Position numbers and translations under genes: made by a program. Below the pieces are notes generated by a model. It saw only the letters and a list, made by a program, of their open reading frames with translations, made no database searches and was not told the DNA's origin. A DNA stretch of 64,000 nt from a virus (Duplodnaviria; Heunggongvirae; Uroviricota; Caudoviricetes; Herelleviridae): positions 91,054 to 155,053 of the IMG/VR virus record IMGVR_UViG_2974542590_000001; one strand, given 5' to 3'. Positions 1-64,000 of the stretch are shown here, one piece after another; position 1 is the stretch's first letter; every line of letters starts with the position of its first letter.

Positions 1-736
1 GTCCTGCTTTAACGTGTAAGATACCACGTGTTGTTCCTCCGTGAGAGAAAAATCGGTCATTAAACGTCTCGGTGTTTTCATGTGCAATAAACTGCTTCAA
101 GGCAATCTCTAGTTCTGGATAACCGTACTGACCTACTTCAATATCAGCACGTGGGTTACGAACAGCAAAAGCCATTTCACGTTCATTAAATTTGGCTACG
201 ATTCGATTGTCTAGTACTTGTACAAATCGTTCTCCCTTTTCAATAATCTTTCCTTTACCGTTAGTAGCTAAGAAGATTGTTGTGGGGTCTACGGTATCAA
301 ATTTGATAAAGTTACCATCTTTATCGAATACCTTCTCAAAGTTAACTTGGTCATACATATAAGTTGCACGTACCATCTTCTTACAAAAAGCAGTAAAATT
401 ATCCCTATTTTGGTCTTTGAATACTGCGGTATTTTCTAAAAAGCTTTCAATTCTTTTAATATTTGCAATGTCATGTGTGGATGGCTCTTGTTCAATATCT
501 TTCAGCCGAACCTCGTAACCTACACCTGTCTCAGAGTTTCTTGCAGGTTTACAATACATAGATACCTGATTTGACCGTGTATTAATAATTGAATTAAGAA
601 TGATATTATTACCAAACTTCTTCAACATTTTGTGTAAATCCTGAGAATTTCTAATAGAAGGTTTTGTCTTAAATCCGGGGTTTACTGACATGTCACCAAT
701 TATAGGTTGCATGTATGCTACCGGTTTACCATTCAT
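1..736 (-). CDS. portal-like structural protein; the C-terminus runs off the window edge
   Basis: Open minus-strand frame from the window edge up to the ATG at 736, preceded by an AGAAAGG RBS. Translation begins MNGKPVAYMQPIIGDMSVNPGF... and continues ...FSHGGTTRGILHVKAG, weakly portal-like. TTG/GTG starts further upstream (~840) are possible. Confidence 0.4.
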   Translation of the reverse strand, partial: MNGKPVAYMQPIIGDMSVNPGFKTKPSIRNSQDLHKMLKKFGNNIILNSIINTRSNQVSMYCKPARNSETGVGYEVRLKDIEQEPSTHDIANIKRIESFLENTAVFKDQNRDNFTAFCKKMVRATYMYDQVNFEKVFDKDGNFIKFDTVDPTTIFLATNGKGKIIEKGERFVQVLDNRIVAKFNEREMAFAVRNPRADIEVGQYGYPELEIALKQFIAHENTETFNDRFFSHGGTTRGILHVKAG

Positions 737-881
737 ACCTTTCTCTACCGTTTCTGTTAACGGCTGTGCTTGAATTTCTTTAAGCAAGGTTTGGTAGACT
801 TCTTCGCTTTTAACGATGTCAGTATCTTCTTCTACACCCAACACTTTATCTAACCATTTTGGCAACTTGATTACACCTACC

Positions 882-1226
882 TCATATATAAATTTTTATT
901 CTTTGTTTACCGTTGAAGCTACAACCTTCCGGAAGTGTTAGTTCGACTTTGTGCATATCACTATAAAAGAAGCCTTTCTGACTGTCATTGACTACTTCAT
1001 AGTCCTCTACAGCAACATTTCCTTCTCTATCAACTAATAAAACCTGTTTGTTATCTAAGATTCGTAGTATGCGGTAATTTTTATTATCTATAGCAGTATG
1101 AACTTGTACATTGTTTCCACCGTTTTCATAGTAGAGGTGAATAATTAGAATCCAGTCTCCTACAAAACCGTTTTGTTTAGCTAACTGTTTTACTGCTTGC
1201 CATGTATCGTCCTGTAAGTATGCCAC
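882..1226 (-). CDS. hypothetical protein
   Basis: 114-aa ORF co-oriented with its neighbours in the late cluster. Confidence 0.5.
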   Translation of the reverse strand: MAYLQDDTWQAVKQLAKQNGFVGDWILIIHLYYENGGNNVQVHTAIDNKNYRILRILDNKQVLLVDREGNVAVEDYEVVNDSQKGFFYSDMHKVELTLPEGCSFNGKQRIKIYI

Positions 1227-1355
1227 GTATTCTTACCCCCCAAGCATTTGTACTAGTTTAAGTATACCACAGGTAGCCCTGTAACCATTTTTCATCACTG
1301 TCTACTAATTTAATATAGCACAAAAAAGAGGGCTAAATAGCCCTCTTAAGTCATG

Positions 1356-2309
1356 TTACTTAAATGTACCCCATGCTTTCTTACCTACAGGTCGTATAGG
1401 GATGTAACGTCCATCGTTTGCATAAATCCAGATGTATCCCTCAGCAGACTTCCAACCAAGGTATCTCACAGATTGTCCCGGATACAATGGTGTAGCTGTT
1501 GGAGAAGATAAGCTTGGTTTGTTCTTACGGGTAGTAATAGGAGCATTACCATTAATAAACGTAGCTTCTTCCTTCGTAAATCCGGCAGGTAGTTTAGGTT
1601 TGCTTCCCCCAACTCTATCTGAACCATATCCACCTTCAATGTCTTGGGAAAGAACCCATCCAAGTACTGTTCCTTTATTTACAATCAAGTATTCTTGATT
1701 AGAGTAAGAATAAGAAATTGGTCGTTGTTGTTTAACGTCAAATGTACCGCCTTTGACAAAGCTTGCCATCTTAGAACCTTTACTTGATGGAGACCAGTTG
1801 GTAGCGTGTTTAAGTACTTTTACTTTTTTAGTGTTTGGTTTTGAAGGAGTGCTTCCACCGTTTAAACGATACACATACCAACCCATGCTATATGGACAAG
1901 TAGTTGCTTCGTTATCTACGTAAACACCGTTAGCCGTTGCTGATTTCCATGTACAGTGAATAATCTGTGTACTACTAATGAAGATAACCACGTGACCTGC
2001 GGAACCGCCACTTGCACCTTTTTTACCAAAGATAACAATGTCTCCACGTTTAGCTGACCATTCCTGATTTTGTGCAATCAGTTTAAAACCATTTTTTTCT
2101 AGCCAACTGTGCATACTATCTGTATTAAGTACCCAACCTGCATCACTAGCCCCTGCCTTACGTAAAGAATCATAGACAGTACCAGAGCAATCCCCTGTGC
2201 CATCTGCACCTGTTCGGGAGTAGTTCATTGAGTAAGTAATACCTCGTGCTTTCAGAGCGTACATGTTCGCAATTGCGGTTTCCATGTTAATGTTACTCAT
2301 AGCTATCAC
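1356..2309 (-). CDS. NlpC/P60-family peptidoglycan endopeptidase with C-terminal SH3b-like wall-binding domain
   Basis: A DCSG catalytic-Cys motif and a downstream GHVVIF His motif mark the N-terminal domain. The C-terminal ~120 aa ends ...YIPIRPVGKKAWGTFK, which is SH3b-like. Confidence 0.55.
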   Translation of the reverse strand: MIAMSNINMETAIANMYALKARGITYSMNYSRTGADGTGDCSGTVYDSLRKAGASDAGWVLNTDSMHSWLEKNGFKLIAQNQEWSAKRGDIVIFGKKGASGGSAGHVVIFISSTQIIHCTWKSATANGVYVDNEATTCPYSMGWYVYRLNGGSTPSKPNTKKVKVLKHATNWSPSSKGSKMASFVKGGTFDVKQQRPISYSYSNQEYLIVNKGTVLGWVLSQDIEGGYGSDRVGGSKPKLPAGFTKEEATFINGNAPITTRKNKPSLSSPTATPLYPGQSVRYLGWKSAEGYIWIYANDGRYIPIRPVGKKAWGTFK

Positions 2310-2403
2310 TTCCTGTTTGTTTTTAAGTTACAGTTATAATATAGCATAAGAAAAAGACCCCCTAAAAAGAGAGTCTTTTTTTAATCTATTAGTATTTATT
2401 ATT

Positions 2404-3048
2404 TTAGTACCAACCGTTAGCTAACCAGAAAGCTTGTGCATTTTCCCATGAACCATAACGTCCTGCAACATAAGCATCTGCTACACGTTCTTGGTTTTCT
2501 GGTGAGTAGTCACCGTTTAAGTAAGATGAATCTAGTTGGTAACGTCCAATGTAACGTCCGTTAGTAGCTGAGTAAGAACCGCTAGATTCTTTTTGTGCAA
2601 TCCATTCTTTTGCTGAGTTAGATGTAACGGCAGGAGCTTGTTCTACTGGTTCTTGAACAACTGGTGCCTGTTCAACTACAGGTGTTTCTTCTACTACAGG
2701 TGTTTCTTCTACTACAGGCGCTTGTTCTACAACTGGTGTTTGTTCTACAACTGGTGCTTCTTGCACTGGTTGAGCTACAGGAGCTTGAACTTCACCGTTT
2801 AATGGTAATAATAGTTTGTCTCCAACATAAATCAAGTTAGCATCTGAAACTTTGTCTGAGTTTGCTTGGTGAATTAGGTTAAAATCAATTCCGTAACGAT
2901 TACCAATAGTTGATAATGTATCTCCGGATTCTACTTGCCAGTAAGTTTGTCCATTTTCTTGGATTTCGTCTGCGTGAGCTTTAGCTCCCAATCCTAATGA
3001 TAGTCCTAGTCCTAAAAGTCCTAATGTTGCAATTGTCGTTTTCTTCAA
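2404..3048 (-). CDS. secreted LysM-domain protein with Pro/Glu/Val-rich linker and Apf-like C-terminal domain
   Basis: Signal peptide MKKTTIATLGLLGLGLSLGLGAKA. LysM signature ...YWQVESGDTLSTIGNRYG.... Repetitive linker (PVVEQ)n. C-terminus ...AQAFWLANGWY resembles the Lactobacillus aggregation-promoting-factor family. Confidence 0.55.
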   Translation of the reverse strand: MKKTTIATLGLLGLGLSLGLGAKAHADEIQENGQTYWQVESGDTLSTIGNRYGIDFNLIHQANSDKVSDANLIYVGDKLLLPLNGEVQAPVAQPVQEAPVVEQTPVVEQAPVVEETPVVEETPVVEQAPVVQEPVEQAPAVTSNSAKEWIAQKESSGSYSATNGRYIGRYQLDSSYLNGDYSPENQERVADAYVAGRYGSWENAQAFWLANGWY

Positions 3049-3205
3049 GTTGTCGTTCTCCTTTGGGTTGTTTTAGTTTTATGTGTTGCTTACAGGAACT
3101 AATATAGCAAATTAATATTACAAAGGTAGTCCTAAATCATTACAGTTCTATTACATATTATTACAGTAATAAAAAAGACCCACCCGAAGGTAGGTCATTG
3201 TACTG

Positions 3206-4474
3206 TTACAATTTGTTAGTTCCACCAAGTTGTAACTGGTCAGAAATTCCTGTATTCCCTAATGGGTCGGAGCAGTAACGACTTAGGATATAGATGTCTT
3301 TACCACGTGCAGGAGATTTAGCATCTAGTGCATGAGCAAAAGCAAATCTACAGTTTCCTCGTTGCGCAATCGTTCCGTCATATAGTTTTTGAATATCAGG
3401 AGAAGCCTTGAATGAAGATTTTGTAACATCAAAACGTACGATTTCTTTATTTGTTTTCTTATCCATAATGAATAAGAAATGTTTGTCAGTATCTCTACGT
3501 TTAGAAGATAAGTGCCATCCGTGTAGTGTTACCTGACCTTTGTCACCTCTGATTACGTCTAAACAACCACGGTTAATTAATGCAGGGGCTTTAAAGACTT
3601 TATCTTTTACGTAAAGCTCTTCTTTGCTATCGTTGTTATAACGTAACAAGAAGTAATACTCTTTACCCATAAGATTTTGTGGAGTTAAGCCATTAACAGT
3701 AAAACCAACTTCTGCCCCGTTAGGGTTAGATGGGTATACTTTTTTAACGTCTTCACGAACTACACGTTTACCTTGGAAACGCCCAATTTCTTTGTTTGTA
3801 GCTTTATCCATAAAGTACAACCAGATAGATTGCCCTTTTGTAGACTTGCTAGGAATGAACCATCCTTGTACGTTAAATGCACCAGAGTTTACATTCACAA
3901 TATCAAAGAATGCTTGACGACCGTTTGTTTGACTAGGCTTAGGTGCGCTGTTATTTCCACCTGCCATAAATTGTTTTGCTTGGCGTACAACTTCGTCTAC
4001 GTTCATACCTCCGGGACATGCTGTTGAAGTCACTTCGTTATGACCTAAGACATGTTGGCGGTCACATGGGATACCGTAACGTTTACAAATATCTGCTACT
4101 AATCGAGCACAGTTTGTAACCGTACGAGGGTCAATTGACCAGTTAGGAGCACCACTTGAATTTAAGTTTTCGATACCGATTGAGCGTTGGTTAGGGTTAG
4201 ACATCTTAGGAATATCTGCACCACCAGTTCCTCCTGCGTGCCACGCTGCATATTGTTCACCTACGCAACCGATAATCTCTGTTGGAGTAACCTCATAGTG
4301 AGCAGATGTACCTGCACTACCACCCGCTACCCATGTGTTCATAGCAACATCCTTGTTTGTTGTTGCGTTGTGATGTAGAACAATGCGGTCAATAGCAATA
4401 CCGTTACGACTACCAGAGTTCATCAGTTTAGGGTTAACGCTTGTAATTAAATTACTAAATACTTCGCCTGCCAT
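3206..4474 (-). CDS. N-acetylmuramoyl-L-alanine amidase (amidase_2/PGRP) endolysin with two C-terminal binding repeats
   Basis: The amidase_2 region reads ...IDRIVLHHNATTN...AHYEV...CPGG. Two ~60-aa paralogous C-terminal repeats (..WLYFMDKATNKEIGRF.. and ..FLFIMDKKTNKEIVRF..). AGGAGG RBS 7 nt upstream of the ATG at 4474; the ORF track's 4501 start lacks an RBS. Confidence 0.65.
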   Translation of the reverse strand: MAGEVFSNLITSVNPKLMNSGSRNGIAIDRIVLHHNATTNKDVAMNTWVAGGSAGTSAHYEVTPTEIIGCVGEQYAAWHAGGTGGADIPKMSNPNQRSIGIENLNSSGAPNWSIDPRTVTNCARLVADICKRYGIPCDRQHVLGHNEVTSTACPGGMNVDEVVRQAKQFMAGGNNSAPKPSQTNGRQAFFDIVNVNSGAFNVQGWFIPSKSTKGQSIWLYFMDKATNKEIGRFQGKRVVREDVKKVYPSNPNGAEVGFTVNGLTPQNLMGKEYYFLLRYNNDSKEELYVKDKVFKAPALINRGCLDVIRGDKGQVTLHGWHLSSKRRDTDKHFLFIMDKKTNKEIVRFDVTKSSFKASPDIQKLYDGTIAQRGNCRFAFAHALDAKSPARGKDIYILSRYCSDPLGNTGISDQLQLGGTNKL

Positions 4475-4576
4475 CTTGCAACCTCCTGTAAAAAAAGTCA
4501 CAAAAAAAGAGTTCTCTTTCCTTGTGCAATGTTAATATAGCACAAGTAAAAAAGACTCTTTTTTAATCAGGAAATA

Positions 4577-4933
4577 TTAATGTTGTTCTAAGAATTGCTC
4601 AATTTCATCAATTTTTGTCTCCCCTGTGTAATAGAAAATACATTCCAAGATAGTGGAATAACGTCCATCTGTAAGGGTTACTTTTTCTCCTGCTTCAATT
4701 GCCACATCTAACCCAAAAGATTTATCAGCTCTAATTAAACCGATATTTTTAATAAATTTTAGTACCTCTTTGTCACCATCTGTTACTAAAACATTAGGAA
4801 TTGGAATCATAACTGACTGGGGTTCTGGTACATGTAGATTGCTTGCAATCAAGGACTCTCTTTTTCCTTGAAGTGCACGCAATTCTTTGATTAATGCTTG
4901 GTTTAATGTTACTTTGGTTGTAGGGTTTGCCAT
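4577..4933 (-). CDS. hypothetical protein
   Basis: 118-aa ORF, start overlapping the stop of the upstream gene. Confidence 0.5.
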   Translation of the reverse strand: MANPTTKVTLNQALIKELRALQGKRESLIASNLHVPEPQSVMIPIPNVLVTDGDKEVLKFIKNIGLIRADKSFGLDVAIEAGEKVTLTDGRYSTILECIFYYTGETKIDEIEQFLEQH

Positions 4934-5761
4934 TTAGAAATACCTCATGCTTTCTTTAATTTGTTTAACGAGTTCTTGTAGTTCGTGTTTTTCTGCGACT
5001 TCATCCACTAATTCGTTAATGACAGCCTCAGCAAGACGTGCAGATTTAACCACGTTGTCTTTTTGGATTGCTAGTTCTTGTTGCTCTTTCTTCTGCTTTT
5101 CCATTTCAGCAGTTTTTTCTTCAATCAGCTCTTCTTTACGCTCCATGTATGCTTTAGGTGCGAATACAATGTTTACACGTACTTCTTGTGCTTGAAGGAT
5201 AGAACTGCATCCGGATAAGTTAGGGTCTACAATGGCATCCCCTAGTGGTAGTACCTCTCCGTTTTGTAAAGCTTCGACAAAGAGTTTATTGATTTTAATA
5301 TCGTCTAACCCACGGTCAATAGCTAATCGGAATAAATACTCATATTCGACAGGGTATTCCTCTCTAAAAACTTGGAACCCTAAAAAATAACCTGACATGA
5401 AATCATCGGGTTGTGGGTCTTGACGAAGAAATTGATAATTTGAATATAAATCCTTTACAATCTCTGTCAGTTTCTCAATGAACAATTTGTAGTCGGCATC
5501 GCTTGCTTTTTCGACTAGCAAGTCAGAGAGTGTTTGTTCGTTAATAATTACGTTTTCTTTCTCTGGCAACTCCTGTACATCCCCTTTCAGTATGTTTGTT
5601 AACTTCTTCGTTAGCTCAGTTGCTCTTTCAGTTAGCACAACTTGTGCCTTTTTTCTCAAATCAAAAATTGTCTTGACTGTTTGAGCTACAAAAAGATTAT
5701 AGCATATAAACACAGTTGTTGAGAAGGCTAAAATTAAAAATAACTCAAAAGTTGAAATCAT
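4934..5761 (-). CDS. membrane-anchored coiled-coil protein
   Basis: The ATG at 5761 (MISTFELFLILAF..., an N-terminal TM) overlaps the upstream stop as ATGA and has a GGGGAG RBS. The rest is Lys/Glu-rich coiled coil. Confidence 0.5.
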   Translation of the reverse strand: MISTFELFLILAFSTTVFICYNLFVAQTVKTIFDLRKKAQVVLTERATELTKKLTNILKGDVQELPEKENVIINEQTLSDLLVEKASDADYKLFIEKLTEIVKDLYSNYQFLRQDPQPDDFMSGYFLGFQVFREEYPVEYEYLFRLAIDRGLDDIKINKLFVEALQNGEVLPLGDAIVDPNLSGCSSILQAQEVRVNIVFAPKAYMERKEELIEEKTAEMEKQKKEQQELAIQKDNVVKSARLAEAVINELVDEVAEKHELQELVKQIKESMRYF

Positions 5762-6606
5762 GGCTCCCCAAGCGCTTCCAATAGGGAACTCTTGGAAATT
5801 ATATAACAACTACCACTTTTTTTAAGTCCGTATTCTTTAAATAATTCTAGTGCTAACGGGTCATCAGTAGCATCAATCTTAGCACCTAAGCCAAGTTTAC
5901 GAGCACGTAACAATAGTTGTGTAAATGCTACATAAGCCACTCCACTTGTAAGGTCGTCTGATTGATAGAAAGCTAAGTATAAATAGCTACCCTCTTTACG
6001 ATAACCTGCCACACCACCAAGTTCTCCGGTTTCTCCTTGAAGAACTAAGTATGAAGAACAATCAGTTGAAAATGCCCCATTTAAACTACCTGCCTCAGTT
6101 TTAAGTTTAGCAATTTGTTTTGGGTCTATACCATTATGGTCATCTCCAATAATTGTTTTGCTTAAATCTCTAGCATTTCTTGGCTCAACATTTTCCTCTG
6201 TTTGAGTGTCCTTATCTAATGGGTTTTTATTATCATCATCTTCTCCGGAACTGTCTTCGTAGATAGTAGTCGTCATCATTTTACCATTTCTCATTACTCG
6301 TCTTTTAACTGGCTTCAACTTTGATAAATCTTTTTGACCACCTTTAATTAAATAGTCATTTAGTGAATCACAACTATCAGCATAGCAGTATAGGTCATAA
6401 AAGGAGTTAAAACCATAAGCCTTCACAATATGTGAATAGTCTTTTGATAATTTTTCATTTTCTGATATAACGTACCCATAGTTTAACTTCTTACCTAGCA
6501 TACCTTCTAAAAAGGACTTACTAACTGTAGCTTCTACAGGTTTAATCTCTGGAACAGAACTAAGAAGATTATCAACAAGAGCTTGGTATTCTTGATTGTC
6601 ATTCAT
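5758..6606 (-). CDS. protein with acidic N-terminal region and C-terminal GNAT-like acetyltransferase fold
   Basis: R-x-x-G-x-G/A motif RARKLGLGAK and surrounding beta-strand pattern ...AYVAFTQLLL... suggest a GNAT fold. Weak call. Confidence 0.4.
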   Translation of the reverse strand: MNDNQEYQALVDNLLSSVPEIKPVEATVSKSFLEGMLGKKLNYGYVISENEKLSKDYSHIVKAYGFNSFYDLYCYADSCDSLNDYLIKGGQKDLSKLKPVKRRVMRNGKMMTTTIYEDSSGEDDDNKNPLDKDTQTEENVEPRNARDLSKTIIGDDHNGIDPKQIAKLKTEAGSLNGAFSTDCSSYLVLQGETGELGGVAGYRKEGSYLYLAFYQSDDLTSGVAYVAFTQLLLRARKLGLGAKIDATDDPLALELFKEYGLKKSGSCYIISKSSLLEALGEP

Positions 6607-6710
6607 GTAAACGTCTCCTTTATTGTTATGACAAGAAAAATAACTAGTGCTATTATTGACAAGTAGTATAATAGCATATTATTTTTTGTCAATCAATAGC
6701 TAATTTGATA

Positions 6711-6843
6711 AAAATGTCCTATTTTAAATTTTTGTCTCCCTTATATAATATATTATACTATATATACTTAATAACTAGATATAGGTATATAGATATATAG
6801 TATTAATATATAAGGACGTAGAAAAATTAAAATAGGACATTTT
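6711..6843. repeat. palindromic element: 22-bp inverted repeat (AAAATGTCCTATTTTAAATTTTT / AAAAATTAAAATAGGACATTTT) flanking ~88 bp of TATATA-rich DNA
   Basis: Arms read directly at 6711-6733 and 6822-6843. A second copy at 13804-13939. The core motif is also present as a palindrome inside terL intron 1 (7728-7750). Confidence 0.7.
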
Positions 6844-6849
6844 GCTTTT

Positions 6850-7488
6850 TTAAGTAAATTGAGTAAAAATATCAGGAGGTGTAGGGTTCAATTGAGTAGA
6901 AATCCAATCAGAGTTAAACCCGTAGTCATCTGCCCCTGTAAATACGTTCATCAAATGTTCATAACCTAACATGGAATAAACACTAGCTTGTGAATAGTGG
7001 TCATCACCTTTACGTCCAATAGTTTGTCGGAATCCTGTAGGAGATTTTTCATCCTCTTCATCACGAATTACTACATTTCCCCAGTGTTCAATGTAAAGCA
7101 TTAGTTCACTATCCATTTTATGGTAGAAACCAATAACTCCATCTTTCATGTTTGAGATGTATCGTTTATTCTGCATTAGCTTATCAGCAGATACCTTGTT
7201 ACCTTGAACATTCCAACTAGGCACTAAGTTACCTGTAGATTTAGGTGTAGATGGATATACACAACCAAATACACGGTCTTTACCATAAATCTGAATCAGT
7301 TTAGCAACTTTATCACCAGAGTCACCAACATCAGCAACGATAATATCAGGTTCATATGGTGCTAATTGTAATCGAATTGACTGAATATCTGTATCAATTG
7401 CATCAGGGTTTAACGGGTTAGCTTTACCTACAGAGAACAATTTAATTAAATCTACTTGACCATTCGTTCTAACGCCATGAATGGACAC
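6850..7488 (-). CDS. terL: terminase large subunit, last exon (nuclease domain); the reading frame probably continues upstream toward ~7676
   Basis: The ORF starts MSIHGVRTNG... and contains ...IIVADVGDSGDKVAKL..., an RNaseH-like terminase nuclease-domain pattern. Upstream of the first Met at least the next ~5 codons (to ~7503) are open. The stretch 7504-7676 was not verified stop-free and does contain in-frame-candidate stop triplets. Confidence 0.6.
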   Translation of the reverse strand: MSIHGVRTNGQVDLIKLFSVGKANPLNPDAIDTDIQSIRLQLAPYEPDIIVADVGDSGDKVAKLIQIYGKDRVFGCVYPSTPKSTGNLVPSWNVQGNKVSADKLMQNKRYISNMKDGVIGFYHKMDSELMLYIEHWGNVVIRDEEDEKSPTGFRQTIGRKGDDHYSQASVYSMLGYEHLMNVFTGADDYGFNSDWISTQLNPTPPDIFTQFT

Positions 7489-7676
7489 CCAGTGTCTGTT
7501 TCCCCAGTCAATACCTACAGAGATAAACTTGTAATCTCCACGGTCTCTAGGAGATTCTGGGAGGTCTCCACGTCTATTACGTTCTACGTCACTAGCATTA
7601 ACAGTAAGTTTCTGGTCAGCATATGGATACGAATTACCGCTACTTTCGTAGTATTTTGTTACTGCTCTTAGCAGTC

Positions 7677-7949
7677 GGACTAGACTATATCATAACCCTT
7701 AGTTTAGGTTAAGGGTTCTCTGCTTTACATGTCCTATTTAAAATAGGACATTTTTATCTAGTTCTTGGCTACTCCATTTAGTAGCTTACCTAGAAATTTA
7801 GTCGTTAGGCATTTATGCACTTACAGTGCAATTTAGCACGGGATTCCCACTGTCCTATTTTAGGATTTAGGGTCTCTTATCAGGATATTGGTTATTTTCC
7901 TATGCCCGTTTAACAGAGTTTTCGACAATTGTTACCAATTGAAGGGGCG
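7677..7949 (-). mobile_element. group I intron (td-like IA2 core, no ORF) within terL
   Basis: On the minus-strand RNA: ...GTAATCCCGTGCTAAATTGCACTGTAAGTGCATAAATGCCTAACGACTAAA... and a 3' ...GATATAGTCTAGTCCG. These match the AATCCCGTGCTAAATTG / GCCTAACGACTA / GATATAGTC blocks as I recall them from the T4 td intron (recalled sequence, not checked here). Boundaries approximate. Confidence 0.6.
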
Positions 7950-8360
7950 TTACTCACCCAATGTATAGTTATAGAACGCTTGTTTTGATAGTGATGTTAA
8001 TTCTTTTGTTTTTAATTGGTCAGCAGATACCCAAACAGCGTTCATTTGAGAAATCATGTATCCTCTAATACCTAAACCATTTTTAGTACGGTCTGGATAT
8101 TTAGGAACCCATATACCATTGTACCAACGGTCTAATGGTTCTCCACATTTTTGACAAACGAATTGGAAAGAGCCATCCACAACTGTTTTAGCAATTGGGT
8201 CTACCCCTTTAGGGTTTACACAAAGGATGTTCCCTCTACGTTCCACTGGTGCCTCTGGTACATAGTCTTCATAGTTCATTTGGTTATAATGATTACACTT
8301 ATCACATTTGTGTAGATACCAGTATTGGTCAGACTGTTCAAACAAAGCATGGATGCCCAC
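7950..8360 (-). CDS. terL: terminase large subunit, internal exon
   Basis: 136-aa ORF (..ILCVNPKGVDPIAKTVVDGS..) bounded on both sides by intron-core sequence. Confidence 0.55.
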   Translation of the reverse strand: MGIHALFEQSDQYWYLHKCDKCNHYNQMNYEDYVPEAPVERRGNILCVNPKGVDPIAKTVVDGSFQFVCQKCGEPLDRWYNGIWVPKYPDRTKNGLGIRGYMISQMNAVWVSADQLKTKELTSLSKQAFYNYTLGE

Positions 8361-9653
8361 ATCTGGTGCGCTCGAATGTACCGTAGCTTTCGCTATACTT
8401 TAACACTACCTTAGGTAGTCGGACTAGACTATATCATACCCTATCTGATAGGGCTTCTGCTTTACATTGATTTACCTTGTTAACAATATGTTGCTCAATA
8501 GATTTCTCAGTCATCAAATAATTCACACGTAGTAGGTTAATGTGATTTTCCTCTGCGTACTCTGTTTTTTGCTTGTCTCGTCTTTGTTGAGATGCTAATT
8601 TTTTATCTCCACCAAAGTAAGCCACAGGTTTAAAATGTTGCACACCATCATATTCGATTAACAAGTTGCAATCGGGGATATAGAAGTCGAATCTTAGGTA
8701 AGAGCCATTGTTCTTTAAATCTTCGTATCCTTTTTGTAACTCGTAAGGAATTTTATGATTGTCTAATATTTTAGTAACAAGTTGCTCTCCTTTGGATTGT
8801 TTACAACGGGGACAACGGTTACCTCTAAGAAAATCTTTAGGTGTAACAGCATAGGTAAACCCACAAGCTATATGAGTAACCTCTACTTTTGTATGATTAT
8901 TTTTGTACTGAGATACAAGCTTGTATTCACCATTTGACAGCTCAGTTACTTCCTGACTAAACTGTTCTGTACTTTTACGTTTCGTTCCATAACAGTTTGG
9001 ACATCTACGACCTCTTAAAAAGTCTTTCGGTGTCATTTCGAATGTAGTTCCACAAGTATGATGCAAAATTTTAATTTTTTTAAAGCTCCGTATATACGGA
9101 GTAATCTGTGTGTACTCTATACCCGCTACTTGCTTAAACCGTTCTGCAAAGTCTTTCGGGTCAGTAGTATTTATTTTGCAATGACATCTACGGTTATCGT
9201 AGATAAAGTGGTTAGTGGTTGTCTCAAATGTTTCTCCACATTCTGCATGGTAAAACGTAACTTTTTGGTTACCTCGCACATAATCTGAAACTCTTTTGTA
9301 CTCGGCTCCTACAAGGTCATATATCCTTTTGTCAATATCTTCATTAGTAATTTTTTTAGCCATTTCCTACCTCCTACAATGTATAATATAGCATACATAC
9401 CGTAGTTGGGGGCAGTTAGGCTAAACTGGTAAATCAACTTTTATAGGCTTAGCAAACTAGTGTTTACTGCACCTAAGTTTAGTCGTTAGGCATTTACAAG
9501 CTTACGCTTGATTTAGCACGGGATTACCTCTATCCTTTAAGGACTTAGGCTCTCTTATCAGCTTATTCCTCCTTACAAATGAGTAAGGTTGGTTATTTTT
9601 GTGTACTTTCAGCTTTGCCCGTTTAACAGAATTTTTCAAAGGTCATTACTGAC
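8361..9653 (-). mobile_element. group I intron within terL carrying a homing-endonuclease ORF
   Basis: The same conserved core blocks as the 7677-7949 intron (tagtcgttaggcatttacaagc...atttagcacgggattacctc... on the + strand), with the HE ORF 8434-9363 in a peripheral loop. Boundaries approximate. Confidence 0.55.
8434..9363 (-). CDS. intron-encoded homing endonuclease: tandem CxxC zinc-finger repeats plus C-terminal PD-(D/E)xK nuclease motif
   Basis: The zinc-finger repeats read HTCGTTFEMTPKDFLRGRRCPNC and IACGFTYAVTPKDFLRGNRCPRC. The C-terminal nuclease motif is ..RFDFYIPDCNLLIEYDGVQHF... Paralogous to the ORFs at 10124-11044 and 54471-55202. Confidence 0.6.
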   Translation of the reverse strand: MAKKITNEDIDKRIYDLVGAEYKRVSDYVRGNQKVTFYHAECGETFETTTNHFIYDNRRCHCKINTTDPKDFAERFKQVAGIEYTQITPYIRSFKKIKILHHTCGTTFEMTPKDFLRGRRCPNCYGTKRKSTEQFSQEVTELSNGEYKLVSQYKNNHTKVEVTHIACGFTYAVTPKDFLRGNRCPRCKQSKGEQLVTKILDNHKIPYELQKGYEDLKNNGSYLRFDFYIPDCNLLIEYDGVQHFKPVAYFGGDKKLASQQRRDKQKTEYAEENHINLLRVNYLMTEKSIEQHIVNKVNQCKAEALSDRV

Positions 9654-10034
9654 CTAAGCCCCAATTAGTTTAGGGGTGCTCCAACGAGTAACAATCTTAT
9701 ATGGAGAAGATGACATAGATTCCAATGCAGAAGCTTCGGCTAATGCAGGAACACGGTCGTACTCGTCCATAGATAGGTAATCAATATCGACCCCTTCTAC
9801 AGCTCCCGGTTTAGAACTTGAACGGAAGTATAAAAAGCTATTACGAATCTTCTTAGCCTTTAATGAGTCTACTTCTGGGTCAATAATCGTACTGTAGTAA
9901 CCACGTTGTAATACTGGGTCAAGACGTGTTTGTACAAATTTAGTCATTTGTTCATTTGTTGGGAAGGTATACAAACACTTAACTGCATCGTAACTATGTG
10001 TATCTGCAAAGTGTAGCATGGTTCCTACACCCAT
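9654..10034 (-). CDS. terL: terminase large subunit, internal exon (Walker B region)
   Basis: The pattern ...KIRNSFLYFRSSSKPGAVEGVDIDYLSMDEYDRVP is similar to the T4 gp17 Walker B neighbourhood. Confidence 0.55.
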   Translation of the reverse strand: MGVGTMLHFADTHSYDAVKCLYTFPTNEQMTKFVQTRLDPVLQRGYYSTIIDPEVDSLKAKKIRNSFLYFRSSSKPGAVEGVDIDYLSMDEYDRVPALAEASALESMSSSPYKIVTRWSTPKLIGA

Positions 10035-11333
10035 TTCACTTACGTTATACCCTCGGTTTCCCGATATTTATTAGGGGACTAGACTATATCATCAACCTAA
10101 TTTTTGGTTTAGGTTGCTCTGCTTTACTTTATATTTTCTTCTAAGAATTTTTTAACATCTGATAGAGTTTTAACCGTATATGGAACTTCAATTAGATTAA
10201 AACCTTTAGCTTTAGCGTACTCTCTTTTTAACTCATCATTAATTTGCTGTAACTCAAACTTAATCTGGGCTTTTTCTTTTGACATACCTCCGAAGTTCTT
10301 ACACTTGAAGTGTTGTTCTCCTTGGTATTCGATAAGCAGTTTCTTACTCGGAACATAAAAATCATAAGATAGCTTGTTTATATTCTTTAAGTCATCAAAT
10401 GTTTTTTGCATTTCAAAAGATAGTCCGAGTTGAGTTAACACAGATTTAACAAGTTTCTCTCCGTTAGGCATGTTGCAGTACTTGCAAGAAACACCTTTGT
10501 AAATAACATCTGATAGTCGAGTATATGATATGTTACCACACATTTCATGTAGTATAGCTACCTTAGTTTGCATATTAGTGTACTCACCAATAATTTTAAA
10601 GTCAGTACCTATTGTCTCTTGCATTTTTCGTTCAGCTTCTTCTTTGGTTAACCTTAATGAATCCTTAGCGCATTTCGCACATCTAGTACCACATAGAAAG
10701 TTACCTGCTGATATTTTACATAAGGTTCCACATTTGTTGTGAATAATATCGATAGGTGTAGCTCTGTTTACATATTTACCAACTACAGTGTATTCATCGC
10801 CAACTAGTGCAAACACTTCTTTACTAAAAGTCTTTGTGTCTTTTCTAGTAGCATTGTTACCAAAACATTGGGGACAACGACTCTTAGAAAGCCTGTTGGG
10901 TGTTGTGGTGTATATGTTTCCACAAGTATTATGTCTAACCTTGATTGGGACGTTTGACTTTATATAAGGTTCTAGTGGAGTGTATTCATCCCCGTATACC
11001 TTATACAAGTCAGCTAAAAATTCTTCATTTGTTTTTCTTCTCATTCGTGATGCAACTCCTTAGTGCTTTCTATATGTAATATAGCACACATTAAGTTTTG
11101 TCAGTTGACATCATAAGAAAATATATTTTTTTATCTAGTTCTCACTAACCCCATTTGGTTAGCTACCTAGAAATTTAGTCGTTAGGCATTTATGCACTTA
11201 CAGTGCAATTTAGCACGGGATTACCTCTATCCCTTTCGGGACTTAGGTTCTCTTATCAGCTTATTGGTTATTCAGCTATGCCCGTTTAACAGAGTTTTCT
11301 TTACAAATCGCTTTATAAAGGGGCTAATCTTAA
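10035..11333 (-). mobile_element. group I intron within terL carrying a homing-endonuclease ORF; inserted in the Walker A codons
   Basis: The conserved core lies at 11150-11300 (+ strand tagtcgttaggcatttatgcacttacagtgcaatttagcacgggatt). A 3' GATGATATAGTCTAGTCC lies at ~10070-10090. The exon-1 ORF ends ...IKSRQLG just upstream. Confidence 0.55.
10124..11044 (-). CDS. intron-encoded homing endonuclease (zinc-finger + PD-(D/E)xK family)
   Basis: Repeated C-x2-C motifs, and a C-terminal ..KLSYDFYVPSKKLLIEYQGEQHF.. matching the 8434-9363 paralog. Confidence 0.6.
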   Translation of the reverse strand: MRRKTNEEFLADLYKVYGDEYTPLEPYIKSNVPIKVRHNTCGNIYTTTPNRLSKSRCPQCFGNNATRKDTKTFSKEVFALVGDEYTVVGKYVNRATPIDIIHNKCGTLCKISAGNFLCGTRCAKCAKDSLRLTKEEAERKMQETIGTDFKIIGEYTNMQTKVAILHEMCGNISYTRLSDVIYKGVSCKYCNMPNGEKLVKSVLTQLGLSFEMQKTFDDLKNINKLSYDFYVPSKKLLIEYQGEQHFKCKNFGGMSKEKAQIKFELQQINDELKREYAKAKGFNLIEVPYTVKTLSDVKKFLEENIK

Positions 11334-11600
11334 CCCAAGCTGTCTACTTTTGATTACAGCTTTAGTTCGGTGTTGGTCATTAATAATTTTTACTTGCCAA
11401 GGTCTATGCGCTTGGGCTTTTTGTTGGTCACGTCCGGAAATCATAAATGTAATCGGATGATTACGAACGGAGTGGTTTCTTAGTAAATATGTGGACGGGG
11501 TTAACATGTCTGTGATGTAGGCAAGCTGTGCAGTTGTTATTTTGTCCGTCCCATACATTTCTTTTGCCATTTTAGCAATATGTTGTGCTTTATTTGTCAT
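11313..11600 (-). CDS. terL: terminase large subunit, first exon; the trailing 7 codons are intron sequence
   Basis: The ORF translation ends ...TKAVIKSRQLG LRLAPL*. SRQLG is the start of the SRQLGKT Walker A motif known from T4 gp17. The ATG overlaps the upstream stop. Confidence 0.55.
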   Translation of the reverse strand: MTNKAQHIAKMAKEMYGTDKITTAQLAYITDMLTPSTYLLRNHSVRNHPITFMISGRDQQKAQAHRPWQVKIINDQHRTKAVIKSRQLGLRLAPL

Positions 11601-12064
11601 TAAAACGTTGCTTCGTTTTCTTTGTTCATTTGGATTTCCTTATCCAATAGCATCTTATCAATTTCTTCATCCGATAATTTAGCTAATTCCTCCAACGAAA
11701 CAACTTCCTCCTCCTCTCCGTCTATGGTAGCCTTTTCAGTGCTTACCTTGTCTGCAATAATATCTTTTTGCGTAGCACTAAGAGCAGGTAATTGACCAGT
11801 TCCCTCTTGCATTCCTGCATTGATATTATTAATTTGCATGTAGATTTGGAATAGACGGGTTAAATCCCCAACGTCATCTATATCTATTGAACCTGCCATA
11901 ACTTTAGCCATGAACTGGTTAATTAACGTGAGAGAAGCGTTATTAAATGTGTCACGTAATCGTTGTTCGGATGTACGTTCCATTTTCTTTTGTTCAGCAT
12001 TTTCTTTAATACGGTCTGCCATACTCATGTGGCTATTCCTCCCCCTTTTTACTTGTATACGCAT
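11600..12064 (-). CDS. hypothetical acidic protein immediately upstream of terL (terminase small subunit candidate by position only)
   Basis: 154-aa ORF whose stop overlaps the terL start. Confidence 0.45.
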   Translation of the reverse strand: MRIQVKRGRNSHMSMADRIKENAEQKKMERTSEQRLRDTFNNASLTLINQFMAKVMAGSIDIDDVGDLTRLFQIYMQINNINAGMQEGTGQLPALSATQKDIIADKVSTEKATIDGEEEEVVSLEELAKLSDEEIDKMLLDKEIQMNKENEATF

Positions 12065-12320
12065 AGCAAGACCGTATGTCTTCGCACATGTTCAATCGTA
12101 CTAAATCTGACATCTTACAGCTTACATGTGCTGTAGTAACTATTGCAGAACCATTAGTAAGAACAAGTCTAGACAACGGTCTTCCACATACTGCACACAT
12201 CCGTGTAGCACTTGCTATGCGTTTATCCCCTTTTCGTATATTTGTTGTCTTTTGAGCTTTGCTAAAAATATACTGCCTTTTTTGCTTTATTTCTTCTCTT
12301 GTAAGGGACATATCCTCCAC
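12033..12320 (-). CDS. small zinc-ribbon protein
   Basis: CAVCGRP...C motifs. 32-nt overlap with the downstream gene. Confidence 0.4.
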   Translation of the reverse strand: MEDMSLTREEIKQKRQYIFSKAQKTTNIRKGDKRIASATRMCAVCGRPLSRLVLTNGSAIVTTAHVSCKMSDLVRLNMCEDIRSCYAYTSKKGEE

Positions 12321-12330
12321 CCCTTATTAA

Positions 12331-12600
12331 TTATTTTTTGATTAACGCTTTTATCTCTTTTAAATCACGCAGTGCTTCATGAAGCTGTTGCTGTAGATTA
12401 TCTTTCTTTTTCCTCTGCTCATAAGAATCAAAGATAATACTAGCTATCCAAGCCCACAAAGAACCCCCTACAAGCATTGTTGCTGTAAAGTGTTGTTCTA
12501 AGCCTAGCATATCTGCAATCAGCTTACTTGCACAAATCATGATGATAACAAAGATGGTGATAAAAATTGATTTGTATAATAATTTTTTCCGTACCTTCAC
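12331..12600 (-). CDS. small membrane protein (holin-like topology)
   Basis: Two predicted TM segments plus a charged C-terminus. Confidence 0.4.
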   Translation of the reverse strand: MKVRKKLLYKSIFITIFVIIMICASKLIADMLGLEQHFTATMLVGGSLWAWIASIIFDSYEQRKKKDNLQQQLHEALRDLKEIKALIKK

Positions 12601-12717
12601 TTTTTCTCACTCTTCCGTTTATATTTTTAGCCTACATATTTAATCTAGCACACCTGATTATAAAGGCTTTGGTGTACTATATTAAAGATAGCTCTAGGAA
12701 AGAAGAGAGGCGATAGA

Positions 12718-12975
12718 ATGTACCGACTAGCATTTATTGCTATGTTATTACTACAGTTGTTCGTTTACTCAGCATCCTACTATGTCACCCGAGCTATACA
12801 GTACAAAAAACTGCAAGCAGATTTAAGTCCTTTGGCATCGTATAAGTATCTTTTGATATTATACGGACTTAGTGTTGGTAGCGTGGTTATGCTCTTCATT
12901 GGGCTGTATACTCCAATTATTTACCTTGTCGGATGTATTCTGGGCATAGGCGGTTACATGTGGTTTTCTAACTGA
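12718..12975 (+). CDS. small membrane protein
   Basis: Two hydrophobic segments. GAGAGG RBS. Confidence 0.5.
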   Translation: MYRLAFIAMLLLQLFVYSASYYVTRAIQYKKLQADLSPLASYKYLLILYGLSVGSVVMLFIGLYTPIIYLVGCILGIGGYMWFSN

Positions 12976-13014
12976 CCGGGAGATTGAGCTATACAACCGA
13001 GAGGGGGAGCACAA

Positions 13015-13362
13015 ATGAACGATTACCAAATAGGTGACCTAGTATTAAGACTGCAACGATTGGAAGACAAGCTCCAGCATGGAGAACTAACTGAGAAGGG
13101 CATTAAACAGGACAACACAGAACTGAATAATGCAGTTAGTGAATTGAAGGACATCGTTAACAGTCTTGATAAAAGGTTAGCTGTTCATGAAGAGAAATAT
13201 TCACATCTTACGTACCAGATTACAAAACTGGAAGAAACCATTGATGCTCTCGAAGGTGTAAACGACAAAGAGTTTGACCATAAAAGGGACATCGTGGAAA
13301 ACATCTTCATGATTGTTCTCGGTGCGGTTGTGACTTACGTGTTCAGCATTTTTAAACCATAG
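13015..13362 (+). CDS. coiled-coil protein with C-terminal TM anchor
   Basis: GAGGGGGAG RBS. Heptad-like repeats followed by IFMIVLGAVVTYVFSIF. Confidence 0.5.
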   Translation: MNDYQIGDLVLRLQRLEDKLQHGELTEKGIKQDNTELNNAVSELKDIVNSLDKRLAVHEEKYSHLTYQITKLEETIDALEGVNDKEFDHKRDIVENIFMIVLGAVVTYVFSIFKP

Positions 13363-13416
13363 AATATGTTATACTTATACTGTAATTATAGCATATTCTG
13401 AAAGGAGAAATTATAA

Positions 13417-13755
13417 GTGAACTATCCAACACACGAAAAGGTCGCAGAAATTACAGTAGGTACTGACAAGGTTTACCTATTTCCACGCTATATGGGCGGA
13501 ACTGTAGTTGATGCACTAACACAAGCTAATGGCTCTGTCAGAGGTAAAGAATTAACTTTCTTGCCTGTTCATACAGGTACTGATAGAACAACAGGTATTC
13601 GATATTTAAATCTACGTCAAGCTACTTTTATTGACTACAAGATGGTAGAGGTACCTACTACAATTACTGACTTGTATTTAGCTCCTAAAGATGAAACTGA
13701 GGAAGCTAAAGAAGCTAGAGAGTATACAATCAAGGAATACTTTGAAACACGGTAA
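13417..13755 (+). CDS. hypothetical protein
   Basis: AAAGGAGA RBS. 112 aa. Confidence 0.5.
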   Translation: MNYPTHEKVAEITVGTDKVYLFPRYMGGTVVDALTQANGSVRGKELTFLPVHTGTDRTTGIRYLNLRQATFIDYKMVEVPTTITDLYLAPKDETEEAKEAREYTIKEYFETR

Positions 13756-13803
13756 GAGGGCATTTTGCTCTCTTTCTTTTTATCTAAAAGTGAATTGTCA
13801 GAA

Positions 13804-13939
13804 AAATGTCCTATTTTAATTTTTTGCAAGTCTTATATATATTAATAATATATAGTCTAATATTTATATAATTTAGATATATAGATTTAATATATAGTAT
13901 TAAGTATATAAGGAGGTCAAAAATTTAAAATAGGACATT
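13804..13939. repeat. second copy of the palindromic element (AAAATGTCCTATTTTAATTTTTT ... AAAAATTTAAAATAGGACATT)
   Basis: Arms at 13804-13826 and 13919-13939. Internal TATATAAGGAGG as in the 6711-6843 copy. Confidence 0.7.
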
Positions 13940-14146
13940 AATTTGAATATTCTGATAATTTAACTATTTATAATCTTTTTTGAACTTTTTGTATTTAGTT
14001 GTTGTCAGGATGATAAAAATGTTGTATACTTTAGTTAGTGATTGACATACCTCAATTACTTCCTCTTTCTTTAAGTCTTTAACTATTGAGTAAGTTGCTG
14101 AATCAGTAGTTAAGAAAAAAGTTGTTAAGTTTGTAAAAAAGTTGCT

Positions 14147-14181
14147 AGTTCTATCAGCTTTTGTGTTATAATGTTGATAGA
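14147..14181 (+). promoter_or_regulatory. sigma-A-type promoter (TTGCTA-N17-TGTTATAAT) overlapped by a 10-bp-arm palindrome
   Basis: The promoter and palindrome read agTTCTATCAgcttttgtgttataatgtTGATAGAAct. Confidence 0.5.
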
Positions 14182-14254
14182 ACTAAAATTCACCTATGAT
14201 GAAACGGTATCATGACTGGCTGTTTTTTCTGACCTGTAATATTGTTTAACTTTT

Positions 14255-14677
14255 ATGCTAAACTCAAAACAGATTGGAAATATAACAGAAATAAAATGTA
14301 TGCTTGCCTTTTTAGAACAAGGATACAACGTTTTAACCCCCTATGGAGATTGTGAAAGATATGATTTTGTTGCTGATATAAAAGGAAATCTTGTTAGAAT
14401 TCAAGTAAAAACTTCAAAATTAGCAAGAAGAGGGAATGGTTTCAATTTCTCAATGAGAAGTAGCAATCGACAAAATGGAGCAATACTTCATCACCGATAT
14501 ACCAAAGAAGAAATTGATTTCTTCGCAACATATTATCAAGATAAATGTTATCTAGTTCCCGTTGAAGAGTGTGGAGCAGAAAAAACATTAAGACTTGACC
14601 CACCAGAAAATGGTCAACGTTATTCGATGGCTGAAGATTATGAATTGGAGGTTATGTTGAAACGATATTATGGCTGA
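14255..14677 (+). CDS. PD-(D/E)xK-family nuclease
   Basis: The motif ..CERYDFVADIKGNLVRIQVKTS.. has a D...(D/E)xK arrangement. Confidence 0.45.
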   Translation: MLNSKQIGNITEIKCMLAFLEQGYNVLTPYGDCERYDFVADIKGNLVRIQVKTSKLARRGNGFNFSMRSSNRQNGAILHHRYTKEEIDFFATYYQDKCYLVPVEECGAEKTLRLDPPENGQRYSMAEDYELEVMLKRYYG

Positions 14678-14815
14678 TGTAGAAAGCAACCAGTTCTTGT
14701 AGGTTCAAGTCCTGCTAGGTGAGTTGCTAGTCAAGATTACTTGGTTAGCAGATTCGTGTTTGTTAATAGCATGATAACCTCCCTCTTCCCCAAATTTAGG
14801 GAGGTTCCACCTTTT

Positions 14816-14887
14816 TGTTAGGTCGTCTAACAGGTAAGACACAATTCTTCGGAAATTGTGATACAGGTTCGAACCCTGTCCTGACAG
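14816..14887 (+). tRNA. tRNA-Arg (anticodon TCG)
   Basis: Hand fold: acceptor TGTTAGG/CCTGACA (one GU pair), D stem GTCT/AGAC, anticodon stem CAATT/AATTG with loop CTTCGGA, T arm ACAGG-TTCGAAC-CCTGT. Confidence 0.6.
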
Positions 14888-14901
14888 TTGTACAGTTACG
14901 G

Positions 14902-14995
14902 CTGTACAAACTATGTTTCTATGTTATAATGGTTGTAGGCTTTTAGAGACATCTCTCTTACCCCTGTTTAATTACAGGGGTTCCCTTTTTGCTTT
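14902..14995 (+). terminator. two hairpins downstream of tRNA-Arg (TTGTACAG-ttacgg-CTGTACAA, and CCCCTGT-ttaatta-ACAGGGG followed by TTCCCTTTTT)
   Basis: Read directly. The second hairpin has a U-rich tail. Confidence 0.45.
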
Positions 14996-15000
14996 TGGAA

Positions 15001-15098
15001 GGTTACTCGAATGGTTAAGAAGTGTTTAATTTGGTATCAGCCAAAGATATTGCAAACAATGACAACATCAGAGTGCAATTACAGAATATCTTCCATCA
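15001..15098 (+). ncRNA. degenerate type-II (Ser-like) tRNA-like element
   Basis: 5' GGAAGGTTACTCGAATGGTTAAGAAG is near-identical to the 5' end of the tRNA-Ser at 21089. The 3' ATCTTCCA can pair with the 5' end, but no canonical T loop is found. Confidence 0.25.
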
Positions 15099-15119
15099 AA
15101 AAAAAATAAAAAAACTTAC

Positions 15120-16230
15120 AAAAAGGTGTTTACAACTTTGTAATGTTATGCTATATTAGTATTACACCACAAGTTAGTGGTTAAAAATTGAAAACTTAAT
15201 AGATTTTGAACCTAGTGCAGAAAGTTTGAACAGCTTGCTAGGATAACGTGGCGTGAATCTGGATGTAACCGAAGGTGCGATAGTGCTTTTGGTTGCAGGT
15301 AGGTCTTATGGTAACATAGGAGTAACTATTAGTAAAAGCTAATATCAGTTAAGCGTTATGTGGAGTATACATGGATTGTAAGGTACAAGACTCTTGGGGG
15401 ATACAATAGACGTTCCTGTGGAAAAGAATCCAAGTTAGGTGGAAGTGTGAGAAGCTTGGCAGACCTTGGAAAACTCAAAAGACTCCCTTTGACGAGAACT
15501 GTAGAAATACAGGTTTAACAAGAGACCTTGGTACAAGTAGCTTAAGTCAGCGTTGGATGAAAATATTACAGAAGACATAAGGATATATGTTAATTAATAC
15601 TTTTAATAGCTGAATGTTTAGGTGAACGTTGTTAGCCACCGTGCTAGACCATACATTAAAGGCAGAGAGAAGCTATCGGGTAGCTCCCGATGGTTCAGCC
15701 TCTCTGAGTATGTGACCGAATGCAGTGAGTGTATATGAAGCAGGAAGAAAAGCCCTTAATCTATTAAGTTTTGAGTTTTTAAACATGTCACTGTGGCGGA
15801 AGTAGAAAATGCTATGGTAGTAAACCTGTTATGAGTAGTTTTTATCTATTAAGTTAACACTTTAATAGGCGTGAGTGGGGCAGTACCACTCCAGTGACTT
15901 AAAGAACCTACGGAAACAATCAATCTTATCGGATGCCGATTGGTTGGCTGAATTAAGCAGTGTGTCTGTGAATCAGTTAATAGGCATAAAATACTAGCAC
16001 AGACGTGTGCCACTCTCAGGTGTAGGTTAGGAGAGAAACATTAGCAACCGAGGGTTGGAAATGGGCGCTCAAAGTACACGAGCAAGGCGATGTCGGTAGT
16101 AATCGACGGAATCGGTGTAGGTTGCTTGATAGAGCTATAACTGCATCTCGTTTATGCGATGTGTTTTTTACAGATTAAATCATTCTAAGAGTGGTATTTT
16201 TATTTTACATAAAGGAGAGAATTTTCTCTT
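15120..16230 (+). ncRNA. ~1.1-kb ORF-free, GC-elevated, highly structured region
   Basis: No ORF of 60 aa or more on either strand, although flanking DNA is densely coding. TTTACA-N17-TATATT promoter at its 5' end. Multiple inverted repeats, e.g. CAGAGAGAAGCTATCGGGTAGCTCCCGATGG...CTCTCTG. Confidence 0.3.
15789..15907 (+). ncRNA. tRNA-like element bounded by GTCACTG...CAGTGAC (paralog of the 20515-20644 element)
   Basis: 5' GTCACTGTGGCGGAAGTAG... and 3' ...AGTGG-ggcagta-CCACT-CCAGTGAC. The same closing helix and TGGCGGAA motif occur at 20515. Confidence 0.3.
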
Positions 16231-16249
16231 TATTATTTTTATAGAAAGT

Positions 16250-16285
16250 GTTGACTTTCTGTACAACACATGATACTATAAGTTT
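16250..16285 (+). promoter_or_regulatory. phage promoter GTGTTGACTT-N17-TATACT
   Basis: gtgttgactttctgtacaacacatgatactataag. It lies upstream of the tRNA block. Confidence 0.5.
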
Positions 16286-16422
16286 ACAAGGTAAGCAGTA
16301 AGGGCTTGTAAGGTTCGAATCCTTAATTACCTATTCCACTTTTAATAGTGGCATGATTTAATTTCTATCTCTCATTATCTTACATTTTTCGGAGGGTTGC
16401 TAGTCCCTCCCCTCCGAATCTT

Positions 16423-16494
16423 GCGCTGTTGGTGTAGTGGCTATCATTTCCGGCTCCAACCCGGAAGACGGGGGTTCGAATCCTTCACGGCGTG
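16423..16494 (+). tRNA. tRNA-Trp (anticodon CCA)
   Basis: Anticodon stem TCCGG/CCGGA with loop CTCCAAC, D loop GTAGTGG, T arm GGGGG-TTCGAAT-CCTTC, and the acceptor pairs with GU pairs. Confidence 0.6.
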
Positions 16495-16636
16495 TATTTT
16501 TGGACAGCGGTGATAGTTATAGTGTATTATCCTTCACAGGAATGAATTACTGGTATGTAGCACTCTACTGGTAATTGTTGAAGAATGTGACGTGTTTACA
16601 AGATTAAAGTCATTCCGCCCCTCTCCATTGAAACAA

Positions 16637-16710
16637 GCTGATATTCCGTAATTGGTAACGGGACACACTTGTAATGTGTATACTTCTAGGTTCGAGTCCT
16701 AGTATCAGCA
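16637..16710 (+). tRNA. tRNA-Thr (anticodon TGT)
   Basis: Acceptor GCTGATA/TATCAGC is a perfect pairing. Anticodon stem ACACA/TGTGT with loop CTTGTAA. T arm CTAGG-TTCGAGT-CCTAG. Confidence 0.7.
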
Positions 16711-16812
16711 TTGTGAGCGGAAACTCACAAATTTATGTTTTGGTTGATTAATTGGTTATCTAGTTAGTTAGCGTGAACATTGCATACAGTTATCTATATA
16801 GAATTTTATCAA

Positions 16813-16884
16813 TAAGCTAGTTTTGTGTCTAGTGGTCTATGTGAGCTTCATAACCTCATGGCGGTTCGATTCCGTAAGGCTTAA
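16813..16884 (+). tRNA. tRNA with CAT anticodon (Met or Ile2); the D arm is weak
   Basis: Anticodon loop TTCATAA in a 4-bp stem. T arm GGCGG-TTCGATT-CCGTA. Acceptor TAAGCTA/AGGCTTA. An alternative perfect pairing GCTAGTT/AACTAGC suggests an extended precursor helix. Confidence 0.4.
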
Positions 16885-16902
16885 CTAGCTATTGGTAATC
16901 TT

Positions 16903-16976
16903 ATCTCCTTAGCTCAGTTGGTGGTAGCACCTGATTCTTAATCAGGGGGTCACAGGTTCGAATCCTGTAGGGGATA
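16903..16976 (+). tRNA. tRNA-Lys (anticodon CTT)
   Basis: Acceptor ATCTCCT/AGGGGAT, D loop AGCTCAGTTGGTGGTAGC, anticodon stem CCTGA/TCAGG with loop TTCTTAA, T arm ACAGG-TTCGAAT-CCTGT. Confidence 0.7.
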
Positions 16977-16978
16977 TT

Positions 16979-17052
16979 CTCGAAGAGTTGGTGTATGGCT
17001 TTGGTAACACGCCTCTTAGGAGGAGCAGGCAGTTCAAATCTGTCAGTCGAGA
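16979..17052 (+). ncRNA. tRNA-like element (T arm + acceptor) with no recognisable anticodon arm
   Basis: T arm GGCAG-TTCAAAT-CTGTC and 5/7-bp acceptor pairing CTCGAAG/AGTCGAG. The central region folds as CCTC-ttag-GAGG rather than an anticodon stem-loop. Confidence 0.3.
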
Positions 17053-17110
17053 CCCTTAGTTTTTCTATTAGTAACGGTTTTTCGAGAGGGTTATCTTGAA
17101 AAACACAACT

Positions 17111-17184
17111 GTCTCCATAGCTCAATCGGCTAGAGCACTCGACTTTTAATCGAGGGGTTCGGGGTTCAAATCCCTGTGGGGACA
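17111..17184 (+). tRNA. tRNA-Lys (anticodon TTT)
   Basis: Acceptor GTCTCCA/TGGGGAC, D stem GCTC/GAGC, anticodon stem CTCGA/TCGAG with loop CTTTTAA, T arm CGGGG-TTCAAAT-CCCTG. Confidence 0.8.
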
Positions 17185-17284
17185 TCGGTTAGTACATTAT
17201 GGTGCCACGGGTGTTTTGTAAGAGGGCACTTACAAGATAAATAAAGCAAGACAGCTTGCTTCCTGCGTAATTACTAACCTAGAA

Positions 17285-17357
17285 CGGCAGTTCGTCCAAT
17301 TGGCTAGGATGCTAGACTACGAATCTAGTGATAGAGGTTCGATTCCTCTGCTGTCGG
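17285..17357 (+). tRNA. tRNA-Arg (anticodon ACG)
   Basis: Acceptor CGGCAGT/GCTGTCG, anticodon stem CTAGA/TCTAG with loop CTACGAA, T arm AGAGG-TTCGATT-CCTCT. Confidence 0.7.
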
Positions 17358-17365
17358 TTAACATA

Positions 17366-17463
17366 CGGGAGTGGCGTGAGGCATACGCACCGTGGAAGAC
17401 ACGGGGAAGTTAATAATTCATGAATAAACCTTCCAATATCGCAGGTTCGAATCCTGCCTTCCG
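17366..17463 (+). ncRNA. 98-nt tRNA-like gene with long extra arm and 5-nt loop where the anticodon loop is expected
   Basis: Acceptor ACGGGAG/CTTCCGT, D stem GCGT/ACGC, extra arm GGAAG...CTTCC, T arm GCAGG-TTCGAAT-CCTGC. The stem CCGTG/CACGG closes the loop GAAGA. Confidence 0.3.
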
Positions 17464-17469
17464 TATAAA

Positions 17470-17500
17470 ATGCGGGTGTCAGAGGTTCAAATCCTCTCAC
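17470..17500 (+). ncRNA. isolated tRNA 3' fragment (T arm AGAGG-TTCAAAT-CCTCT + CACAGGT) with no 5' partner
   Basis: Only ~18 nt separate it from the preceding gene, and no complementary 5' acceptor strand was found. Confidence 0.3.
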
Positions 17501-17593
17501 AGGTATTTGCCTTAATTGGAAAACTATGACCTGTCGTTAGTTTACGTCTTACACTTTTGTGAAGAAACGTTTTTCGGGAGGTAGCTTTTATAT

Positions 17594-18031
17594 ATGAATG
17601 GAGGGGCAATTATGACATATAAAGTGTTACACGGAGAGGACAGTTTAGCGCCTCTGCTATGGACATTTTTTATTAGAGACGGACTATCTGTATCAGAAAC
17701 AGAAAGTTATAAATGTGTTGGTCAACGAGGACTAAATACAGATTATGTTCCACATGAACTAAGCCTTGATACACCTGTTATCTTTTATGAAATGAAGAGT
17801 ACTGTAGTATTTAAATGTGTTAACGGTGTGCAGGAAAAAACACCTTGTTTATTTTTTGATACATCCGAAAAAACTTGTTGTATTACGGAAGAACTATATG
17901 ATATTCTTGAAGAACTATATGGAACTGATATTTATTTCCTAGCTAAAACACTTGACCCAGAATTAGCATTGTCCTCCGTTTATTCAGAAGGTTGGTTATC
18001 TACTTTTATAGAGTTGAGACAGCAGGTTTAG
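17594..18031 (+). CDS. hypothetical protein
   Basis: 145-aa ORF with a GGAGG RBS region. Confidence 0.45.
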   Translation: MNGGAIMTYKVLHGEDSLAPLLWTFFIRDGLSVSETESYKCVGQRGLNTDYVPHELSLDTPVIFYEMKSTVVFKCVNGVQEKTPCLFFDTSEKTCCITEELYDILEELYGTDIYFLAKTLDPELALSSVYSEGWLSTFIELRQQV

Positions 18032-18106
18032 CACACAATAATAAGGAGTGGTTCCTGTGAAGAAAGTATTGTCTAAATTGTAAGTATCTATTAAGGAGGA
18101 CTTACA

Positions 18107-18358
18107 ATGAGTAGAAGTTACAGAAAACCCTATTACCGTTATGTTTGTATGAAGGATTCAACTGTTCGAGACATAAAAAGAATGGTTAACAGAAATTACA
18201 GGCATAAATTAAATCAAGGTCGTTTTGATGACGAAGTAACATTGACACATCATAAACGAGTAGAAGAAACTTGTTGGACGTATGATATGAAAAAATTTTA
18301 TGCTCACGAGGAAGATTACAAGGATAATAATTTTTATCATAAATTGAGAAGAAAGTAG
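18107..18358 (+). CDS. hypothetical basic protein
   Basis: AAGGAGGA RBS. 83 aa, Arg/Lys/Tyr-rich. Confidence 0.5.
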   Translation: MSRSYRKPYYRYVCMKDSTVRDIKRMVNRNYRHKLNQGRFDDEVTLTHHKRVEETCWTYDMKKFYAHEEDYKDNNFYHKLRRK

Positions 18359-18366
18359 GTAATATC

Positions 18367-18588
18367 TTGAAAGCAGATTATGTAGTTGCAGGAGACTGGG
18401 AAGGCATTTATCTTGATGATAAGCTTCAAGTAGAAGGACACAGTATACAAACACCAGATGCAATGAAACTTACTATTGAAAACGAAGTAACGGAGTTAAC
18501 TGTTTACGAGATTGACCAAGAGTATATGGAAGAGCTAGGTTCTCTACCAGAAAGTTTCTCTCAATTAGATTCGTCAAAACTTTTTTAA
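18367..18588 (+). CDS. hypothetical acidic protein
   Basis: 73-aa ORF, start uncertain. Confidence 0.4.
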   Translation: MKADYVVAGDWEGIYLDDKLQVEGHSIQTPDAMKLTIENEVTELTVYEIDQEYMEELGSLPESFSQLDSSKLF

Positions 18589-18599
18589 ATAAATTTATA

Positions 18600-18635
18600 T
18601 GTAAGTGTTGACTTTCCTTACAAGATGCTGTATAG
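18600..18635 (+). promoter_or_regulatory. phage promoter GTGTTGACTT-N17-TATAGT upstream of tnpB
   Basis: gtgttgactttccttacaagatgctgtatagtaattc. Confidence 0.5.
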
Positions 18636-18808
18636 TAATTCTTGTAAGGAACACATGATGGTGACTGTAGCCTAATGGTAAGGCAGTGTTCTGTGGAAAG
18701 AAATGTTCTGGTCTAAAAATTTTTGTCTTTTGACAACCGGCGGTGCACCCATCGGCGTCATAAAGAAATATATTCAGAATCAAGGGAACAATCATAAATA
18801 GAAAGCAG

Positions 18809-19960
18809 GTGAGCCTTATGGAACGACTAAAAGCATACAAATTCAGAATCTATCCAACAGAAGAACAAGAAATATTCTTTGCCAAATCTTTTGGTTGTGT
18901 CCGTAAGGTCTACAATCTAATGCTTGATGACCGAATGAAAACTTATGAAGAAACGAAGAATGACCCCTCTAAAAAAATGAGTTTTCCAACACCTGCGAAA
19001 TATAAAAATGATTTTCCGTTTTTGAAAGAAGTGGACAGTCTTGCTCTAGCCAATGCCCAACTTAATTTAGATAAAGCATATAAGAATTTCTTTCGAGATA
19101 AATCCGTTGGATTTCCTCGATTCAAAAGTAAGAAGAATCCAGTTCAAAGTTATACGACTAATAATCAAAATGGAACAATTGCTTTGATTGATAATAAATT
19201 TATCAAAATTCCTAAGTTGAAGTCACTAGTTAGAATCAAACTTCATAGACAGCCTAAAGGAATCATTAAGTCAGCTACAATATCACGTCATTCAAGTGGT
19301 AAATATTATATTTCCTTATTGTGTAAAGAAGAAATTATAGAATTACCTAAAACTAATTCTACAATTGGTATTGACTTAGGTATTATGGACTTTGCGATTC
19401 TTTCTGACGGACAAAAAATTGATAATAATAAATTCACGTCCAAAATGGAAAAGAAATTGAAACGTGAACAACGTAAGTTGTCTAGACGAGCTTTGGTAGC
19501 TAAAAAGAAAGGCGTAAACCTTTCTGAAGCTAAAAACTACCAAAAACAAAAACGTAAAGTCGCTCGTTTACACGAAAAAGTAGTGAATCAACGTACTGAT
19601 TTTCTGAATAAGTTGAGTACAGAAATTATCAAAAACCACGATATTATCTGTATTGAAGACTTAAACACAAAAGGTATGTTGCGTAATCATAAATTAGCAA
19701 AAAGTATTTCTGATGTGTCTTGGTCTAGTTTTGTAACTAAATTACAATACAAGGCTGACTGGTATGGACGAAAAATCATTAAAGTAGATAAATGGTTTCC
19801 ATCAAGTCAAATTTGTTCAGAATGTGGACATAAAGATGGCAAGAAATCTCTCGAAATTCGAGAATGGACTTGTCCTATTTGCCATACCCGACATGACCGA
19901 GACATCAACGCTAGTATAAACATTCTGAACGAAGGTCTACGAATACAATCACTAGTTTAG
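18809..19960 (+). CDS. tnpB: TnpB (IS200/IS605-family OrfB, RNA-guided RuvC nuclease)
   Basis: N-terminus MERLKAYKFRIYPTEEQE. C-terminal zinc finger CSECGHKDG...CPICHTRHDRDINASINIL (RuvC-III). GAGCC RBS. No tnpA nearby. Confidence 0.8.
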   Translation: MSLMERLKAYKFRIYPTEEQEIFFAKSFGCVRKVYNLMLDDRMKTYEETKNDPSKKMSFPTPAKYKNDFPFLKEVDSLALANAQLNLDKAYKNFFRDKSVGFPRFKSKKNPVQSYTTNNQNGTIALIDNKFIKIPKLKSLVRIKLHRQPKGIIKSATISRHSSGKYYISLLCKEEIIELPKTNSTIGIDLGIMDFAILSDGQKIDNNKFTSKMEKKLKREQRKLSRRALVAKKKGVNLSEAKNYQKQKRKVARLHEKVVNQRTDFLNKLSTEIIKNHDIICIEDLNTKGMLRNHKLAKSISDVSWSSFVTKLQYKADWYGRKIIKVDKWFPSSQICSECGHKDGKKSLEIREWTCPICHTRHDRDINASINILNEGLRIQSLV

Positions 19961-20160
19961 ATAAAAACAATAACCGTAGGAACTACGGGGATAGCTTGGT
20001 AAATAAGAGACACCGCTGTTAGTAAAAAAATAAACTATCAAGTATGCTCTATTCCCAAGAAGCTCCCACTTCAAGCGTAAGAAACCGCTAGGTTTAGCTA
20101 AGTGGTGAGTAGTTCACCCCATTCATAAGAAAAATGTTGATATATAAAGTGGTATTTTTT
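19930..20160 (+). ncRNA. expected omega-RNA / right-end region of the TnpB element (boundaries undefined)
   Basis: Placed by inference from TnpB-system architecture: the guide RNA scaffold overlaps the 3' end of tnpB and the right end. The sequence here is ORF-free and structured. Confidence 0.25.
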
Positions 20161-20449
20161 CAGAAGTGGGAAATCATAAATAATCTAGTTCACAAAGTGA
20201 TTATGTGGGTATGGCGGAATTGGTATATGATGTGAACTTCTCAGTTCAAGTCTGGGTGGAGGTATTACACATATAAAATAAAGTGCGAGGTCAATCATAT
20301 CATTACGATAGTGGATTGAATGATTAGGGTAAAAGACTAACAATCTCCTAATCTAAGAATAGGTAAGTTCCGTTAAATGTCACCCGTGTCCGTCTAAGTA
20401 CGTAAGGTAGAAGTTACACAAAGACAACTTTATTTTATTGGTTCCTTAG

Positions 20450-20515
20450 TGTAGTGGTTATCACATCGCCCTGTCACGGCGAAGATCACAGATTAAATTC
20501 CCGTCAGTTCCATAG
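20450..20515 (+). pseudogene. degenerate tRNA-Asp (GTC)
   Basis: 5' two-thirds is canonical (GGTTCCTTAGTGTAGTGGTTATCACATCGCCCTGTCACGGCGAAG). The T arm (CACAG-ATTAAAT-TCCCG) and 3' acceptor (CAGTTCC instead of AGGAACC) are not. Confidence 0.4.
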
Positions 20516-20644
20516 TCACTGTGGCGGAATAGGTAGACGTATAAGTAGCCAATACTAAAAACGTAGGGTATTTGGAGCTTATTTGAGGGATAGATAGGCG
20601 ACGGCTCGTTCCCAACTGCAAGGTGCAAATCCTTGCCAGTGACA
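20515..20644 (+). ncRNA. tRNA-like gene (Leu-like 5' end GTCACTGTGGCGGAATAGGTAGACG) with ~60-nt internal insertion
   Basis: Perfect acceptor GTCACTG/CAGTGAC and T arm CAAGG-TGCAAAT-CCTTG. The interior is far longer than any variable arm. Confidence 0.3.
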
Positions 20645-20807
20645 TAGACTGCCTTTGTCAAGCAGTCGAATCTTAACTAATTTTTTCACTAAATAAATAT
20701 CGAATTGTGGCTGATTTCTACGGATTCAGAGCGGAGCATCCCCGCAGGTTGGGCATACTACAGTCCCCCCATGATGCTTCATGGGTTATACATAGTTAGG
20801 GGGTAAC

Positions 20808-20993
20808 ATGATGTATTTAAAATTCATTGGTTTAAACGGAAGTTTAGGTTTAGTGAAGGACAAGACATACTTTGTTACCTCTGAGATAAATGAACATTAT
20901 ATTATTTTGAGAATACATGGTGTTCACGGTAGGACAGTAATGTGTCCGTACGAAGCATTAGAAAAAGTGTTAGAAAATTGGCAGGTCTGTTAG
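20808..20993 (+). CDS. hypothetical small protein
   Basis: 61-aa ORF after a GGGGG RBS. Confidence 0.4.
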   Translation: MMYLKFIGLNGSLGLVKDKTYFVTSEINEHYIILRIHGVHGRTVMCPYEALEKVLENWQVC

Positions 20994-21088
20994 TATGCAG
21001 ATAGTAGGGTGTGCATAAAGCCTAGGGAACAATATGCACAGAAGATTAGGTATTGTGTACTTGACACAAACCCGCCTGCTCCCGAGAC

Positions 21089-21175
21089 GGAAGGTTACTC
21101 AAACGGTAAAGAGGCTTGGTTGGAAACCAAGTAGATGTGTAACAGCATGTGTGGGTTCGAATCCCATGCCTTCCA
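21089..21175 (+). tRNA. tRNA-Ser (anticodon GGA), type II
   Basis: Acceptor GGAAGGT/GCCTTCC, anticodon stem CTTGG/CCAAG with loop TTGGAAA, long variable arm, T arm GTGGG-TTCGAAT-CCCAT. Confidence 0.6.
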
Positions 21176-21193
21176 TAGAACATGTAAGGAGAG

Positions 21194-21454
21194 ATGGACA
21201 TGAGCTTTATGACTGAACATTTAGCAACCATAGCTAGTAACATTGAAAAAGAAGCATTTGAAAAAGAAATTGAAGCTTCTAAACAAAAGCAAGCAGTAAT
21301 TAAACGAGCTAACCGTAAATTTAATTATGTTGAACCTTGTAAGATTGACTTTACACCATATAAAGGGAATGTACGTAAGTTTAAATCGGTTAGACATAGA
21401 AAATCACCTATTATTAGTAAACGACTAGCATTAAATCTAGTTTGGTTTTGGTAA
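21194..21454 (+). CDS. hypothetical protein
   Basis: AAGGAGAG RBS. 86 aa. Confidence 0.5.
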   Translation: MDMSFMTEHLATIASNIEKEAFEKEIEASKQKQAVIKRANRKFNYVEPCKIDFTPYKGNVRKFKSVRHRKSPIISKRLALNLVWFW

Positions 21455-21565
21455 GTTGTTTATCTAAAAACCTAAATAATAACTACTAAAGCTGTTTAAA
21501 GAGTTCGGTTTAAGTAGTTCCGGTTGGCTAGTCAACTAACAGTACTAGTCAATCAGTTTCTTTTT

Positions 21566-21625
21566 CGGGGAGTATCATAAGTAGACGTGTAAAAGCGTTT
21601 GGGGGTTCGAGTCCCGCCTCCTCGG
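21566..21625 (+). ncRNA. 60-nt armless tRNA-like minihelix
   Basis: Acceptor CGGGGAG/CTCCTCG and T arm GGGGG-TTCGAGT-CCCGC, with only ~25 nt between them. Confidence 0.25.
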
Positions 21626-21651
21626 TTCATTAAAGATAATGGAGGCTAATC

Positions 21652-22020
21652 ATGAGTTTTCGTAAAGGTAAACACAAGGAGCCTTCTAAGTGGCAAAGAT
21701 TTATTAAATCAATCATGGAAGTAGAAGGTGAAAACATGGAGGACACATTGTTTGAAAAAGCTTTTGATTCTTGGAAAGCAGGAGATAAGAGTGAAGAAGT
21801 ACAACGAGTTTTACTAGATTCTGGTTTAGAACAGTATAAAACTGGTGGTAAATATAATGTGGATGCTGTTAGAGAAATCTGTGAGAAAGCCCATAAAGGT
21901 GAGACTGTTTACAGGAAAGACAAGCATATCTTACAAGATTTCTATGAATGTTTAGAATGGGAAAACTTCCATACTGAAATTGAAGCAATTGAATTGTTTA
22001 CAGGAGTATCCTATATATAG
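21652..22020 (+). CDS. hypothetical protein
   Basis: GGAGG RBS. 122 aa. Confidence 0.5.
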   Translation: MSFRKGKHKEPSKWQRFIKSIMEVEGENMEDTLFEKAFDSWKAGDKSEEVQRVLLDSGLEQYKTGGKYNVDAVREICEKAHKGETVYRKDKHILQDFYECLEWENFHTEIEAIELFTGVSYI

Positions 22021-22049
22021 CCATATTTATAAATTAGGGGGTAATTGTT

Positions 22050-22214
22050 ATGAAATACACAGTTAAAAAAGGTGACACATTGTATTCTATTGCTAGAAAA
22101 TATTATGGCAAGCCTTGGTTATGGAGACTAATTTGGTTACATGGTCAGAATAGAAGTATTAAAGACCCTAATAAAATTAGAATTGGTCAAACAATTTATA
22201 TTCCGTTTAAGTAA
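22050..22214 (+). CDS. small LysM-domain protein (54 aa)
   Basis: Below the ORF-track length threshold. MKYTVKKGDTLYSIARKYYGKPWLWRLIWLHGQNRSIKDPNKIRIGQTIYIPFK. GGGGG RBS. Confidence 0.5.
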   Translation: MKYTVKKGDTLYSIARKYYGKPWLWRLIWLHGQNRSIKDPNKIRIGQTIYIPFK

Positions 22215-22222
22215 GTATATCT

Positions 22223-22281
22223 CCGTAGGCTAATCTATCCAATAGGACAGTGTTATACGGGTTCGATTCCCGTCTTGCGGG
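22223..22281 (+). ncRNA. 59-nt armless tRNA-like minihelix
   Basis: Acceptor CCGTAGG/CTTGCGG and T arm ACGGG-TTCGATT-CCCGT around a single CTAT/ATAG hairpin. Confidence 0.25.
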
Positions 22282-22394
22282 TTGCCCCTGCGGGTGGCTG
22301 AATGGTTAAAGCACACTGTCCCGAATGGATAAATTAAAAAAACTTACAAATAGTTGTTGACAGTATGTAAGTTTGTGTTATAATATATACATAC

Positions 22395-22512
22395 TTATAC
22401 GGGGAGTTATACCGTAAGTAGTAGCGGGGCTGACTGTAAATCAGTTGCGAAAGCTCGGGTGGTGCAACTCCATCACTCCCCATTAAAATAAAATGACCGG
22501 AGGTCACATAAC
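22395..22512 (+). ncRNA. structured 5' leader closed by GGGGAGT...ACTCCCC
   Basis: Lies downstream of the TTGACA-N17-TGTTATAAT promoter at ~22360 and upstream of the CDS at 22513. Confidence 0.3.
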
Positions 22513-22737
22513 ATGTCTAAATTTTATGGAATTATTTCAACAACTTCTACTCGTACAGAAGAGTACGAACAAAAGTTAAAAAACGGAAAGACAGTTAAGA
22601 AAACTCGTGAAATTACTGTGCCAAAAGAAGTTACAGTACAGTCTTCTCAACCAGACCGTTTAGGTGCTCGTAAAGAGCTAGAAGCTTTTGCACGTAAATG
22701 CAAAGGTACTGTTAAATATATTGGAGCTTTTAAATAA
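22513..22737 (+). CDS. hypothetical basic protein
   Basis: GGAGG RBS. 74 aa. Confidence 0.5.
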   Translation: MSKFYGIISTTSTRTEEYEQKLKNGKTVKKTREITVPKEVTVQSSQPDRLGARKELEAFARKCKGTVKYIGAFK

Positions 22738-23009
22738 GTTTCAATATATTTAAATTAATACTTGACAGTTTAAATAGCTTATGCTATTATAATGACAAGT
22801 TAAACGGTGGCCGCTAAACCGAATGTTTAACTGTCGGTTATTTGAAACTCATTCTTAATTGAATGGGTTTTTTATTTATAAAAGGTGTTGACTTACATAA
22901 TATTACATGTTATAGTTATGTTAGACAAAACATTACCATACAAAGGAGAAATGTCAGATACCATTTCTAGACAACCTAAAAGAAGAAACAACTGTTGGAC
23001 ATACAGAAA

Positions 23010-23168
23010 ATGAAGCGGTTTGACGAAGGTGATGTTGCGTTAGTATCTGGGTTCTCCACAAACATCTTAACACAAGTGTTGGGCGGAGAAATTACTTCCC
23101 CAGAAGAAATGATGTTGTCTGTGTTAAATAAACCAGAATACGACTTTGTAAAAGAAGCACTTAAATAA
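23010..23168 (+). CDS. small hypothetical protein (52 aa)
   Basis: Starts MKRFDEGDVALVSGF.... Preceded by the promoter at ~22880. Weak. Confidence 0.3.
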   Translation: MKRFDEGDVALVSGFSTNILTQVLGGEITSPEEMMLSVLNKPEYDFVKEALK

Positions 23169-23211
23169 TCTGTTTGCCCTAGGATTTCCTAGGGCTGTAG
23201 TTACATATAGA

Positions 23212-23442
23212 ATGGAGGGGAGAATCGTGGAAAGCAAGCCAAAGCCCTTGGTGCTGAAACGTGTTCGTGAAGAAAAGCATGAATCCTTGCGTTCTGTAGC
23301 TAAAAAACTAGGTGTACACTGGTCAACTGTATCCTATTGGGAGCACGGAATCAAAAAACCCAGAGCAAATAATCAAGCTAAATTAGCTCGGATTTTTGAT
23401 ATGCCTGCGGACAAGCTATTAGAACCTGATGACAAAAACTGA
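23212..23442 (+). CDS. XRE-family HTH transcriptional regulator
   Basis: HTH ..LRSVAKKLGVHWSTVSYWEHG... An alternative GTG start at 23227 has a better GGAGGGGAG RBS. Confidence 0.55.
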   Translation: MEGRIVESKPKPLVLKRVREEKHESLRSVAKKLGVHWSTVSYWEHGIKKPRANNQAKLARIFDMPADKLLEPDDKN

Positions 23443-23535
23443 TTGCCAAATATTTTTTGGCAATTTTTTGTAAGATAGGTGTTGACTTTTATAATATGTA
23501 ATGATATACTTTGAGTATAGTAAAGAAAGGGAGAG

Positions 23536-23847
23536 ATGGTCATGAGACTAACAACTACAGAAGTAAAAGAAAAAGAATTAGAGCGCAACTTTAAGGAATA
23601 CAAACGTGTTCAGGAATTGCTTGATTCTTTAAACGAGCAAAGAGATGAACTTAGAAAAGAAATTCTTGAACAAATGATTCAACTTAAGAAAACAAAAGTT
23701 GAATCTCAATACGGAACATTCAAACTTATTAGCGCCTATGAACGCATTGGTGTAGACCGAAATACCCTAGAAAAATGTTATCCTAATGTATTTAAAAAGG
23801 TTAAGAAAATCACTGAGGTAAGTCAAAGCATTCAATATAAAAAATAA
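23536..23847 (+). CDS. hypothetical coiled-coil protein
   Basis: GGGAGAG RBS. 103 aa. Confidence 0.5.
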   Translation: MVMRLTTTEVKEKELERNFKEYKRVQELLDSLNEQRDELRKEILEQMIQLKKTKVESQYGTFKLISAYERIGVDRNTLEKCYPNVFKKVKKITEVSQSIQYKK

Positions 23848-23865
23848 TTAAGGGAGAGATGACAG

Positions 23866-24696
23866 GTGTCTAAAGAAAAGAAGCAAGATAAAGCAGTAAA
23901 ACAGGTCTATGAAACAGCAGACTTGTCTAAATTCAAACAACTAAAAGGAAATAGACCAGTTAAAATTTCTAAGGCTTTACAAGACTCAATTGCGAAACGT
24001 GGGGTTCTTACTGAGATTAAAGTAAATCGAAAGATGGAAGTTATTGACGGACAACACCGTTTAGCTGTAGCTCGTGAACTTGGGTTACCCATTACTTATA
24101 CGTTCGATGACAGTGACATTGACGTTGCAGAATTGAATAGTACAAGTAAATCATGGAAGGTCGAAGACTACATCCATAAGTATGCCGAATCAGGATACCA
24201 AAGTTATAAACAACTATTGAACTTGATGTCCACGTATCCGGCATTACGGGTGTCCTCTACTATTGCTACTGCGTTAGGCTATAGTAGTACAGCAGGAAGA
24301 AAAACAGATGTTGTACGTGATGGTGCGTTCCGTTTTCGTAACTATAAAGAATATGTCAAGTTTGCTCAGTCATATCAAAAGTTTATTGATTCAACAGATT
24401 TTAGGTCAAACACACAGTTGCAGGGAGTTTATTTCTTGTTATATACGCTAGACTCATTTAATGCAGAGCGTTTCACTAAGAAAGTTATTGCACATGACCT
24501 TGCTAGTAAACTAGTAGGGGTGACTTCTTTCCCTCGATTGTTCCGAGCATTTTTAGATGTTAACAATAATCGTTTGAAACCGAAGTCTCCTTACTGGATT
24601 TCCGTGGTAACGAATGAACTTGGGGAAGCTGTTATTTCTGGAAAGTTCAATAATAAACTTCTTGAAGCTATGCCTAAAATTAAATTAAAAGATTAA
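23866..24696 (+). CDS. ParB-like nuclease domain protein
   Basis: ParB/Srx-fold motif ..NRKMEVIDGQHRLAVARELG... Confidence 0.55.
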   Translation: MSKEKKQDKAVKQVYETADLSKFKQLKGNRPVKISKALQDSIAKRGVLTEIKVNRKMEVIDGQHRLAVARELGLPITYTFDDSDIDVAELNSTSKSWKVEDYIHKYAESGYQSYKQLLNLMSTYPALRVSSTIATALGYSSTAGRKTDVVRDGAFRFRNYKEYVKFAQSYQKFIDSTDFRSNTQLQGVYFLLYTLDSFNAERFTKKVIAHDLASKLVGVTSFPRLFRAFLDVNNNRLKPKSPYWISVVTNELGEAVISGKFNNKLLEAMPKIKLKD

Positions 24697-24707
24697 GAGG
24701 TGTAACT

Positions 24708-24977
24708 GTGGCAATTAAGAATAAAATCGGAGCTTATACAACTGAGGATGGTACAGTCAAGGTGCAAATGTCAGGTAGTCGAGAAGAACTACTAGGGCTT
24801 CTAGCTGTACTGAATGCAAAGTTCTTACTTGATGCGACATCTAGTGCCGAAGAGTACCGTAGAGCTTTTGAAAGACTACAAGTTGAGACTGGTAACAAGT
24901 ACTTAATGTTTAAGACAGATGAGTACAAACACAAGAAACCAGATAACGGAGAGGACTTCTTAGGGGAGCTAATCTGA
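24708..24977 (+). CDS. hypothetical protein
   Basis: 89-aa ORF after a GAGGTG RBS. Confidence 0.45.
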   Translation: MAIKNKIGAYTTEDGTVKVQMSGSREELLGLLAVLNAKFLLDATSSAEEYRRAFERLQVETGNKYLMFKTDEYKHKKPDNGEDFLGELI

Positions 24978-25126
24978 GAAAAAATTAATCAATTTGTAAT
25001 ATTTGTTGAAAAAGACTACAACTTAGTTTGTAGTCTTTTATTTTTTGTTAACAATTACATCTTGTAATGTAAGTATTGTTATGCTATACTAAATATACTA
25101 GATATTGTAAGAAAGGCGGAGTTTAA

Positions 25127-25657
25127 GTGCAAGCAACACAAGATGTAGATGTTAAGACAAAACAGATTTTTGTAGTTAAACGAGACGGAAGAACTGTCAA
25201 GTTTAATGAAGGAAGGATTGTACGTGCCGTAGGACGAGCTGAGAAGGATGCTACGGGCGCTAAAACAGATTTAGGAGAGATTATAGCTGAACGTGTTAAA
25301 CGCTTTGTAGTGAAGCATTACAGCGATACAGGACGTGTCGATATTGCAAAACTCCAAAGTATTGTAGAGCAGGAATTAATGAAATCTTTTGCTAAAAACG
25401 TAGCTAGAAACTATATTGAGTTTCGTTCTTTACGTGATGCTGAACGGGAGCAGGAAACAAACATTAACGTACGCTTGAAAAAATTACAAGAACGAGATAA
25501 GACAATTGTTAATGAAAATGCAAATAAAGACTCTCGTACATTTTCCACGCAACGAGATTTAACAGCAGGTACAGTAGCAAAGGCTGAGGGATTGAATATG
25601 CTACCGAAACATGTAGCTAACGCCCATTTAAAAGGGGATATCCATTTCCATAAGTAA
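25127..25657 (+). CDS. nrdD: anaerobic ribonucleoside-triphosphate reductase NrdD, exon 1 (ATP-cone)
   Basis: GTG start. ATP-cone ..IFVVKRDGRTVKFNEGRIVRAV... The ORF closes ..GDIHFHK* at the intron. Confidence 0.65.
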   Translation: MQATQDVDVKTKQIFVVKRDGRTVKFNEGRIVRAVGRAEKDATGAKTDLGEIIAERVKRFVVKHYSDTGRVDIAKLQSIVEQELMKSFAKNVARNYIEFRSLRDAEREQETNINVRLKKLQERDKTIVNENANKDSRTFSTQRDLTAGTVAKAEGLNMLPKHVANAHLKGDIHFHK

Positions 25658-26581
25658 TTGTGGCTTTCTATGGTAACATAGATTGAAAAACTACGTGAAC
25701 CTAGAAATCTAGGGTGTATAGTCTACGTAAAGGAGTACTAGGAAATGAGTACTAGAGACTATGCTAACAGGGAAATCTTAGAAAGACAATCCTGTGCCAA
25801 GCACAACCTCTATGTTATTCACTAGAAAGGCTGTGATAACATGAGACAACAACAAATGTATAACTATATTGTTTATGAGAATGGAGACGTATTCTCGCTA
25901 AAAAGGAACATATTCCTAAAACGCTTAATCGACAGCCACGGTTACTTTTATTACAGACTATATAATAACGGAAAGTCTGAGCATTGGTTTGAGCATAAGC
26001 TAATTGCAATTCACTTCATTCCAAAAATCAAAGGTAAAAATTTCGTTAATCATATAGACGGAAACAAACGTAACAATAGCATTTCAAATTTAGAGTGGGT
26101 AACAATACAAGAAAATAATCTCCATGCTCGAAAAACAGGTTTAAACAACGTCAGCAAATCAAACAGAGAGCGATGTAAGAATGAAGAATTTCAAAAACGT
26201 GTCTCAGAAAAGATATCAAGTACTAGGAAAGAAAGACAACTATGCGTTGGACGAAAAAATCCAAACACAAAAATTGATTTAATGTATCAAGGTAGCTTAT
26301 ATACCATAACAGAGTTGTCCACTCTTCTAGGAATCCCCCTTAGTACACTAAGCTCAATGAAGCGCAGTTTAAAAAGAGGCTTAATGCCTGAACGTTGTAA
26401 GAAATTAGGTATAACATATATAGGTTGTGAAGGTTAATCGACTATCGAAAACAGAACCTTTGTCGAGAGGACATAGGGGAGTAAGTGAGTAGAGTACCTA
26501 TTAGGTGAAACTCCTAGTGGGGAAGTGCGTAGGCACTTTAGATAACGCTAAAGTGTATGATATAGTCAGGCAGGTAAACTT
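25658..26581 (+). mobile_element. group I intron in nrdD carrying an HNH homing endonuclease
   Basis: Core-like blocks CAATCCTGTGCCAAGC (25785-25800) and ..ATAACGCTAAAGTGTATGATATAGTCAGG (26540-26570). Boundaries approximate. Confidence 0.55.
25841..26437 (+). CDS. HNH homing endonuclease (intron-encoded)
   Basis: ..FVNHIDGNKRNNSISNLEWVT.. is an HNH_3-type motif. The Lys/Arg-rich C-terminus is a likely DNA-binding region. Confidence 0.6.
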   Translation: MRQQQMYNYIVYENGDVFSLKRNIFLKRLIDSHGYFYYRLYNNGKSEHWFEHKLIAIHFIPKIKGKNFVNHIDGNKRNNSISNLEWVTIQENNLHARKTGLNNVSKSNRERCKNEEFQKRVSEKISSTRKERQLCVGRKNPNTKIDLMYQGSLYTITELSTLLGIPLSTLSSMKRSLKRGLMPERCKKLGITYIGCEG

Positions 26582-28237
26582 ATGTACCTGTTGGATTTAG
26601 ATTACTCACCTTATACTACAATGAGTAACTGTATGCTGATTGACTTTAAAGGTATGTTAGAACATGGCTTTGTCATGGGTAATGCAGAAATAAAGTCCCC
26701 ACGGTCTATTCAAACAGCAACAGCACAAGTGAGCCAGATATTAGCTAATGTCGCAAGTCAACAGTACGGGGGTTGCTCATTTGATAGAATGGATGAAGTA
26801 CTCGCACCCTACGCTGAAATGAATTATAAGAAGCATTTAGCGGATGCAGACAAGTACGATATCCCTAACAAAGAAGTATACGCAACAGAAAAAACGCAAA
26901 AAGATGTCTATGATGCTTTTCAGGCATTGGAGCATGAAGTAAACACTCTGTTTTCAAGCAACGGGCAGACCCCTTTTGTGACGGTAGGTCTTGGATTGGG
27001 AACAGGTCGTTGGGAACGTGAAATTCAAAGAGCTACTCTTAAGGTGCGAATGGCAGGTCTTGGAGATGGTAGAACCGCTATTTTTCCTAAGATTTTATTT
27101 ACTCATAGAAAGGGTGTTAACTTTTATCCAACAGACCCTAACTATGATATTAAACGATTAGCATTGAAGTGTGCGGCTAAGCGAGTATACCCAGATGTCC
27201 TCAACTATGATAAAATAGTGGAAATTACAGGAAGTTTTAAAGCCTCAATGGGATGTCGCTCATTTTTACAACAGTATGTTGACCCTAAAACAGGGGAAGA
27301 AGTTCACGCAGGCAGACAAAACATGGGAGTAGTAACTCTTAACTTACCCCGTATCGCAATTGAGTCGGGTGGAGATAAGAAAGTATTCATGGAGCTTTTA
27401 GATGAACGTTTAGGTGTAATTCGAGATGCGCTAGTATTTAGAATTAACCGAGTGTTAGAAACGAAACCAGAAAATGCACCTATCCTCTATAAATACGGTG
27501 CAACAGGTGGTTGGTTGAATGACGGGGAGTCTATTGAACCACTAGTTAAAAACAAACGTGCTACTGCCTCTATTGGGTATATTGGGCTTTATGAAGTCGG
27601 AGTACTACTGTTTGGTGAAGATTGGCAAACAGACCACTATGTAGACCCCGTAGCAAAAGAGTTCCTAAAAGAAGTTATGCAACACATGAAGGATAAAGCA
27701 CTAGAATGGTCAAATGAATACGATGTCTGGTTTAGTGTTTATGGCACACCTTCAGAAAGTTTAACAGATAGATTCTGTCGGCTAGATACTGAAAAGTTTG
27801 GAGAAATTCACCGTGTTACCGATAAAGGTTTTTACGTTAACTCATTCCATTACAGTGAAGAATTAAAGCCTACCCCATTTGAAAAAATGGACTTTGAGGG
27901 TGAGTTCCAACCACTGTCATCTGGTGGATTCATCAGCTACGTTGAAGCACCTAGCCTAATAAACAACTTAGATGCTATGGAATCACTGTGGAACTACAGT
28001 TACGACAAAGTAGGATATTTTGGTGTTAACTCACCAGTAGACAAATGCTTTGAGTGTGGTTTTGAGGGCGAATTTATTCCGACAGTTAACAGCTACGAAT
28101 GTCCTAAATGTGGGAATCATGACCCGGCTAAAGCGGATGTAATCCGCCGTCAATGTGGTTACCTCGGACAACCACTAGCACGCCCTAACGTTAGTGGTCG
28201 TAAGAAAGAAATAGATGCACGTGTGAAACATATGTAA
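26582..28237 (+). CDS. nrdD: NrdD, exon 2 (catalytic and glycyl-radical domains)
   Basis: C-terminal ..VIRRQCGYLG.. is the glycyl-radical motif, and a Cys-rich zinc ribbon precedes it. The exon probably begins a few codons from the listed ATG. Confidence 0.65.
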   Translation: MYLLDLDYSPYTTMSNCMLIDFKGMLEHGFVMGNAEIKSPRSIQTATAQVSQILANVASQQYGGCSFDRMDEVLAPYAEMNYKKHLADADKYDIPNKEVYATEKTQKDVYDAFQALEHEVNTLFSSNGQTPFVTVGLGLGTGRWEREIQRATLKVRMAGLGDGRTAIFPKILFTHRKGVNFYPTDPNYDIKRLALKCAAKRVYPDVLNYDKIVEITGSFKASMGCRSFLQQYVDPKTGEEVHAGRQNMGVVTLNLPRIAIESGGDKKVFMELLDERLGVIRDALVFRINRVLETKPENAPILYKYGATGGWLNDGESIEPLVKNKRATASIGYIGLYEVGVLLFGEDWQTDHYVDPVAKEFLKEVMQHMKDKALEWSNEYDVWFSVYGTPSESLTDRFCRLDTEKFGEIHRVTDKGFYVNSFHYSEELKPTPFEKMDFEGEFQPLSSGGFISYVEAPSLINNLDAMESLWNYSYDKVGYFGVNSPVDKCFECGFEGEFIPTVNSYECPKCGNHDPAKADVIRRQCGYLGQPLARPNVSGRKKEIDARVKHM

Positions 28238-28306
28238 GGTTTATTAGAGCCTGCTAGTCAGGCTCTTAATATTGTCAAAAATAAGAAAAAGTTAGAGGAG
28301 ATGGTT

Positions 28307-29122
28307 ATGATAATTACATTAGCCGGAGTTATTGGTGTAGGTAAATCATCAATGACAGAAATATTAGCAAATCTTTTAAATACAAAAGCAGTTTATGAAC
28401 CTGTAGAGGAAAATCCAATGCTTGAATTGTTCTACCAAGATAAAGCAAAGTATGGACTGCTTTTTCAAATAGACATGCTGTCTAAACGATTCGAAATGAT
28501 TCAAGAAGCTATGAGTGTAGATAATGGAATTTTAGACCGTTCTATTTTTGAAGACAGTATCTTCTTAGACCAACTAGTACAAGAGGGTCATGTTACAGAA
28601 ATGGAACAGGGAGTTTATCACCGATTGCTTAATCGTATGTTAAAAGAATTAGAACCATTACCTAAAAAGACTCCCGATTTAATGATTGTATTAAATTGTT
28701 CTTTTGAAGAAGAAATCAAACGAATCAATGCACGTGCCCGTGAGTTTGAGAAAGTAGAAGAGGGTACTGAATTATACGAATACTTTAAACGCCATCATGA
28801 GAACTATCAAAATTGGTTACAAAAAGACATGGGATTCCCTAAAATTGTTTTAGATGTAACAGATAAAGACTTTGTGAATGATAAAGGAGACCGTGTTTAC
28901 TTGTTAACAATTATTTTGAGTAAGTTGTGTGAAGTCGGGGCACTATCTACTGTAGATACGGTTAAATGTTTATGTGAGTTAAATGGCTTACCTTGGTGTA
29001 AAGACCACGCTACACAAGTTGCATTGAAGCTATACAATAGATTAGAGGGTAAACTACCTTTCCATGAATTAAGCAAGTTTACTGACAATCAAGACTTATA
29101 CACACTAGAGAAAGCTATTTAA
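28307..29122 (+). CDS. deoxynucleoside kinase
   Basis: P-loop ..LAGVIGVGKSS.. and dNK-family pattern ..ILDRSIFEDSIF... The second ATG (28307) has proper RBS spacing. Confidence 0.6.
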   Translation: MIITLAGVIGVGKSSMTEILANLLNTKAVYEPVEENPMLELFYQDKAKYGLLFQIDMLSKRFEMIQEAMSVDNGILDRSIFEDSIFLDQLVQEGHVTEMEQGVYHRLLNRMLKELEPLPKKTPDLMIVLNCSFEEEIKRINARAREFEKVEEGTELYEYFKRHHENYQNWLQKDMGFPKIVLDVTDKDFVNDKGDRVYLLTIILSKLCEVGALSTVDTVKCLCELNGLPWCKDHATQVALKLYNRLEGKLPFHELSKFTDNQDLYTLEKAI

Positions 29123-29139
29123 TGGAGGAAAAATAACAA

Positions 29140-29904
29140 ATGGACAAGTTAAAAAAGTTTTGGAAAGATAACAAAGAAAATATTGAAAAATTATTCACTT
29201 ACGAATATTATAAAGATGGTTTAACTGGTTGGAACAAATCAGCTCGTGTATTATGGTTTGTCGGAATTGCAGTCCAAGTATTCACCGGTATTATTCTACC
29301 TATGCTACAAGGTCAAGGGTTAACAATGACAGGGTTTACTGCTACAATTGCAGGAATTATTGGATTTACATGTACTGTAACAATTACAATGGGTAAATCA
29401 ATTAATGGTATTTTAGGATTTATTTCTGCTATTTTATTAATCGGTGTAGCAACTGTAACAGGTAACTACAGTGATATTATTATGCAAACTGCTTATATTG
29501 TTTTGTTAGATATTCCTATCATCTTCTCTAAACAATGGAATGAGGGTTTGAAACCTCGTAAAATGCAACCTGTACACATGCTTAAAACATTAGGTCTTAT
29601 TGTTGTTTTCTGGGTTGCTTTATACTTATTAGATACGGTTGTTTTACACTCACCGCAGGCTTTCTTAGATGCAACAAGTGCAATGATTGGTTTAGTTGGA
29701 GCTGTACTGTGTGTGAAAGGCTTTAGAGCACAATATTACTTCTGGACTTTCCAAGGTCTAATGTCAGTAGCTCTATGGATTCAAACAGCTTTACATGGAC
29801 ATGCGGTTTATGTACTAATGCTAACTTACATGTTATATCTAGCAAATGATGTATTAGCATTTACAAACTCTAAATGGTTTAAAAAGGAGGCTCCTCATGC
29901 CTAA
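29140..29904 (+). CDS. pnuC: PnuC-like nicotinamide riboside transporter
   Basis: ~250-aa polytopic membrane protein with N-terminal ...FTYEYYKDGLTGWNKSARVLWF... and Trp-rich TM helices typical of PnuC. Confidence 0.45.
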   Translation: MDKLKKFWKDNKENIEKLFTYEYYKDGLTGWNKSARVLWFVGIAVQVFTGIILPMLQGQGLTMTGFTATIAGIIGFTCTVTITMGKSINGILGFISAILLIGVATVTGNYSDIIMQTAYIVLLDIPIIFSKQWNEGLKPRKMQPVHMLKTLGLIVVFWVALYLLDTVVLHSPQAFLDATSAMIGLVGAVLCVKGFRAQYYFWTFQGLMSVALWIQTALHGHAVYVLMLTYMLYLANDVLAFTNSKWFKKEAPHA

Positions 29905-30136
29905 AGTAACAGTCTACTCAAAAAATGGTTGTGGTCAGTGTACATTCGTGAAACGTATGCTTGAAGGGGAGAAAATTCTCTTTGAAGAACGAAACATTGA
30001 TGAAGACCCAACAGCCAGAGAGTACCTAGTTAACAAATCTGTGACATCTTTACCTTATGTAGAGACATCTACAGGTATTAGTTTTACTGGAGTACAAATT
30101 GGTAAAATCAAAGAAATTAAAAAATCTTACAATTAA
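29897..30136 (+). CDS. nrdH: NrdH-like glutaredoxin
   Basis: KVTVYSKNGCGQCTFVKRML has a CxxC thioredoxin-fold start. 79 aa. Confidence 0.55.
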   Translation: MPKVTVYSKNGCGQCTFVKRMLEGEKILFEERNIDEDPTAREYLVNKSVTSLPYVETSTGISFTGVQIGKIKEIKKSYN

Positions 30137-30305
30137 TTTGTAAGATAGTGTTGACTTAATGACACTCGTAAGGTATACTTCTTCTTGTAACAAAGAGGGG
30201 TATACCTTTTTTATTCGTTGAAAAATTTCATGAAAAATTGTTGACTATACTATAAAGTTTGGTATAGTTAATTATAGTAAAAAATACCTAAAAGGAGGAA
30301 GTAAA

Positions 30306-30617
30306 ATGAATGAAAAAGAACTAGAGCAGTTTAATGCTGAAAGTGCTAGAAAGCTGTATACAGAAGAAAATTATATAAAAGAGCTTAATCATATCTTGCG
30401 TTTAATCAAAGAACAAGCCCCACACAGTAGAGAATTAATTTTAGCTTCAAATAGAAATGCGTTAGCGTGGAAGATGTTTTATAGTCAGGAGCAAGTTCTG
30501 TCAGAGGTTTTGGCAGAAAGAGGTTTTACAGTAAATGCTAAAACGCATAGTTACATCAATGGGGAACCGGTAAGAGTAGTTATAATTTCTTGGGCAAAAA
30601 CAAAGGAGGAGAAATAA
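30306..30617 (+). CDS. hypothetical protein
   Basis: AGGAGGAAG RBS. Confidence 0.5.
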   Translation: MNEKELEQFNAESARKLYTEENYIKELNHILRLIKEQAPHSRELILASNRNALAWKMFYSQEQVLSEVLAERGFTVNAKTHSYINGEPVRVVIISWAKTKEEK

Positions 30618-30708
30618 TATGAAAGCATTTATGGACAATATTCCACTAGCTAATGGAAAGTGGCAAATTAAATAAACAAAAAGTTATTGAATAAATGGAG
30701 GAATTAAC

Positions 30709-31176
30709 ATGATTGAAAAAGTAGGATTTAACATTACGTTATTACCATTAAGATACCGTCCCGAAACAGGAGGTATGGTGTTGCTACACCGAGTTCAAGA
30801 AGGGGTATACGAAATACCTAATGCTTTCTTGGGAGCTACGGATACACCTGAAATGACTGCACACAGTGTTTTAGAGGAGCTTGGTTTAGATGGTCAAGAA
30901 GAATCAATTAGTGCATCAACCATCTTCGGAGAACCTTCTAGAGACCCATCAGGACATAATGTAGCTCAGTTTTACGTTGCTCAAATGAAACAAGATGCTG
31001 AACGTAAAACAGATGAAACAGATAGTGATTATGTATGGTTTGTTGCTACTTCTCACGAAGCAAAAGTAGACCTTTCTACTGATGATACTACAATTATCTT
31101 GTATCGTGATGGTAGAATTACAGGAGATGCAACATTAGCCCTAGACCATAGCAACATGTTTACAACAATTTTCTAA
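30709..31176 (+). CDS. hypothetical protein
   Basis: GGAGG RBS. 155 aa. Confidence 0.5.
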   Translation: MIEKVGFNITLLPLRYRPETGGMVLLHRVQEGVYEIPNAFLGATDTPEMTAHSVLEELGLDGQEESISASTIFGEPSRDPSGHNVAQFYVAQMKQDAERKTDETDSDYVWFVATSHEAKVDLSTDDTTIILYRDGRITGDATLALDHSNMFTTIF

Positions 31177-31249
31177 TACAGTGTTGACTTTATTCCTTAC
31201 AGATGATATATTACTTACTGTAAGGAATATTTTTTTAGGAGGAAATATC

Positions 31250-31999
31250 ATGACCGAAAACTTAACAACTAAATCAGTAGAGGAACTTTCACCAACAGAA
31301 TTTTTCGAACGGGTGAAACAAAGTAAAAAAGAAAACCAAGATGCTGACCTAGACCGTTATTACGCAAATGCACTACGTATGCTAGAGAAAGCAATTAAAA
31401 CGAAGCAAGACCGACAAATATCATTGCTACGTCATCACATTCGAACGATTCAACTAGAAAAAGAAATTCGTGATATGGGTATTACAACCTTTGTATACTC
31501 AGAAGACGTTGAGAATTTTATTGAAAACGTAGAAAATCGCACAGTTAAACTAGCTGACCTTAAAGATTTTCCTCGTGAAATACCGGATGAGGTTGTTCCT
31601 GTAATTGAACGTGTACAAGATAAATTTGACCGTCTGGTTGTCATGTTTACAGACTATACAGATGAAGTAGGTCAACAAGTAGCAAAAGATAGTAGAGACA
31701 AAGACCCAATTTTATTTGGTGTATTCTTAGATGAAACATCAGATTATGTCATGGAGCGTATGTATTTCTTAGCTGACTGGGAAGACGAGTATTGTGATTT
31801 GACTCTTGATAAATTGATTGAAGAAAATAGAGAGCTAACTGGGGAAGAGATTGCTTTTTATTGTGAAACAGTGAACCCTGATGAACTGCTAACACTTGCA
31901 GATAATTACAATGATAAATTAAAACGTACAAATTCTGAGTACAAGGAACCTGAAAAGAAACCTCCTTTCAGTAAAGTGCGTTCATGGCTAGGTTTGTAA
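31250..31999 (+). CDS. hypothetical acidic protein
   Basis: The ATG at 31250 follows AGGAGGAAATATC. The track's 31181 start lies inside the promoter. Confidence 0.5.
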   Translation: MTENLTTKSVEELSPTEFFERVKQSKKENQDADLDRYYANALRMLEKAIKTKQDRQISLLRHHIRTIQLEKEIRDMGITTFVYSEDVENFIENVENRTVKLADLKDFPREIPDEVVPVIERVQDKFDRLVVMFTDYTDEVGQQVAKDSRDKDPILFGVFLDETSDYVMERMYFLADWEDEYCDLTLDKLIEENRELTGEEIAFYCETVNPDELLTLADNYNDKLKRTNSEYKEPEKKPPFSKVRSWLGL

Positions 32000-32000
32000 T

Positions 32001-32630
32001 ATGCAAGGTATAGACTACACACGAGGACGTTTATTCACAAAGAAAAGACGTAAACGTATAACAGATGTTCGGGTGTTAGCAGACCGAGAAGAACGCAATG
32101 TAGTTACTCCGGTAATTAGCCCCTCTGGAACAATTAGTTTTTCTTTTAATTTTGATGGTAATGACCCAGTTGGTGTTAAGGTTAAGAAAAACAAAATAGT
32201 ACTAAGGAAAAGAGTTAAAATAACTCAAACTAAATTGAGGCTTACACCAAAGTCACCTCGTAAGGGTGTAAACTACTATGAACTTAATTATGGAACTGAG
32301 TGCATACGTTGTGGTAGAACCCTACCAGATTTGAGTGTGCTAAATAGGAAAAAAGAGCCGGAGGAGCTGTGTAAGGGATGCAAAAAGTTATTTCCTCCAA
32401 AACCTACTATTTCACGATTAATGCTTATAGGTAATACTGGCGGGGTAAACAAGATTATTGACGTCATAGACAAAAACAAACCATTAGTATTCAAACGTAA
32501 AAAACGGGAAGAAGTCAAGAAGTGGTATGGTTCTTTAAAAGCAATTGCGCAAGAAGAGCACAATAGCTACACAGATTGGGTACGCAGAAAAGGGTACACA
32601 GATGCTATCAATATAGTTAGACGAACATAG
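32001..32630 (+). CDS. basic protein with CxxC...CxxC zinc ribbon
   Basis: CIRCGR....CKGCKK. Confidence 0.5.
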   Translation: MQGIDYTRGRLFTKKRRKRITDVRVLADREERNVVTPVISPSGTISFSFNFDGNDPVGVKVKKNKIVLRKRVKITQTKLRLTPKSPRKGVNYYELNYGTECIRCGRTLPDLSVLNRKKEPEELCKGCKKLFPPKPTISRLMLIGNTGGVNKIIDVIDKNKPLVFKRKKREEVKKWYGSLKAIAQEEHNSYTDWVRRKGYTDAINIVRRT

Positions 32631-32645
32631 AGAAGGAGAATATAC

Positions 32646-33605
32646 ATGAGTTTTGATAATATTTACGCTGACCTTGTGTTAGCTATCAAAGAAAAGGGTA
32701 TTTTGCAAAACCCCGATGAAGTACGAGCACACTATGAAGATGGGGAACCTGCTCCTGCATATGCAATTGAAGGTGTAAGCTTTGAAATTACACCAGACAT
32801 GGGACTGCCAATTCTTAAGAGTAAGTTTGTAGGCTCTAAGTGGGCGTTTACAGAGTTAGAATGGATTTGGCAAGCAATGTCTAACGATGTCAAGTGGTTA
32901 CAGGAACGAGGAGTTACTATTTGGAACGAGTGGGTGCAAGAGGACGGAACAATTGGAAAAGCTTATGGTTGGCAGTTACGTAATAAAGAACGATTTGTTG
33001 CATCAGGCGATGGGATTACGTTAGCTAAAAATCGGTTAGAAGATTGCCCAATTACAAAGTTTGTACCACTGGATGGTTACAATTTAGGTAGTTACCAACC
33101 TTATATAAAGCTGAATCAGGTAGAGGCAGTTATTGCACAGCTTAAAAACAACCCAAGTTCACGAAGAATTATGACTACTTTATGGGATGTCGAAGACTTA
33201 GATGACATGGCTTTAGAGCCTTGTGTATGGGCTACGCATTGGACTGTACAAAATGGTAAGTTAAACCTACATGTTAAACAGCGTAGTTCAGATTGTTGCT
33301 TAGGACTCCCATTCAATGTACTACAGTACCATGCTTTACAGGTAGTTATGGCTAAGGTATCTGGTTTAGAGTTGGGTACAATGTTCTGGAATATCGACAA
33401 TGCACATATCTACGACCGGCATATGGAACGAGCTGTCGAACAAGTAACTGCTCCTATGACAGAGGAAGTTTTAAACGCAGAACCTAAGCTAGTATTACCT
33501 TGGGAAGAAGCTGATATGACTAACTTTTTTGAGTGTCCTCTGTCTGAACTTAAGGTTGAAGGCTACAAACATAACGGAAGATTTAATTACGAGGTGGCAA
33601 TTTAA
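32646..33605 (+). CDS. thyA: thymidylate synthase (ThyA), no intron
   Basis: The active-site Cys pattern ..LEPCVWATHW.. and the ..RSSDCCLGLPFNVLQYHAL.. block are present. Full-length 319 aa. Confidence 0.75.
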   Translation: MSFDNIYADLVLAIKEKGILQNPDEVRAHYEDGEPAPAYAIEGVSFEITPDMGLPILKSKFVGSKWAFTELEWIWQAMSNDVKWLQERGVTIWNEWVQEDGTIGKAYGWQLRNKERFVASGDGITLAKNRLEDCPITKFVPLDGYNLGSYQPYIKLNQVEAVIAQLKNNPSSRRIMTTLWDVEDLDDMALEPCVWATHWTVQNGKLNLHVKQRSSDCCLGLPFNVLQYHALQVVMAKVSGLELGTMFWNIDNAHIYDRHMERAVEQVTAPMTEEVLNAEPKLVLPWEEADMTNFFECPLSELKVEGYKHNGRFNYEVAI

Positions 33606-33898
33606 TGAATACAGCTTCCTCTTTACAAAATCTTTTAGCTATTGCAGAGTCTGCAATTCTACATGAAGAGCGTAGACATCTTGCAAAGAAAGAACGATTA
33701 ATCAAGCAACGAAACGAAATATTAAATGCGCTACAAAAAGCGTGTACCCACCAAGATGAAGACGGGGAAGACCAAGTGGTTCCGTATAATAATCTAGGGT
33801 ACAAAGCCTATAAGTGTGCAATTTGCCAAGCTAAGTTTACCCAATCAGGGTATGACGAAGGCTTACATGTTAAGAAAGAAGGAAATACAGATGAGTAA
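33605..33898 (+). CDS. hypothetical protein with C-terminal Cys pair
   Basis: 97-aa ORF. Confidence 0.45.
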   Translation: MNTASSLQNLLAIAESAILHEERRHLAKKERLIKQRNEILNALQKACTHQDEDGEDQVVPYNNLGYKAYKCAICQAKFTQSGYDEGLHVKKEGNTDE

Positions 33899-34505
33899 AG
33901 ACCCAATGACATGGACAGCAGAAAGATTGTCTAAGGGTAAATATGCTGATTACAAGTTTCCTGTAATGGTAGACGGTATCGGGGTACGTGGAAGTATCTA
34001 CGTCTCCGGTTGCCCTTTTAATTGTTTAGGATGTTACAATAAAAAGGCACAAAACTTTAGTTGGGGAAAAGACTATACCCAAGAAGTAGAAGACCAAATC
34101 CTTAAAGATATTTCACAAGATTATTGTGATGGTATTACTTTGTTAGGCGGAGAACCTTTCTTAAATACACAAGTCCTATTGCCTTTAGCTAAACGTATTA
34201 AATCGGAGCTAACAGGTAAAACAATATGGTCATGGTCAGGTTACACATTTGAAGAGCTTACAGATTCTAACGCTGAAAACTGGGAAGATAAGCTTGAACT
34301 ATTATCTTACGTAGATGTACTCGTAGATGGGCGTTTTGAGCAGGATAAATTCAACCCTAACCTTGTTTTCCGTGGTTCATGGAATCAACGTATCATTGAT
34401 GTACAGAGAAGCCTAGAGAAAAGCTCAGTGGTCTTGTGGGAAGATGGTAAATATCTTGAAGGAGAAGACCATACACCCATTAAATTATTTTCTACAAGAA
34501 AATAA
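33891..34505 (+). CDS. nrdG: anaerobic RNR activating protein NrdG (radical SAM)
   Basis: CPFNCLGCYN is a CxxxCxxC cluster motif. ATG at 33891 after AAGAAGGAAATACAG. Confidence 0.65.
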   Translation: MSKDPMTWTAERLSKGKYADYKFPVMVDGIGVRGSIYVSGCPFNCLGCYNKKAQNFSWGKDYTQEVEDQILKDISQDYCDGITLLGGEPFLNTQVLLPLAKRIKSELTGKTIWSWSGYTFEELTDSNAENWEDKLELLSYVDVLVDGRFEQDKFNPNLVFRGSWNQRIIDVQRSLEKSSVVLWEDGKYLEGEDHTPIKLFSTRK

Positions 34506-34602
34506 AAAAAGTTGTTGACTTGTTATAAAGTGTAAGGTATACTATTATTTGTAAGGGGAAAACTTACACATAAAAAACTAAATATTGGAGGAATTATTTT
34601 TT

Positions 34603-35460
34603 ATGAGCGAGAAGACGTTTAAACGCCTAGTCGTAACCGGAGTGGTTGCAGTTATTTTATTGATTGGAGGTACAATCGGTGCGTTCCGTTTCTTCGAACG
34701 AATCGACAACGGTTATGTAGGTGTACGTTTCTCACCTAACGGTGGTGTTAAATCCGAAGCATTACAGCCCGGTGTTAAATGGGTAGGTATTGACAAAGTA
34801 ACACAATACCCAATCCGTTTACAAACTATCCAAGCTAAAGATGTTGCGGTTTCTACATCTGACGGTAAGAAAACTGTAGTTAACATTAAGTATGACTACA
34901 AAGTAGACCCTAAACAAGCAACTAAAATGTACAAAGAGTTCGGTAACGTAACATCTGAGGATATTGAAAAAGGTTGGTTGAAATCTCGTCTACAAAAGAC
35001 TGCTCGTGAAGTTTACTCTAAGTACAGCTTGCTAGATGTTCTTTCAGGTAAGTCTTCTGAGGTTGAGGGAGAAGTGCTAGCTCGTTTCTCTGATTCAGTT
35101 GAAGGTAAAGGTTTCTTAGTTGAAAACGTAACGGTAGGTGTACCTGACGTTGACCCAGAAACACAAAAATCAATTGATGCAATCATCCGTTCAGGACAAG
35201 AAGCTAAAAAAGCTGAGTTAGATGCTAAAACTCAAAAAACACAAGCAGAAACTGAGGCTACAAAAGTTACTTTGAAAGCCCAAGCAGAAGCCCAAGCTAT
35301 TAAAGACAAAGCTAATGCACAAGCAGAAGCTAACAAGAAAATTGCAGAATCTGTTACGGATGAACTAGTTCGTTACGAAGAAGCACAAGGACGTAAGGAA
35401 CACGGTTGGGTTACTACAATCGTAGGTGACGGACAAGCAATCGTGGACACTGATAAGTAA
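34603..35460 (+). CDS. SPFH/band-7 (prohibitin/HflC-like) membrane protein
   Basis: N-terminal TM, an SPFH core and a C-terminal KAQAEAQA coiled coil. ATG at 34603 after GGAGGAATTATTTTTT. Confidence 0.55.
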   Translation: MSEKTFKRLVVTGVVAVILLIGGTIGAFRFFERIDNGYVGVRFSPNGGVKSEALQPGVKWVGIDKVTQYPIRLQTIQAKDVAVSTSDGKKTVVNIKYDYKVDPKQATKMYKEFGNVTSEDIEKGWLKSRLQKTAREVYSKYSLLDVLSGKSSEVEGEVLARFSDSVEGKGFLVENVTVGVPDVDPETQKSIDAIIRSGQEAKKAELDAKTQKTQAETEATKVTLKAQAEAQAIKDKANAQAEANKKIAESVTDELVRYEEAQGRKEHGWVTTIVGDGQAIVDTDK

Positions 35461-35663
35461 TGGGATTCTTCATTGCTAAATTCTTTATCGCTCTTATTAT
35501 ACTGTTGCTTGGGGGTATAGCTTTCTCTATTGGTTACTACTTTGTCAAGAAAAATAAAGAAGAGCAACCAGAGGAAGATGAGCATGTTAATGTTAAGAAC
35601 ATTAAAGGTAAAGAACACTACACAGATGATTCTTATGATAAAGATGATTGGTGTGATTTTTAG
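35460..35663 (+). CDS. small membrane protein
   Basis: One TM plus an acidic tail. Confidence 0.45.
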   Translation: MGFFIAKFFIALIILLLGGIAFSIGYYFVKKNKEEQPEEDEHVNVKNIKGKEHYTDDSYDKDDWCDF

Positions 35664-35755
35664 GACAGCAGAAATGCTGTTCTTTTTTTTGTAAAAAAAG
35701 TGTTGACTTACTGATACCATAGAGGTATACTGTATACATGAGAGGTGAGGAAATC

Positions 35756-36142
35756 ATGAGTAAGGTTTTAGTACCGGATAACTGTCCTTACTGTGGAGCT
35801 AAAGTTATTTGGACAAGTAATGAAATATTATACGGGAAAGTTTACGGTAATGGTAAATGTTATTACTGTACAGGTTGTGGTGCTAGTGTAGGGACTCACA
35901 AGAACAGACCAAAAGAACCACTAGGTATCTTAGCTACACCACCTATGAAACGATGGAAAAAATTATGTCACAGTTTATTCGACCCTGTATGGAAATCTAG
36001 ACAGATAAGTAGAGGGGAGCTGTACAGTGTGTTAGCCTGTAAGCTTGGTATTCCTAAAGAGGACTGTCATTTTGGACATTTCAATGAAGAACAACTAAAA
36101 AGAGCGTGGCAAGTTATTAAAGAACCTAACTGGTGGAGGTAG
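35756..36142 (+). CDS. zinc-ribbon protein
   Basis: CPYCGAKV....CYYCTGCG. GAGGTGAGG RBS. The earlier ATG at 35738 sits at the transcription start. Confidence 0.5.
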   Translation: MSKVLVPDNCPYCGAKVIWTSNEILYGKVYGNGKCYYCTGCGASVGTHKNRPKEPLGILATPPMKRWKKLCHSLFDPVWKSRQISRGELYSVLACKLGIPKEDCHFGHFNEEQLKRAWQVIKEPNWWR

Positions 36143-36278
36143 ACATGGACACATTGATTATTCATAAGAACTTCAAGAAAAATTATGAAGATATGTGTAA
36201 ATTATCGAAGAAAGCTGATGAATTTGAATTTGGTGTTGAATTAGACAGAAAATTTGGGGATTTAAAGGAGGAATAATA

Positions 36279-36809
36279 ATGAATCACATTGAACATGCAA
36301 TTGATGAAATTGAACGAGTTTTGATTGGTAATAAAAGTCGGGATGTCGAAGAAGTTTACTTACAAAATGCTATTCGTTCGCTAAAAGAGTATCAGGACAA
36401 CTATCAGAAGGTTATAGCATACCGAGCGGATAAGTGGCATGAAGACATGGGAGATGTTCTTTGGTGGGAGTCTCCTATTAGGGAAGCGCCTTATTGCGGT
36501 ACCCCATTAGACGATGGCTTCCCAGAGTACAAAACGCACTTTACAATAATTAAATTCCCAGATGAGGTAGAGCCAGTATCTAAATGGGAAGTGAATATTG
36601 GGGACTTAGTTATCCGTAAAGGTAAACACGAAGCAAAGGTATACTTTGTTGAAGGCGTAGACGATGACGGGGTGCTTTTAGTTAACGGAATAAAAGATGA
36701 ATTTTACACTGATGAAGACGATGGGGCTATCGGTGACGAAACTTTAGATTATTTTTATACTAATTTTCGGTTACTAGCTAAGAGTGAGAATTTAGAGGAG
36801 GAAAATTAA
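36279..36809 (+). CDS. hypothetical acidic protein
   Basis: AAGGAGGA RBS. Confidence 0.5.
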   Translation: MNHIEHAIDEIERVLIGNKSRDVEEVYLQNAIRSLKEYQDNYQKVIAYRADKWHEDMGDVLWWESPIREAPYCGTPLDDGFPEYKTHFTIIKFPDEVEPVSKWEVNIGDLVIRKGKHEAKVYFVEGVDDDGVLLVNGIKDEFYTDEDDGAIGDETLDYFYTNFRLLAKSENLEEEN

Positions 36810-36810
36810 G

Positions 36811-37374
36811 ATGAGTGAACCATTAAAGTTGTATGTTGCAGTAAGAGAAGACGGTTTTTATAAAACAGGATACAACAGTGCTTCTGGAACAATGGTACGG
36901 GATGCCCTAATGTGTAGTTATCTTGGAGCTAAAGATAGACTACGTACACCAAATGAAGTAGAAAAAGGTAAAGTAGTCGAGGTTGTTGTAGTAGAAAAAG
37001 AACACTATGATAGTTTAAAACATTCAAATGAACTACGTATGAAAAAAGGCGTAATGGACTACGTAACACCTTTCTTTAACTTAACAGGAATTAAGTTCTA
37101 TGAAGTAACTAGTCCTTATTTTGCTCTTATATCAGCTTATAGTCCTAGCAAAGCTTTAGAGATATACAAAGAGCAAGCCTATGTGGATGACGAAGACAAT
37201 ACCTCTGTTGAACTAAAAGAGGTCTCCCAAGTTCATGCAATACGGATTTTAGCTAAGACTTATTCCGAGGATACGAATACAACTATTTCACTGGATGAAG
37301 CAGTTAATCAAGTAGAAGAAGCTGTAAAAGATAAGTATTCTGGTATACTAAGTATTTCGTTAGAACTTGTGTAA
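36811..37374 (+). CDS. hypothetical protein
   Basis: GAGGAGG RBS. Confidence 0.5.
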   Translation: MSEPLKLYVAVREDGFYKTGYNSASGTMVRDALMCSYLGAKDRLRTPNEVEKGKVVEVVVVEKEHYDSLKHSNELRMKKGVMDYVTPFFNLTGIKFYEVTSPYFALISAYSPSKALEIYKEQAYVDDEDNTSVELKEVSQVHAIRILAKTYSEDTNTTISLDEAVNQVEEAVKDKYSGILSISLELV

Positions 37375-37387
37375 AGGAGATTCTGTT

Positions 37388-37570
37388 ATGCGCAACAAGT
37401 ATCCGGGTTACTGTTATCGGTGTGGTACCTTTGTAGAGAAAGGTCGAGGTCATTTTGAAAGAAAGAATGGCTATTGGAGACTACAGCACGCTGACTGTGC
37501 TATTAAGTATAGGGGAACAAAAGTACAAGGAAACGGAACAAGACCAACAAAAGGGAGGAATAGCAATTGA
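37388..37570 (+). CDS. small zinc-ribbon protein
   Basis: CYRCGTF....HADC. AAAGGAG RBS. Confidence 0.45.
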   Translation: MRNKYPGYCYRCGTFVEKGRGHFERKNGYWRLQHADCAIKYRGTKVQGNGTRPTKGRNSN

Positions 37571-37932
37571 TTAAACTAAAGGAACACAAGAACCTGCTGT
37601 GTAAAAAGACATTTGTGCAGGGAAGTCATACATTGTTTGTAAAAGGTAAATACTACCCTGTCGAACACATTGGTTGCGTGAGTTATCTAACAGATGAATT
37701 AGACCAACCGTGGGATCAGGAATGGTATAATAAATTAGTCTACAGAGCGTTTGAACCAGAAGTAACATCTGAACCAGAAGTAACATCAGAGGTTAAAATA
37801 CCAGTTAGCAAAGTATTAGCTAGAATCATGGTTTCATCAAATATGGTTGAACTTGAAACTTGGCTTAAAGCTTACCGAGAAGGTTATAACGATTGCAGGG
37901 AGGAACAGGAATGGACTGGTTTAACTTTATAA
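37567..37932 (+). CDS. hypothetical protein
   Basis: Internal tandem repeat EPEVTSEPEVTSE. Confidence 0.45.
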   Translation: MIKLKEHKNLLCKKTFVQGSHTLFVKGKYYPVEHIGCVSYLTDELDQPWDQEWYNKLVYRAFEPEVTSEPEVTSEVKIPVSKVLARIMVSSNMVELETWLKAYREGYNDCREEQEWTGLTL

Positions 37933-38135
37933 AAAAGAAGCCAGAGCCTTACGTATACGAAAGAACAAACATCATACAATATGATGAAATGGGATACCCT
38001 TTAAGACTGTTTCGAATGAGTGATGGTAGTAAACGTTGGCTTGATACAATTGAGGAATCGGGAGATGTTGTTCTTAGACGGACAACAGAGTTCATTCCGT
38101 TAGAGAAACTATTAGATGAGGGTGGTAGAATATAA
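37911..38135 (+). CDS. hypothetical protein
   Basis: GGGAGGAACAGGA RBS. Confidence 0.45.
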   Translation: MDWFNFIKKKPEPYVYERTNIIQYDEMGYPLRLFRMSDGSKRWLDTIEESGDVVLRRTTEFIPLEKLLDEGGRI

Positions 38136-38485
38136 TGACACCATATATTACTATGTTTGTTATGTTAGTAGGAGCACATGCTGTAGGAGATTACGCACTA
38201 CAAAGTGAATATATTGCAAGAGAAAAAACAAAAGACTTGTATGTGTTATTTATTCATGCAACTATTTGGACTTTTACAATTGCTATGACAGGCTACCTAA
38301 TTGGTTTGTCTATTACATTAGTACACATTTTACTTGTTCTATGGTTACCACACTTTGTAATGGACTATTTCAAAGCACAAAGTACATGGTTTCCTTCGAT
38401 AGTACCAGACCCCAAAACACAATTAACAATTGACCAAACAGTTCATTACCTTCAATTGCTAGTTCTATTAATAGTCACAACATAA
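38135..38485 (+). CDS. polytopic membrane protein
   Basis: Three to four TM helices. Confidence 0.5.
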   Translation: MTPYITMFVMLVGAHAVGDYALQSEYIAREKTKDLYVLFIHATIWTFTIAMTGYLIGLSITLVHILLVLWLPHFVMDYFKAQSTWFPSIVPDPKTQLTIDQTVHYLQLLVLLIVTT

Positions 38486-38512
38486 TCATAATTAAATTGC
38501 ATAGAGGAGTAA

Positions 38513-39046
<534 letters not shown>

Positions 39047-39622
39047 ATGAGTAAGATTTGGTTCACGTCTGATACACACTTTGGGCAAGAGCGTACTTTT
39101 AAATATTCTATGCGAGGTATGTATTTTGATAATGTAGAACATGCTGATTTAGCTATGATAGAACGGTGGAACGATGTTGTAGATGAAGAAGACACTGTTT
39201 ACCATTTAGGAGATTTCGGTAACTTCGAAGTAGCTAAACAGCTTAAAGGTAAAATTCATTTATTATTTGGTAACTATGAACGGGATGGTAAAGGTGGATT
39301 TATTACTCCGGAACAAGAAAAATATTTTGAATTTGTTCGAAAAGGAGAAGTTGTCACTCTTGTAGACCAAAAATTAGTTCTTGTCCATGAGCCTTCCCAT
39401 ATGAGTTATTCAGAAGATAAAATCAAAGATGGGTACTTTGGCTTATTCGGACATATTCATGAAAAGCAAAAAGTAAAACGTAATGCTCTTAACGTAGGGG
39501 TAGACGTACACAACTTCACCCCAGTTAGTCTGGAGACTGTAGAGTTCTATCGGAATGCCATTCAAAATGTATACAATGCAGAGTGTTTCGATAACTTTGA
39601 ATTGGGAGGGTTGCTAGAATGA
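39047..39622 (+). CDS. calcineurin-like metallophosphoesterase
   Basis: ..WFTSDTHFG.., ..HLGDFGN.., ..GNYE.. and ..GHIHE.. metal-ligand motifs are all present. Confidence 0.6.
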   Translation: MSKIWFTSDTHFGQERTFKYSMRGMYFDNVEHADLAMIERWNDVVDEEDTVYHLGDFGNFEVAKQLKGKIHLLFGNYERDGKGGFITPEQEKYFEFVRKGEVVTLVDQKLVLVHEPSHMSYSEDKIKDGYFGLFGHIHEKQKVKRNALNVGVDVHNFTPVSLETVEFYRNAIQNVYNAECFDNFELGGLLE

Positions 39623-40227
39623 AAACATACGTAATTTCAGACATGCACTTCAATCATCACAATATTTGTGGAGAAGATGGCTTTGTAGAGACAAGGCGCC
39701 GGTTTGCTAATGTAGACGAAATGAATGAATATTTAATTAAGACATGGAATAAACGAGTTCGTCCGGAAGATACTGTGTACCATCTAGGGGACTTTGCTAT
39801 GAACCAGAAACCAAAGGATACCCTAGAGATTCTTCGTAAGCTAAACGGTACCATTATCATGGTTAAAGGTAACCACGACAGTACTAAGCTTTTAAAAACA
39901 ATTAATCGGGATGAGGAATTACGTGAACGAGTATTTTGGAGTGATGTGGGCGTAATACTAAAGCAAGAAAGAAAAATCATCCATTTAACGCACTATCCAC
40001 TTATTATTGGTAGTCGAGGAAACCGAGTAAACTTACATGGACACATCCACGAAATGGCTTATCAAGAACCTAACTTATTAAATGTAGGTGTCGATTCACC
40101 AGAATTAACTTTACATCCTTTTGGGACACCATACACAATTAAAGAGTGTATTGACCTGATTGAAGAAAAGGAAAAGCGTTTCAATGAGTCCGGCTTAACT
40201 TATACGAAACATGGTACAATAGAATGA
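39619..40227 (+). CDS. calcineurin-like metallophosphoesterase (paralog)
   Basis: ..VISDMHFNHHN.., ..HLGDFAMN.., ..GNHD.. and ..GHIHE.. motifs are present. Confidence 0.6.
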   Translation: MKTYVISDMHFNHHNICGEDGFVETRRRFANVDEMNEYLIKTWNKRVRPEDTVYHLGDFAMNQKPKDTLEILRKLNGTIIMVKGNHDSTKLLKTINRDEELRERVFWSDVGVILKQERKIIHLTHYPLIIGSRGNRVNLHGHIHEMAYQEPNLLNVGVDSPELTLHPFGTPYTIKECIDLIEEKEKRFNESGLTYTKHGTIE

Positions 40228-40481
40228 GACCGACATACGAACATGTTTTAGGAAAGAGGTACCGTCCTAAAAAGCGGTACCCTAAATTATTAATGCGAGA
40301 AGTCATTCCAACAAGAGTTTACTATGATTACCCTCGCAGACTTCCTTGGGAACCAATAGACCCTCATGCAGTTAAACACAAATACGTTGAGTTTACATTT
40401 ATGTACGAGAGTAAGCAGGTTACTGAACGATATGATTGGTATGCGTTCTTTCGATATTTTGAGAAAGTAGAGGACGATTAA
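40224..40481 (+). CDS. hypothetical basic protein
   Basis: 85-aa ORF. Confidence 0.45.
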   Translation: MRPTYEHVLGKRYRPKKRYPKLLMREVIPTRVYYDYPRRLPWEPIDPHAVKHKYVEFTFMYESKQVTERYDWYAFFRYFEKVEDD

Positions 40482-41221
40482 TGAGCAAGGAGAAAGCGTT
40501 CGTAGTATCAGATATACATGGTATGTACGATGAGTTTATGGAGTTATTAAAATATTGGAATCGTGAAGAACAAGAATTGGTTCTTTTAGGAGACTATGTA
40601 GACAGAGGTCTCCAATCAAAAGAAGTTCTAGGGTTTGTTTATGAGCACATGGCTTCTGGTGGCACAGCAATTAAAGGGAACCATGACCAGATGTTGTTAG
40701 ATTTCCTTAGTTTTCCTTTGGTACGAGATGCCGATTTTGAGGATTTAAAAGATATATATTCAGTATGGTACAATCAGGGAGGTCGAGAGACTGCTGATTC
40801 TATTCTGGAGGTGAATACAGCTTCTTGGAGTGCCCTAGCGTTACGTATGGAGCTTCTTAGCAAGTCTAACTTAAAAGACACCCTAGAACTGCTAGAACCT
40901 TACTACGAGTTCGGTAACGTGCTATTTGTACATGGTGGTATTCCTAGATGGAGACAACCAGACTGGAAAACAGCAGAAGAACATGAAATGCTTTGGACTA
41001 GACCAAATCCACTTCAAAAGAACGAGACAAGTAAAACTATCATTGTTGGACATACCCCTACAGTGAACTTTCATAAAGGCAATAACTGTGATATTTATTT
41101 AGGAGACCGTACAATATATATTGATGGTGCCTGTGCCTATGGCGGACAGTTAAACGGCATTGTTGTAGATAAAGACGGCAATATTCAAGAGAAATATTTT
41201 GTACCGAAAAAACATACTTAG
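40481..41221 (+). CDS. PPP-family metallophosphatase (PrpE/ApaH-like)
   Basis: ..VVSDIHGMYDE.., ..LGDYVDRG.., ..GNHD.. and ..VGHTP.. motifs are present. Confidence 0.55.
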   Translation: MSKEKAFVVSDIHGMYDEFMELLKYWNREEQELVLLGDYVDRGLQSKEVLGFVYEHMASGGTAIKGNHDQMLLDFLSFPLVRDADFEDLKDIYSVWYNQGGRETADSILEVNTASWSALALRMELLSKSNLKDTLELLEPYYEFGNVLFVHGGIPRWRQPDWKTAEEHEMLWTRPNPLQKNETSKTIIVGHTPTVNFHKGNNCDIYLGDRTIYIDGACAYGGQLNGIVVDKDGNIQEKYFVPKKHT

Positions 41222-41294
41222 TTGTATGTTTTTTTATTTTATTGTTGACTTTTGTAAGGCTTAACATGTATACTATGTACATGGAGGTGAAAAC

Positions 41295-41615
41295 ATGTTA
41301 GACAGGTTAAAGAAGCGGTTTAACCAAAAACTAGATAACTGGGCATTTTCTCGAGTTGGGAAGAGTCCTCTTATAGGGGAACCCCTAACAGTCACCCGTG
41401 TACACCAACAAGTATTACCTTACAGAGTAAGGTTAGATGTGAGTGTATTTGACAGTGATGAACTTGTAAACTTACGAATGCTAGAAGCTTCGCATAAGTT
41501 AGGAGAAGGACTGCTAAGAGAAGGTGTAATCAAGAAGGTCAGAGATGAAGTACACGAAATAGAACCTATTAGAACCATTGTATTAGAGGCATATGTTGCA
41601 AAAGAAGAGAGATAA
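41295..41615 (+). CDS. hypothetical protein
   Basis: GGAGGTG RBS. Confidence 0.5.
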   Translation: MLDRLKKRFNQKLDNWAFSRVGKSPLIGEPLTVTRVHQQVLPYRVRLDVSVFDSDELVNLRMLEASHKLGEGLLREGVIKKVRDEVHEIEPIRTIVLEAYVAKEER

Positions 41616-41624
41616 GAGAGGTAA

Positions 41625-43265
41625 TTGGATGTGGCAAAAGAATCGAAAACTGTGATAGTACACTATAGAAAACACTGCAAAAATATAAACAGACCACAAT
41701 ATGAGAGTGATTTTACTAAACGTATAAATGAGCTTGAAGCTATCGGCATAGTTGTTCAGGACATTTATTTTTCTAAGTCTAGTGAATCTGTTTATGTAAC
41801 GTTTACCCTAGGAAATCGTAATGAAAACCGTTTAAATTTAAAAGGTAAACGATATATTGGGCAGTTTGCTATTTCGAGTCATGAACGTTTCTATGATACG
41901 ACAATCAGAACATTTAAGACTCAGAAGGCAAAAGATGCAAATGATTTATTTAAACAGATTTTGCAAGAGATGAACACCGCTTTAGCTTATGAAAACAAAA
42001 TCAGTCAGTATGTTGTAACTATTGAGGAACGAGAATTAGAGGCACTTCGTATAATTGATAAACTAGGCAGACAAAAACGTGGGTTAGAGGTGGAGCACGC
42101 AGCTTTTGTTAAGCAAAAGAACTTCCCTGTCTTCTATATGGAGTATGGATATAAACAAATATTAAAACTTATTGAAGATAAAGCAACGAACGCTATGTTA
42201 CTTTCTTTGCGATATAAAGGGTGTATTCAAGATTACAACGAAGGTATCAATAGTCGAGGTAAGGTTACATTAACTTCAATTGGAAAGCAGATGTTATTGC
42301 AATATGGAGAAGACCCGAGTGATACATTATGGAGAGAGTTTTGTCTCCGTAAAACATTTGATTTATGGGATAATGATTTAGATAGCATGGAAGTTGAGGA
42401 AGACACGTCTGCTACTATTGATGTTCCAGTAGATGAAGAATTAACTAAACTAAAAATTTCCGAAGATTGGTATACTGCGTTTGACCTTCTGTTCTATAAA
42501 CTTCAAAAGAAAGAAGCACTAGTCAAGGACGAGAAGTTCTTATGGAAAGAACTTCTAGGTAGTTTTATTGAGTCACATCTACCAGAAACCCAAGAATTTA
42601 TCCATGTAGGATTTGTCCCAAGTAGCTTCTTAACTACTATTTTTATCGGGGAAGACAGCGACCTAGAGGGAGCTACTATATATGGAATCTCTTGTGCAAA
42701 AGAGGTAATAAATACGTCTGACTATATCAGTATTTCTTACTCTGGTAAGAGACCTGTAACCTTCTTAAGTAGCATTGTAGAATGGATAAATGCAGACCAT
42801 TCAAAATACCAAAAATCATTCTCAGAAGATGACTTGCGATGCTATTTACAGCTTAAGTTCCTAGAACAATCAAAGGTTGGTTTAACTACTACAGAGTACT
42901 TCTTAAATAGTGATACTACAATGAAGTTATCTGCACAAGCAATTCCAATTTATATGGAACAACGATTGAAGAAGAAAATAACATATTCTCCGGCTTTAGA
43001 AGACGAAAACATTACAAGAATGTTTAAGTTGTTATGTAAGCTAAGTAAAAATCAGGCAATTATAGCAAACCCTACGGATAAGAAACGGATACGATTAATA
43101 ACAACGGGTAGTTCAGATGCTATCTTCCGTTATGTTGAATCAGAGATGCTATATGTACGAGATAACATCATGTATGAAGACAAAGCAGAGTACCCGATTG
43201 TCCAGGACGTAGAAAAGGGTTTGATTACTTACATTAACGTAGCTTCCTTATTATCTGTACAGTAA
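41625..43265 (+). CDS. large hypothetical protein (546 aa)
   Basis: No recognisable motif. Confidence 0.5.
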   Translation: MDVAKESKTVIVHYRKHCKNINRPQYESDFTKRINELEAIGIVVQDIYFSKSSESVYVTFTLGNRNENRLNLKGKRYIGQFAISSHERFYDTTIRTFKTQKAKDANDLFKQILQEMNTALAYENKISQYVVTIEERELEALRIIDKLGRQKRGLEVEHAAFVKQKNFPVFYMEYGYKQILKLIEDKATNAMLLSLRYKGCIQDYNEGINSRGKVTLTSIGKQMLLQYGEDPSDTLWREFCLRKTFDLWDNDLDSMEVEEDTSATIDVPVDEELTKLKISEDWYTAFDLLFYKLQKKEALVKDEKFLWKELLGSFIESHLPETQEFIHVGFVPSSFLTTIFIGEDSDLEGATIYGISCAKEVINTSDYISISYSGKRPVTFLSSIVEWINADHSKYQKSFSEDDLRCYLQLKFLEQSKVGLTTTEYFLNSDTTMKLSAQAIPIYMEQRLKKKITYSPALEDENITRMFKLLCKLSKNQAIIANPTDKKRIRLITTGSSDAIFRYVESEMLYVRDNIMYEDKAEYPIVQDVEKGLITYINVASLLSVQ

Positions 43266-43340
43266 AAAAGTTACCTAGAGTGTTGACAGATGCTCTGGGT
43301 TTTGATATACTTTAGGTAACAGGTAAGGAGGAACTAAATC

Positions 43341-43604
43341 ATGGCAAGTGGCACAAAGGAAGAATTTGTACAAATCTGTGACCTATTACAGGAGTTGTAT
43401 GACTTAAAAGGACACCACATAAGATTCCATCAGTTTATGTATCATGTTAACCATGAGTTCTATAGACGTATTGGTGTGGACTATGCGTATCATAGAGAAC
43501 TAGGAGCCGTATATGTTCAAGATATGTTTAATATAGAAAATCCAAGGTACATTAATTTTTTACAAAGTGAAATTCAAAAAGCGAAGGAGGAGCAACATGT
43601 GTAA
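43341..43604 (+). CDS. hypothetical protein
   Basis: AAGGAGGAA RBS. Confidence 0.5.
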   Translation: MASGTKEEFVQICDLLQELYDLKGHHIRFHQFMYHVNHEFYRRIGVDYAYHRELGAVYVQDMFNIENPRYINFLQSEIQKAKEEQHV

Positions 43605-43989
43605 TTGGTGTGAGGGTGGAGCATTACTTTATAATTTAGAGGACGAATCCGGAGGTATCGGAGTAGACATAGACCATAATGTACTACGTGTACAATTTGG
43701 CTTCCATAGTTATGGGAATGTTCGTACGACAATGACCGCAGAAGCTAGAACATTTATTAAGTTTTGCCCAATGTGCGGTAAGTACCTTAAGGGAGTATTT
43801 AACATTGGAGATTGGGTTCTCTACTCACCGTCAGGACTTTATACAAGAAATGAACAACTAATGGGAGCTAATTTAATAATTATTGGGTATGATGAAGATA
43901 AACTTAGAGTAGCAGTTCTTAATAAAGACGGAATTAGGGGTGAAGAACATTATTCAGTATCACCAACAGACCTCATTTTAAGACAGTAG
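43597..43989 (+). CDS. zinc-ribbon protein
   Basis: CNWCEG....CPMCG. GAAGGAGGAG RBS. Confidence 0.5.
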   Translation: MCNWCEGGALLYNLEDESGGIGVDIDHNVLRVQFGFHSYGNVRTTMTAEARTFIKFCPMCGKYLKGVFNIGDWVLYSPSGLYTRNEQLMGANLIIIGYDEDKLRVAVLNKDGIRGEEHYSVSPTDLILRQ

Positions 43990-44175
43990 CAAACCGGGCG
44001 TGTCACACTAACGGTATGTATAGGGTGTGTTTATCCTTAGCCCTTACCTAGATAGTAACCTCCGCTGTTAGCGGACAGGTCTAGGTACGAGGCTTTTATC
44101 CGAGTCTAATCAAGTAAGCTTTCAGCTAAGGTGTGTATCTTAGACTCTATTCACGCACACCGGAAAGGAAAATAT

Positions 44176-44622
44176 ATGGATTTAGGAGCAAATGAAACAG
44201 AGAATCGTATTACTCTTCTATTAGACTATACAAAAGACCATCTATACGAAATAGACAATCGTCTCAAGATGGCTTACTATAAACCAGTCTTTTATGATGC
44301 GCAATATGACCAATTGATTATTCGATTACGCTTTTCTATCTATGATAAATACACAGTTGAACGAGTCCTCATTATTGGCAGTAATACCATTGACTATTAC
44401 ATGTTAGCTACTGATGAATATTACCTAGCTAAATATGTAGGTGAAAAGTTACGTGCAGAGATTGACTATTGTTCTTCTCTTGCAGATATGTTTGAACGCC
44501 AATCAGACAAGAAGATTCGGCTTAAACGTAAGTATCAGGAAGTCAAGCGCAACACCCGTGTTTTACCACGTAAATTTAAACCTCATACAGGGAACCAACG
44601 AATGAAAGGGAGAGAGAAATAA
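44176..44622 (+). CDS. hypothetical protein
   Basis: GAAAGGAAAATAT RBS. Upstream, 44000-44130 is a GC-elevated structured leader. Confidence 0.45.
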   Translation: MDLGANETENRITLLLDYTKDHLYEIDNRLKMAYYKPVFYDAQYDQLIIRLRFSIYDKYTVERVLIIGSNTIDYYMLATDEYYLAKYVGEKLRAEIDYCSSLADMFERQSDKKIRLKRKYQEVKRNTRVLPRKFKPHTGNQRMKGREK

Positions 44623-44918
44623 TGTTAAACATGAAAGTATTAGACTACCGCATTACTAGTGATGCAGACAACGTAACCGTAAGACGGGTAGTTCGTAATG
44701 AGAAGGGTGAGATTACCTACAATAAAAAAGGAAATGAAAACACCTCTTTAGTCGGTTACCAAACAAACCTTACCAAAGCGCTACACATGATTCAACGTAA
44801 CTGGGTCTTAGGTGGGAATGGGAAAGAAATTACAACTATCCGAGAATACCAAGAAGCCATTGAAGAAATCACTGAAATCGCAAAACGTGAACTTGATTTA
44901 GACGAAGCGTTTAAGTAG
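44622..44918 (+). CDS. hypothetical protein
   Basis: 98-aa ORF. Confidence 0.45.
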   Translation: MLNMKVLDYRITSDADNVTVRRVVRNEKGEITYNKKGNENTSLVGYQTNLTKALHMIQRNWVLGGNGKEITTIREYQEAIEEITEIAKRELDLDEAFK

Positions 44919-44929
44919 GGGGAGTCACT

Positions 44930-45160
44930 ATGTATAAAGGGTACATTATAGAAGAGAGGGAACTGTACCCCACTTGTCCATTTTGTAAGGAAACTATGAA
45001 AGATGAGGAAGACCTGTATCATTCTGGAATCTATAGTTCCGAGAATACGGAGGAGGGGGCAATTTGGGAAACAACTTGTCCAAATTGTGATAAGGTTTTT
45101 TATGTTAGAACACAGGTTCACTACTCCTATGAAACGTTTAAAGAAGAAGATTGTATTTAG
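44930..45160 (+). CDS. small zinc-ribbon protein
   Basis: CPFCKE....CPNCDK. Confidence 0.45.
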   Translation: MYKGYIIEERELYPTCPFCKETMKDEEDLYHSGIYSSENTEEGAIWETTCPNCDKVFYVRTQVHYSYETFKEEDCI

Positions 45161-45288
45161 GGAAAGGTTTCAATGCCCTAGAGAGATAAAAAATCCCAGT
45201 ATTTACTGGGATTTTTTTATTTAAAGTTGTTGACGTACTGAAAGGTATCTGATATACTATAGGTATAGATAGTTAAGGGGGAGAAAAC

Positions 45289-45771
45289 ATGCTTAAATCA
45301 TCGAATTTAAAACATGGAGACACTATTAAATATTTGTCTAGTACCAATGACAAGTTTATAAAGAACAAAGTATATCTAGTATGGGTAGTTGACCATAGCG
45401 GGATTCCAGTTGTACTATCAGAAGAACAGAACTATGTGTCTGTCATTGATTTAAACCCGCAGAACTGGGAGAGTAGTAAAGGACAAGTAATGGAAAAGAT
45501 TAACTTGAATGAAGTAGTTACTGAACTAGGTGTTAATAAAGATGATACAGAAGAGTATACACGTGCTTTATCTGATACACTACGAGGATATATTCACAGC
45601 GCAAGAGAAGAGCAAGGGTTATCGCAACGGGCATTAGCTACGAAGGCAGGCATTACACAAAAAGCCATTTCTACATATGAAAATGGGTTAACTGTAATTA
45701 GCTTACCATCCTTGTTCAAGATTATGGCTGTGTTAGGTATAGAAGTTACAATTTCAATTCCGGAGGAGTAA
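45289..45771 (+). CDS. protein with C-terminal XRE-type HTH
   Basis: ..LSQRALATKAGITQKAISTYENG... Confidence 0.5.
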   Translation: MLKSSNLKHGDTIKYLSSTNDKFIKNKVYLVWVVDHSGIPVVLSEEQNYVSVIDLNPQNWESSKGQVMEKINLNEVVTELGVNKDDTEEYTRALSDTLRGYIHSAREEQGLSQRALATKAGITQKAISTYENGLTVISLPSLFKIMAVLGIEVTISIPEE

Positions 45772-45773
45772 TA

Positions 45774-46088
45774 GTGACTGTTGTAAATAATACTATACTA
45801 GATAACTTGTCTTTTATTAACATGACAGAACGGGCGTTACTGCTACACAGTTATCTGTACTATGAATTAGATGCAATTAAAATCTCTGACCACCAGTTTG
45901 ACCATCTTATGTATCGAATGGTTGAACTAAAGAAATGGGACGAATTTAAAGAATCAGAGTTCTATGAAGAATTTAAAGACTTCGAAGGTGCTACAGGAAT
46001 GGACTTAGACTATGATAAACCTTTTTGTCGTAAATGGGCACATATATGGGGTCTAGATAAAGATAAAGCAGGAGGAAAGAAAAAATGA
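45774..46088 (+). CDS. hypothetical protein
   Basis: GTG start after GGAGGAG. Confidence 0.4.
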   Translation: MTVVNNTILDNLSFINMTERALLLHSYLYYELDAIKISDHQFDHLMYRMVELKKWDEFKESEFYEEFKDFEGATGMDLDYDKPFCRKWAHIWGLDKDKAGGKKK

Positions 46089-46939
46089 GTAATGAGTCTT
46101 TAGTAGGAAAATGGATGTGTGCAAGTGATACAGATGTGGAAGTTTGGAGAGCTTGTGCTTATTTCGACACCAAAGAAGATGCTATCCATGCAGGTAAACT
46201 AGCTGTAGATGCAATTAGAAATGGAAAAACTTTTGTAGAGGAGATTTGGGAACATGTAGAGGACATTTTAGGTTTTCTTCCAGAAGAACCAATCAACAGT
46301 TTTGTAGTTGGAAGAGTGGCTCCAGTTTACCTTCCTGTAGATGTTACGTCATTATTAGAACAAACCCAAGAAATGATTTATCAAGAGGTTGGGGAAGTTG
46401 CAGATTCTTATTACTTAACGGATGAGATTCCAGAAGACAAACAGGATGAATTACAATCTCTAATCATAGGTTGGTTTGCTAAGAATGGCTATGACTGCCC
46501 ATTTACTAAGATTGTAGATATTGAACCCGTATACATTTCAAGAGATGATTCTTTATATTTAGTTGGTGTACGAGTAGATGTTAGACCATCAGAAGTAATC
46601 GAAGGGGGCTTTACATGTACCACTCGTGTAATGAAAGTCCGAGAAGAAGACTTGAAAATTACTGAGAAACAGATTGAAAACCGTAGTAAAGAGCCAGACT
46701 ATCTGTTTAAAACTCGTGTGCTAAAAAGTGAGTTGGATACACCTCTTTGGGCATTTTGTAAAGATAACATCACAATGTATTCACTAGTGCGGGAAGCATA
46801 TGTAGATTCAAAAGCATCTGAATTTGAAAATAACATTAAAACGTTGCTAGCTTTTCATTATACCGAACAAGCTAACATGTTTAACAATAAAATCAAATCT
46901 CTAAAACTAGGAAAAGAGATTGGAGTGGGTGTGCAGTGA
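46085..46939 (+). CDS. hypothetical protein (284 aa)
   Basis: No recognisable motif. Confidence 0.5.
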   Translation: MSNESLVGKWMCASDTDVEVWRACAYFDTKEDAIHAGKLAVDAIRNGKTFVEEIWEHVEDILGFLPEEPINSFVVGRVAPVYLPVDVTSLLEQTQEMIYQEVGEVADSYYLTDEIPEDKQDELQSLIIGWFAKNGYDCPFTKIVDIEPVYISRDDSLYLVGVRVDVRPSEVIEGGFTCTTRVMKVREEDLKITEKQIENRSKEPDYLFKTRVLKSELDTPLWAFCKDNITMYSLVREAYVDSKASEFENNIKTLLAFHYTEQANMFNNKIKSLKLGKEIGVGVQ

Positions 46940-47319
46940 TGTCAGCAGATGAGGCTCGTAACAAGGTAGCCAACAGGGAACAAGAAATAAAGGAGAAAAT
47001 AGCTCGGAAATCCGCAGACTTCATTAATAATAAAGTACTACCTAGTATCAATAAAACAATAGAACTTGGCGGGTACTCTTGTAGAATTTCTGGTAATGAG
47101 TTAACTGAGCAGGAGCTTACAGCTATTAAAAAGGTACTAACAGCCAAAGGTTATAAAGTAACCATTTGGTCAGAAGAGTCTGTACGCTATGTTTGTGGCG
47201 GTCGCAAAGTGACAGGAAGAGATAGAGGACTAGAAATAACATGGTTTCCGCCAGAACCAGAGCCTGATAAGGTTGGATTACTAACCAAGTTGTATAATAA
47301 AATAACAGGAGGAAACTAA
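46936..47319 (+). CDS. hypothetical protein
   Basis: 127-aa ORF. Confidence 0.45.
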   Translation: MMSADEARNKVANREQEIKEKIARKSADFINNKVLPSINKTIELGGYSCRISGNELTEQELTAIKKVLTAKGYKVTIWSEESVRYVCGGRKVTGRDRGLEITWFPPEPEPDKVGLLTKLYNKITGGN

Positions 47320-47320
47320 T

Positions 47321-47563
47321 ATGAAATACATGGCGTTTTACATTGCTGACTTCTTATACCCAGATGAAAGAATCGGGGACTTATGCTTTTTCTATAATAA
47401 AGACACTGGCATGTTTGAAATGGAGTGTGACCCTGAAACAGCATACGAACCTACCGTTGTCTGCGATATGCCAGAGTTCTTACTGTTTAAAGTTCAAGGA
47501 ACCGAGGAAGAAGGAACAATAAAGCCAGTGGACAAAACTAAATTTTTAGAGGAGATTAAATAA
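47321..47563 (+). CDS. hypothetical protein
   Basis: AGGAGGAAACTAAT RBS. Confidence 0.5.
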   Translation: MKYMAFYIADFLYPDERIGDLCFFYNKDTGMFEMECDPETAYEPTVVCDMPEFLLFKVQGTEEEGTIKPVDKTKFLEEIK

Positions 47564-48318
47564 TGAAACTACGTACACTATTTGGTGGAAATAAAACCGC
47601 AGAAGAACTAGCTAGCCAGATTGCAGAAGTACCTGCAGATACAAACATCATGGTAACAAAATTACCTTTAGACGTGTTCTATGCGTTACCTTTCGAAACA
47701 ACACAGGTTCTCTCTTGGGGGGAAATTATAGATAAAGCAGAGGAATTAGAGGAACCAGATTGGATAGATAACTGGGGAGAAGGAAGCCCTTTCGTATATT
47801 GCAAGTCAAGTCAAACAGCTTTTTACCGTGCAAACCCTGTAGAGAGTGACCTATCCGTGGCAATTACCTCTGCGGGCGTAGCAGACCGAGACATTGTAGA
47901 CGAAGCTTACTTAACTGTATTCTTAAGTGGGTATGTTCCTGTGTCATTTCATGATATTGGTGTAAATGACTTGAAAAAACTAATGGCTTCTACAGATGCT
48001 ATTACAAAAAGTAATGTAGTTGTATCTGTACAAGGATTTGAAGGGGCGTTACCTGTAGTCCTTGCAGGTTTAATTGATTTACCTATTATTGCTGTACCGA
48101 CTTCAACAGGTTACGGTATCTCAGCAGATGGCTACACTGCATTAAACACTGCACTAACTAGTTGCACTTCTGGTATTTCTGTTGTGAATATCAATAATGG
48201 TTTTGGTGGTGCATCACAAGCTGTACGTATACTAGAACAGATAGAAAAAGCTAGAGAAGTCTTCTTTAAAAATGAAGGTACTCAACGTGTAGGGGGAGTA
48301 CAAAATGCCGTTTGTTGA
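47563..48318 (+). CDS. protein with C-terminal PurE (N5-CAIR mutase)-like / LarB-like domain
   Basis: Residues ~150-240 ..VVVSVQGFEGALPVVLAGLIDLPIIAVPTSTGYG...ALNTALTSCTSGISVVNINNGFGGASQAVRIL align by pattern to the PurE block ..VIIAGAGGAAHLPGMIAA.T..PVLGVPV...G.DSL.SIVQMP.G.PV.T.AI...A.NAALLAAQIL. Recall-based and unverified. Confidence 0.4.
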   Translation: MKLRTLFGGNKTAEELASQIAEVPADTNIMVTKLPLDVFYALPFETTQVLSWGEIIDKAEELEEPDWIDNWGEGSPFVYCKSSQTAFYRANPVESDLSVAITSAGVADRDIVDEAYLTVFLSGYVPVSFHDIGVNDLKKLMASTDAITKSNVVVSVQGFEGALPVVLAGLIDLPIIAVPTSTGYGISADGYTALNTALTSCTSGISVVNINNGFGGASQAVRILEQIEKAREVFFKNEGTQRVGGVQNAVC

Positions 48319-48895
48319 TGAAAAACATTTCGATTTTATTAAGTTTGTAGAAGCTCAGCATAACTTAAACATGCGAGGTGCACGTGAAGTTGTTCCATTT
48401 GATTACTTCCCATTTAAAGAGGGTGACATTGTTGAGTACATCGGAGCAGGGGTAGATAAGAGCCTTGAAGATACGGAGGTACCCTTAGTTAAAGGGAGAA
48501 AATACGTTATTGCTAAGGCTAAGTATAAATTTGAGAATGGTCGGTTTTGGTATCCAAATAGTCCGCTCATCTATCTTTATATTGACCGTCCAGATGAAAT
48601 AGAAAAAGCGAGCGCAGAAAGCTTACTGCGAAAATCAGAAGCAAGTGTAAGGGCAAGTTACTTTAATATTAGACCTGTACCTACAAAATTAGACATTGAC
48701 TTAAATAAACTAGACCCAGACCAACTTATCAGATATGTTGAGTTGATAACTGAATATAAAAAAATACTCAATGCCAGAGTACAGCAAGAACGTATTGAAC
48801 GTGAACTATGTCAGTTATTTGGTGCAACAACACCTAAAGACGTTGATGACGTTTTTAACCTTATTAAAAAGAAAACGGGGGAAGAATCTGTTTAA
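48305..48895 (+). CDS. hypothetical protein
   Basis: 196-aa ORF. Confidence 0.45.
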   Translation: MPFVDEKHFDFIKFVEAQHNLNMRGAREVVPFDYFPFKEGDIVEYIGAGVDKSLEDTEVPLVKGRKYVIAKAKYKFENGRFWYPNSPLIYLYIDRPDEIEKASAESLLRKSEASVRASYFNIRPVPTKLDIDLNKLDPDQLIRYVELITEYKKILNARVQQERIERELCQLFGATTPKDVDDVFNLIKKKTGEESV

Positions 48896-48983
48896 AAAAA
48901 TATAGCAAGTAGTGTAAAAACTGCTTGCTTCTTTTTATCTTACATGATATACTTTAAGTATAAAAAACAAGGAGGTACTTGTA

Positions 48984-49172
48984 ATGGAATTTGAAGCTAC
49001 ACCATTTACACGTAAATTAGAAGAACTAACTACAGAAGAACTATTTGCTTATGCTAAGTATAAAAAACAGCGTGAACACCATGCAAAGCTAGCTCAGGAA
49101 CAACAAGAGATTATACAGAGACTAGACGAAAAGATGAAGAAAGTATTAGTGGGGGAGAAAACTGATGAATAA
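48984..49172 (+). CDS. small hypothetical protein
   Basis: AAGGAGG RBS. Confidence 0.45.
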   Translation: MEFEATPFTRKLEELTTEELFAYAKYKKQREHHAKLAQEQQEIIQRLDEKMKKVLVGEKTDE

Positions 49173-50409
49173 CTTAATTGAACTTAACGGTAAGTATACC
49201 GATGCGAAAATGTTTATTAACACGGTGGATGAAGGCACTATCGGTCAGGTTACAACAATGATTAATGAACCGGTAACAGACGGTGGCATTGTTAGAATTA
49301 TGCCAGATGCACACTATGGTAAAGGTTCTACAGTTGGGACAACAATTCATTATCCAGATGGTATCAATCGAGTTGTACCCTCTATTGTTGGCGTAGATGT
49401 AGGTTGTGGTATTATGGTAGCTCAAATTGAAAAGCCAGAAGACACGACAGATACCGAATGGGCTAAATTGGATGCAGTGATTAACAAAGTGGTTCCTTCT
49501 GGGTTTAACATTAGAGAAACTTTGGACGAACTTCATCCTACTGTACCGAATACGATTAAGCACATGTTAGAATCTATGACGTTTAAAGGTGCAACAGAAG
49601 AACCATTTATTGAACGTGTTACCTTGTCTTTAGGTACTTTAGGTGGTGGAAATCATTTTATCGAATTAAGTAAAGATGACGAAAACAACTACTATTTGTT
49701 AGTTCATACAGGTTCCCGTTCTTTAGGACTTAAAGTAGCCCAATATCACCAGAAGAAAGCGGATTTATACCATGAACGTGATGACAAAGGTTTAGCAACT
49801 ATGATTGAGACACTTAAGCAAGAAGGCAGACAGTCAGAAATTCAAGAGGCTATTAAGAATTTTAAAGCTGTCAATGTTAAACCGCAATTGCCATACTTAG
49901 AAGGTTCCGCAGTGGATGACTATTTAAACGATATGAAACTAGCACAACGTTATGCTTACATGAATCGTAAAACTATCATTGATAAGATTGTTACTAATAT
50001 GGGGTGGACTGTAGTTGATTTATTTGACTCTATTCATAATTACATTGATGTAGACTCCAACACTATTCGTAAAGGTGCCACAGATGCACAGAAGGGTGTT
50101 AGACTTGTTATTCCTTTAAACATGAAAGAAGGTTCTATCATCGGTGTAGGAAAAGGAAACACTGATTGGAATAATTCTGCACCTCATGGAGCAGGACGTG
50201 TATTGTCTCGTTCTAAAGCAAAAGAACTGCTTGACTTAGACGAATTTAAACAAACAATGTCTGGTATCTATACAACATCTGTTGTTCAAAGTACATTAGA
50301 CGAAGCACCAAAAGCATACAAGAATGCTGACGAAATCAAAGAAATCATCAAAGATACAGTAGATATTCAAAAGATTGTCAAACCTGTATATAATTTTAAA
50401 GCGAAATAG
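49165..50409 (+). CDS. rtcB: RtcB RNA ligase (3'-phosphate/5'-OH)
   Basis: Full RtcB signature set: ..IMPDAHYGKG.., ..GVDVGCGIM.., ..GGGNHFIEL.., ..HTGSRSLG.. and ..APHGAGRV... Confidence 0.75.
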   Translation: MNNLIELNGKYTDAKMFINTVDEGTIGQVTTMINEPVTDGGIVRIMPDAHYGKGSTVGTTIHYPDGINRVVPSIVGVDVGCGIMVAQIEKPEDTTDTEWAKLDAVINKVVPSGFNIRETLDELHPTVPNTIKHMLESMTFKGATEEPFIERVTLSLGTLGGGNHFIELSKDDENNYYLLVHTGSRSLGLKVAQYHQKKADLYHERDDKGLATMIETLKQEGRQSEIQEAIKNFKAVNVKPQLPYLEGSAVDDYLNDMKLAQRYAYMNRKTIIDKIVTNMGWTVVDLFDSIHNYIDVDSNTIRKGATDAQKGVRLVIPLNMKEGSIIGVGKGNTDWNNSAPHGAGRVLSRSKAKELLDLDEFKQTMSGIYTTSVVQSTLDEAPKAYKNADEIKEIIKDTVDIQKIVKPVYNFKAK

Positions 50410-50472
50410 AGGAGGACAATTAGAAGAAGCAAACTATCAAAAGAGTAATTAGGTATAAGAGGAGAGGTTATC

Positions 50473-50910
50473 ATGGTTATTTTAGCAGAAGAAACTGTGG
50501 CGTTCAATTTGGGACTGAGAGATACCATCTTTATTGGGGCATCAGAACTTAAACGTGTTGTACGGGAGCATTTTGCAACTTCTGTAGGCAAGAATGGCAT
50601 ATTTGTTGTTTCTAAATTGGAACAACTAGCTAAGTTTTCTAAATTATCAGGAAAACATGGAAAAGATTATGCACTAGGAATTATGCTAGGTTATCCACCA
50701 AAGTGTGTAAACTGGTTTGTCAATAGTACTATGGAAGAGCATATAGCTTGCAAAGATGTAGATGGCGGTTCATTTAGTTTTAAGTGTCCAGAGCATTTAT
50801 TTGATTATGCAAAAACCTACATGAAAGAGAATCATAATGTAGAGTTGCATTATGCTACTCCGCTAGAAGACATTTTTGTTATAAGAAACGATATATTCCT
50901 ATGGGAGTAA
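50473..50910 (+). CDS. hypothetical protein
   Basis: AGAGGAGAGG RBS. Confidence 0.5.
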   Translation: MVILAEETVAFNLGLRDTIFIGASELKRVVREHFATSVGKNGIFVVSKLEQLAKFSKLSGKHGKDYALGIMLGYPPKCVNWFVNSTMEEHIACKDVDGGSFSFKCPEHLFDYAKTYMKENHNVELHYATPLEDIFVIRNDIFLWE

Positions 50911-50932
50911 TACCCAACAAGGAGGAGAAACA

Positions 50933-51316
50933 ATGGCAGTAACCTATTATTTAGAAAGACTAGACAATATTTGGATACCAGATAAAGCAAGAGGGTTAAC
51001 TGATTGGCGGTTACTTGAATATGGAGATGCTTATATTGAACACTACCCCGAAAAATACCAAGTAATTGAAAAGGTGGATTTTAAAGGACACATTCGTATT
51101 CTAGACTCCTACAAGGGTCGTTCAGCATCAGGAGCGCATGTACTTGTAGAGGGGCACCCATTTGGTAAGTCTTTTATTGCTAATATGAGTAGTGCTAATT
51201 TAGTTAAGCTACTTAAAAACGAGGTAGTAACTAAAGGGGAAGCTACAGGTATGTTTACCCTAGCTAAACAAGGGGCAAACTACTTTGTACAATATATTGG
51301 AGGTATACAAGAATGA
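50933..51316 (+). CDS. hypothetical protein
   Basis: AAGGAGGAGAAACA RBS. Confidence 0.5.
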   Translation: MAVTYYLERLDNIWIPDKARGLTDWRLLEYGDAYIEHYPEKYQVIEKVDFKGHIRILDSYKGRSASGAHVLVEGHPFGKSFIANMSSANLVKLLKNEVVTKGEATGMFTLAKQGANYFVQYIGGIQE

Positions 51317-51735
51317 TTGAATTAATTAAACATACTGTGGTCATTACAGAGGCTGAGCACCCAGAGGTAGATAGTGACGACCTAGATGTAATAATGGAAC
51401 ATGCTGATTTCCAAACGAGATACGAGCAACTATATTTACCAGAGGAATTTACTCACGAAAAAATTAAAACATATTTACAGGAACGTGACCTATCATTTAC
51501 TAAATACTACTACAATGTGCAGTTTTTAGCTAGTAAACCTGTTAAAGCCTATATAGCTGACGAACTCGTAGACGAATTAACTGAGGCTATAAAAGATAGT
51601 CTTGATGGTTACCACGTAGGGCATGGTAACTTTTATGACAGCCAGTCAGATTGGACGTATGAACCTCCGACAGAAGAAGAAAAGACTGAGACTGTTACAG
51701 AAATTCTTAAAGAGGTCGGACTATATGAATACTGA
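51313..51735 (+). CDS. hypothetical acidic protein
   Basis: 140-aa ORF. Confidence 0.5.
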   Translation: MIELIKHTVVITEAEHPEVDSDDLDVIMEHADFQTRYEQLYLPEEFTHEKIKTYLQERDLSFTKYYYNVQFLASKPVKAYIADELVDELTEAIKDSLDGYHVGHGNFYDSQSDWTYEPPTEEEKTETVTEILKEVGLYEY

Positions 51736-51889
51736 GTTATGTTGTGCTGATTGCGGGAGATTAGTAAGTGAGTTAGACTGTGACTTCGATTACACCTTCG
51801 AAACCTGTTATAGTTGTATAGACAGAGACATAGAACTACAAGAAGACATGGCTATTTATGAAGAGCAAGAAAGGTACAGTGGTGTGTAA
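51725..51889 (+). CDS. small Cys-rich protein (54 aa)
   Basis: MNTELCCADCGRLV....CYSC. The track's 51623 start overlaps the previous gene out of frame. Confidence 0.35.
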   Translation: MNTELCCADCGRLVSELDCDFDYTFETCYSCIDRDIELQEDMAIYEEQERYSGV

Positions 51890-52086
51890 TGGAGCCAGTA
51901 CGCATTGTTAACAAAGTTTTTAGTATTGCGGAAGCTAGTAGTTTTATACGGGAAGAATGCCTCTACACTGTACGCTTGTATGAAGTAATAAGCTATAGTC
52001 CCTACGTTATCATAGGCAGGAACATTCATACACGTAAAGTAGTGGTGTTCCGCCCACAACAAAATAGAAAGATTTCATGGGTATAG
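51889..52086 (+). CDS. hypothetical protein
   Basis: 65-aa ORF. Confidence 0.4.
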   Translation: MEPVRIVNKVFSIAEASSFIREECLYTVRLYEVISYSPYVIIGRNIHTRKVVVFRPQQNRKISWV

Positions 52087-52098
52087 GAGGAATTAATT

Positions 52099-52617
52099 AT
52101 GGCTATTGTGTCTTTTTGGGGGCATATTACTAAAAATCCAAACAAAATAGGAAAAGAATGTTTATCACAATGGTATCCTGCATCATTCACTAACTTAGAA
52201 GGTACCATATCTTTCCCTACATGCGAACATTTTATGATGTATAACAAAGCTATTTATTTTGGTGATTTTGAGACAGGAAGTAAGATATTACAAGTTGCTA
52301 CACCTAAAGAAGCAAAGGCATTAGGGAGACAAGTGAAGAACTTCGATGAATCTGAATGGCAACTTGTTAGAGAACGTATTGTTTACTATGGTAACTTTTA
52401 TAAGTTTACACAGAATAAGGAACTGTTAGACTTCCTGTTAAGCTTTCCGAAGGATACAGTATTTGTTGAAGCTAGCCCTTACGATAGAATTTGGGGTGTT
52501 GGACTAAAAGAGAATGACCTACGTATTAACTACCCAGAACAATGGCAGGGGCTAAACTTGTTAGGTAAAGCTCTTAGCAAGGTTCGAATGGATGCAGACT
52601 ATTTGAGTGGAGAGTAA
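52099..52617 (+). CDS. NADAR-domain (YbiA-like) protein
   Basis: ..VSFWGH.., ..SQWYPASF.., ..FPTCEHFMMYNKA.. and ..EASPYDRIWGVG.. match conserved NADAR blocks. Confidence 0.6.
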   Translation: MAIVSFWGHITKNPNKIGKECLSQWYPASFTNLEGTISFPTCEHFMMYNKAIYFGDFETGSKILQVATPKEAKALGRQVKNFDESEWQLVRERIVYYGNFYKFTQNKELLDFLLSFPKDTVFVEASPYDRIWGVGLKENDLRINYPEQWQGLNLLGKALSKVRMDADYLSGE

Positions 52618-52620
52618 CTT

Positions 52621-52785
52621 ATGAAAAAGAAGATTACCTTATTTTTATTATATGCCTATTTATCATCATTAATTTTTGAAGTTATTTTGATGTTGGTAAC
52701 TTCATGGTTACCAAGTAGAGTAAACATTGTATTGATACATTTTCTTGCGATGTTATCCATTATTATGGTAATAAAGGAGGAATAA
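52621..52785 (+). CDS. small membrane protein (54 aa)
   Basis: MKKKITLFLLYAYLSSLIF.... Below the track threshold. Weak RBS. Confidence 0.3.
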   Translation: MKKKITLFLLYAYLSSLIFEVILMLVTSWLPSRVNIVLIHFLAMLSIIMVIKEE

Positions 52786-52786
52786 C

Positions 52787-53014
52787 ATGATTTATATACA
52801 CAAGTTAACAGGTGAACGTTACGAACTATTAGACACGGAGAAGACTCCATTGTTTGTAGTGGACAAAGACGGAAACTCTCGTGAAGACGGGGAAGAGGTC
52901 ACATACAAGTTAAGACAAGTGACAGGTAGTAGAGAAGGAGAAATCACTTATGTAAACAAGTATGCAATCTCCGACTTCTACCTGCAAGACTCATTAAATA
53001 CGGAGGAAGACTAA
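52787..53014 (+). CDS. hypothetical protein
   Basis: AAAGGAGGAATAAC RBS. Confidence 0.5.
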   Translation: MIYIHKLTGERYELLDTEKTPLFVVDKDGNSREDGEEVTYKLRQVTGSREGEITYVNKYAISDFYLQDSLNTEED

Positions 53015-53239
53015 ATGAAGTATTATACAGAATTATATGACGTTGTTCAAATAGTCCCGCATTTTGATGCTGTATTTGGGGGATGTTTTGCTACAGTAAC
53101 CGAAGTCAAAGACTGGGGTGTAGTTGCTTACGTATGTTCTCCGGGAGTGTTGGGAGTTAATTATAAGTATGTAAGGTTAAAAGAAAAGGAATATGCACCA
53201 TTAAAGGCTAAAGCAAAATTTATATTGGGGGAAGATTAA
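53015..53239 (+). CDS. hypothetical protein
   Basis: GGAGG RBS. Confidence 0.5.
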   Translation: MKYYTELYDVVQIVPHFDAVFGGCFATVTEVKDWGVVAYVCSPGVLGVNYKYVRLKEKEYAPLKAKAKFILGED

Positions 53240-53464
53240 ATGAAGTATCTAATCTATGTTTTATTAACAATCGAGGGGGCACTCCTCTTATTTGCTTCCT
53301 GTGCACTCGGATATGGCACATACTGGGAGTTAACAAATGAAGCAAGTAGACCTACGCCTTGGCTCGTTATTATATTATGCGCAGTCGGGATACTAGTGCT
53401 AATTGCTACATTTATTCTACAAATAATCATTTTTAGAAAAATAAACAGAATGGACAAATTTTAA
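53240..53464 (+). CDS. small membrane protein
   Basis: Two TM helices. Confidence 0.5.
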   Translation: MKYLIYVLLTIEGALLLFASCALGYGTYWELTNEASRPTPWLVIILCAVGILVLIATFILQIIIFRKINRMDKF

Positions 53465-53477
53465 GGAGGAAAAACAA

Positions 53478-53888
53478 ATGGAAAACAAAAAACAAGAAAA
53501 CTGGGAAGAACGCTTAGAAGGCGCAAAGTATATAGGGAAGATTATCATGCAAGGTAACCGAACTACTATTACGCTTCAAGGTATCGTAGACGAAGAAAGC
53601 CTAATGGTTATTCTTGGAGGGTTCCATGCAGAAGAGATTTATTCCCATACAGAAGCAGATAACCTATGGATGGGTATTCGAGCTAATCACTTCGCTGTAG
53701 AAATTGGTACGATTGAGCATAATCTAGAATACTTAGGGCTTGATGACTTAGGTGTTACAGAAGCCTTACATCACGTAGAGGACGGTATCTACGAAGGAGA
53801 GTCCGCACAGTTCTGCTTGGTAACAGGTAACCATAAGGGTACTCGAGTTACTACTATATGGTTATTAAAAGACACACTTAAATTTTAG
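53478..53888 (+). CDS. hypothetical protein
   Basis: AAGGAGGAAAAACAA RBS. Confidence 0.5.
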   Translation: MENKKQENWEERLEGAKYIGKIIMQGNRTTITLQGIVDEESLMVILGGFHAEEIYSHTEADNLWMGIRANHFAVEIGTIEHNLEYLGLDDLGVTEALHHVEDGIYEGESAQFCLVTGNHKGTRVTTIWLLKDTLKF

Positions 53889-53905
53889 TAGTTAGGAGCA
53901 TTAGC

Positions 53906-54178
53906 ATGAAGAAACGATACAGATATTACACATATAGAGGGTTCGACATAAACCTTAAGGACGACACCCTTATTAATGGTAAACCTTGTATACGTGTAAT
54001 TGTGAGATATAGTGACACACAGGCAATCTACGATGAAGAAGTCTACTGGAGGGGAGAACCTATGGATGTAGTCAAGGCACTTGTCCAATCTTCATTAGAG
54101 GCGTACCTATATGACCTATATGGACATGAACCAGATTTTGTACCCTATGCAGAGAAAATGGTTGTACGTAAGAATTAA
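53906..54178 (+). CDS. hypothetical protein
   Basis: AGGAG RBS. Confidence 0.5.
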   Translation: MKKRYRYYTYRGFDINLKDDTLINGKPCIRVIVRYSDTQAIYDEEVYWRGEPMDVVKALVQSSLEAYLYDLYGHEPDFVPYAEKMVVRKN

Positions 54179-54470
54179 TAAAAAGACCTCATCCCTATAG
54201 GGAACCAAGTATACAGAAGAACGGATTAAGATTACTTTTTATAAAGGAAATGAGGTACAACATGGAATTAACACAAAGAGAAAAAAATATAATAAAGCTA
54301 AGTCTGAAGAAGCGGGGTGGAATTTCATTGAGAAATCAGGAGACTATTTTATTCTGACATGTCAAAAAGAGCATAGATTTAAATTCAGACTAGATGGGCA
54401 TTATACTCCTAGACATGATTGTGTCTTTTGTAGAGGTAAAAGACATACAGAAAAGGACTTTAGAACTAAA

Positions 54471-55202
54471 ATGCAAATTAAAGGTTGTACAGTAATAGAT
54501 GTAGTTAGTATTGTAGATACTCATGGTAATACAACTGTACGAATGAGGGATAAAGTAACCTTTATGTGTAGTAGGGGTCATGAACAAACTAGAAGAGTCT
54601 ATCAGTGTCTACAGGAAGGCAGTCCCTGTACAGCATGTAAAGGTACGGTTGGGTATACAGGATACTCAAGGTCAGAAGAGATAATATCTAGGGTACTGTC
54701 ATACCATGGTGTAGAACACTTAAGAGAACACAAAATCGTGCACGAAGGGGAGTTACTAAGGGTAGATTTTTACATCCCCAGTATAAATACAATAATAGAG
54801 TATGATGGTAAACAGCATAAGATAGGTAGACCTAAACAAGAAAGTATGAGTGTAGAAGAGCGCACAAGACGAGATAATCTACGTGATGAATACGCACGTT
54901 TACATGGTGTAACTATGATACGTATAGACGACAAAGAAAAAGGAAATAGACTTATTCAGCATATGGCAAAGATATTTCCCGAAATGGGTATTAACCCTCA
55001 GAGTACAGATATGATAGATATAACTCGTGAAGTGTATAACCAGTCAGCAGAAATGTTTGGGTGGACTTCTTATGATGAATTGGAGCGAATAAGTAATATG
55101 CAGAAGCAGTATGGCATTAAAGAAACTATGCGGCTGACAGGTCTGACAAGTTCCCCTATAGGCAGAGCAGTGCATGTTGTAAGAGGTAAAAGTGGGTGTT
55201 GA
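54471..55202 (+). CDS. free-standing homing endonuclease of the zinc-finger + PD-(D/E)xK family; the N-terminal region is frameshifted
   Basis: ..LLRVDFYIPSINTIIEYDGKQHKIG.. matches the two terL-intron HEs. The homologous N-terminal coding continues upstream in the same frame (54309-54470: ...GDYFILTCQKEHRFKFRLDGHYTPRHDCVFCRGKRH) without a start codon. A start-bearing ORF (MELTQREKNIIKLSLKK...) sits in another frame at 54262-54356. Confidence 0.5.
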   Translation: MQIKGCTVIDVVSIVDTHGNTTVRMRDKVTFMCSRGHEQTRRVYQCLQEGSPCTACKGTVGYTGYSRSEEIISRVLSYHGVEHLREHKIVHEGELLRVDFYIPSINTIIEYDGKQHKIGRPKQESMSVEERTRRDNLRDEYARLHGVTMIRIDDKEKGNRLIQHMAKIFPEMGINPQSTDMIDITREVYNQSAEMFGWTSYDELERISNMQKQYGIKETMRLTGLTSSPIGRAVHVVRGKSGC

Positions 55203-55241
55203 CTTTTAGTGTTGACTTTTAGTGTTGACTTTCCAAATTTC
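55203..55241 (+). repeat. triple tandem GTGTTGACTTTTA (three stacked -35 elements)
   Basis: Read directly: gacttttagtgttgacttttagtgttgactttcc. Confidence 0.6.
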
Positions 55242-55371
55242 TAGAAAAAATTTCTAGCTCCCAAAAAATAAGCCCGAGGGTGCGCCCTGCCCTGATAACC
55301 CCCACCCCTAGTAGGGAAAATTTAGTACGGGGTGGGGTTAACTGGTCTAGTCCTATAATACTGGTCTAGTC

Positions 55372-55515
55372 CTATTCGGTTACCTCTTCGAGTTCTTCGA
55401 TTAGTCTTTGGAATGCTTGGTAAACTTCTTCTGAATAATCATCTATATCCATCAAATCATTTTGTAATAGTTCCACTTCTTTTAATAGTCTTTCATATGC
55501 TTTGTTAGTTTCCAT
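55372..55515 (-). CDS. small acidic protein (47 aa)
   Basis: METNKAYERLLKEVELLQNDLMD.... Preceded by the TTGACA-N17 cassette and an AAAGAGAG RBS. Confidence 0.4.
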   Translation of the reverse strand: METNKAYERLLKEVELLQNDLMDIDDYSEEVYQAFQRLIEELEEVTE

Positions 55516-55818
55516 TCTTAACACTCTCTTTCATTTGTTTTATTTATCTTACAAATATAGAATACCAAAGTCATTGCTTAATGTCAATAAAAAAGACTAA
55601 ATGATTAGATAATAATTTTATAGCCCGATTTTAATACTGTACTAATCTTACAATCTGGCAAGCCTAACACCTCCATAGCAAAACCCGCCCGCCATGCTTC
55701 TTTACTCACTAGCCACCTAACGCCCTCATTTTCCACCGTAAGCACCTTATATCCTCCTTTAAGGTATTTATATGTAAAGCCCGCTAAAACCTCGCTACGG
55801 GCTTTATATGCCGTTATA

Positions 55819-56085
55819 TTATAGTCCTAGTTCTGAAAATAACTCTTTTTCATTTGGGTAGATAAGACTTACATTCTTATAAACAAATACTAATTCCGAT
55901 AACTCCTTGTTTTCTAGTTCTTCATTTGATATTTCTACGCTGTAAGCTCCTTGCATGTAAGCAATCAAAACCGGATTTGGATCTACTATGTTCCCTCTAG
56001 TTAGTTCATAGCCTCCTAACTCGTTATATGCTTCTAGTGTAGCGCCTTTGTGTTCTGCTAGTTTGATGAAGTCTTTTAGTTTCAT
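55819..56085 (-). CDS. hypothetical small protein
   Basis: AGAAAGGGAATGAAT RBS. 88 aa. Confidence 0.5.
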   Translation of the reverse strand: MKLKDFIKLAEHKGATLEAYNELGGYELTRGNIVDPNPVLIAYMQGAYSVEISNEELENKELSELVFVYKNVSLIYPNEKELFSELGL

Positions 56086-56137
56086 TTTTATTCATTCCCT
56101 TTCTTGTGTGAGTGAGAGAGGCTTTCCCCTCTCTCTC

Positions 56138-56284
56138 TTATTCTGGATACCGTCCCGTGTCTGCTAGTGTGTTCCCGTCTTCTTCGTCCTTGAATTGGTC
56201 AAAAAATCCCTCGTTTTCTAGTTCGTCCATGAAGTCCTTGAATTCTTTACTATCTAATAACTCGTCTAGTGTCTTGTATTCCAT
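56138..56284 (-). CDS. small acidic protein (48 aa)
   Basis: MEYKTLDELLDSKEFKDFMDELENEGFF.... GGAGGAAACAAC RBS. Replaces the antisense ORF-track call 56112-56321. Confidence 0.45.
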   Translation of the reverse strand: MEYKTLDELLDSKEFKDFMDELENEGFFDQFKDEEDGNTLADTGRYPE

Positions 56285-56496
56285 GTTGTTTCCTCCTTTT
56301 CGTGCATATCTTTTAGTTTAAATTGATAATTTGTTCTATTATTTAAATAATCAATTGTCCATTGTCCGCCATAATCATCAACGAAGTACATTTCACCATA
56401 TTTATTTACTACTACATTATACTCTTTACCTGTCGTCCACCAAGGTGTATCTGACTTCATACATACATATGTTTGCCCTTCGTTTGCGTTTAACAT
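56266..56496 (-). CDS. hypothetical small protein
   Basis: AGGAGGAAAACAAA RBS. Confidence 0.5.
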   Translation of the reverse strand: MLNANEGQTYVCMKSDTPWWTTGKEYNVVVNKYGEMYFVDDYGGQWTIDYLNNRTNYQFKLKDMHEKEETTWNTRH

Positions 56497-56570
56497 TTTG
56501 TTTTCCTCCTCTTTATCTTATGAACTAAGTATAGCATGAGTTGACAATGGTCTCAACTCGTGCTATGATG

Positions 56571-56831
56571 TTAGATATATTCATAAGCTAATTTATCTAA
56601 CCATTTTAGCATCTTTATTTCAGTGCTAACGTCGTTCCCTACCTCTCTTTCTGCTTCTAGCGCGTTCGCAACGTCTTTACAAGCTAATAAATAAGCGCCT
56701 TCGCAACTGAATGGATTTTTGATTGGTTCGATAAAATTGCCGTCTTCGTCGATATGGATGAATGGGTTGTTTTGCTCGTTTTCAATAATTCTGTCATATG
56801 CTTCGTAGTACGCTTCTTTTAAAGTTGTCAT
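56571..56831 (-). CDS. small protein; its N-terminus (MTTLKEAY) is paralogous to the ORF at 59019-59402
   Basis: ATG at 56831 after the AAAGAAAGAGGGAACTAAAA cassette. Confidence 0.55.
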   Translation of the reverse strand: MTTLKEAYYEAYDRIIENEQNNPFIHIDEDGNFIEPIKNPFSCEGAYLLACKDVANALEAEREVGNDVSTEIKMLKWLDKLAYEYI

Positions 56832-56841
56832 TTTTAGTTCC

Positions 56842-56905
56842 CTCTTTCTTTTATTTATCTTACAAATATAGAATACCAAAGTTATCTCTTTTTGTCAATA
56901 GAAAA
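56842..56905 (-). promoter_or_regulatory. representative early-promoter/RBS cassette (TTGACA-N17-TATTCT... AAAGAAAGAGGGA)
   Basis: Minus-strand reading of the region gives ...ctaTTGACAaaaagagataactttggTATTCTatatttgtaagataaataaaagaaagaggga. The cassette is present before 16 minus-strand genes. Confidence 0.55.
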
Positions 56906-57457
56906 GTATAAATTTTTTTCTTTGTGTGGTCGTGCTCGTTTTCCTGTAAGGTTTAACCCTAACCACACCTTTATATTATCATGTATGTTTTAACTTGTCA
57001 AGTATTAAACTCAACTTTTTTTGTTTTGTTTCTCGTCCGATTAGATGCCTCTCTCTTAACTATCTATACTATACCATGTATAGAGATGAAATGCAAGTAT
57101 AAACTATTAAATATTTCAATTTATTTTAAGCTATTTTGAAGCATTCTAACATAGTTCTGTTTATTTATGGATAATTATATATAAATCTATGTAAAACCCC
57201 GCTACGGGCTTTCTGTGGCTTCCTGTGGCTATTATACGCCCTCCAGCTTCCTATTTGTGCTAGAATGATAGAAAAAACAGTGTGCGCCTCTATAAGCGGG
57301 TTCCAAAAAGCTCGACTTTTGAAAATCTGGGGCTTTAGGTCTTTTTAGTTCTTTGGTCTTTTTTCTTATTTTGCTCCTTTTAGGTCTTTTTTTTGAGTTC
57401 CTTGCTCCTTTGCTCCTCTCTCCCTCCCCTCTCTCTCCCTCTCCCTCTCTTATGTCT

Positions 57458-57784
57458 CTATCTACCCCCCTTTGCTCGTCTTTCTGCTCGATTTCTTGAT
57501 ACGGTGCTATATAGTTGCATTTGTCTTTCTGCTTTCTTAAGTTTTTGGCATAGTCGTTTCTGTTCCTGTTCTGATAAGTTCCCTATTGATGTAATACCCC
57601 TCATTCCTTGTATAGTTGCATTTCTCGGGTCTAGTTCTTGCTGTTCTTGCTGTTCATGTTCTAAAATCATTACAAGCCCCTCCCCTTGTCCTTGTCCTTG
57701 TCCTTTTCCTCTCTCTCTTTCCTTATCAAGTTTATTTCTTTTTGTTTGTTTGTTTGTGGTTACATTTAAGAACGTACTCCGCAA
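57458..57784 (-). CDS. possible Gly/Gln/Glu-rich low-complexity protein
   Basis: 108-aa ORF across a polypurine tract. Could be a non-coding compositional artefact. Confidence 0.2.
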   Translation of the reverse strand: MRSTFLNVTTNKQTKRNKLDKERERGKGQGQGQGEGLVMILEHEQQEQQELDPRNATIQGMRGITSIGNLSEQEQKRLCQKLKKAERQMQLYSTVSRNRAERRAKGGR

Positions 57785-58001
57785 TCAATTCAAGCTCCCC
57801 GTCAGTATTTGTAGGAATGTATACACGTTTATAGAATTGTGCTGTATGAAATAGGTAACCGCTACGCCCGTGCAAGCGTAACCGAAAAGCAATAAACTCC
57901 TTTAGGCTTTCTTTTTCCTTTTCTGTGAGTGGTTCTTTTGTTATTGACTCGCAAGCCTTTAAAATGCCACCAATCAAAAGTTCCTCTTTCGTTTGTTTCA
58001 T
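57732..58001 (-). CDS. hypothetical small protein
   Basis: ATG at 58001 after the cassette (..AAGAAAGAGAGTGATAAGA). Confidence 0.5.
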   Translation of the reverse strand: MKQTKEELLIGGILKACESITKEPLTEKEKESLKEFIAFRLRLHGRSGYLFHTAQFYKRVYIPTNTDGELELIAEYVLKCNHKQTNKKK

Positions 58002-58123
58002 TCTTATCACTCTCTTTCTTATTTATCTTACAAGTTAATTGTACCAAGTTTATCTCTTTTTGTCAATAGATAAACATAAAAATTTTTAATTTTAGAAAGA
58101 GGGGTTTCCCCCTCCCCCCTTTG

Positions 58124-58537
58124 TTATGCCTGTACCCGGTTAAATTCATTTATAACGGCGTTTTCCCCGTGTTCGTCTAAATAGATTTCTTGTCTTTCCC
58201 CGTCCTTGTAAGTGAATAACCAAAAGCCACCATTTACAGGTTTATAACCAAAGTCAAAATTTTGAAAACCTAACTCAGATAAGAAAGTTGCCACGCTATC
58301 ACTATCAGAACGGCTTTCCCCGTATACCTCTATTAGTTGCATGTTTTCAAGGTCAACTTTTGCGGTTAGTGTTTCATAGTGGTATAAGCTTACTGTTTTA
58401 CCGTTGTTTTCTACTCTATACACTTCTTGTAAGTCCCCCACGCCCCACATGTCTCTTTGTCTTGCTCGTTTGATTGCTTTCCCTTTCTTTTCTGCTCGTT
58501 TCATTAGTGTGATAACTGTTTCAACTTTTTTACTCAT
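58124..58537 (-). CDS. hypothetical protein
   Basis: Cassette-driven. 137 aa. Confidence 0.55.
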   Translation of the reverse strand: MSKKVETVITLMKRAEKKGKAIKRARQRDMWGVGDLQEVYRVENNGKTVSLYHYETLTAKVDLENMQLIEVYGESRSDSDSVATFLSELGFQNFDFGYKPVNGGFWLFTYKDGERQEIYLDEHGENAVINEFNRVQA

Positions 58538-58623
58538 TTTTTAGTCCCTCTTTCTTTTATTTATCTTACATGCTTATTGTATCAAGTTTATCTCTTTTTG
58601 TCAATAACTTTTTTTAAATTTTT

Positions 58624-58902
58624 TTATTCGTGTTTATTCACGTTTTTCCCTAGTTCGTTGCCTAGTTGGTTTTTTACACTTCTAATATATAACTCCAATG
58701 AGCATGCAAGGTTAGAAAGTTCGTTCATTTCTTTCGCTAGTTCTTCCAGTTGTTTGGCTACGTGTTCCGGTGTAGCTCCTTTTCTTGTCTGGTTCTTTAA
58801 GTTGTTAATTTCTTGCTTGTGTAATACTGATAAACGTTTAACGTCGTTTATTGGGTAAAAACTTCTTTCTAGTTGCTGATATAAATATTCTATATTTAAC
58901 AT
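58624..58902 (-). CDS. hypothetical coiled-coil protein
   Basis: AGAAAGGGAGCATAAGA RBS. Confidence 0.5.
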   Translation of the reverse strand: MLNIEYLYQQLERSFYPINDVKRLSVLHKQEINNLKNQTRKGATPEHVAKQLEELAKEMNELSNLACSLELYIRSVKNQLGNELGKNVNKHE

Positions 58903-58992
58903 TCTTATGCTCCCTTTCTATGTCTTTATATTATCAAATTTATTTCTTTTTGTCAATAGATAAACATAAAAAATTTTTATTTTTTTATGTAA

Positions 58993-59011
58993 GGCGGGAA
59001 CACGTCCCGCC
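58993..59011 (-). terminator. rho-independent terminator hairpin GGCGGGAC-gtgt-TCCCGCC
   Basis: Identical copies at 60846-60864 and 61724-61742, each directly downstream of a minus-strand gene and followed (minus sense) by an A/T-rich run. Confidence 0.55.
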
Positions 59012-59018
59012 GTGTTTG

Positions 59019-59402
59019 TTATGCTTCTTCTAGTTCGTCAAGTTCTTGTCTTGCTAGTTCTTCCACCGCAAACCATGCCAGTAAGTTTTGGTTGTTTTGG
59101 TCTGCTAACGGATCTAGGTCGTCCGCTTCTTCTTCTAACAAGTCTTCCCAATCGTTCCACTTGTCACCAAAAAGCCCTTTTTCGTCTAGCCCTGTATCTT
59201 CTTTTAGTTCGTGTAACATTGCAAGAATCTCGTCACGGTGTTCGTTAAAAAATTGAGTTGTTTCGTGGTAGTAAATCAAACCGCCAACCATTCCACTGAT
59301 TGCCCCGTGTTGTGTTAAGTCCTGTAAGTATGTTTTTCGTTCTTCTGGTTCGTTTAGGTTGCTTCCAATAATTTCGTTATATGCTTCTTTTAAAGTTGTC
59401 AT
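59019..59402 (-). CDS. hypothetical acidic protein (MTTLKEAY... paralog)
   Basis: Cassette-driven. 127 aa. Confidence 0.55.
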   Translation of the reverse strand: MTTLKEAYNEIIGSNLNEPEERKTYLQDLTQHGAISGMVGGLIYYHETTQFFNEHRDEILAMLHELKEDTGLDEKGLFGDKWNDWEDLLEEEADDLDPLADQNNQNLLAWFAVEELARQELDELEEA

Positions 59403-59576
59403 TTTTAGTTCCCTCTTTCTTTTATTTATCTTACAAGTTTATTGTATCAGGTCTATTTCTTTTTGTCAATAACTTTGACTAAAATTTTTATACTCTTTTT
59501 TGAGTTCGTCCGAATAAGTGTTTCCTTTGTTTACATGTATAATGTTACCATGTATGTTTTTATTTGTCAACTTTTT

Positions 59577-59750
59577 TTATTCTCGTTTTTTAATTCCTTT
59601 GAGTCGTTTTCTTTCTTCCATGAAATAGTACATTTCTTCTTGTGTGTAGTTACCGTTGTAAATAAATTCGATTGGCTTTTTGATTGTCTCCCGGGCTAAC
59701 TTTTCCATTCTAGCCCGTTTCAAAAATTCTAGTTTTTTGTTCGGTTTCAT
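59577..59750 (-). CDS. small basic protein (57 aa)
   Basis: MKPNKKLEFLKRARMEKLARE.... AAAGGGGGGACGG RBS. Confidence 0.4.
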   Translation of the reverse strand: MKPNKKLEFLKRARMEKLARETIKKPIEFIYNGNYTQEEMYYFMEERKRLKGIKKRE

Positions 59751-59771
59751 ATCGTCACACCGTCCCCCCTT

Positions 59772-60149
59772 TTAATCTCTTTCAATGTACACAAGCCCGT
59801 CAAGTGTAAACACGTTATAAATTTCGGTGTAAGCTCGTATATAATCCCACTTTGTCAAGTCGGTGCTTTCTTCCATTTCGTCTATCATACTATAGGAATC
59901 TGTTTCGTGTAGGTCTGTGTAAATAGCTTCCAAAATGTTTTCATCTGTTAACTCGAAAAACGTGTTTTTTTGTGTAGCCCCGTTGTAGGTTGATAGTGTA
60001 ATGTTTTGGATGTAACCATCTGCGATTTTTTCGTTGAAATCGGCTTGCGCTTCTTCTGGTGTTTCATGGGCTTGTTTGTAGTCATTCATATCCTTATAAC
60101 GTGTAACGTTTGCCAATGCTAGTTGAATATTAGAATTTTTATTTGTCAT
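59772..60149 (-). CDS. hypothetical acidic protein
   Basis: AAGGAGGAACTAAAAA RBS. Confidence 0.55.
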   Translation of the reverse strand: MTNKNSNIQLALANVTRYKDMNDYKQAHETPEEAQADFNEKIADGYIQNITLSTYNGATQKNTFFELTDENILEAIYTDLHETDSYSMIDEMEESTDLTKWDYIRAYTEIYNVFTLDGLVYIERD

Positions 60150-60163
60150 TTTTTAGTTCCTCC

Positions 60164-60418
60164 TTAGAATGTTTCCGCAATAAGTTCCGCTATTACGTCG
60201 TTAACAGTTAACCAAGTCCGGTCACTCTCCGGATATTTATAGCCCGCAAGCTTTACCGCTTTTTTGCTTTTTTCATAGAAATATTTATTTGTAACACCGT
60301 TGTATTTTAGTTCTGAAATTGGTCGACTTGCTAACCATGAATTTTGCACCTCTGCTTTAAAACCTGTAAAATCTACATTTTTTCTTAGATAGTTTTTTAC
60401 CTTTGCTTTTTTACTCAT
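60164..60418 (-). CDS. hypothetical basic protein
   Basis: Cassette-driven. Confidence 0.55.
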   Translation of the reverse strand: MSKKAKVKNYLRKNVDFTGFKAEVQNSWLASRPISELKYNGVTNKYFYEKSKKAVKLAGYKYPESDRTWLTVNDVIAELIAETF

Positions 60419-60503
60419 TTTTTTAGCCCCTCTTTCTTTTATTTATCTTACAAATATAGAATACCAAAGTTATTTCTTTTTGTCAATAACTTTTTTTATT
60501 TTT

Positions 60504-60740
60504 TTATTCTTCTTCTAACGTTTTCCAACTGTTTTCCTTTATTAAGTCTATATCTAAGTTTTGCAAGTCTGAAAATAAAAGGTTTAAATCATACTTTTCT
60601 AGCTCCTGTTGATTGTCTGCCACGTCACCAATATCAATAAGATAGTCTTTTCCCGTTTCTTTTTCGATTAGATGATAATTCATATCCCACGAATTTAATG
60701 GATATTTTAATAAATATTTTTCGTTTTCTGCAATAATCAT
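60504..60740 (-). CDS. hypothetical acidic protein
   Basis: Cassette-driven. Confidence 0.55.
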   Translation of the reverse strand: MIIAENEKYLLKYPLNSWDMNYHLIEKETGKDYLIDIGDVADNQQELEKYDLNLLFSDLQNLDIDLIKENSWKTLEEE

Positions 60741-60876
60741 TTTTTTAGTCCCTCTTTCTTTTATTTATCTTACAAGTTTATTATATAGTGTTTATTTCTT
60801 TTTGTCAATAGATAAACATAAAAATTTTTAATTTTTTTTATGTAAGGCGGGAACACGTCCCGCCGTGTTTGTTATG

Positions 60877-61167
60877 CTAGTAATAAATAGCGTTGTCCCT
60901 ATATTGTTTGACTTCTCTTTGTAGCACGTCTTTCGCTTTGCATGTATTTGCGACTATTCCTCTAGTGCTTGCGGTCGTGCTGTAAAGCTCGTAAACTGTT
61001 CCATCGTTCATCGTTACATATTGATAAACGTAGTGACTGCCGTAGCTAGTTGGTCTTGATTGGATAAAATATGATTGTTCTTGATTGATTTGTGTAGTAT
61101 CTAGGTAGCCCTCACTTCTCCATTCTGTAGCCTTTAACATATGTTTTTGATTGAATTGTTTTTCCAT
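60877..61167 (-). CDS. hypothetical protein
   Basis: Cassette-driven, followed by the terminator. Confidence 0.55.
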   Translation of the reverse strand: MEKQFNQKHMLKATEWRSEGYLDTTQINQEQSYFIQSRPTSYGSHYVYQYVTMNDGTVYELYSTTASTRGIVANTCKAKDVLQREVKQYRDNAIYY

Positions 61168-61252
61168 TTTTAGTTCCCTCTTTCTTTTATTTATCTTACA
61201 AATACATTGTATAGCGTTTATTGTCTTTTGTCAATAACTTTTTTAAATTTTT

Positions 61253-61441
61253 TTATTTATTTTTTACTGTATAATCTAAATCATCGAAAATCATAAAAGC
61301 AAAAATGAACGAAGTTAGTCCGATAATTAGTGACACTGTAAACGAAAATACTGCCGTAACAACTGAACCAAGTAAAAACATGACAGCAAAGGCAGCCAAC
61401 TTTTTATAAAAATTTCTTTTCTTGTATAGTTTCTTTTGCAT
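61253..61441 (-). CDS. small membrane protein
   Basis: AAGGAGGAAAAAGAAAC RBS. One to two TM segments. Confidence 0.5.
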   Translation of the reverse strand: MQKKLYKKRNFYKKLAAFAVMFLLGSVVTAVFSFTVSLIIGLTSFIFAFMIFDDLDYTVKNK

Positions 61442-61752
61442 GTTTCTTTTTCCTCCTTGTTTTACCTTACATCTTTATTATATAGTGTTTATTTCTTTTT
61501 GTCAATAGTTTTGTATAAGTTTTTTATTTAAATTTTTAAGCTCGTTTATTGCCTTGCTTCTTGTCTGTAAAATTTCTTTTATTTCTCTCTTTTCCCTCCT
61601 TGCGATAAAAAAGGTTTTTGCTTTTTTCATGTTTTCCCCTCTCTTTCTATGTCTTTATAATATCAGGTCTATTTCTTTTTGTCAATAGATAAACATAAAA
61701 ATTTTTAATTTTTTTTTATGTAAGGCGGGAACACGTCCCGCCGTTTTATATG

Positions 61753-62028
61753 TTAGTTTTCTGTAATTAGTAAAGCATTTTCCAAAGCTTTTAAGGCGTT
61801 TTCTTTTTGCTCGTTTGTTCCTAAAAATAAGTTGTCAAGTGTTTTACGTGTATAATGTAAGTCCATGTTTACGGTGTCGGGATTGATTGTTTTCATTGCT
61901 AACTTGATACCGTTATACATGCCAACAAGTTCGCTGTGAGTTTCGTTTTCAGATTTTAAACCTCTGTTTACCATTTTAATATTTTTTTCAATCTCTTTTA
62001 AAAAGTTTACAATAATTTGTTTTTCCAT
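61753..62028 (-). CDS. hypothetical protein
   Basis: Cassette-driven, followed by the terminator. Confidence 0.55.
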   Translation of the reverse strand: MEKQIIVNFLKEIEKNIKMVNRGLKSENETHSELVGMYNGIKLAMKTINPDTVNMDLHYTRKTLDNLFLGTNEQKENALKALENALLITEN

Positions 62029-62320
62029 TTTTAAGTCCCTCTTTCTTTTATTTATCTTACAAGTTTATTATATAGTGTTTATTTCTTTTTGTCAATAACT
62101 TTTTTTAAATTTTTTTATTTATTTTTTTGTTAGCTCCTTTCTTTAACTGTCTATACTATACCATGCTTATTTCTTAATGTCAATATAAAACACTAAAAAA
62201 GATGAAAAACTTTTTTCTTCTATATATAAGGAAAAAACGGGTTTGAGTGGTGGCGGATCGAACGGGCAAAGGTGGCAGGTCTGGCGGTCGGATGCCACGC
62301 TTCGAAACTTTATAAGCTGT

Positions 62321-62459
62321 TTGTAGCCCGCTACTTAGAGGATTTTTGTAGCCTGCTACTTAGGGTTTTTTACTGTAGCCCGTTACTTAGAAGATTTTAG
62401 CTAACCTGCTACTTAGAAGAAAAAAGCTAGCCTGCTACTTAGGCTAGCCTGTTACTTAG
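62321..62459. repeat. iteron array: 7 copies of TAGCCYGYTACTTAG at ~20-25-bp spacing
   Basis: The copies read gtagcccgctacttag / gtagcctgctacttag / gtagcccgttacttag / ctaacctgctacttag / ctagcctgctacttag / gctagcctgttacttag. A GC-rich island lies just upstream (62230-62300). Confidence 0.7.
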
Positions 62460-62905
62460 TTATCATATGGTATTGTAAACGTCCCTTGTTCTAATTGAGT
62501 GGCAAGCTGTTCAGCAATGATTAGAAGCCCTAAACGAGCCACCAGACCACGATTGTGTTCTTCTAGTACTAATGGGTCATAATCTTCCCACATCCAACCT
62601 GAGCGCTCGTCAGCTACCTTATTGAATGTAGCTCCTGCACGTAATTCATCTGTGTAATCTCTAAGTATTTCGTTTAGCTCTTCTGTGTAGCCTGTGTACA
62701 CATCTACCAGTTCAGCAGGAGTATCTACATGTAATAAGTCTGCTAGATTCGTGCAACGGTCTTTCCAATTATCTACTGTCAGATTATCAACCTCTTCCTT
62801 CCATACGTCTAAGCTTTGTGTGTCTCTCTCGTCCTCACTAATTTGGTTATGAATTACGGCTACTAAATACTCTCTAAGTGAATCATATTCTGCTGTACCT
62901 AACAT
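62456..62905 (-). CDS. hypothetical acidic protein
   Basis: 149-aa ORF flanked by the two iteron arrays. Confidence 0.5.
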   Translation of the reverse strand: MLGTAEYDSLREYLVAVIHNQISEDERDTQSLDVWKEEVDNLTVDNWKDRCTNLADLLHVDTPAELVDVYTGYTEELNEILRDYTDELRAGATFNKVADERSGWMWEDYDPLVLEEHNRGLVARLGLLIIAEQLATQLEQGTFTIPYDN

Positions 62906-62923
62906 TGTATCATATCCCCTTTC

Positions 62924-63045
62924 ATCCTATCCTAAGTGTATCCTATCCTAAGTGCATCCTATCCTAAACCTATCCTATCTTATCCTAAATGTATCCTATC
63001 TTATCCTATCCTAATAGCTATTCATCCTCGTATATCCTATCTATA
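62924..63045. repeat. second iteron array: ~8 copies of ATCCTATCCTAA(G/A)TG and TATCCTATCT variants
   Basis: Read directly. Confidence 0.7.
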
Positions 63046-63506
63046 ACTAGTCTTAGCGCCTCTGATGGGGTTTCCTCATATGCACCAAGATATGCACGTA
63101 AAGCATCTAACAGTTGTTTATTTCCTATCATAGGAACCTGCTTACCATCTCCACCTTTTTTATGGAAAAGGCTATTATATTCCCCACTCATTGCATTAAA
63201 GATAATAGAATCAACTACCTCCTTAATTGGCTTTCCTTCCTTTTCAGCTTGTTGGACTATTCTTTCTCTCTGTCTCTTCGTTATTGCAAAAGTACTAATG
63301 TCTGTTCGTTTCTCATCAATTTCGTGCTTTCTTGGTCTACCAGCTTTAGGTCTAATCTTATTTAACGAGGTTTCTCGTTTGTATATCTGTTGTACTCGTT
63401 GTTGAGAGATGTTATACTCAGAAGCAATATCCTTAAACGTTCTTCCTGCCTGTCTCATACGTACAATTGCTTGATTTCTTTTCTTTTTAGTTACCATATC
63501 ATGCAT
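63018..63506 (-). CDS. DNA-binding protein with N-terminal HTH
   Basis: ..IVRMRQAGRTFKDIASEYNISQQRVQQIYKR.. has a Hin/sigma-4-like helix-turn-helix. Confidence 0.5.
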   Translation of the reverse strand: MHDMVTKKKRNQAIVRMRQAGRTFKDIASEYNISQQRVQQIYKRETSLNKIRPKAGRPRKHEIDEKRTDISTFAITKRQRERIVQQAEKEGKPIKEVVDSIIFNAMSGEYNSLFHKKGGDGKQVPMIGNKQLLDALRAYLGAYEETPSEALRLVIDRIYEDE

Positions 63507-63519
63507 TAGTCTTAACCTC

Positions 63520-63852
63520 CTATTCTACTCCAAAACTTTCTAGTAAACCTGTCCAATCAATGTCCAAGCTGTTTGCAAAATCTGCAAGACCTGCTTCTTC
63601 ATAGTACTCTACAATCTCGTCTAAGTCCATATATACTAATACTTCTTTTTCCGTCATATCTTTAAAGTGTTCAATAGCTTCCGTGTCTCCGTCATCCTTC
63701 TTGTCTGCGACCCACTGTTTGAACAAAGCTAGTTTCTTCTTGTCACTCGATTCTAGTTCAGCAATAATATGTTCTACCACTGCATCGTCATATTCTCCAT
63801 CTCTAATAATATCCTCTACTGTTACATGTTTGTTAAAGTTTAACATTGTCAT
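63520..63852 (-). CDS. hypothetical acidic protein
   Basis: 110-aa ORF. Confidence 0.45.
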   Translation of the reverse strand: MTMLNFNKHVTVEDIIRDGEYDDAVVEHIIAELESSDKKKLALFKQWVADKKDDGDTEAIEHFKDMTEKEVLVYMDLDEIVEYYEEAGLADFANSLDIDWTGLLESFGVE

Positions 63853-64000
63853 CTCTCCCTTTCCTTATCTTCATACATAGTATAACTCTTATATTGTTTA
63901 TTGTCAATAGGTTTGTATAAATAAAATTCTACCGCACATTCCTGTTAAATATACGGTAGAATTAGGACTTCTACGCTGTTAAGATGAAACCGCGTCTTCA

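Follow-up and report, generated by a model that had tools for sequence, protein, structure and literature searches.

What kind of genome region is formed by a crowded run of small minus-strand genes standing behind repeated promoters, and does it lie, as the initial annotation proposed, in a terminal repeat of the SPO1 type? The window (the whole stretch of 64,000 nucleotides analyzed) is 100% identical to Enterococcus phage EFP01 (Herelleviridae; Brockvirinae; Schiekvirus), and this classification confirms the suspected SPO1-related myovirus, a herellevirus. Among the annotated genes of EFP01 are a sigma factor and an anti-sigma factor; its record, a collapsed "circular" assembly, has no annotated repeat. 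We consider it likely that the array is the immediate-early, hyperplastic gene region of this phage; on the linear virion chromosome it would occupy the right end and continue into a direct terminal repeat (DTR) of ~2.05 kb.

A dense array of expression modules

The array is dense and entirely on the minus strand (Table 1). Where ~17 genes of 36 to 137 aa had been described, we find 17 annotated coding sequences and two unannotated ORFs, with products of 42 to 137 aa; the array adjoins a short terminal repeat and partly overlaps it.

Table 1. Features of the EFP01 array and its surroundings, in window positions
Feature	Position	Strand	Remarks
Whole array	55372..62122	-	19 small ORFs (17 annotated, gp174-gp190, and 2 unannotated); 12 family promoter cassettes
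DTR, predicted	~55274..57328		Record 146327-148381; present once in collapsed record; inner end +/- ~8 nt; by homology to iF6, 163 and Porthos DTRs
gp190	61753..62028	-	91 aa; phrog_14846
gp189	61502..61630	-	42 aa; basic; phrog_20676
orfX1	61253..61441	-	62 aa; hydrophobic core (weak 2TM match)
gp188	60877..61167	-	96 aa; phrog_8573
gp187	60504..60740	-	78 aa; acidic; phrog_19608
gp186, gp185, gp184	59577..60418	-	84, 125, 57 aa; single operon
gp183	59019..59402	-	127 aa; acidic; Pfam DUF7222
gp182	58624..58902	-	92 aa; no family match
gp181	58124..58537	-	137 aa; Kayvirus TreP homologue (35% identity, E 4e-12)
gp180	57732..58001	-	89 aa; last gene before predicted DTR
orfX2	57458..57670	-	Possible 70-aa ORF; unannotated; no family match; uncertain
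gp179, gp178, gp177, gp176, gp175, gp174	55372..56831	-	86, 76, 48, 88, 46, 47 aa; six genes in predicted DTR
Cassette P62095	62029..62122	-	TTGACA-17-TATAAT; leader GTAAGATAAATAAAAGAAAGAGGGA; before gp190
Cassette P61685	61631..61712	-	TATTAT; alternative leader AAAGACATAGAAAGAG; before gp189
Cassette P61505	61442..61536	-	TATAAT; leader GTAAGGTAAA; within gp189 3' end, before orfX1
Cassette P61234	61168..61261	-	TACAAT; before gp188
Cassette P60808	60741..60835	-	TATAAT; before gp187
Cassette P60486	60419..60513	-	TG-extended TATTCT; before gp186-gp185-gp184 operon
Cassette P59469	59403..59496	-	TACAAT; before gp183
Cassette P58956	58903..58983	-	TAATAT; alternative leader; before gp182
Cassette P58604	58538..58631	-	TACAAT; before gp181
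Cassette P58066	58002..58093	-	TACAAT; before gp180
Cassette P56898	56832..56925	-	TG-extended TATTCT; before gp179; within predicted DTR
Cassette P55587	55516..55614	-	TTGACAttaagc..TATTCT; divergent SD region; before gp174; within predicted DTR
Non-family promoter	62155..62183	-	Strong; TTGACA-17-TATAGT; tandem upstream of P62095; SD-like sequence, no ORF
Non-family promoter	59542..59570	-	TTGACA-17-TAACAT; tandem upstream of P59469
Non-family promoter	56973..57001	-	TTGACA-17-TAATAT; tandem upstream of P56898; within predicted DTR
Promoter P56556	56528..56556	-	TTGAGA-17-TATACT; before gp178-gp177; -35 within hairpin GAGTTGA..TCAACTC
Hairpin	61724..61742	-	GGCGGGA-CGTGT-TCCCGCC after gp190, then TTACAT and A-run, then P61685
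Hairpin	60846..60864	-	Identical; after gp188, upstream of P60808
Hairpin	58993..59011	-	Identical; after gp183, upstream of P58956
Hairpin	58094..58119	-	Different, G/C; GGGGAGGGGG-AAAC-CCCCTCTTTCT; after gp181, equivalent position relative to P58066
Hairpin	55300..55337	-	Long; AACCCCACCCC...GGGGTGGGGTT; follows gp174, immediately inside DTR end, at convergence point of minus- and plus-strand genes

Twelve minus-strand ORFs, rather than the 16 genes first counted, stand behind members of one promoter family, and the remaining ORFs either belong to operons or are served by unrelated promoters. The family is marked by ATTGACA, a semi-conserved 17-nt spacer, and a variable -10. Of the near-identical TTGACA-N17-TATTCT promoter described initially, the -35 and the spacer length hold, but TATTCT occurs in only 3 of the 12 promoters (the others carry TACAAT [four], TATAAT [three], TATTAT [one], and TAATAT [one]), and the core quoted for it, TTGACAAAAAGAGATAACTTTGGTATTCT, matches just 2 sites at ≤3 mismatches. 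Modules run from an AT-rich upstream tract through TTGACA-17-TAnnnT, often with a TG extension, a 6-nt discriminator, and an A-rich leader starting with GTAAGATAAA, to a strong Shine-Dalgarno (SD) sequence. GTAAGATAAA begins exactly 6 nt past the -10 in 10 of the 12 family cassettes, a 25-nt leader with AAAGAAAGAGGG is present in 7 copies, and ATTGACAAAAAGA occurs in 10 exact copies, every one of them minus-strand and within 56887-62096, a total that none of 100 shuffles reached. A search of the whole 155-kb genome found ATTGACAAAAAGA, GTAAGATAAATAA, and the hairpin discussed below confined to the array.

The minus strand has 17 near-consensus sites (TTGACA, 17 nt, TAnnnT) from 55587 to 63907, and of the 25 perfect promoter matches that the genome carries on this strand, 16 fall in 5% of the genome length. 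SD/anti-SD duplex energies lie between -9 and -15 kcal/mol for every array ORF. The region is a cluster of small genes with consensus host sigma-A promoters (17 in all, 55.6 to 63.9 kb) and strong ribosome-binding sites, and most of its small ORFans are self-contained expression modules. Judged by sequence, the family promoter appears to be of the consensus host sigma-A type, with strength and transcription start sites that are predicted; Kayvirus early transcripts start at the same position, ~6 nt after the -10 (PMC7698491). A strong promoter-like site is also present on the plus strand at 56541.

Hairpins between modules

The hairpin GGCGGGACGTGTTCCCGCC occurs in exactly three copies (58993, 60846, and 61724). 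The copies are identical, as initially reported, but their description as terminators does not suit the coding strand, where the stems are followed by UUACAU and then A8, without a U-tract; they are not canonical terminators for that strand. Read on the plus strand, the stem has GUGUUUGUUAUG after it, and a scan scores the hairpins as plus-strand terminators. Four of the 12 family cassettes have a G/C hairpin upstream, one more hairpin overlaps the -35 of P56556, and the other cassettes have none. The flanking sequences and the scan, together with the promoter-like site on the plus strand, could mean that the three identical hairpins have a role other than ending array transcripts: they would stop antisense (plus-strand) transcription or act as 3'-end stabilizers or processing sites. 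We regard this as somewhat unlikely, given that every copy follows a stop codon and precedes the next promoter, that one compensatory variant was observed in the stem, that the stem-loops of PeSL (promoter-early stem-loop) cassettes terminate efficiently in vivo (PMC2839356), and that the annotation of phage 113 labels an identical hairpin as a terminator.

Cassette-bounded gene turnover among relatives

The cassette is common to the relatives of EFP01: all 82 leader-type cassettes, from 8 genomes, carry GTAAG[AG]TAAA exactly 6 nt after the -10. Between close relatives we find insertions, deletions, and replacements of the PeSL type, bounded by cassettes. At the position of P59469, iF6, 113, and 163 carry two cassettes around an extra 240-nt gene (seen directly in iF6; inferred from HSP overlap and annotation in 113 and 163), and the two cassettes flanking iF6_183 differ by one mismatch over the ~70 nt that run from ATTGACA to ATG, whereas EFP01 carries a single cassette there. 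A second, independent case is found at the position of P58604, where PEF1 has two cassettes around an extra 51-aa gene. An unrelated 408-nt gene replaces gp188 in 113, PEF1, PEf771, and SHEF13, and the gp188 and gp186 replacements alike have a cassette or hairpin at their boundaries.

The 29-nt promoter core shows 75% identity between orthologous positions, compared with 92% for the downstream gene. When cores are matched to another genome, 38 of 75 cassettes find their best partner at a non-orthologous position and 13 at the orthologous one. Permitted promoter sequences may be few, however, which could account in part for the similarity of 29-nt cores at different positions. About nine distinct breakpoint clusters were found in the unique part, six of them in the cassette/hairpin modules that cover ~24% of the sequence; since breakpoints are shared by descent and form only ~9 clusters, these statistics are weak.

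Altogether, the cassettes appear to let genes be swapped by recombination. One could argue instead that selection for maximal expression alone maintains their likeness, with turnover arising through unrelated illegitimate events, and the conserved parts (-35, fixed spacing, leader, and SD) are indeed those important for expression, while the breakpoints are too few and too interdependent to weigh heavily. However, duplicated cassettes flank two single-gene indels that arose independently, and divergence is far greater in promoter cores than in the genes next to them, the best core matches often lying at non-orthologous positions; we therefore judge the selection-only account improbable. Returning to recombination, we tentatively suggest that it is possible both that the invariant leader, which begins exactly at the predicted +1 (GUAAGAUAAA...), gives ~10 early mRNAs a common RNA-level handle and that Schiekvirus phages shuffle immediate-early ORFans via PeSL-like mobile cassettes. 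If so, the leader could jointly stabilize early mRNAs, raise their translation, or permit their joint shut-off by the phage. To our knowledge, PeSL-like mobile cassettes have so far been described only for T4-type phages of Gram-negative hosts.

Extent of the terminal repeat

The DTR of iF6 measures 2108 bp by restriction mapping and RAGE (PMC10054541), and those of phage 163 (2105 bp; PMC9860891) and Porthos (2552 bp; PMC11210271) were predicted with PhageTerm. In alignments, all three share boundaries on the window, from 57328/57327 down to ~55274, and EFP01 is collinear with its relatives across both. Since the three DTRs map to ~55274-57328, just six of the 19 ORFs (gp174 to gp179) lie in the predicted ~2.05-kb repeat, and the array as a whole is not within the terminal redundancy; the other ~13 genes are predicted to be unique DNA just upstream of the right repeat. 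It is very unlikely that the entire 6.6-kb array sits inside a long SPO1-style redundancy, with each gene present twice per virion. The long terminal repeats of SPO1 (13 kb) and Kayvirus (~8 kb) do hold comparable genes, homologues of gp181 and gp183 sit in long terminal repeats of other herelleviruses, and a collapsed record with no annotated repeat would be compatible with this arrangement. Yet the DTRs of three close relatives span just 2.1 to 2.55 kb with identical boundaries, across which EFP01 is collinear, and the iF6 homologue of gp181 (153550-153963) lies outside the iF6 DTR (154485-156592).

Products of the array

Family and fold searches found no known function or fold for any array product, and a confident AF2 model of gp181 matched no known fold. 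Homologues of gp183 are present in terminal repeats of Bacillus herelleviruses, and orfX1, unannotated in EFP01, is annotated in iF6, 163, and 113. The products had been described as mostly acidic; nine of the 19 are clearly so, and six are basic. Each ORF belongs to a different PHROG, and all-against-all BLASTP found no paralogues within the array. The two proteins beginning with MTTLKEAY, gp179 and gp183, had been taken for paralogues, but they are alike over only about their first 9 residues, because cassette homology extends into the ORF. Near-identical cassettes and these two shared starts might otherwise suggest a paralogous family, its repeats left over from tandem duplication of a single gene and promoter, but the separate PHROGs, the BLASTP result, and the end of the gp179-gp183 similarity after ~9 residues make this the least credible account, one that we give almost no weight.

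A model for the array

If the array is an immediate-early region, as we favor, host RNA polymerase would transcribe all modules together right after DNA entry, producing a burst of many small proteins before the phage's annotated sigma and anti-sigma factors redirect transcription. These proteins would probably target host processes or defenses. Early timing is suggested by analogy with Kayvirus and Pecentumvirus data, a search of the literature library having yielded no Schiekvirus transcriptome, and a role in host takeover is likewise presumed. Meanwhile, the repeated 70- to 150-nt cassettes would supply homology for recombination, a step for which there is partial evidence; single genes could be inserted, deleted, or replaced between cassettes, and promoter cores exchanged among positions, as with PeSL cassettes in T4-type phages.

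Comparison with known systems

[quoted passage not shown] SPO1 belongs to the same virus family, and its small early ORFans are clustered, each or nearly each standing behind a strong sigma-A promoter and equipped with a strong ribosome-binding site (PMC6873191, PMC7414437). SPO1 early promoters also share an extended cassette, but a looser one (~73% identical over up to 125 nt), and the EFP01 cassette is unrelated to it in sequence and far more uniform (64 internal repeat pairs in 6.9 kb versus 12 in 13.3 kb). Unlike that of SPO1, the EFP01 array occupies one strand, has only ~2 kb (6 genes) in the terminal repeat, and shows no protein similarity; searches against SPO1 gp37-gp60 and terminal-repeat proteins returned no homology (best E 0.011). 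Of the SPO1-type terminal-repeat architecture first proposed, the combination of ORFans, promoters, and ribosome-binding sites thus stands, along with two genes whose homologues lie in herellevirus repeats, while most of the array falls outside the predicted DTR.

A second likeness is to the "Tre" genes in the long terminal repeats of Kayvirus (phage K and MSA6), where the homologue of gp181 is TreP. Kayvirus early promoters are, as in EFP01, of the consensus sigma-70 type with a 17-nt spacer and TG extension (PMC7698491), and phage K terminal-repeat transcripts are detectable at 2 min (PMC9241854). However, treP lies inside the ~8-kb Kayvirus repeat and gp181 outside the ~2-kb one of EFP01, and Kayvirus terminators have poly-T tails, which the EFP01 hairpins do not. 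The layout that we propose matches that of the Listeria Pecentumvirus CKA15, a herellevirus with a short terminal repeat (3.1 kb) whose genes reach peak expression at 5 min; the earliest-expressed genes are not confined to the repeat, the early region continuing past it (PMC12282133). Expression was measured in CKA15, whereas it is predicted in EFP01, and a shared cassette has not been reported for CKA15.

The PeSL cassettes of T4-type phages (Arbiol et al. 2010, PMC2839356) are, like those of EFP01, ~100-nt repeats in which an AT-rich tract and a strong sigma-70 promoter are combined with an SD, and in EFP01, too, the tract, promoter, and SD precede ORFans. The PeSL motif also contains a G/C stem-loop, which has a counterpart in some of the EFP01 cassettes. 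Both kinds are concentrated in a hyperplastic ORFan region, and single-gene indels between relatives are flanked by cassettes. They differ in phage family, host, and sequence, and in EFP01 the stem-loop lies upstream of the AT tract, in only ~4 of 12 cassettes. Since EFP01 is in a different family from the T4-type phages and does not share the PeSL sequence, its cassette is best viewed as an analogue of PeSL rather than a member.

Identity and extent of the array

The interval holding the array, window 55300-62300, matches Enterococcus phage EFP01 (KY549443/NC_047796; 155,053 bp; Herelleviridae, Brockvirinae, Schiekvirus) at 100% identity. Subtracting 91,053 from a record position gives the window position, and record and window share the same end. 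EFP01 was deposited as "circular," without repeat annotation, and every one of the 17 coding sequences in the interval (gp174 to gp190) is annotated as "hypothetical protein." The initial annotation had counted about 17 genes, which agrees with these coding sequences but misses two further unannotated ORFs, orfX1 and orfX2, the latter doubtful. Literature searches found neither a description of the cassette nor a Schiekvirus transcriptome. The array is a real, well-defined, and biologically sensible feature of a phage sequenced before, best classed as a herellevirus immediate-early region with behavior like that of PeSL (promoter-early stem-loop) cassettes.

Positions of features in and around the array
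Feature	Window position	Strand	Remark
HNH endonuclease gene	54471-55202	plus	abuts predicted DTR end
13-nt direct repeats, three exact	55196-55232	minus	AAAGTCAACACTA; just outside predicted DTR inner end
Predicted direct terminal repeat (DTR)	55,274-57,328		record 146,327-148,381, ~2.05 kb; gp179-gp174 and three tandem promoters
Long hairpin	55,300-55,337		at DTR inner end
46-nt repeat, copy 1	55765-55810		near DTR outer end or after gp176 (one copy each)
46-nt repeat, copy 2	57172-57217		as copy 1
Hairpin GAGTTGA...TCAACTC	56528-56569		after gp179
Promoter-like site	56541	plus	TTGACA-17-TATGAT with TG extension
ATTGACAAAAAGA, 10 exact copies	56,887 to 62,096	minus	
Orphan promoters	62155-62183; 59542-59570; 56973-57001; ~57070-57100		70-100 nt upstream of cassette promoters
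Purine-rich tract	57329-57476	minus	directly outside predicted DTR start
ORFs in unique DNA, ~13	57.4-62.1 kb		directly upstream of right-hand repeat
orfX2	57458-57670	minus	unannotated
orfX1	61253-61441	minus	62 aa
Iteron-like block 1	62320-62459		~4.6 copies of 26-nt unit (CTAAGTAGCAGGCTA...)
Hairpin-plus-T-run terminator	62424-62450		inside iteron-like block 1
Iteron-like block 2	62924-63028		3-4 copies of 16-21-nt unit (TAGGATAGGATA...)

Promoter cassettes, leader, and hairpins

The proposal of a minus-strand array of tiny genes with a repeated cassette was borne out. All 10 copies of ATTGACAAAAAGA lie on the minus strand; a search of the complete genome confined ATTGACAAAAAGA, GTAAGATAAATAA, AAAGAAAGAGGG, and the hairpin to the array and placed 16 of 25 perfect minus-strand matches to TTGACA-17-TAnnnT in record positions 146.6 to 155.0 kb. 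The array is far beyond chance expectation. Site alignment gave a family of 12 cassettes, each running from an AT-rich upstream tract through (C/T)TATTGACA, a spacer beginning AAAAGAaATAAac, a variable -10, and a 6-nt discriminator to a leader. The uniformity first ascribed to these cassettes was overstated: TATTCT, given as the -10, occurs in 3 of the 12 but not in the other 9 (TACAAT in four, TATAAT in three, TATTAT and TAATAT in one each), the promoter core quoted as array-wide is present at only two sites even when up to 3 mismatches are allowed, the supposedly near-uniform leader is found in full seven times, and 12 ORFs rather than 16 genes stand directly behind a family cassette. Among ORFs lacking one directly upstream, gp185, gp184, orfX2, and gp177 are operon members, while gp178, gp176, and gp175 have other promoters or no strong promoter. 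The array also has five strong promoters that are not of the family; those at 62183, 59570, and 57001 each precede a cassette promoter in tandem. The sigma-A promoters of the array are consensus, many with a TG extension and with AT-rich upstream tracts, and Shine-Dalgarno (SD) sequences are strong (-9 to -15 kcal/mol). Two of the "orphan" strong promoters share CATGGTATAGTATAGAyAGTTAA, both with an SD-like sequence and no ORF; such orphans may be scars of cassette-to-cassette deletions.

Across 82 leader-type cassettes from eight genomes, chosen as strong promoters with GTAAG[AG]TAAA no more than 16 nt from the -10, the distance from the -10 to the first leader nucleotide is without exception 6 nt, which puts the leader at the position where Kayvirus early transcripts are reported to start (PMC7698491). 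Conservation covers the -35 and the leader, whereas variation falls in the 3′ half of the spacer, the -10, and the discriminator; this suggests that the RNA leader itself is under constraint, perhaps for translation, 5′-end protection, or coordinated regulation. Mimicry of a host leader was ruled out, since no exact match turned up among 185,579 species of bacteria and archaea, each represented by one genome; in IMG/VR, matches were limited to 3 contigs (4 stretches). A transposon-like element was rejected, as judged from a reading of the cassette alignments alone. An Rfam scan of 54 to 64 kb (E ≤ 1) gave zero matches, and a tRNA scan found no tRNAs within the array.

The hairpin GGCGGGACGTGTTCCCGCC (stem stability, ~-14 kcal/mol) occurs exactly three times, each copy preceded by a stop codon and followed by the block TTACAT-A8-TTAAAAATTTTTATGTTTATC-TATTGACA; after gp181 this position is taken by another G/C hairpin, and the related phage 113 carries a compensatory stem variant, GGCGGAA/TTCCGCC. 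These had been called three identical terminators. The copies are indeed identical, but because the coding strand has no U-tract and the scan scores them as terminators of the plus strand, a role in ending array transcripts is no more than plausible by analogy. The canonical hairpin-plus-T-run terminator in the table is the region's only one. The GAGTTGA...TCAACTC hairpin has promoter-like sites on both strands, and the predicted RNA from its plus-strand site is antisense to gp179. Two copies of a 46-nt repeat (78% identical) with the hairpin AAAGCCCG..CGGG(G/C)TTT lie in the predicted DTR.

Terminal repeat

Short DTRs are reported for the closest relatives, iF6 (2,108 bp; restriction mapping and RAGE; PMC10054541), 163 (2,105 bp; PhageTerm; PMC9860891), and Porthos (2,552 bp; PhageTerm; PMC11210271). 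All three start with (A)GATTTTCAAAAGTCGAGC, aligned to window 57,328/57,327, and end with ...GGGCACCCTCGACCCT(C), aligned to window ~55,274. Since collinearity of EFP01 with the three phages extends past either boundary, we predict its repeat between the same two positions. An array lying entirely inside the terminal repeat was therefore rejected; the location initially proposed holds for one third of the array, but the ORFs in unique DNA, which are oriented towards the chromosome end, lie outside it. At its inner end, the predicted DTR meets plus-strand genes in a convergent junction.

Several features flank the predicted boundaries. No tract of the window is richer in purines than the one outside the DTR start, where A+G makes up 82-87% and GGAG/AGGAG motifs are numerous; in iF6, Porthos, and 163 the same place is also taken by such a tract, 81-83% purine and of different sequence. 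The tract may have a role in chromosome-end formation or be a 3′-UTR element. The 13-nt repeats, present in two copies at the same place in iF6 and Porthos, may serve for protein binding or in a packaging-related function. The spot occupied by the HNH endonuclease gene has no gene in iF6, 163, and Porthos and a different endonuclease in 113 and PEf771, and so looks like a homing-endonuclease hotspot.

Gene products

Each array ORF falls in a separate PHROG of unknown function or in none, and the only Pfam domain is DUF7222 in gp183; Pfam and PHROGs assigned a function to no array ORF. The concatenated phmmer search of array proteins against PDB sequences returned linker noise only, and the confident predicted model of gp181 (pLDDT 93.5) had no structural neighbors. 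The products, described initially as mostly acidic, comprise 9 acidic and 6 basic proteins among 19. Similarly, the suggested paralogy of gp179 and gp183 (MTTLKEAY) was not sustained: only about the first nine residues are alike, because cassette homology covers roughly the first 25 nt of the ORF as well. The array contains no paralogues, and a paralogous gene family was rejected. gp181 is homologous to Kayvirus TreP (35% identity; E, 4e-12), a protein that MSA6 and Fi200W are annotated as encoding within their left long terminal repeat, and records of Bacillus herelleviruses each carry gp183 homologues twice, close to the ends. By this homology, the array genes are of the "terminal-repeat" type despite the short repeat.

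orfX1, unannotated in EFP01 and annotated in iF6, 163, and 113, encodes a hydrophobic product and has its own cassette promoter inside the 3′ end of gp189. Beyond the array, the iteron-like blocks lie on either side of gp191, and the neighboring gp192 has an HTH domain.

Probable recombination among relatives

The cassette was found in all eight relatives examined. Where EFP01 has a single cassette, iF6 has a 240-nt gene between two cassettes that are almost identical over ~70 nt from ATTGACA to ATG (one mismatch); HSP overlap and annotation place the same extra gene in 113 and 163. PEF1 has an extra 51-aa gene at P58604, likewise flanked by two cassettes. Replacements in relatives affect gp188 as well as gp186 with the start of gp185, bounded by a cassette and either a hairpin or a cassette. 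Between orthologous positions, identity reaches only 75% in the 29-nt promoter core, as against 92% in the gene that follows. Of 75 cassettes, 38 find their best core match in a different genome at a non-orthologous position and 13 at an orthologous one, while 24 are tied. The pattern of indels and core reassortment is that of PeSL cassettes in T4-type phages (PMC2839356), with the caveats that breakpoints are shared by descent, that counts are small, and that short promoter cores could converge.

Proposed timing and comparison with known systems

We infer that unmodified host RNA polymerase would fire all modules simultaneously upon DNA entry; the sigma factor and anti-sigma factor included in the EFP01 annotation would permit a later switch. 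Terminal-repeat genes show such early expression at 2 min in phage K (PMC9241854) and at 5 min in CKA15, where the early region continues beyond the repeat (PMC12282133). A host-takeover role of the array products is putative, and the SPO1-type terminal-repeat interpretation offered initially is partly right.

Schiekvirus phages are therapy candidates against vancomycin-resistant enterococci, and their earliest genes are annotated as hypothetical throughout. The map yields ~19 autonomous predicted early ORFs for toxicity or anti-defense screening and compact promoter-leader parts, predicted to be very strong, for use in Enterococcus. It also offers a likely reason for the strong divergence of this region between otherwise similar therapeutic phages, and it corrects the assumption that early genes of this type must sit in a terminal repeat.

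The array resembles several known systems. Like PeSL cassettes, those of the EFP01 group bound single-gene changes and have reassorted cores. The Kayvirus likeness lies in gp181 and TreP, although the EFP01-type repeat is short whereas TreP lies in a long one. The terminal redundancy of SPO1 has ~13 early-type promoters sharing an extended consensus and leader hairpins, ~73% identical in stretches of up to 125 nt; array proteins showed no similarity to products encoded in SPO1 positions 1-15,000. Given that SPO1 has far fewer internal repeat pairs (12 in 13.3 kb, versus 64 in 6.9 kb for the EFP01 array), the EFP01 array represents the SPO1 design in a more uniform and lineage-specific form.

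What the first reader, a model, noticed from the sequence alone, without database searches (positions are those of the whole stretch)
62100..63100. Two iteron arrays plus a GC-rich island next to an HTH protein: candidate origin or packaging site
Seven spaced TAGCCYGYTACTTAG repeats lie at 62321-62459. About eight ATCCTATCCTAA(G/A)TG repeats lie at 62924-63045.

An atypically GC-rich segment (ggtggcggatcgaacgggcaaaggtggcaggtctggcggtcggatgccacgc, 62240-62295) lies just upstream of the first array. The 62456-62905 gene sits between the arrays, and the HTH protein gene (63018-63506) lies immediately beside the second.

Iteron sets adjacent to a DNA-binding protein gene are characteristic of replication origins or of pac sites recognised by a small terminase.
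Basis: partly seen in the sequence, partly recalled or inferred. Interest (0 to 1): 0.65.

Follow-up and report, generated by a model that had tools for sequence, protein, structure and literature searches.

The report
Conserved repeat module in enterococcal myophage
Both repeat arrays are real and belong to a non-coding DNA module conserved across Enterococcus and Listeria SPO1-like phages; it is not the packaging site or tied to the neighbouring HTH gene, and is a plausible but unproven replication origin or early-region boundary.

Summary
The window is the last 64 kb of Enterococcus phage EFP01 (Herelleviridae, Schiekvirus).

**Observation.** The repeats exist, with corrections:
- Array A has six copies, not seven. 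Each is CTAA plus the 12-bp palindrome GTAGC(N)GGCTAC.
- Array B is about 14 TAGGA/TAAGA pentamers on the coding strand.
- The GC island is real (63% GC).

**New findings.**
- In the whole 155-kb genome each repeat type clusters in only two places. Both times the order is [B]–gene–[A]. The second copy lies 1.2 kb beyond the window end.
- The module recurs in all Schiekvirus and Kochikohdavirus relatives examined and in the Listeria Pecentumvirus phages examined. In Listeria it is (TAGGA)27+33 plus six dispersed A units, with no gene between them.
- The upstream HTH gene is replaced by other genes in some relatives, yet the arrays persist.

**Interpretation.**
- The pac/terminus reading is rejected. 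Mapped termini in iF6, Porthos and phage 163 lie about 4–6 kb away.
- The origin reading survives but is circumstantial. Supporting it: palindromic multi-copy sites, a fixed 158–163-bp spacer, the second-lowest-GC tract of the genome, and a published "transcriptional dead zone" at the Listeria counterpart. Against it: no adjacent initiator gene, no DnaA boxes, irregular spacing.
- Rival readings are an early-region boundary or operator element, and a T5-like injection-stop site.

The parts
62324..62459 (-). Array A. Six same-orientation units, reading CTAAGTARCRGGYTA(G/C) on the coding (minus) strand. The core is the 12-bp palindrome GTAGC(N)GGCTAC.
   Evidence: One of only two clusters in the 155-kb genome. 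Conserved in Schiekvirus, Kochikohdavirus and Listeria Pecentumvirus.
62414..62450 (-). Intrinsic-terminator-like hairpin formed by the two GCTAGC-type A units: a 10-bp stem AGGCTAGCCT/AGGCTAGCTT followed by TTTTTTCTTCT. It lies directly after the stop codon of the 149-aa gene.
   Evidence: -16.1 kcal/mol. A terminator is annotated at the same place in phage 113 (H135).
62240..62300 (.). GC-rich island. It is C-rich on the coding strand and contains an internal GCCACC...CCCGTT direct repeat. It acts as a fixed-length spacer between the last A unit and the next promoter.
   Evidence: GC 0.63. No significant or conserved RNA fold. No Rfam hit. The distance from the last A unit to the -35 is 158-163 bp in 13 Enterococcus phages, even where the island sequence differs.
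62040..62230 (-). AT-rich tract with two tandem near-consensus sigma-A promoters: 62183->62155 (TTGACA-17-TATAGT) and 62095->62067 (TTGACA-17-TATAAT). They drive the 91-aa gene at 62028-61753.
   Evidence: It overlaps the second-lowest-GC 300-nt window of the whole genome (window 61938-62237, 20.3%).
62456..62905 (-). Gene for a 149-aa acidic (pI 4.1), predicted all-helical protein of unknown function. In Enterococcus phages it is the only gene that always lies between arrays B and A.
   Evidence: No Pfam, NCBIfam or PDB relative. PHROG 17103, function unknown.
62919..63045 (-). Array B. About 14 TAGGA/TAAGA pentamers on the coding strand. It runs from the last codons of the HTH gene to the Shine-Dalgarno sequence and ATG of the 149-aa gene. 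Copy number is hypervariable among relatives (6-19 units in Enterococcus phages; 27+33 in Listeria phage cka15).
   Evidence: PMC12282133.
63018..63506 (-). Gene for a 162-aa basic (pI 9.8) protein: an N-terminal HTH, a GRPRK AT-hook-like motif, and two ribbon-helix-helix-like segments. It is a variable neighbour, not a conserved partner of the arrays.
   Evidence: The RHH assignment is inferred from the secondary-structure pattern, from the EA1 annotation of the type-2 homologue and from a weak PDB hit (2k1o, E = 0.07).
63520..63852 (-). Gene for a 110-aa acidic protein, the first gene of the operon. Its promoter is at 63907->63879.

Best explanation
The two arrays, the GC island and the AT-rich promoter tract form one conserved, cis-acting, non-coding DNA module of Brockvirinae and Pecentumvirus phages. 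The module sits in the sigma-A-promoter-rich early region, 5 kb inside the right terminal repeat.

**Shown:**
- Array A is a set of 12-bp palindromes, the typical form of a binding site for a dimeric DNA-binding protein. All copies share one orientation.
- The first two A units also form the terminator of the upstream gene.
- The remaining units lie in a gap between that terminator and the next promoters, which is predicted to be little transcribed.
- That gap also holds a length-conserved GC-rich spacer and is followed by one of the most AT-rich tracts of the genome.

**Inferred mechanism (best guess):** an early replication origin. An as-yet unidentified, probably phage-encoded protein would occupy the A palindromes. 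Melting of the adjacent AT-rich tract would be helped by transcription from the flanking consensus promoters. The purine-rich (UAGGA)n transcript of array B could form a stable RNA:DNA hybrid, as at T4-type origins. That fits the T4-like UvsW/UvsX/UvsY replication gene set.

The neighbouring HTH protein is not required for the module to persist.
For: - **Uniqueness and pairing.** A units and B pentamers each cluster at only two places in 155 kb. Both times the order is [B]-gene-[A] in the same orientation.
- **Deep conservation.** The unit sequence is kept across genera with otherwise unalignable flanks.
- **Phage-specific.** No arrays of the motif occur in 596 Gb of bacterial genomes.
- **Site form.** The A unit is a 12-bp palindrome; the perfect form GTAGCCGGCTAC occurs in cka15.
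- **Spacer.** The A-to-promoter distance is conserved at 158-163 bp despite non-homologous spacer sequence.
- **AT-rich tract.** The adjacent tract is the second-lowest-GC 300-nt window of the genome.
- **Published data.** The homologous 1.2-kb region of Listeria phage CKA15 is a 'transcriptional dead zone' in RNA-seq, and its authors suggested an origin (PMC12282133).
- **Replication genes.** They are T4-like, with no annotated initiator.
- **Hybrid stability.** A sense transcript of array B is predicted to favour RNA:DNA over DNA:DNA pairing, about 3.3 sd below the genome mean.
Against: - No initiator or Rep-like gene is adjacent. The neighbouring genes are variable.
- There are no DnaA boxes nearby.
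- A-unit spacing is irregular: 17-28 bp here, 24-31 bp in EF24C and 24-336 bp in cka15. Classical iterons are helically phased.
- AT-richness is shared with other early promoter regions. The lowest-GC tract of the genome is elsewhere, at window 13762-14100.
- Stronger predicted hybrid-forming tracts lie at the DTR boundary.
- In Enterococcus phages array B is an intercistronic leader running into a ribosome-binding site. That fits expression control equally well.
- No replication data exist for any of these phages.
Confidence: 0.35

Rival explanations
1. An early-region boundary or regulatory element. The A palindromes are operators for a phage regulator that silences or insulates the strong early promoters downstream. 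Together with the terminators, they stop read-through between transcription units. No role in replication.
For: - Every A cluster lies between a terminator and the next sigma-A promoter or promoters.
- The second cluster (record 1193-1257) sits exactly at the upstream edge of the promoter-dense early region. Eleven promoters scoring >=11/12 lie within about 7 kb, against 8 on the same strand in the rest of the genome.
- The A-to-promoter distance is conserved.
- An XRE-type repressor-like gene is conserved nearby in all Brockvirinae.
- The CKA15 dead zone separates a virion-protein gene from early genes.
Against: - The sites lie 33-215 bp upstream of the -35 element and do not overlap the promoters.
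- Copy numbers of 4-17 that expand freely are unusual for operators.
- The XRE protein has no detectable homologue in Listeria phages, which carry the same sites.
- This reading does not explain the (TAGGA)n arrays.
Confidence: 0.28
2. Array B acts at the RNA level. It would be an unstructured (UAGGA)n leader that serves as a lattice for an RNA-binding translational regulator, or as a ribosome stand-by site, for the 149-aa gene and the 186-aa membrane-protein gene. This can coexist with any reading of array A.
For: - In every Enterococcus phage examined the pentamers run into the SD and the ATG of the gene. In PEF1 and phiSHEF13 they fill the SD-ATG spacer.
- The same arrangement precedes the second gene.
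- All units are on the coding strand.
- From general knowledge: the 5-nt UAG+2 period matches the geometry of TRAP-type (G/U)AG-NN binding sites.
Against: - In Listeria phages the arrays are followed by terminators, not by a gene (PMC12282133).
- No candidate RNA-binding protein was identified.
- TRAP and CsrA are, to my knowledge, not found in E. faecium. This was not tested.
Confidence: 0.15
3. A T5-like injection-stop or DNA-anchoring element. The two repeat clusters, 7-10 kb from the right genome end, would pause or anchor the entering DNA so that only the early region is exposed first.
For: - Like the T5 repeat regions R2 and R3 (bioRxiv 10.1101/866236), there are two non-coding repeat clusters a variable distance apart (1.75-4.3 kb).
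- The repeats are better conserved than the ORFs between them.
- They lie at a similar distance from a long-DTR genome end and bound the early genes.
Against: - There are no DnaA boxes.
- Two-step injection has not been reported for Herelleviridae, and I do not know which end enters first in these phages.
- The repeats are direct, not inverted as in T5.
- Early-type promoters also occur between the two clusters.
Confidence: 0.08
4. One reading: the arrays are a pac site, or a centromere- or operator-like target, of the adjacent HTH protein. That protein would act as a small-terminase-like or omega/ParG-like binder.
For: - The protein is basic and has an HTH, an AT-hook-like motif and RHH-like segments.
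- RHH proteins such as omega bind arrays of short direct repeats (general knowledge).
- Type-1 and type-2 variants share the AT-hook/RHH-like core.
Against: - Termini map about 4-6 kb away in iF6 (experimentally), Porthos and phage 163 (PMC10054541, PMC11210271, PMC9860891).
- The gene is absent or truncated in TJE1, phiSHEF13, PEF1 and phage 156, and has no detectable homologue in other Kochikohdavirus or in Listeria phages. All of these keep the arrays.
- No ParA-type gene is adjacent.
Confidence: 0.07

Closest known systems
Lambda-type and plasmid iteron origins (ori-lambda: four dyad-symmetric O-binding sites next to an AT-rich tract)
   Same: Multiple copies of a dyad-symmetric site about 24-28 bp apart. 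They lie beside a very AT-rich tract flanked by active promoters.
   Different: No initiator gene overlaps or adjoins the sites. Spacing is irregular and the copy number is free to vary (4-17). There is a second small cluster 2.8 kb away. An associated pentamer microsatellite has no counterpart in ori-lambda.
The 'dead zone'/(TAGGA)n region of Listeria phage CKA15 (PMC12282133) and the putative Kayvirus origin (PMC9241854, PMC11598898)
   Same: The CKA15 region is the direct counterpart of this locus: TAGGA arrays, A units and an AT-rich double promoter. The Kayvirus proposal uses the same style of argument (untranscribed, lowest GC, direct repeats).
   Different: In the passages I read, the CKA15 paper describes the TAGGA repeats and the AT-rich segment. 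It does not describe the palindromic A units or the duplicated [B]-gene-[A] layout. The Kayvirus locus is not sequence-related. Neither has replication data.
T4 oriF/oriG and ColE1-type transcript-primed (R-loop) origins
   Same: A transcript from an upstream promoter crosses a tract where an RNA:DNA hybrid is favoured. The phage encodes UvsW-, UvsX- and UvsY-like proteins.
   Different: No microsatellite or palindromic protein sites are part of the T4 origins. The hybrid preference here is moderate and is not the strongest in the genome.
T5 injection stop signal region (repeat regions R2/R3)
   Same: Two conserved non-coding repeat clusters, a variable few kb apart, near the end of a long-DTR genome. 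They bound pre-early or early genes.
   Different: T5 has inverted repeats with paired DnaA boxes, and they lie inside the terminal repeat. Here the repeats are direct, there are no DnaA boxes, and the module is outside the DTR.
Omega/ParG-type RHH heptad arrays and the pAD1 RepC 8-bp iteron arrays that flank par genes
   Same: Arrays of very short direct repeats flank a small gene cassette. An RHH-like protein is encoded next door in some phages.
   Different: The two flanking arrays are of different types. There is no ParA. The RHH-like gene is dispensable for keeping the arrays.

Membership tests
Iteron-type replication origin | Several copies of a 12-22-bp initiator-binding repeat | tested here: met
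   Six units here and 4-17 in relatives. Binding itself was not tested.
Iteron-type replication origin | An adjacent AT-rich DNA-unwinding tract | tested here: inconclusive
   The window 61938-62237 is the second-lowest-GC 300-nt window of the genome. The tract is also a double promoter, and similar AT-rich promoter tracts occur nearby.
Iteron-type replication origin | A cognate initiator gene overlapping or next to the repeats | tested here: not met
   The neighbours have no Rep or initiator domain and vary between phages. No initiator is annotated in Porthos.
Iteron-type replication origin | Regular, helically phased spacing | tested here: not met
   Spacing is 17/25-28 bp here, 24/31/31 bp in EF24C and 24-336 bp in cka15.
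Iteron-type replication origin | Supports initiation of replication | not testable with these tools
   Needs marker-frequency or nascent-strand data, or an ori-trap plasmid assay.
pac / terminase recognition site | Lies at or next to the packaged DNA termini | tested here: not met
   The DTR equivalent is 55277-57327. Termini were mapped in iF6, Porthos and phage 163 (PMC10054541, PMC11210271, PMC9860891). Array A is 5.0 kb from the boundary in EFP01, about 4-6 kb in the relatives.
pac / terminase recognition site | Bound by the small terminase | not testable with these tools
   The adjacent HTH protein has no terminase-family hit.
RHH centromere/operator arrays (omega, ParG) | A cognate RHH protein gene is conserved next to the repeat arrays | tested here: not met
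   The arrays persist where the gene is replaced or deleted.
RHH centromere/operator arrays (omega, ParG) | A partner ParA-type ATPase | not tested
   None is adjacent in the annotations seen. The whole genome was not searched.
T5-type injection stop signal | Two conserved non-coding repeat regions, separated by variable coding DNA, near a DTR genome end | tested here: met
T5-type injection stop signal | Paired DnaA boxes in the repeats | tested here: not met
   No DnaA box at up to 1 mismatch between 57175 and 64000, and no enrichment overall.
T5-type injection stop signal | Two-step DNA entry | not testable with these tools
   Needs an infection experiment.
Structured non-coding RNA (for the GC island) | Match to a known family, or a conserved or unusually stable fold | tested here: not met
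   Rfam gave nothing credible. Fold z-scores were 0.07 and 0.22. The alignment fold was -0.11 kcal/mol with no covariation.

The most novel reading that the evidence does not exclude
The duplicated [(TAGGA)n]-gene-[palindrome array] module is a previously uncharacterised cis-element of SPO1-like phages of Enterococcus and Listeria. It would work either as a transcript-primed origin, in which a purine-rich microsatellite RNA forms the priming hybrid and the palindromes bind a loader or barrier protein, or as a T5-like entry-stop and anchoring site that delimits the early region.
Probability: 0.15. Interest if true: 0.8.

Novelty: new variant of a known kind. Interest (0 to 1): 0.5.

Why it matters
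Schiekvirus, Kochikohdavirus and Pecentumvirus phages are used or developed for therapy and food safety. In the papers I searched I found no experimentally mapped replication origin or early-region control element for them. This work gives a short, conserved and experimentally tractable set of DNA sites. Deletion, pull-down or marker-frequency experiments on them could locate the origin or the boundary element.

The arrays also matter for engineering. They are hypervariable tandem repeats, and I infer that they break assemblies, because several GenBank records start inside them.

Tried and rejected
- **Known RNA families.** Rfam at gathering and at permissive thresholds found nothing for the GC island or the arrays.
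- **RNA folding of the GC island.** Folding either strand, and folding an 11-phage alignment, showed no stable or covarying structure.
- **Hairpins within A units.** An RNA-hairpin reading was rejected because the variable positions include frequent A·C mismatches.
- **DnaA boxes.** None near the arrays.
- **Host mimicry.** The A motif occurs only as single, chance-level hits in bacterial genomes.
- **Protein homology for the 162-aa and 149-aa proteins.** Almost nothing was found outside these phages, and there was no useful PDB or NCBIfam hit.
- **Structure prediction.** The AlphaFold models were of low confidence (pLDDT 57.7 and 54.4), so no fold search was run.
- **Genome-wide GC skew.** I did not compute it. 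Strand composition in such phages usually follows transcription direction, and that direction switches at the DTR boundary and near window 12.6 kb.
- **RNA:DNA hybrid energy scan.** It gave only moderate support for array B. The strongest tracts are at the DTR boundary.
- **XRE regulator as the A-unit binder.** Co-occurrence holds in Brockvirinae but fails in Listeria phages.
Full report
**Identity of the window.**
- Megablast shows that the window is the last 64,000 nt of the GenBank record of Enterococcus phage EFP01 (KY549443.1, 155,053 bp; Herelleviridae, Brockvirinae, Schiekvirus). Window coordinate + 91,053 = record coordinate.
- The record is an arbitrarily opened circle, so sequence just beyond the window end is record position 1 onward.
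- All genes in 59.7-64 kb are on the minus strand.

**The observation.**
- Array A consists of six, not seven, copies of TAGCCYGYTACTTAG at 62324-62459, spaced 25/27/26/26/17 nt. None of 100 shuffles gives six matches.
- Array B is a run of about 14 pentamers (TAGGA/TAAGA on the coding strand) from 63045 to 62923, including three clean 16-nt units.
- The GC island reaches 63% GC, next to DNA of 12-27% GC.
- The two ORFs are as described, and the 162-aa protein has a significant N-terminal HTH.

**Anatomy on the coding strand.**
- A near-consensus sigma-A promoter (63907->63879) precedes a three-gene unit: a 110-aa acidic protein, the 162-aa basic HTH protein and a 149-aa acidic protein.
- Array B fills the 112-nt gap between the second and third genes and runs into the Shine-Dalgarno sequence.
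- Array A starts at the stop codon of the third gene.
- Its first two units (GCTAGC variants, 17 nt apart) form a 10-bp hairpin followed by a T-run, which is terminator-like. A terminator is annotated at this place in phage 113.
- Four more units follow, then the GC island, then an AT-rich tract with two tandem promoters for the next gene.
- Each A unit is CTAA plus the 12-bp palindrome GTAGC(N)GGCTAC. The perfect form GTAGCCGGCTAC occurs in a Listeria phage.

**The arrays are paired and duplicated.**
- I scanned the complete genome (L011 + L012 + window). The A motif clusters at only two places: the six units above, and three units at record 1193-1257, which is 1.2 kb beyond the window end.
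- The pentamers also cluster at only two places: array B, and record 1825-1865.
- The second set brackets another gene, EFP01_004, a 186-aa predicted membrane protein. Pentamers lie in its ribosome-binding region. A units follow its stop codon directly, then a clean intrinsic terminator and two promoters.
- So the layout [B]-gene-[A]-promoters occurs twice, 2.8 kb apart, in the same orientation.

**Conservation.**
- All Schiekvirus relatives examined keep both clusters. The main array has 5-8 A units, and B varies from 6 to 19 pentamers.
- Phage 156 (classified as a Kochikohdavirus) has 17 A units, 15 of them perfect 24-nt tandem copies.
- EF24C has B, a 148-aa acidic-protein gene that tblastn with the 149-aa protein did not detect, a hairpin terminator, four A units, a different GC island and one promoter.
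- A sensitive blastn with array A also hits Listeria Pecentumvirus phages. In cka15 two long runs of TAGGA pentamers ((TAGGA)27 and (TAGGA)33 according to PMC12282133), each ending in a terminator, are followed by six A units dispersed over about 550 bp. Then come a G-rich patch and an AT-rich double promoter. There is no gene between B and A.
- All A units are in one orientation.
- The motif does not form arrays in any of 185,579 bacterial species genomes. It therefore looks phage-specific rather than a copy of a host site.

**The HTH neighbour is not a conserved partner.**
- The 162-aa protein (type 1) is present at >=93% identity in about 20 phage records.
- In Ben, EA1, Bop, ZJGS and others it is replaced by a 214-aa protein. 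That protein lacks the HTH and shares only an AT-hook-like GRPRK motif and two RHH-like segments, at about 29% identity.
- In TJE1, phiSHEF13 and PEF1 a TM2 membrane protein takes its place.
- In phage 156 only its last 43 codons remain.
- Other Kochikohdavirus and Listeria phages show no match to it.
- Arrays A and B are intact in all of them.
- The family is tiny: two near-identical clusters in 5.8 billion proteins, and a handful of full-length relatives among 1.84 billion representatives.

**Packaging.**
- iF6, which is 92% identical over this region, has 2,108-bp direct terminal repeats. They were mapped by restriction analysis, RAGE and Sanger sequencing (PMC10054541).
- Porthos has a 2,552-bp DTR, annotated at its record ends (PMC11210271).
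- Phage 163 has a 2,105-bp DTR (PMC9860891).
- Aligning the Porthos DTR places the equivalent at window 55277-57327, 5.0 kb from array A.
- The pac/terminus reading is therefore rejected.
- Some records begin inside the array (KEN11, Sw5). I think this most likely reflects assemblies breaking at tandem repeats. That is an inference.

**What speaks for an origin.**
- The site form and number fit: palindromic, multi-copy, conserved and phage-specific.
- The distance from the last A unit to the next -35 element is 158-163 bp in 13 Enterococcus phages. This holds even though the GC island of phage 156 is unrelated in sequence.
- The AT-rich tract is the second-lowest-GC 300-nt window of the genome.
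- The CKA15 study found the homologous 1.2 kb to be a relative 'transcriptional dead zone' and proposed an origin there. It cited the analogous argument made for phage K.
- The replication genes are T4-like (UvsW, UvsX, UvsY, DnaB-like helicase, primase, SbcCD, family-A polymerase), with no annotated initiator.
- That makes a transcript-assisted origin conceivable. A sense (UAGGA)n RNA is predicted to prefer RNA:DNA over DNA:DNA pairing, about 3.3 sd below the genome mean.

**What speaks against.**
- There is no adjacent initiator gene and no DnaA box.
- Spacing is irregular, especially in Listeria phages.
- AT-richness is a general property of the early promoters here, and the genome minimum is at window 13762-14100.
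- The strongest predicted hybrid-forming tracts are at the DTR boundary.
- There are no replication data.

**Alternatives.**
- The second cluster sits exactly at the upstream edge of the promoter-dense early region. Eleven near-consensus promoters lie within about 7 kb, against eight on the same strand in the rest of the genome. Every cluster lies between a terminator and promoters. This fits a boundary or operator role.
- The pentamers always run into the ribosome-binding sites in Enterococcus phages, which fits translational control. In Listeria they precede terminators, not genes.
- The layout also resembles the T5 injection-stop region: two conserved repeat clusters a variable few kb apart, near a long-DTR end, better conserved than the ORFs between them. 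However, it lacks the DnaA boxes and the inverted symmetry of T5.

**The GC island.** It matches no known RNA family and shows no stable or covarying fold. Its conserved feature is its length and position.

**Verdict.**
- The pac-site and 'HTH partner' parts of the interpretation are wrong.
- The origin idea remains the leading hypothesis but is weakly supported (about 0.35).
- The main new result is that the finding is one copy of a duplicated non-coding module conserved across genera. I found only part of it described in the papers I read (the (TAGGA)n arrays and AT-rich segment, in PMC12282133).

Noticed in passing
KY549443.1 record 1163-1257 and 1825-1865 (L002; 1.2-1.9 kb beyond the window end): This is the second copy of the module. 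B-type pentamers lie in the ribosome-binding region of EFP01_004 (186 aa, predicted membrane protein). Three A units follow its stop codon. Then comes a clean intrinsic terminator (AGAGACATC...GGTGTCTCT + T8) and two promoters.
   Followed up: yes
window 55277-57327, with flanks 55196-55232 and 57330-57760: This is the equivalent of the direct terminal repeat mapped in Porthos, iF6 and phage 163. Just outside one boundary there are three copies of GTGTTGACTTTTA. Just inside the other lies a purine-rich repeat tract on the coding strand (AGGGAG, GACAAG, AAAAGACCTAAA units). That tract includes the strongest predicted RNA:DNA-hybrid-favouring stretch of the genome (57398-57477). These are better candidates for terminase recognition than the arrays.
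   Followed up: partly
window 13762-14100: This is the lowest-GC tract of the whole genome (19.7% over 300 nt), with imperfect TA-rich repeats. It lies upstream of the tRNA/ROOL region. By the 'lowest GC' criterion used for phage K, it is a rival origin candidate.
   Followed up: partly
window 15187-15773 (+) and 14815-21175 (+): A full-length ROOL RNA (Rfam RF03087, 264.8 bits) sits among a cluster of tRNA genes (seven by ARAGORN, eight by Rfam).
   Followed up: no
window 58066-63907 and record 1080 (minus strand): Eleven near-consensus sigma-A promoters (TTGACA-17-TATAAT, >=11/12) lie within about 7 kb. Many sit in a repeated ~30-60-nt promoter cassette (families D2, D5 and D7). Only eight further such promoters occur on the same strand in the rest of the genome.
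   Followed up: partly
window 60846-60864 and 61724-61742: An identical GC-rich hairpin, GGCGGGAACACGTCCCGCC, occurs twice between early genes. It is probably a shared terminator.
   Followed up: no
L013 4660-5022 (phage 156, PHI156_116): This annotated CDS lies entirely inside the 15 perfect 24-nt A-unit tandem repeats. It is probably not a gene.
   Followed up: no
L007, L008, L009 and records KEN11 (4-126) and Sw5 (12-136): Several GenBank records of related phages start or end within, or a few hundred bases from, the arrays. I think assemblies break at these tandem repeats. Record starts should not be read as termini.
   Followed up: no
window 63018-63506 (-): Beyond the HTH, the 162-aa protein has a GRPRK AT-hook-like motif and two consecutive strand-helix-helix-like segments (about residues 70-107 and 124-159). 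This suggests a single-chain tandem RHH. The AlphaFold model was of low confidence outside the HTH.
   Followed up: partly
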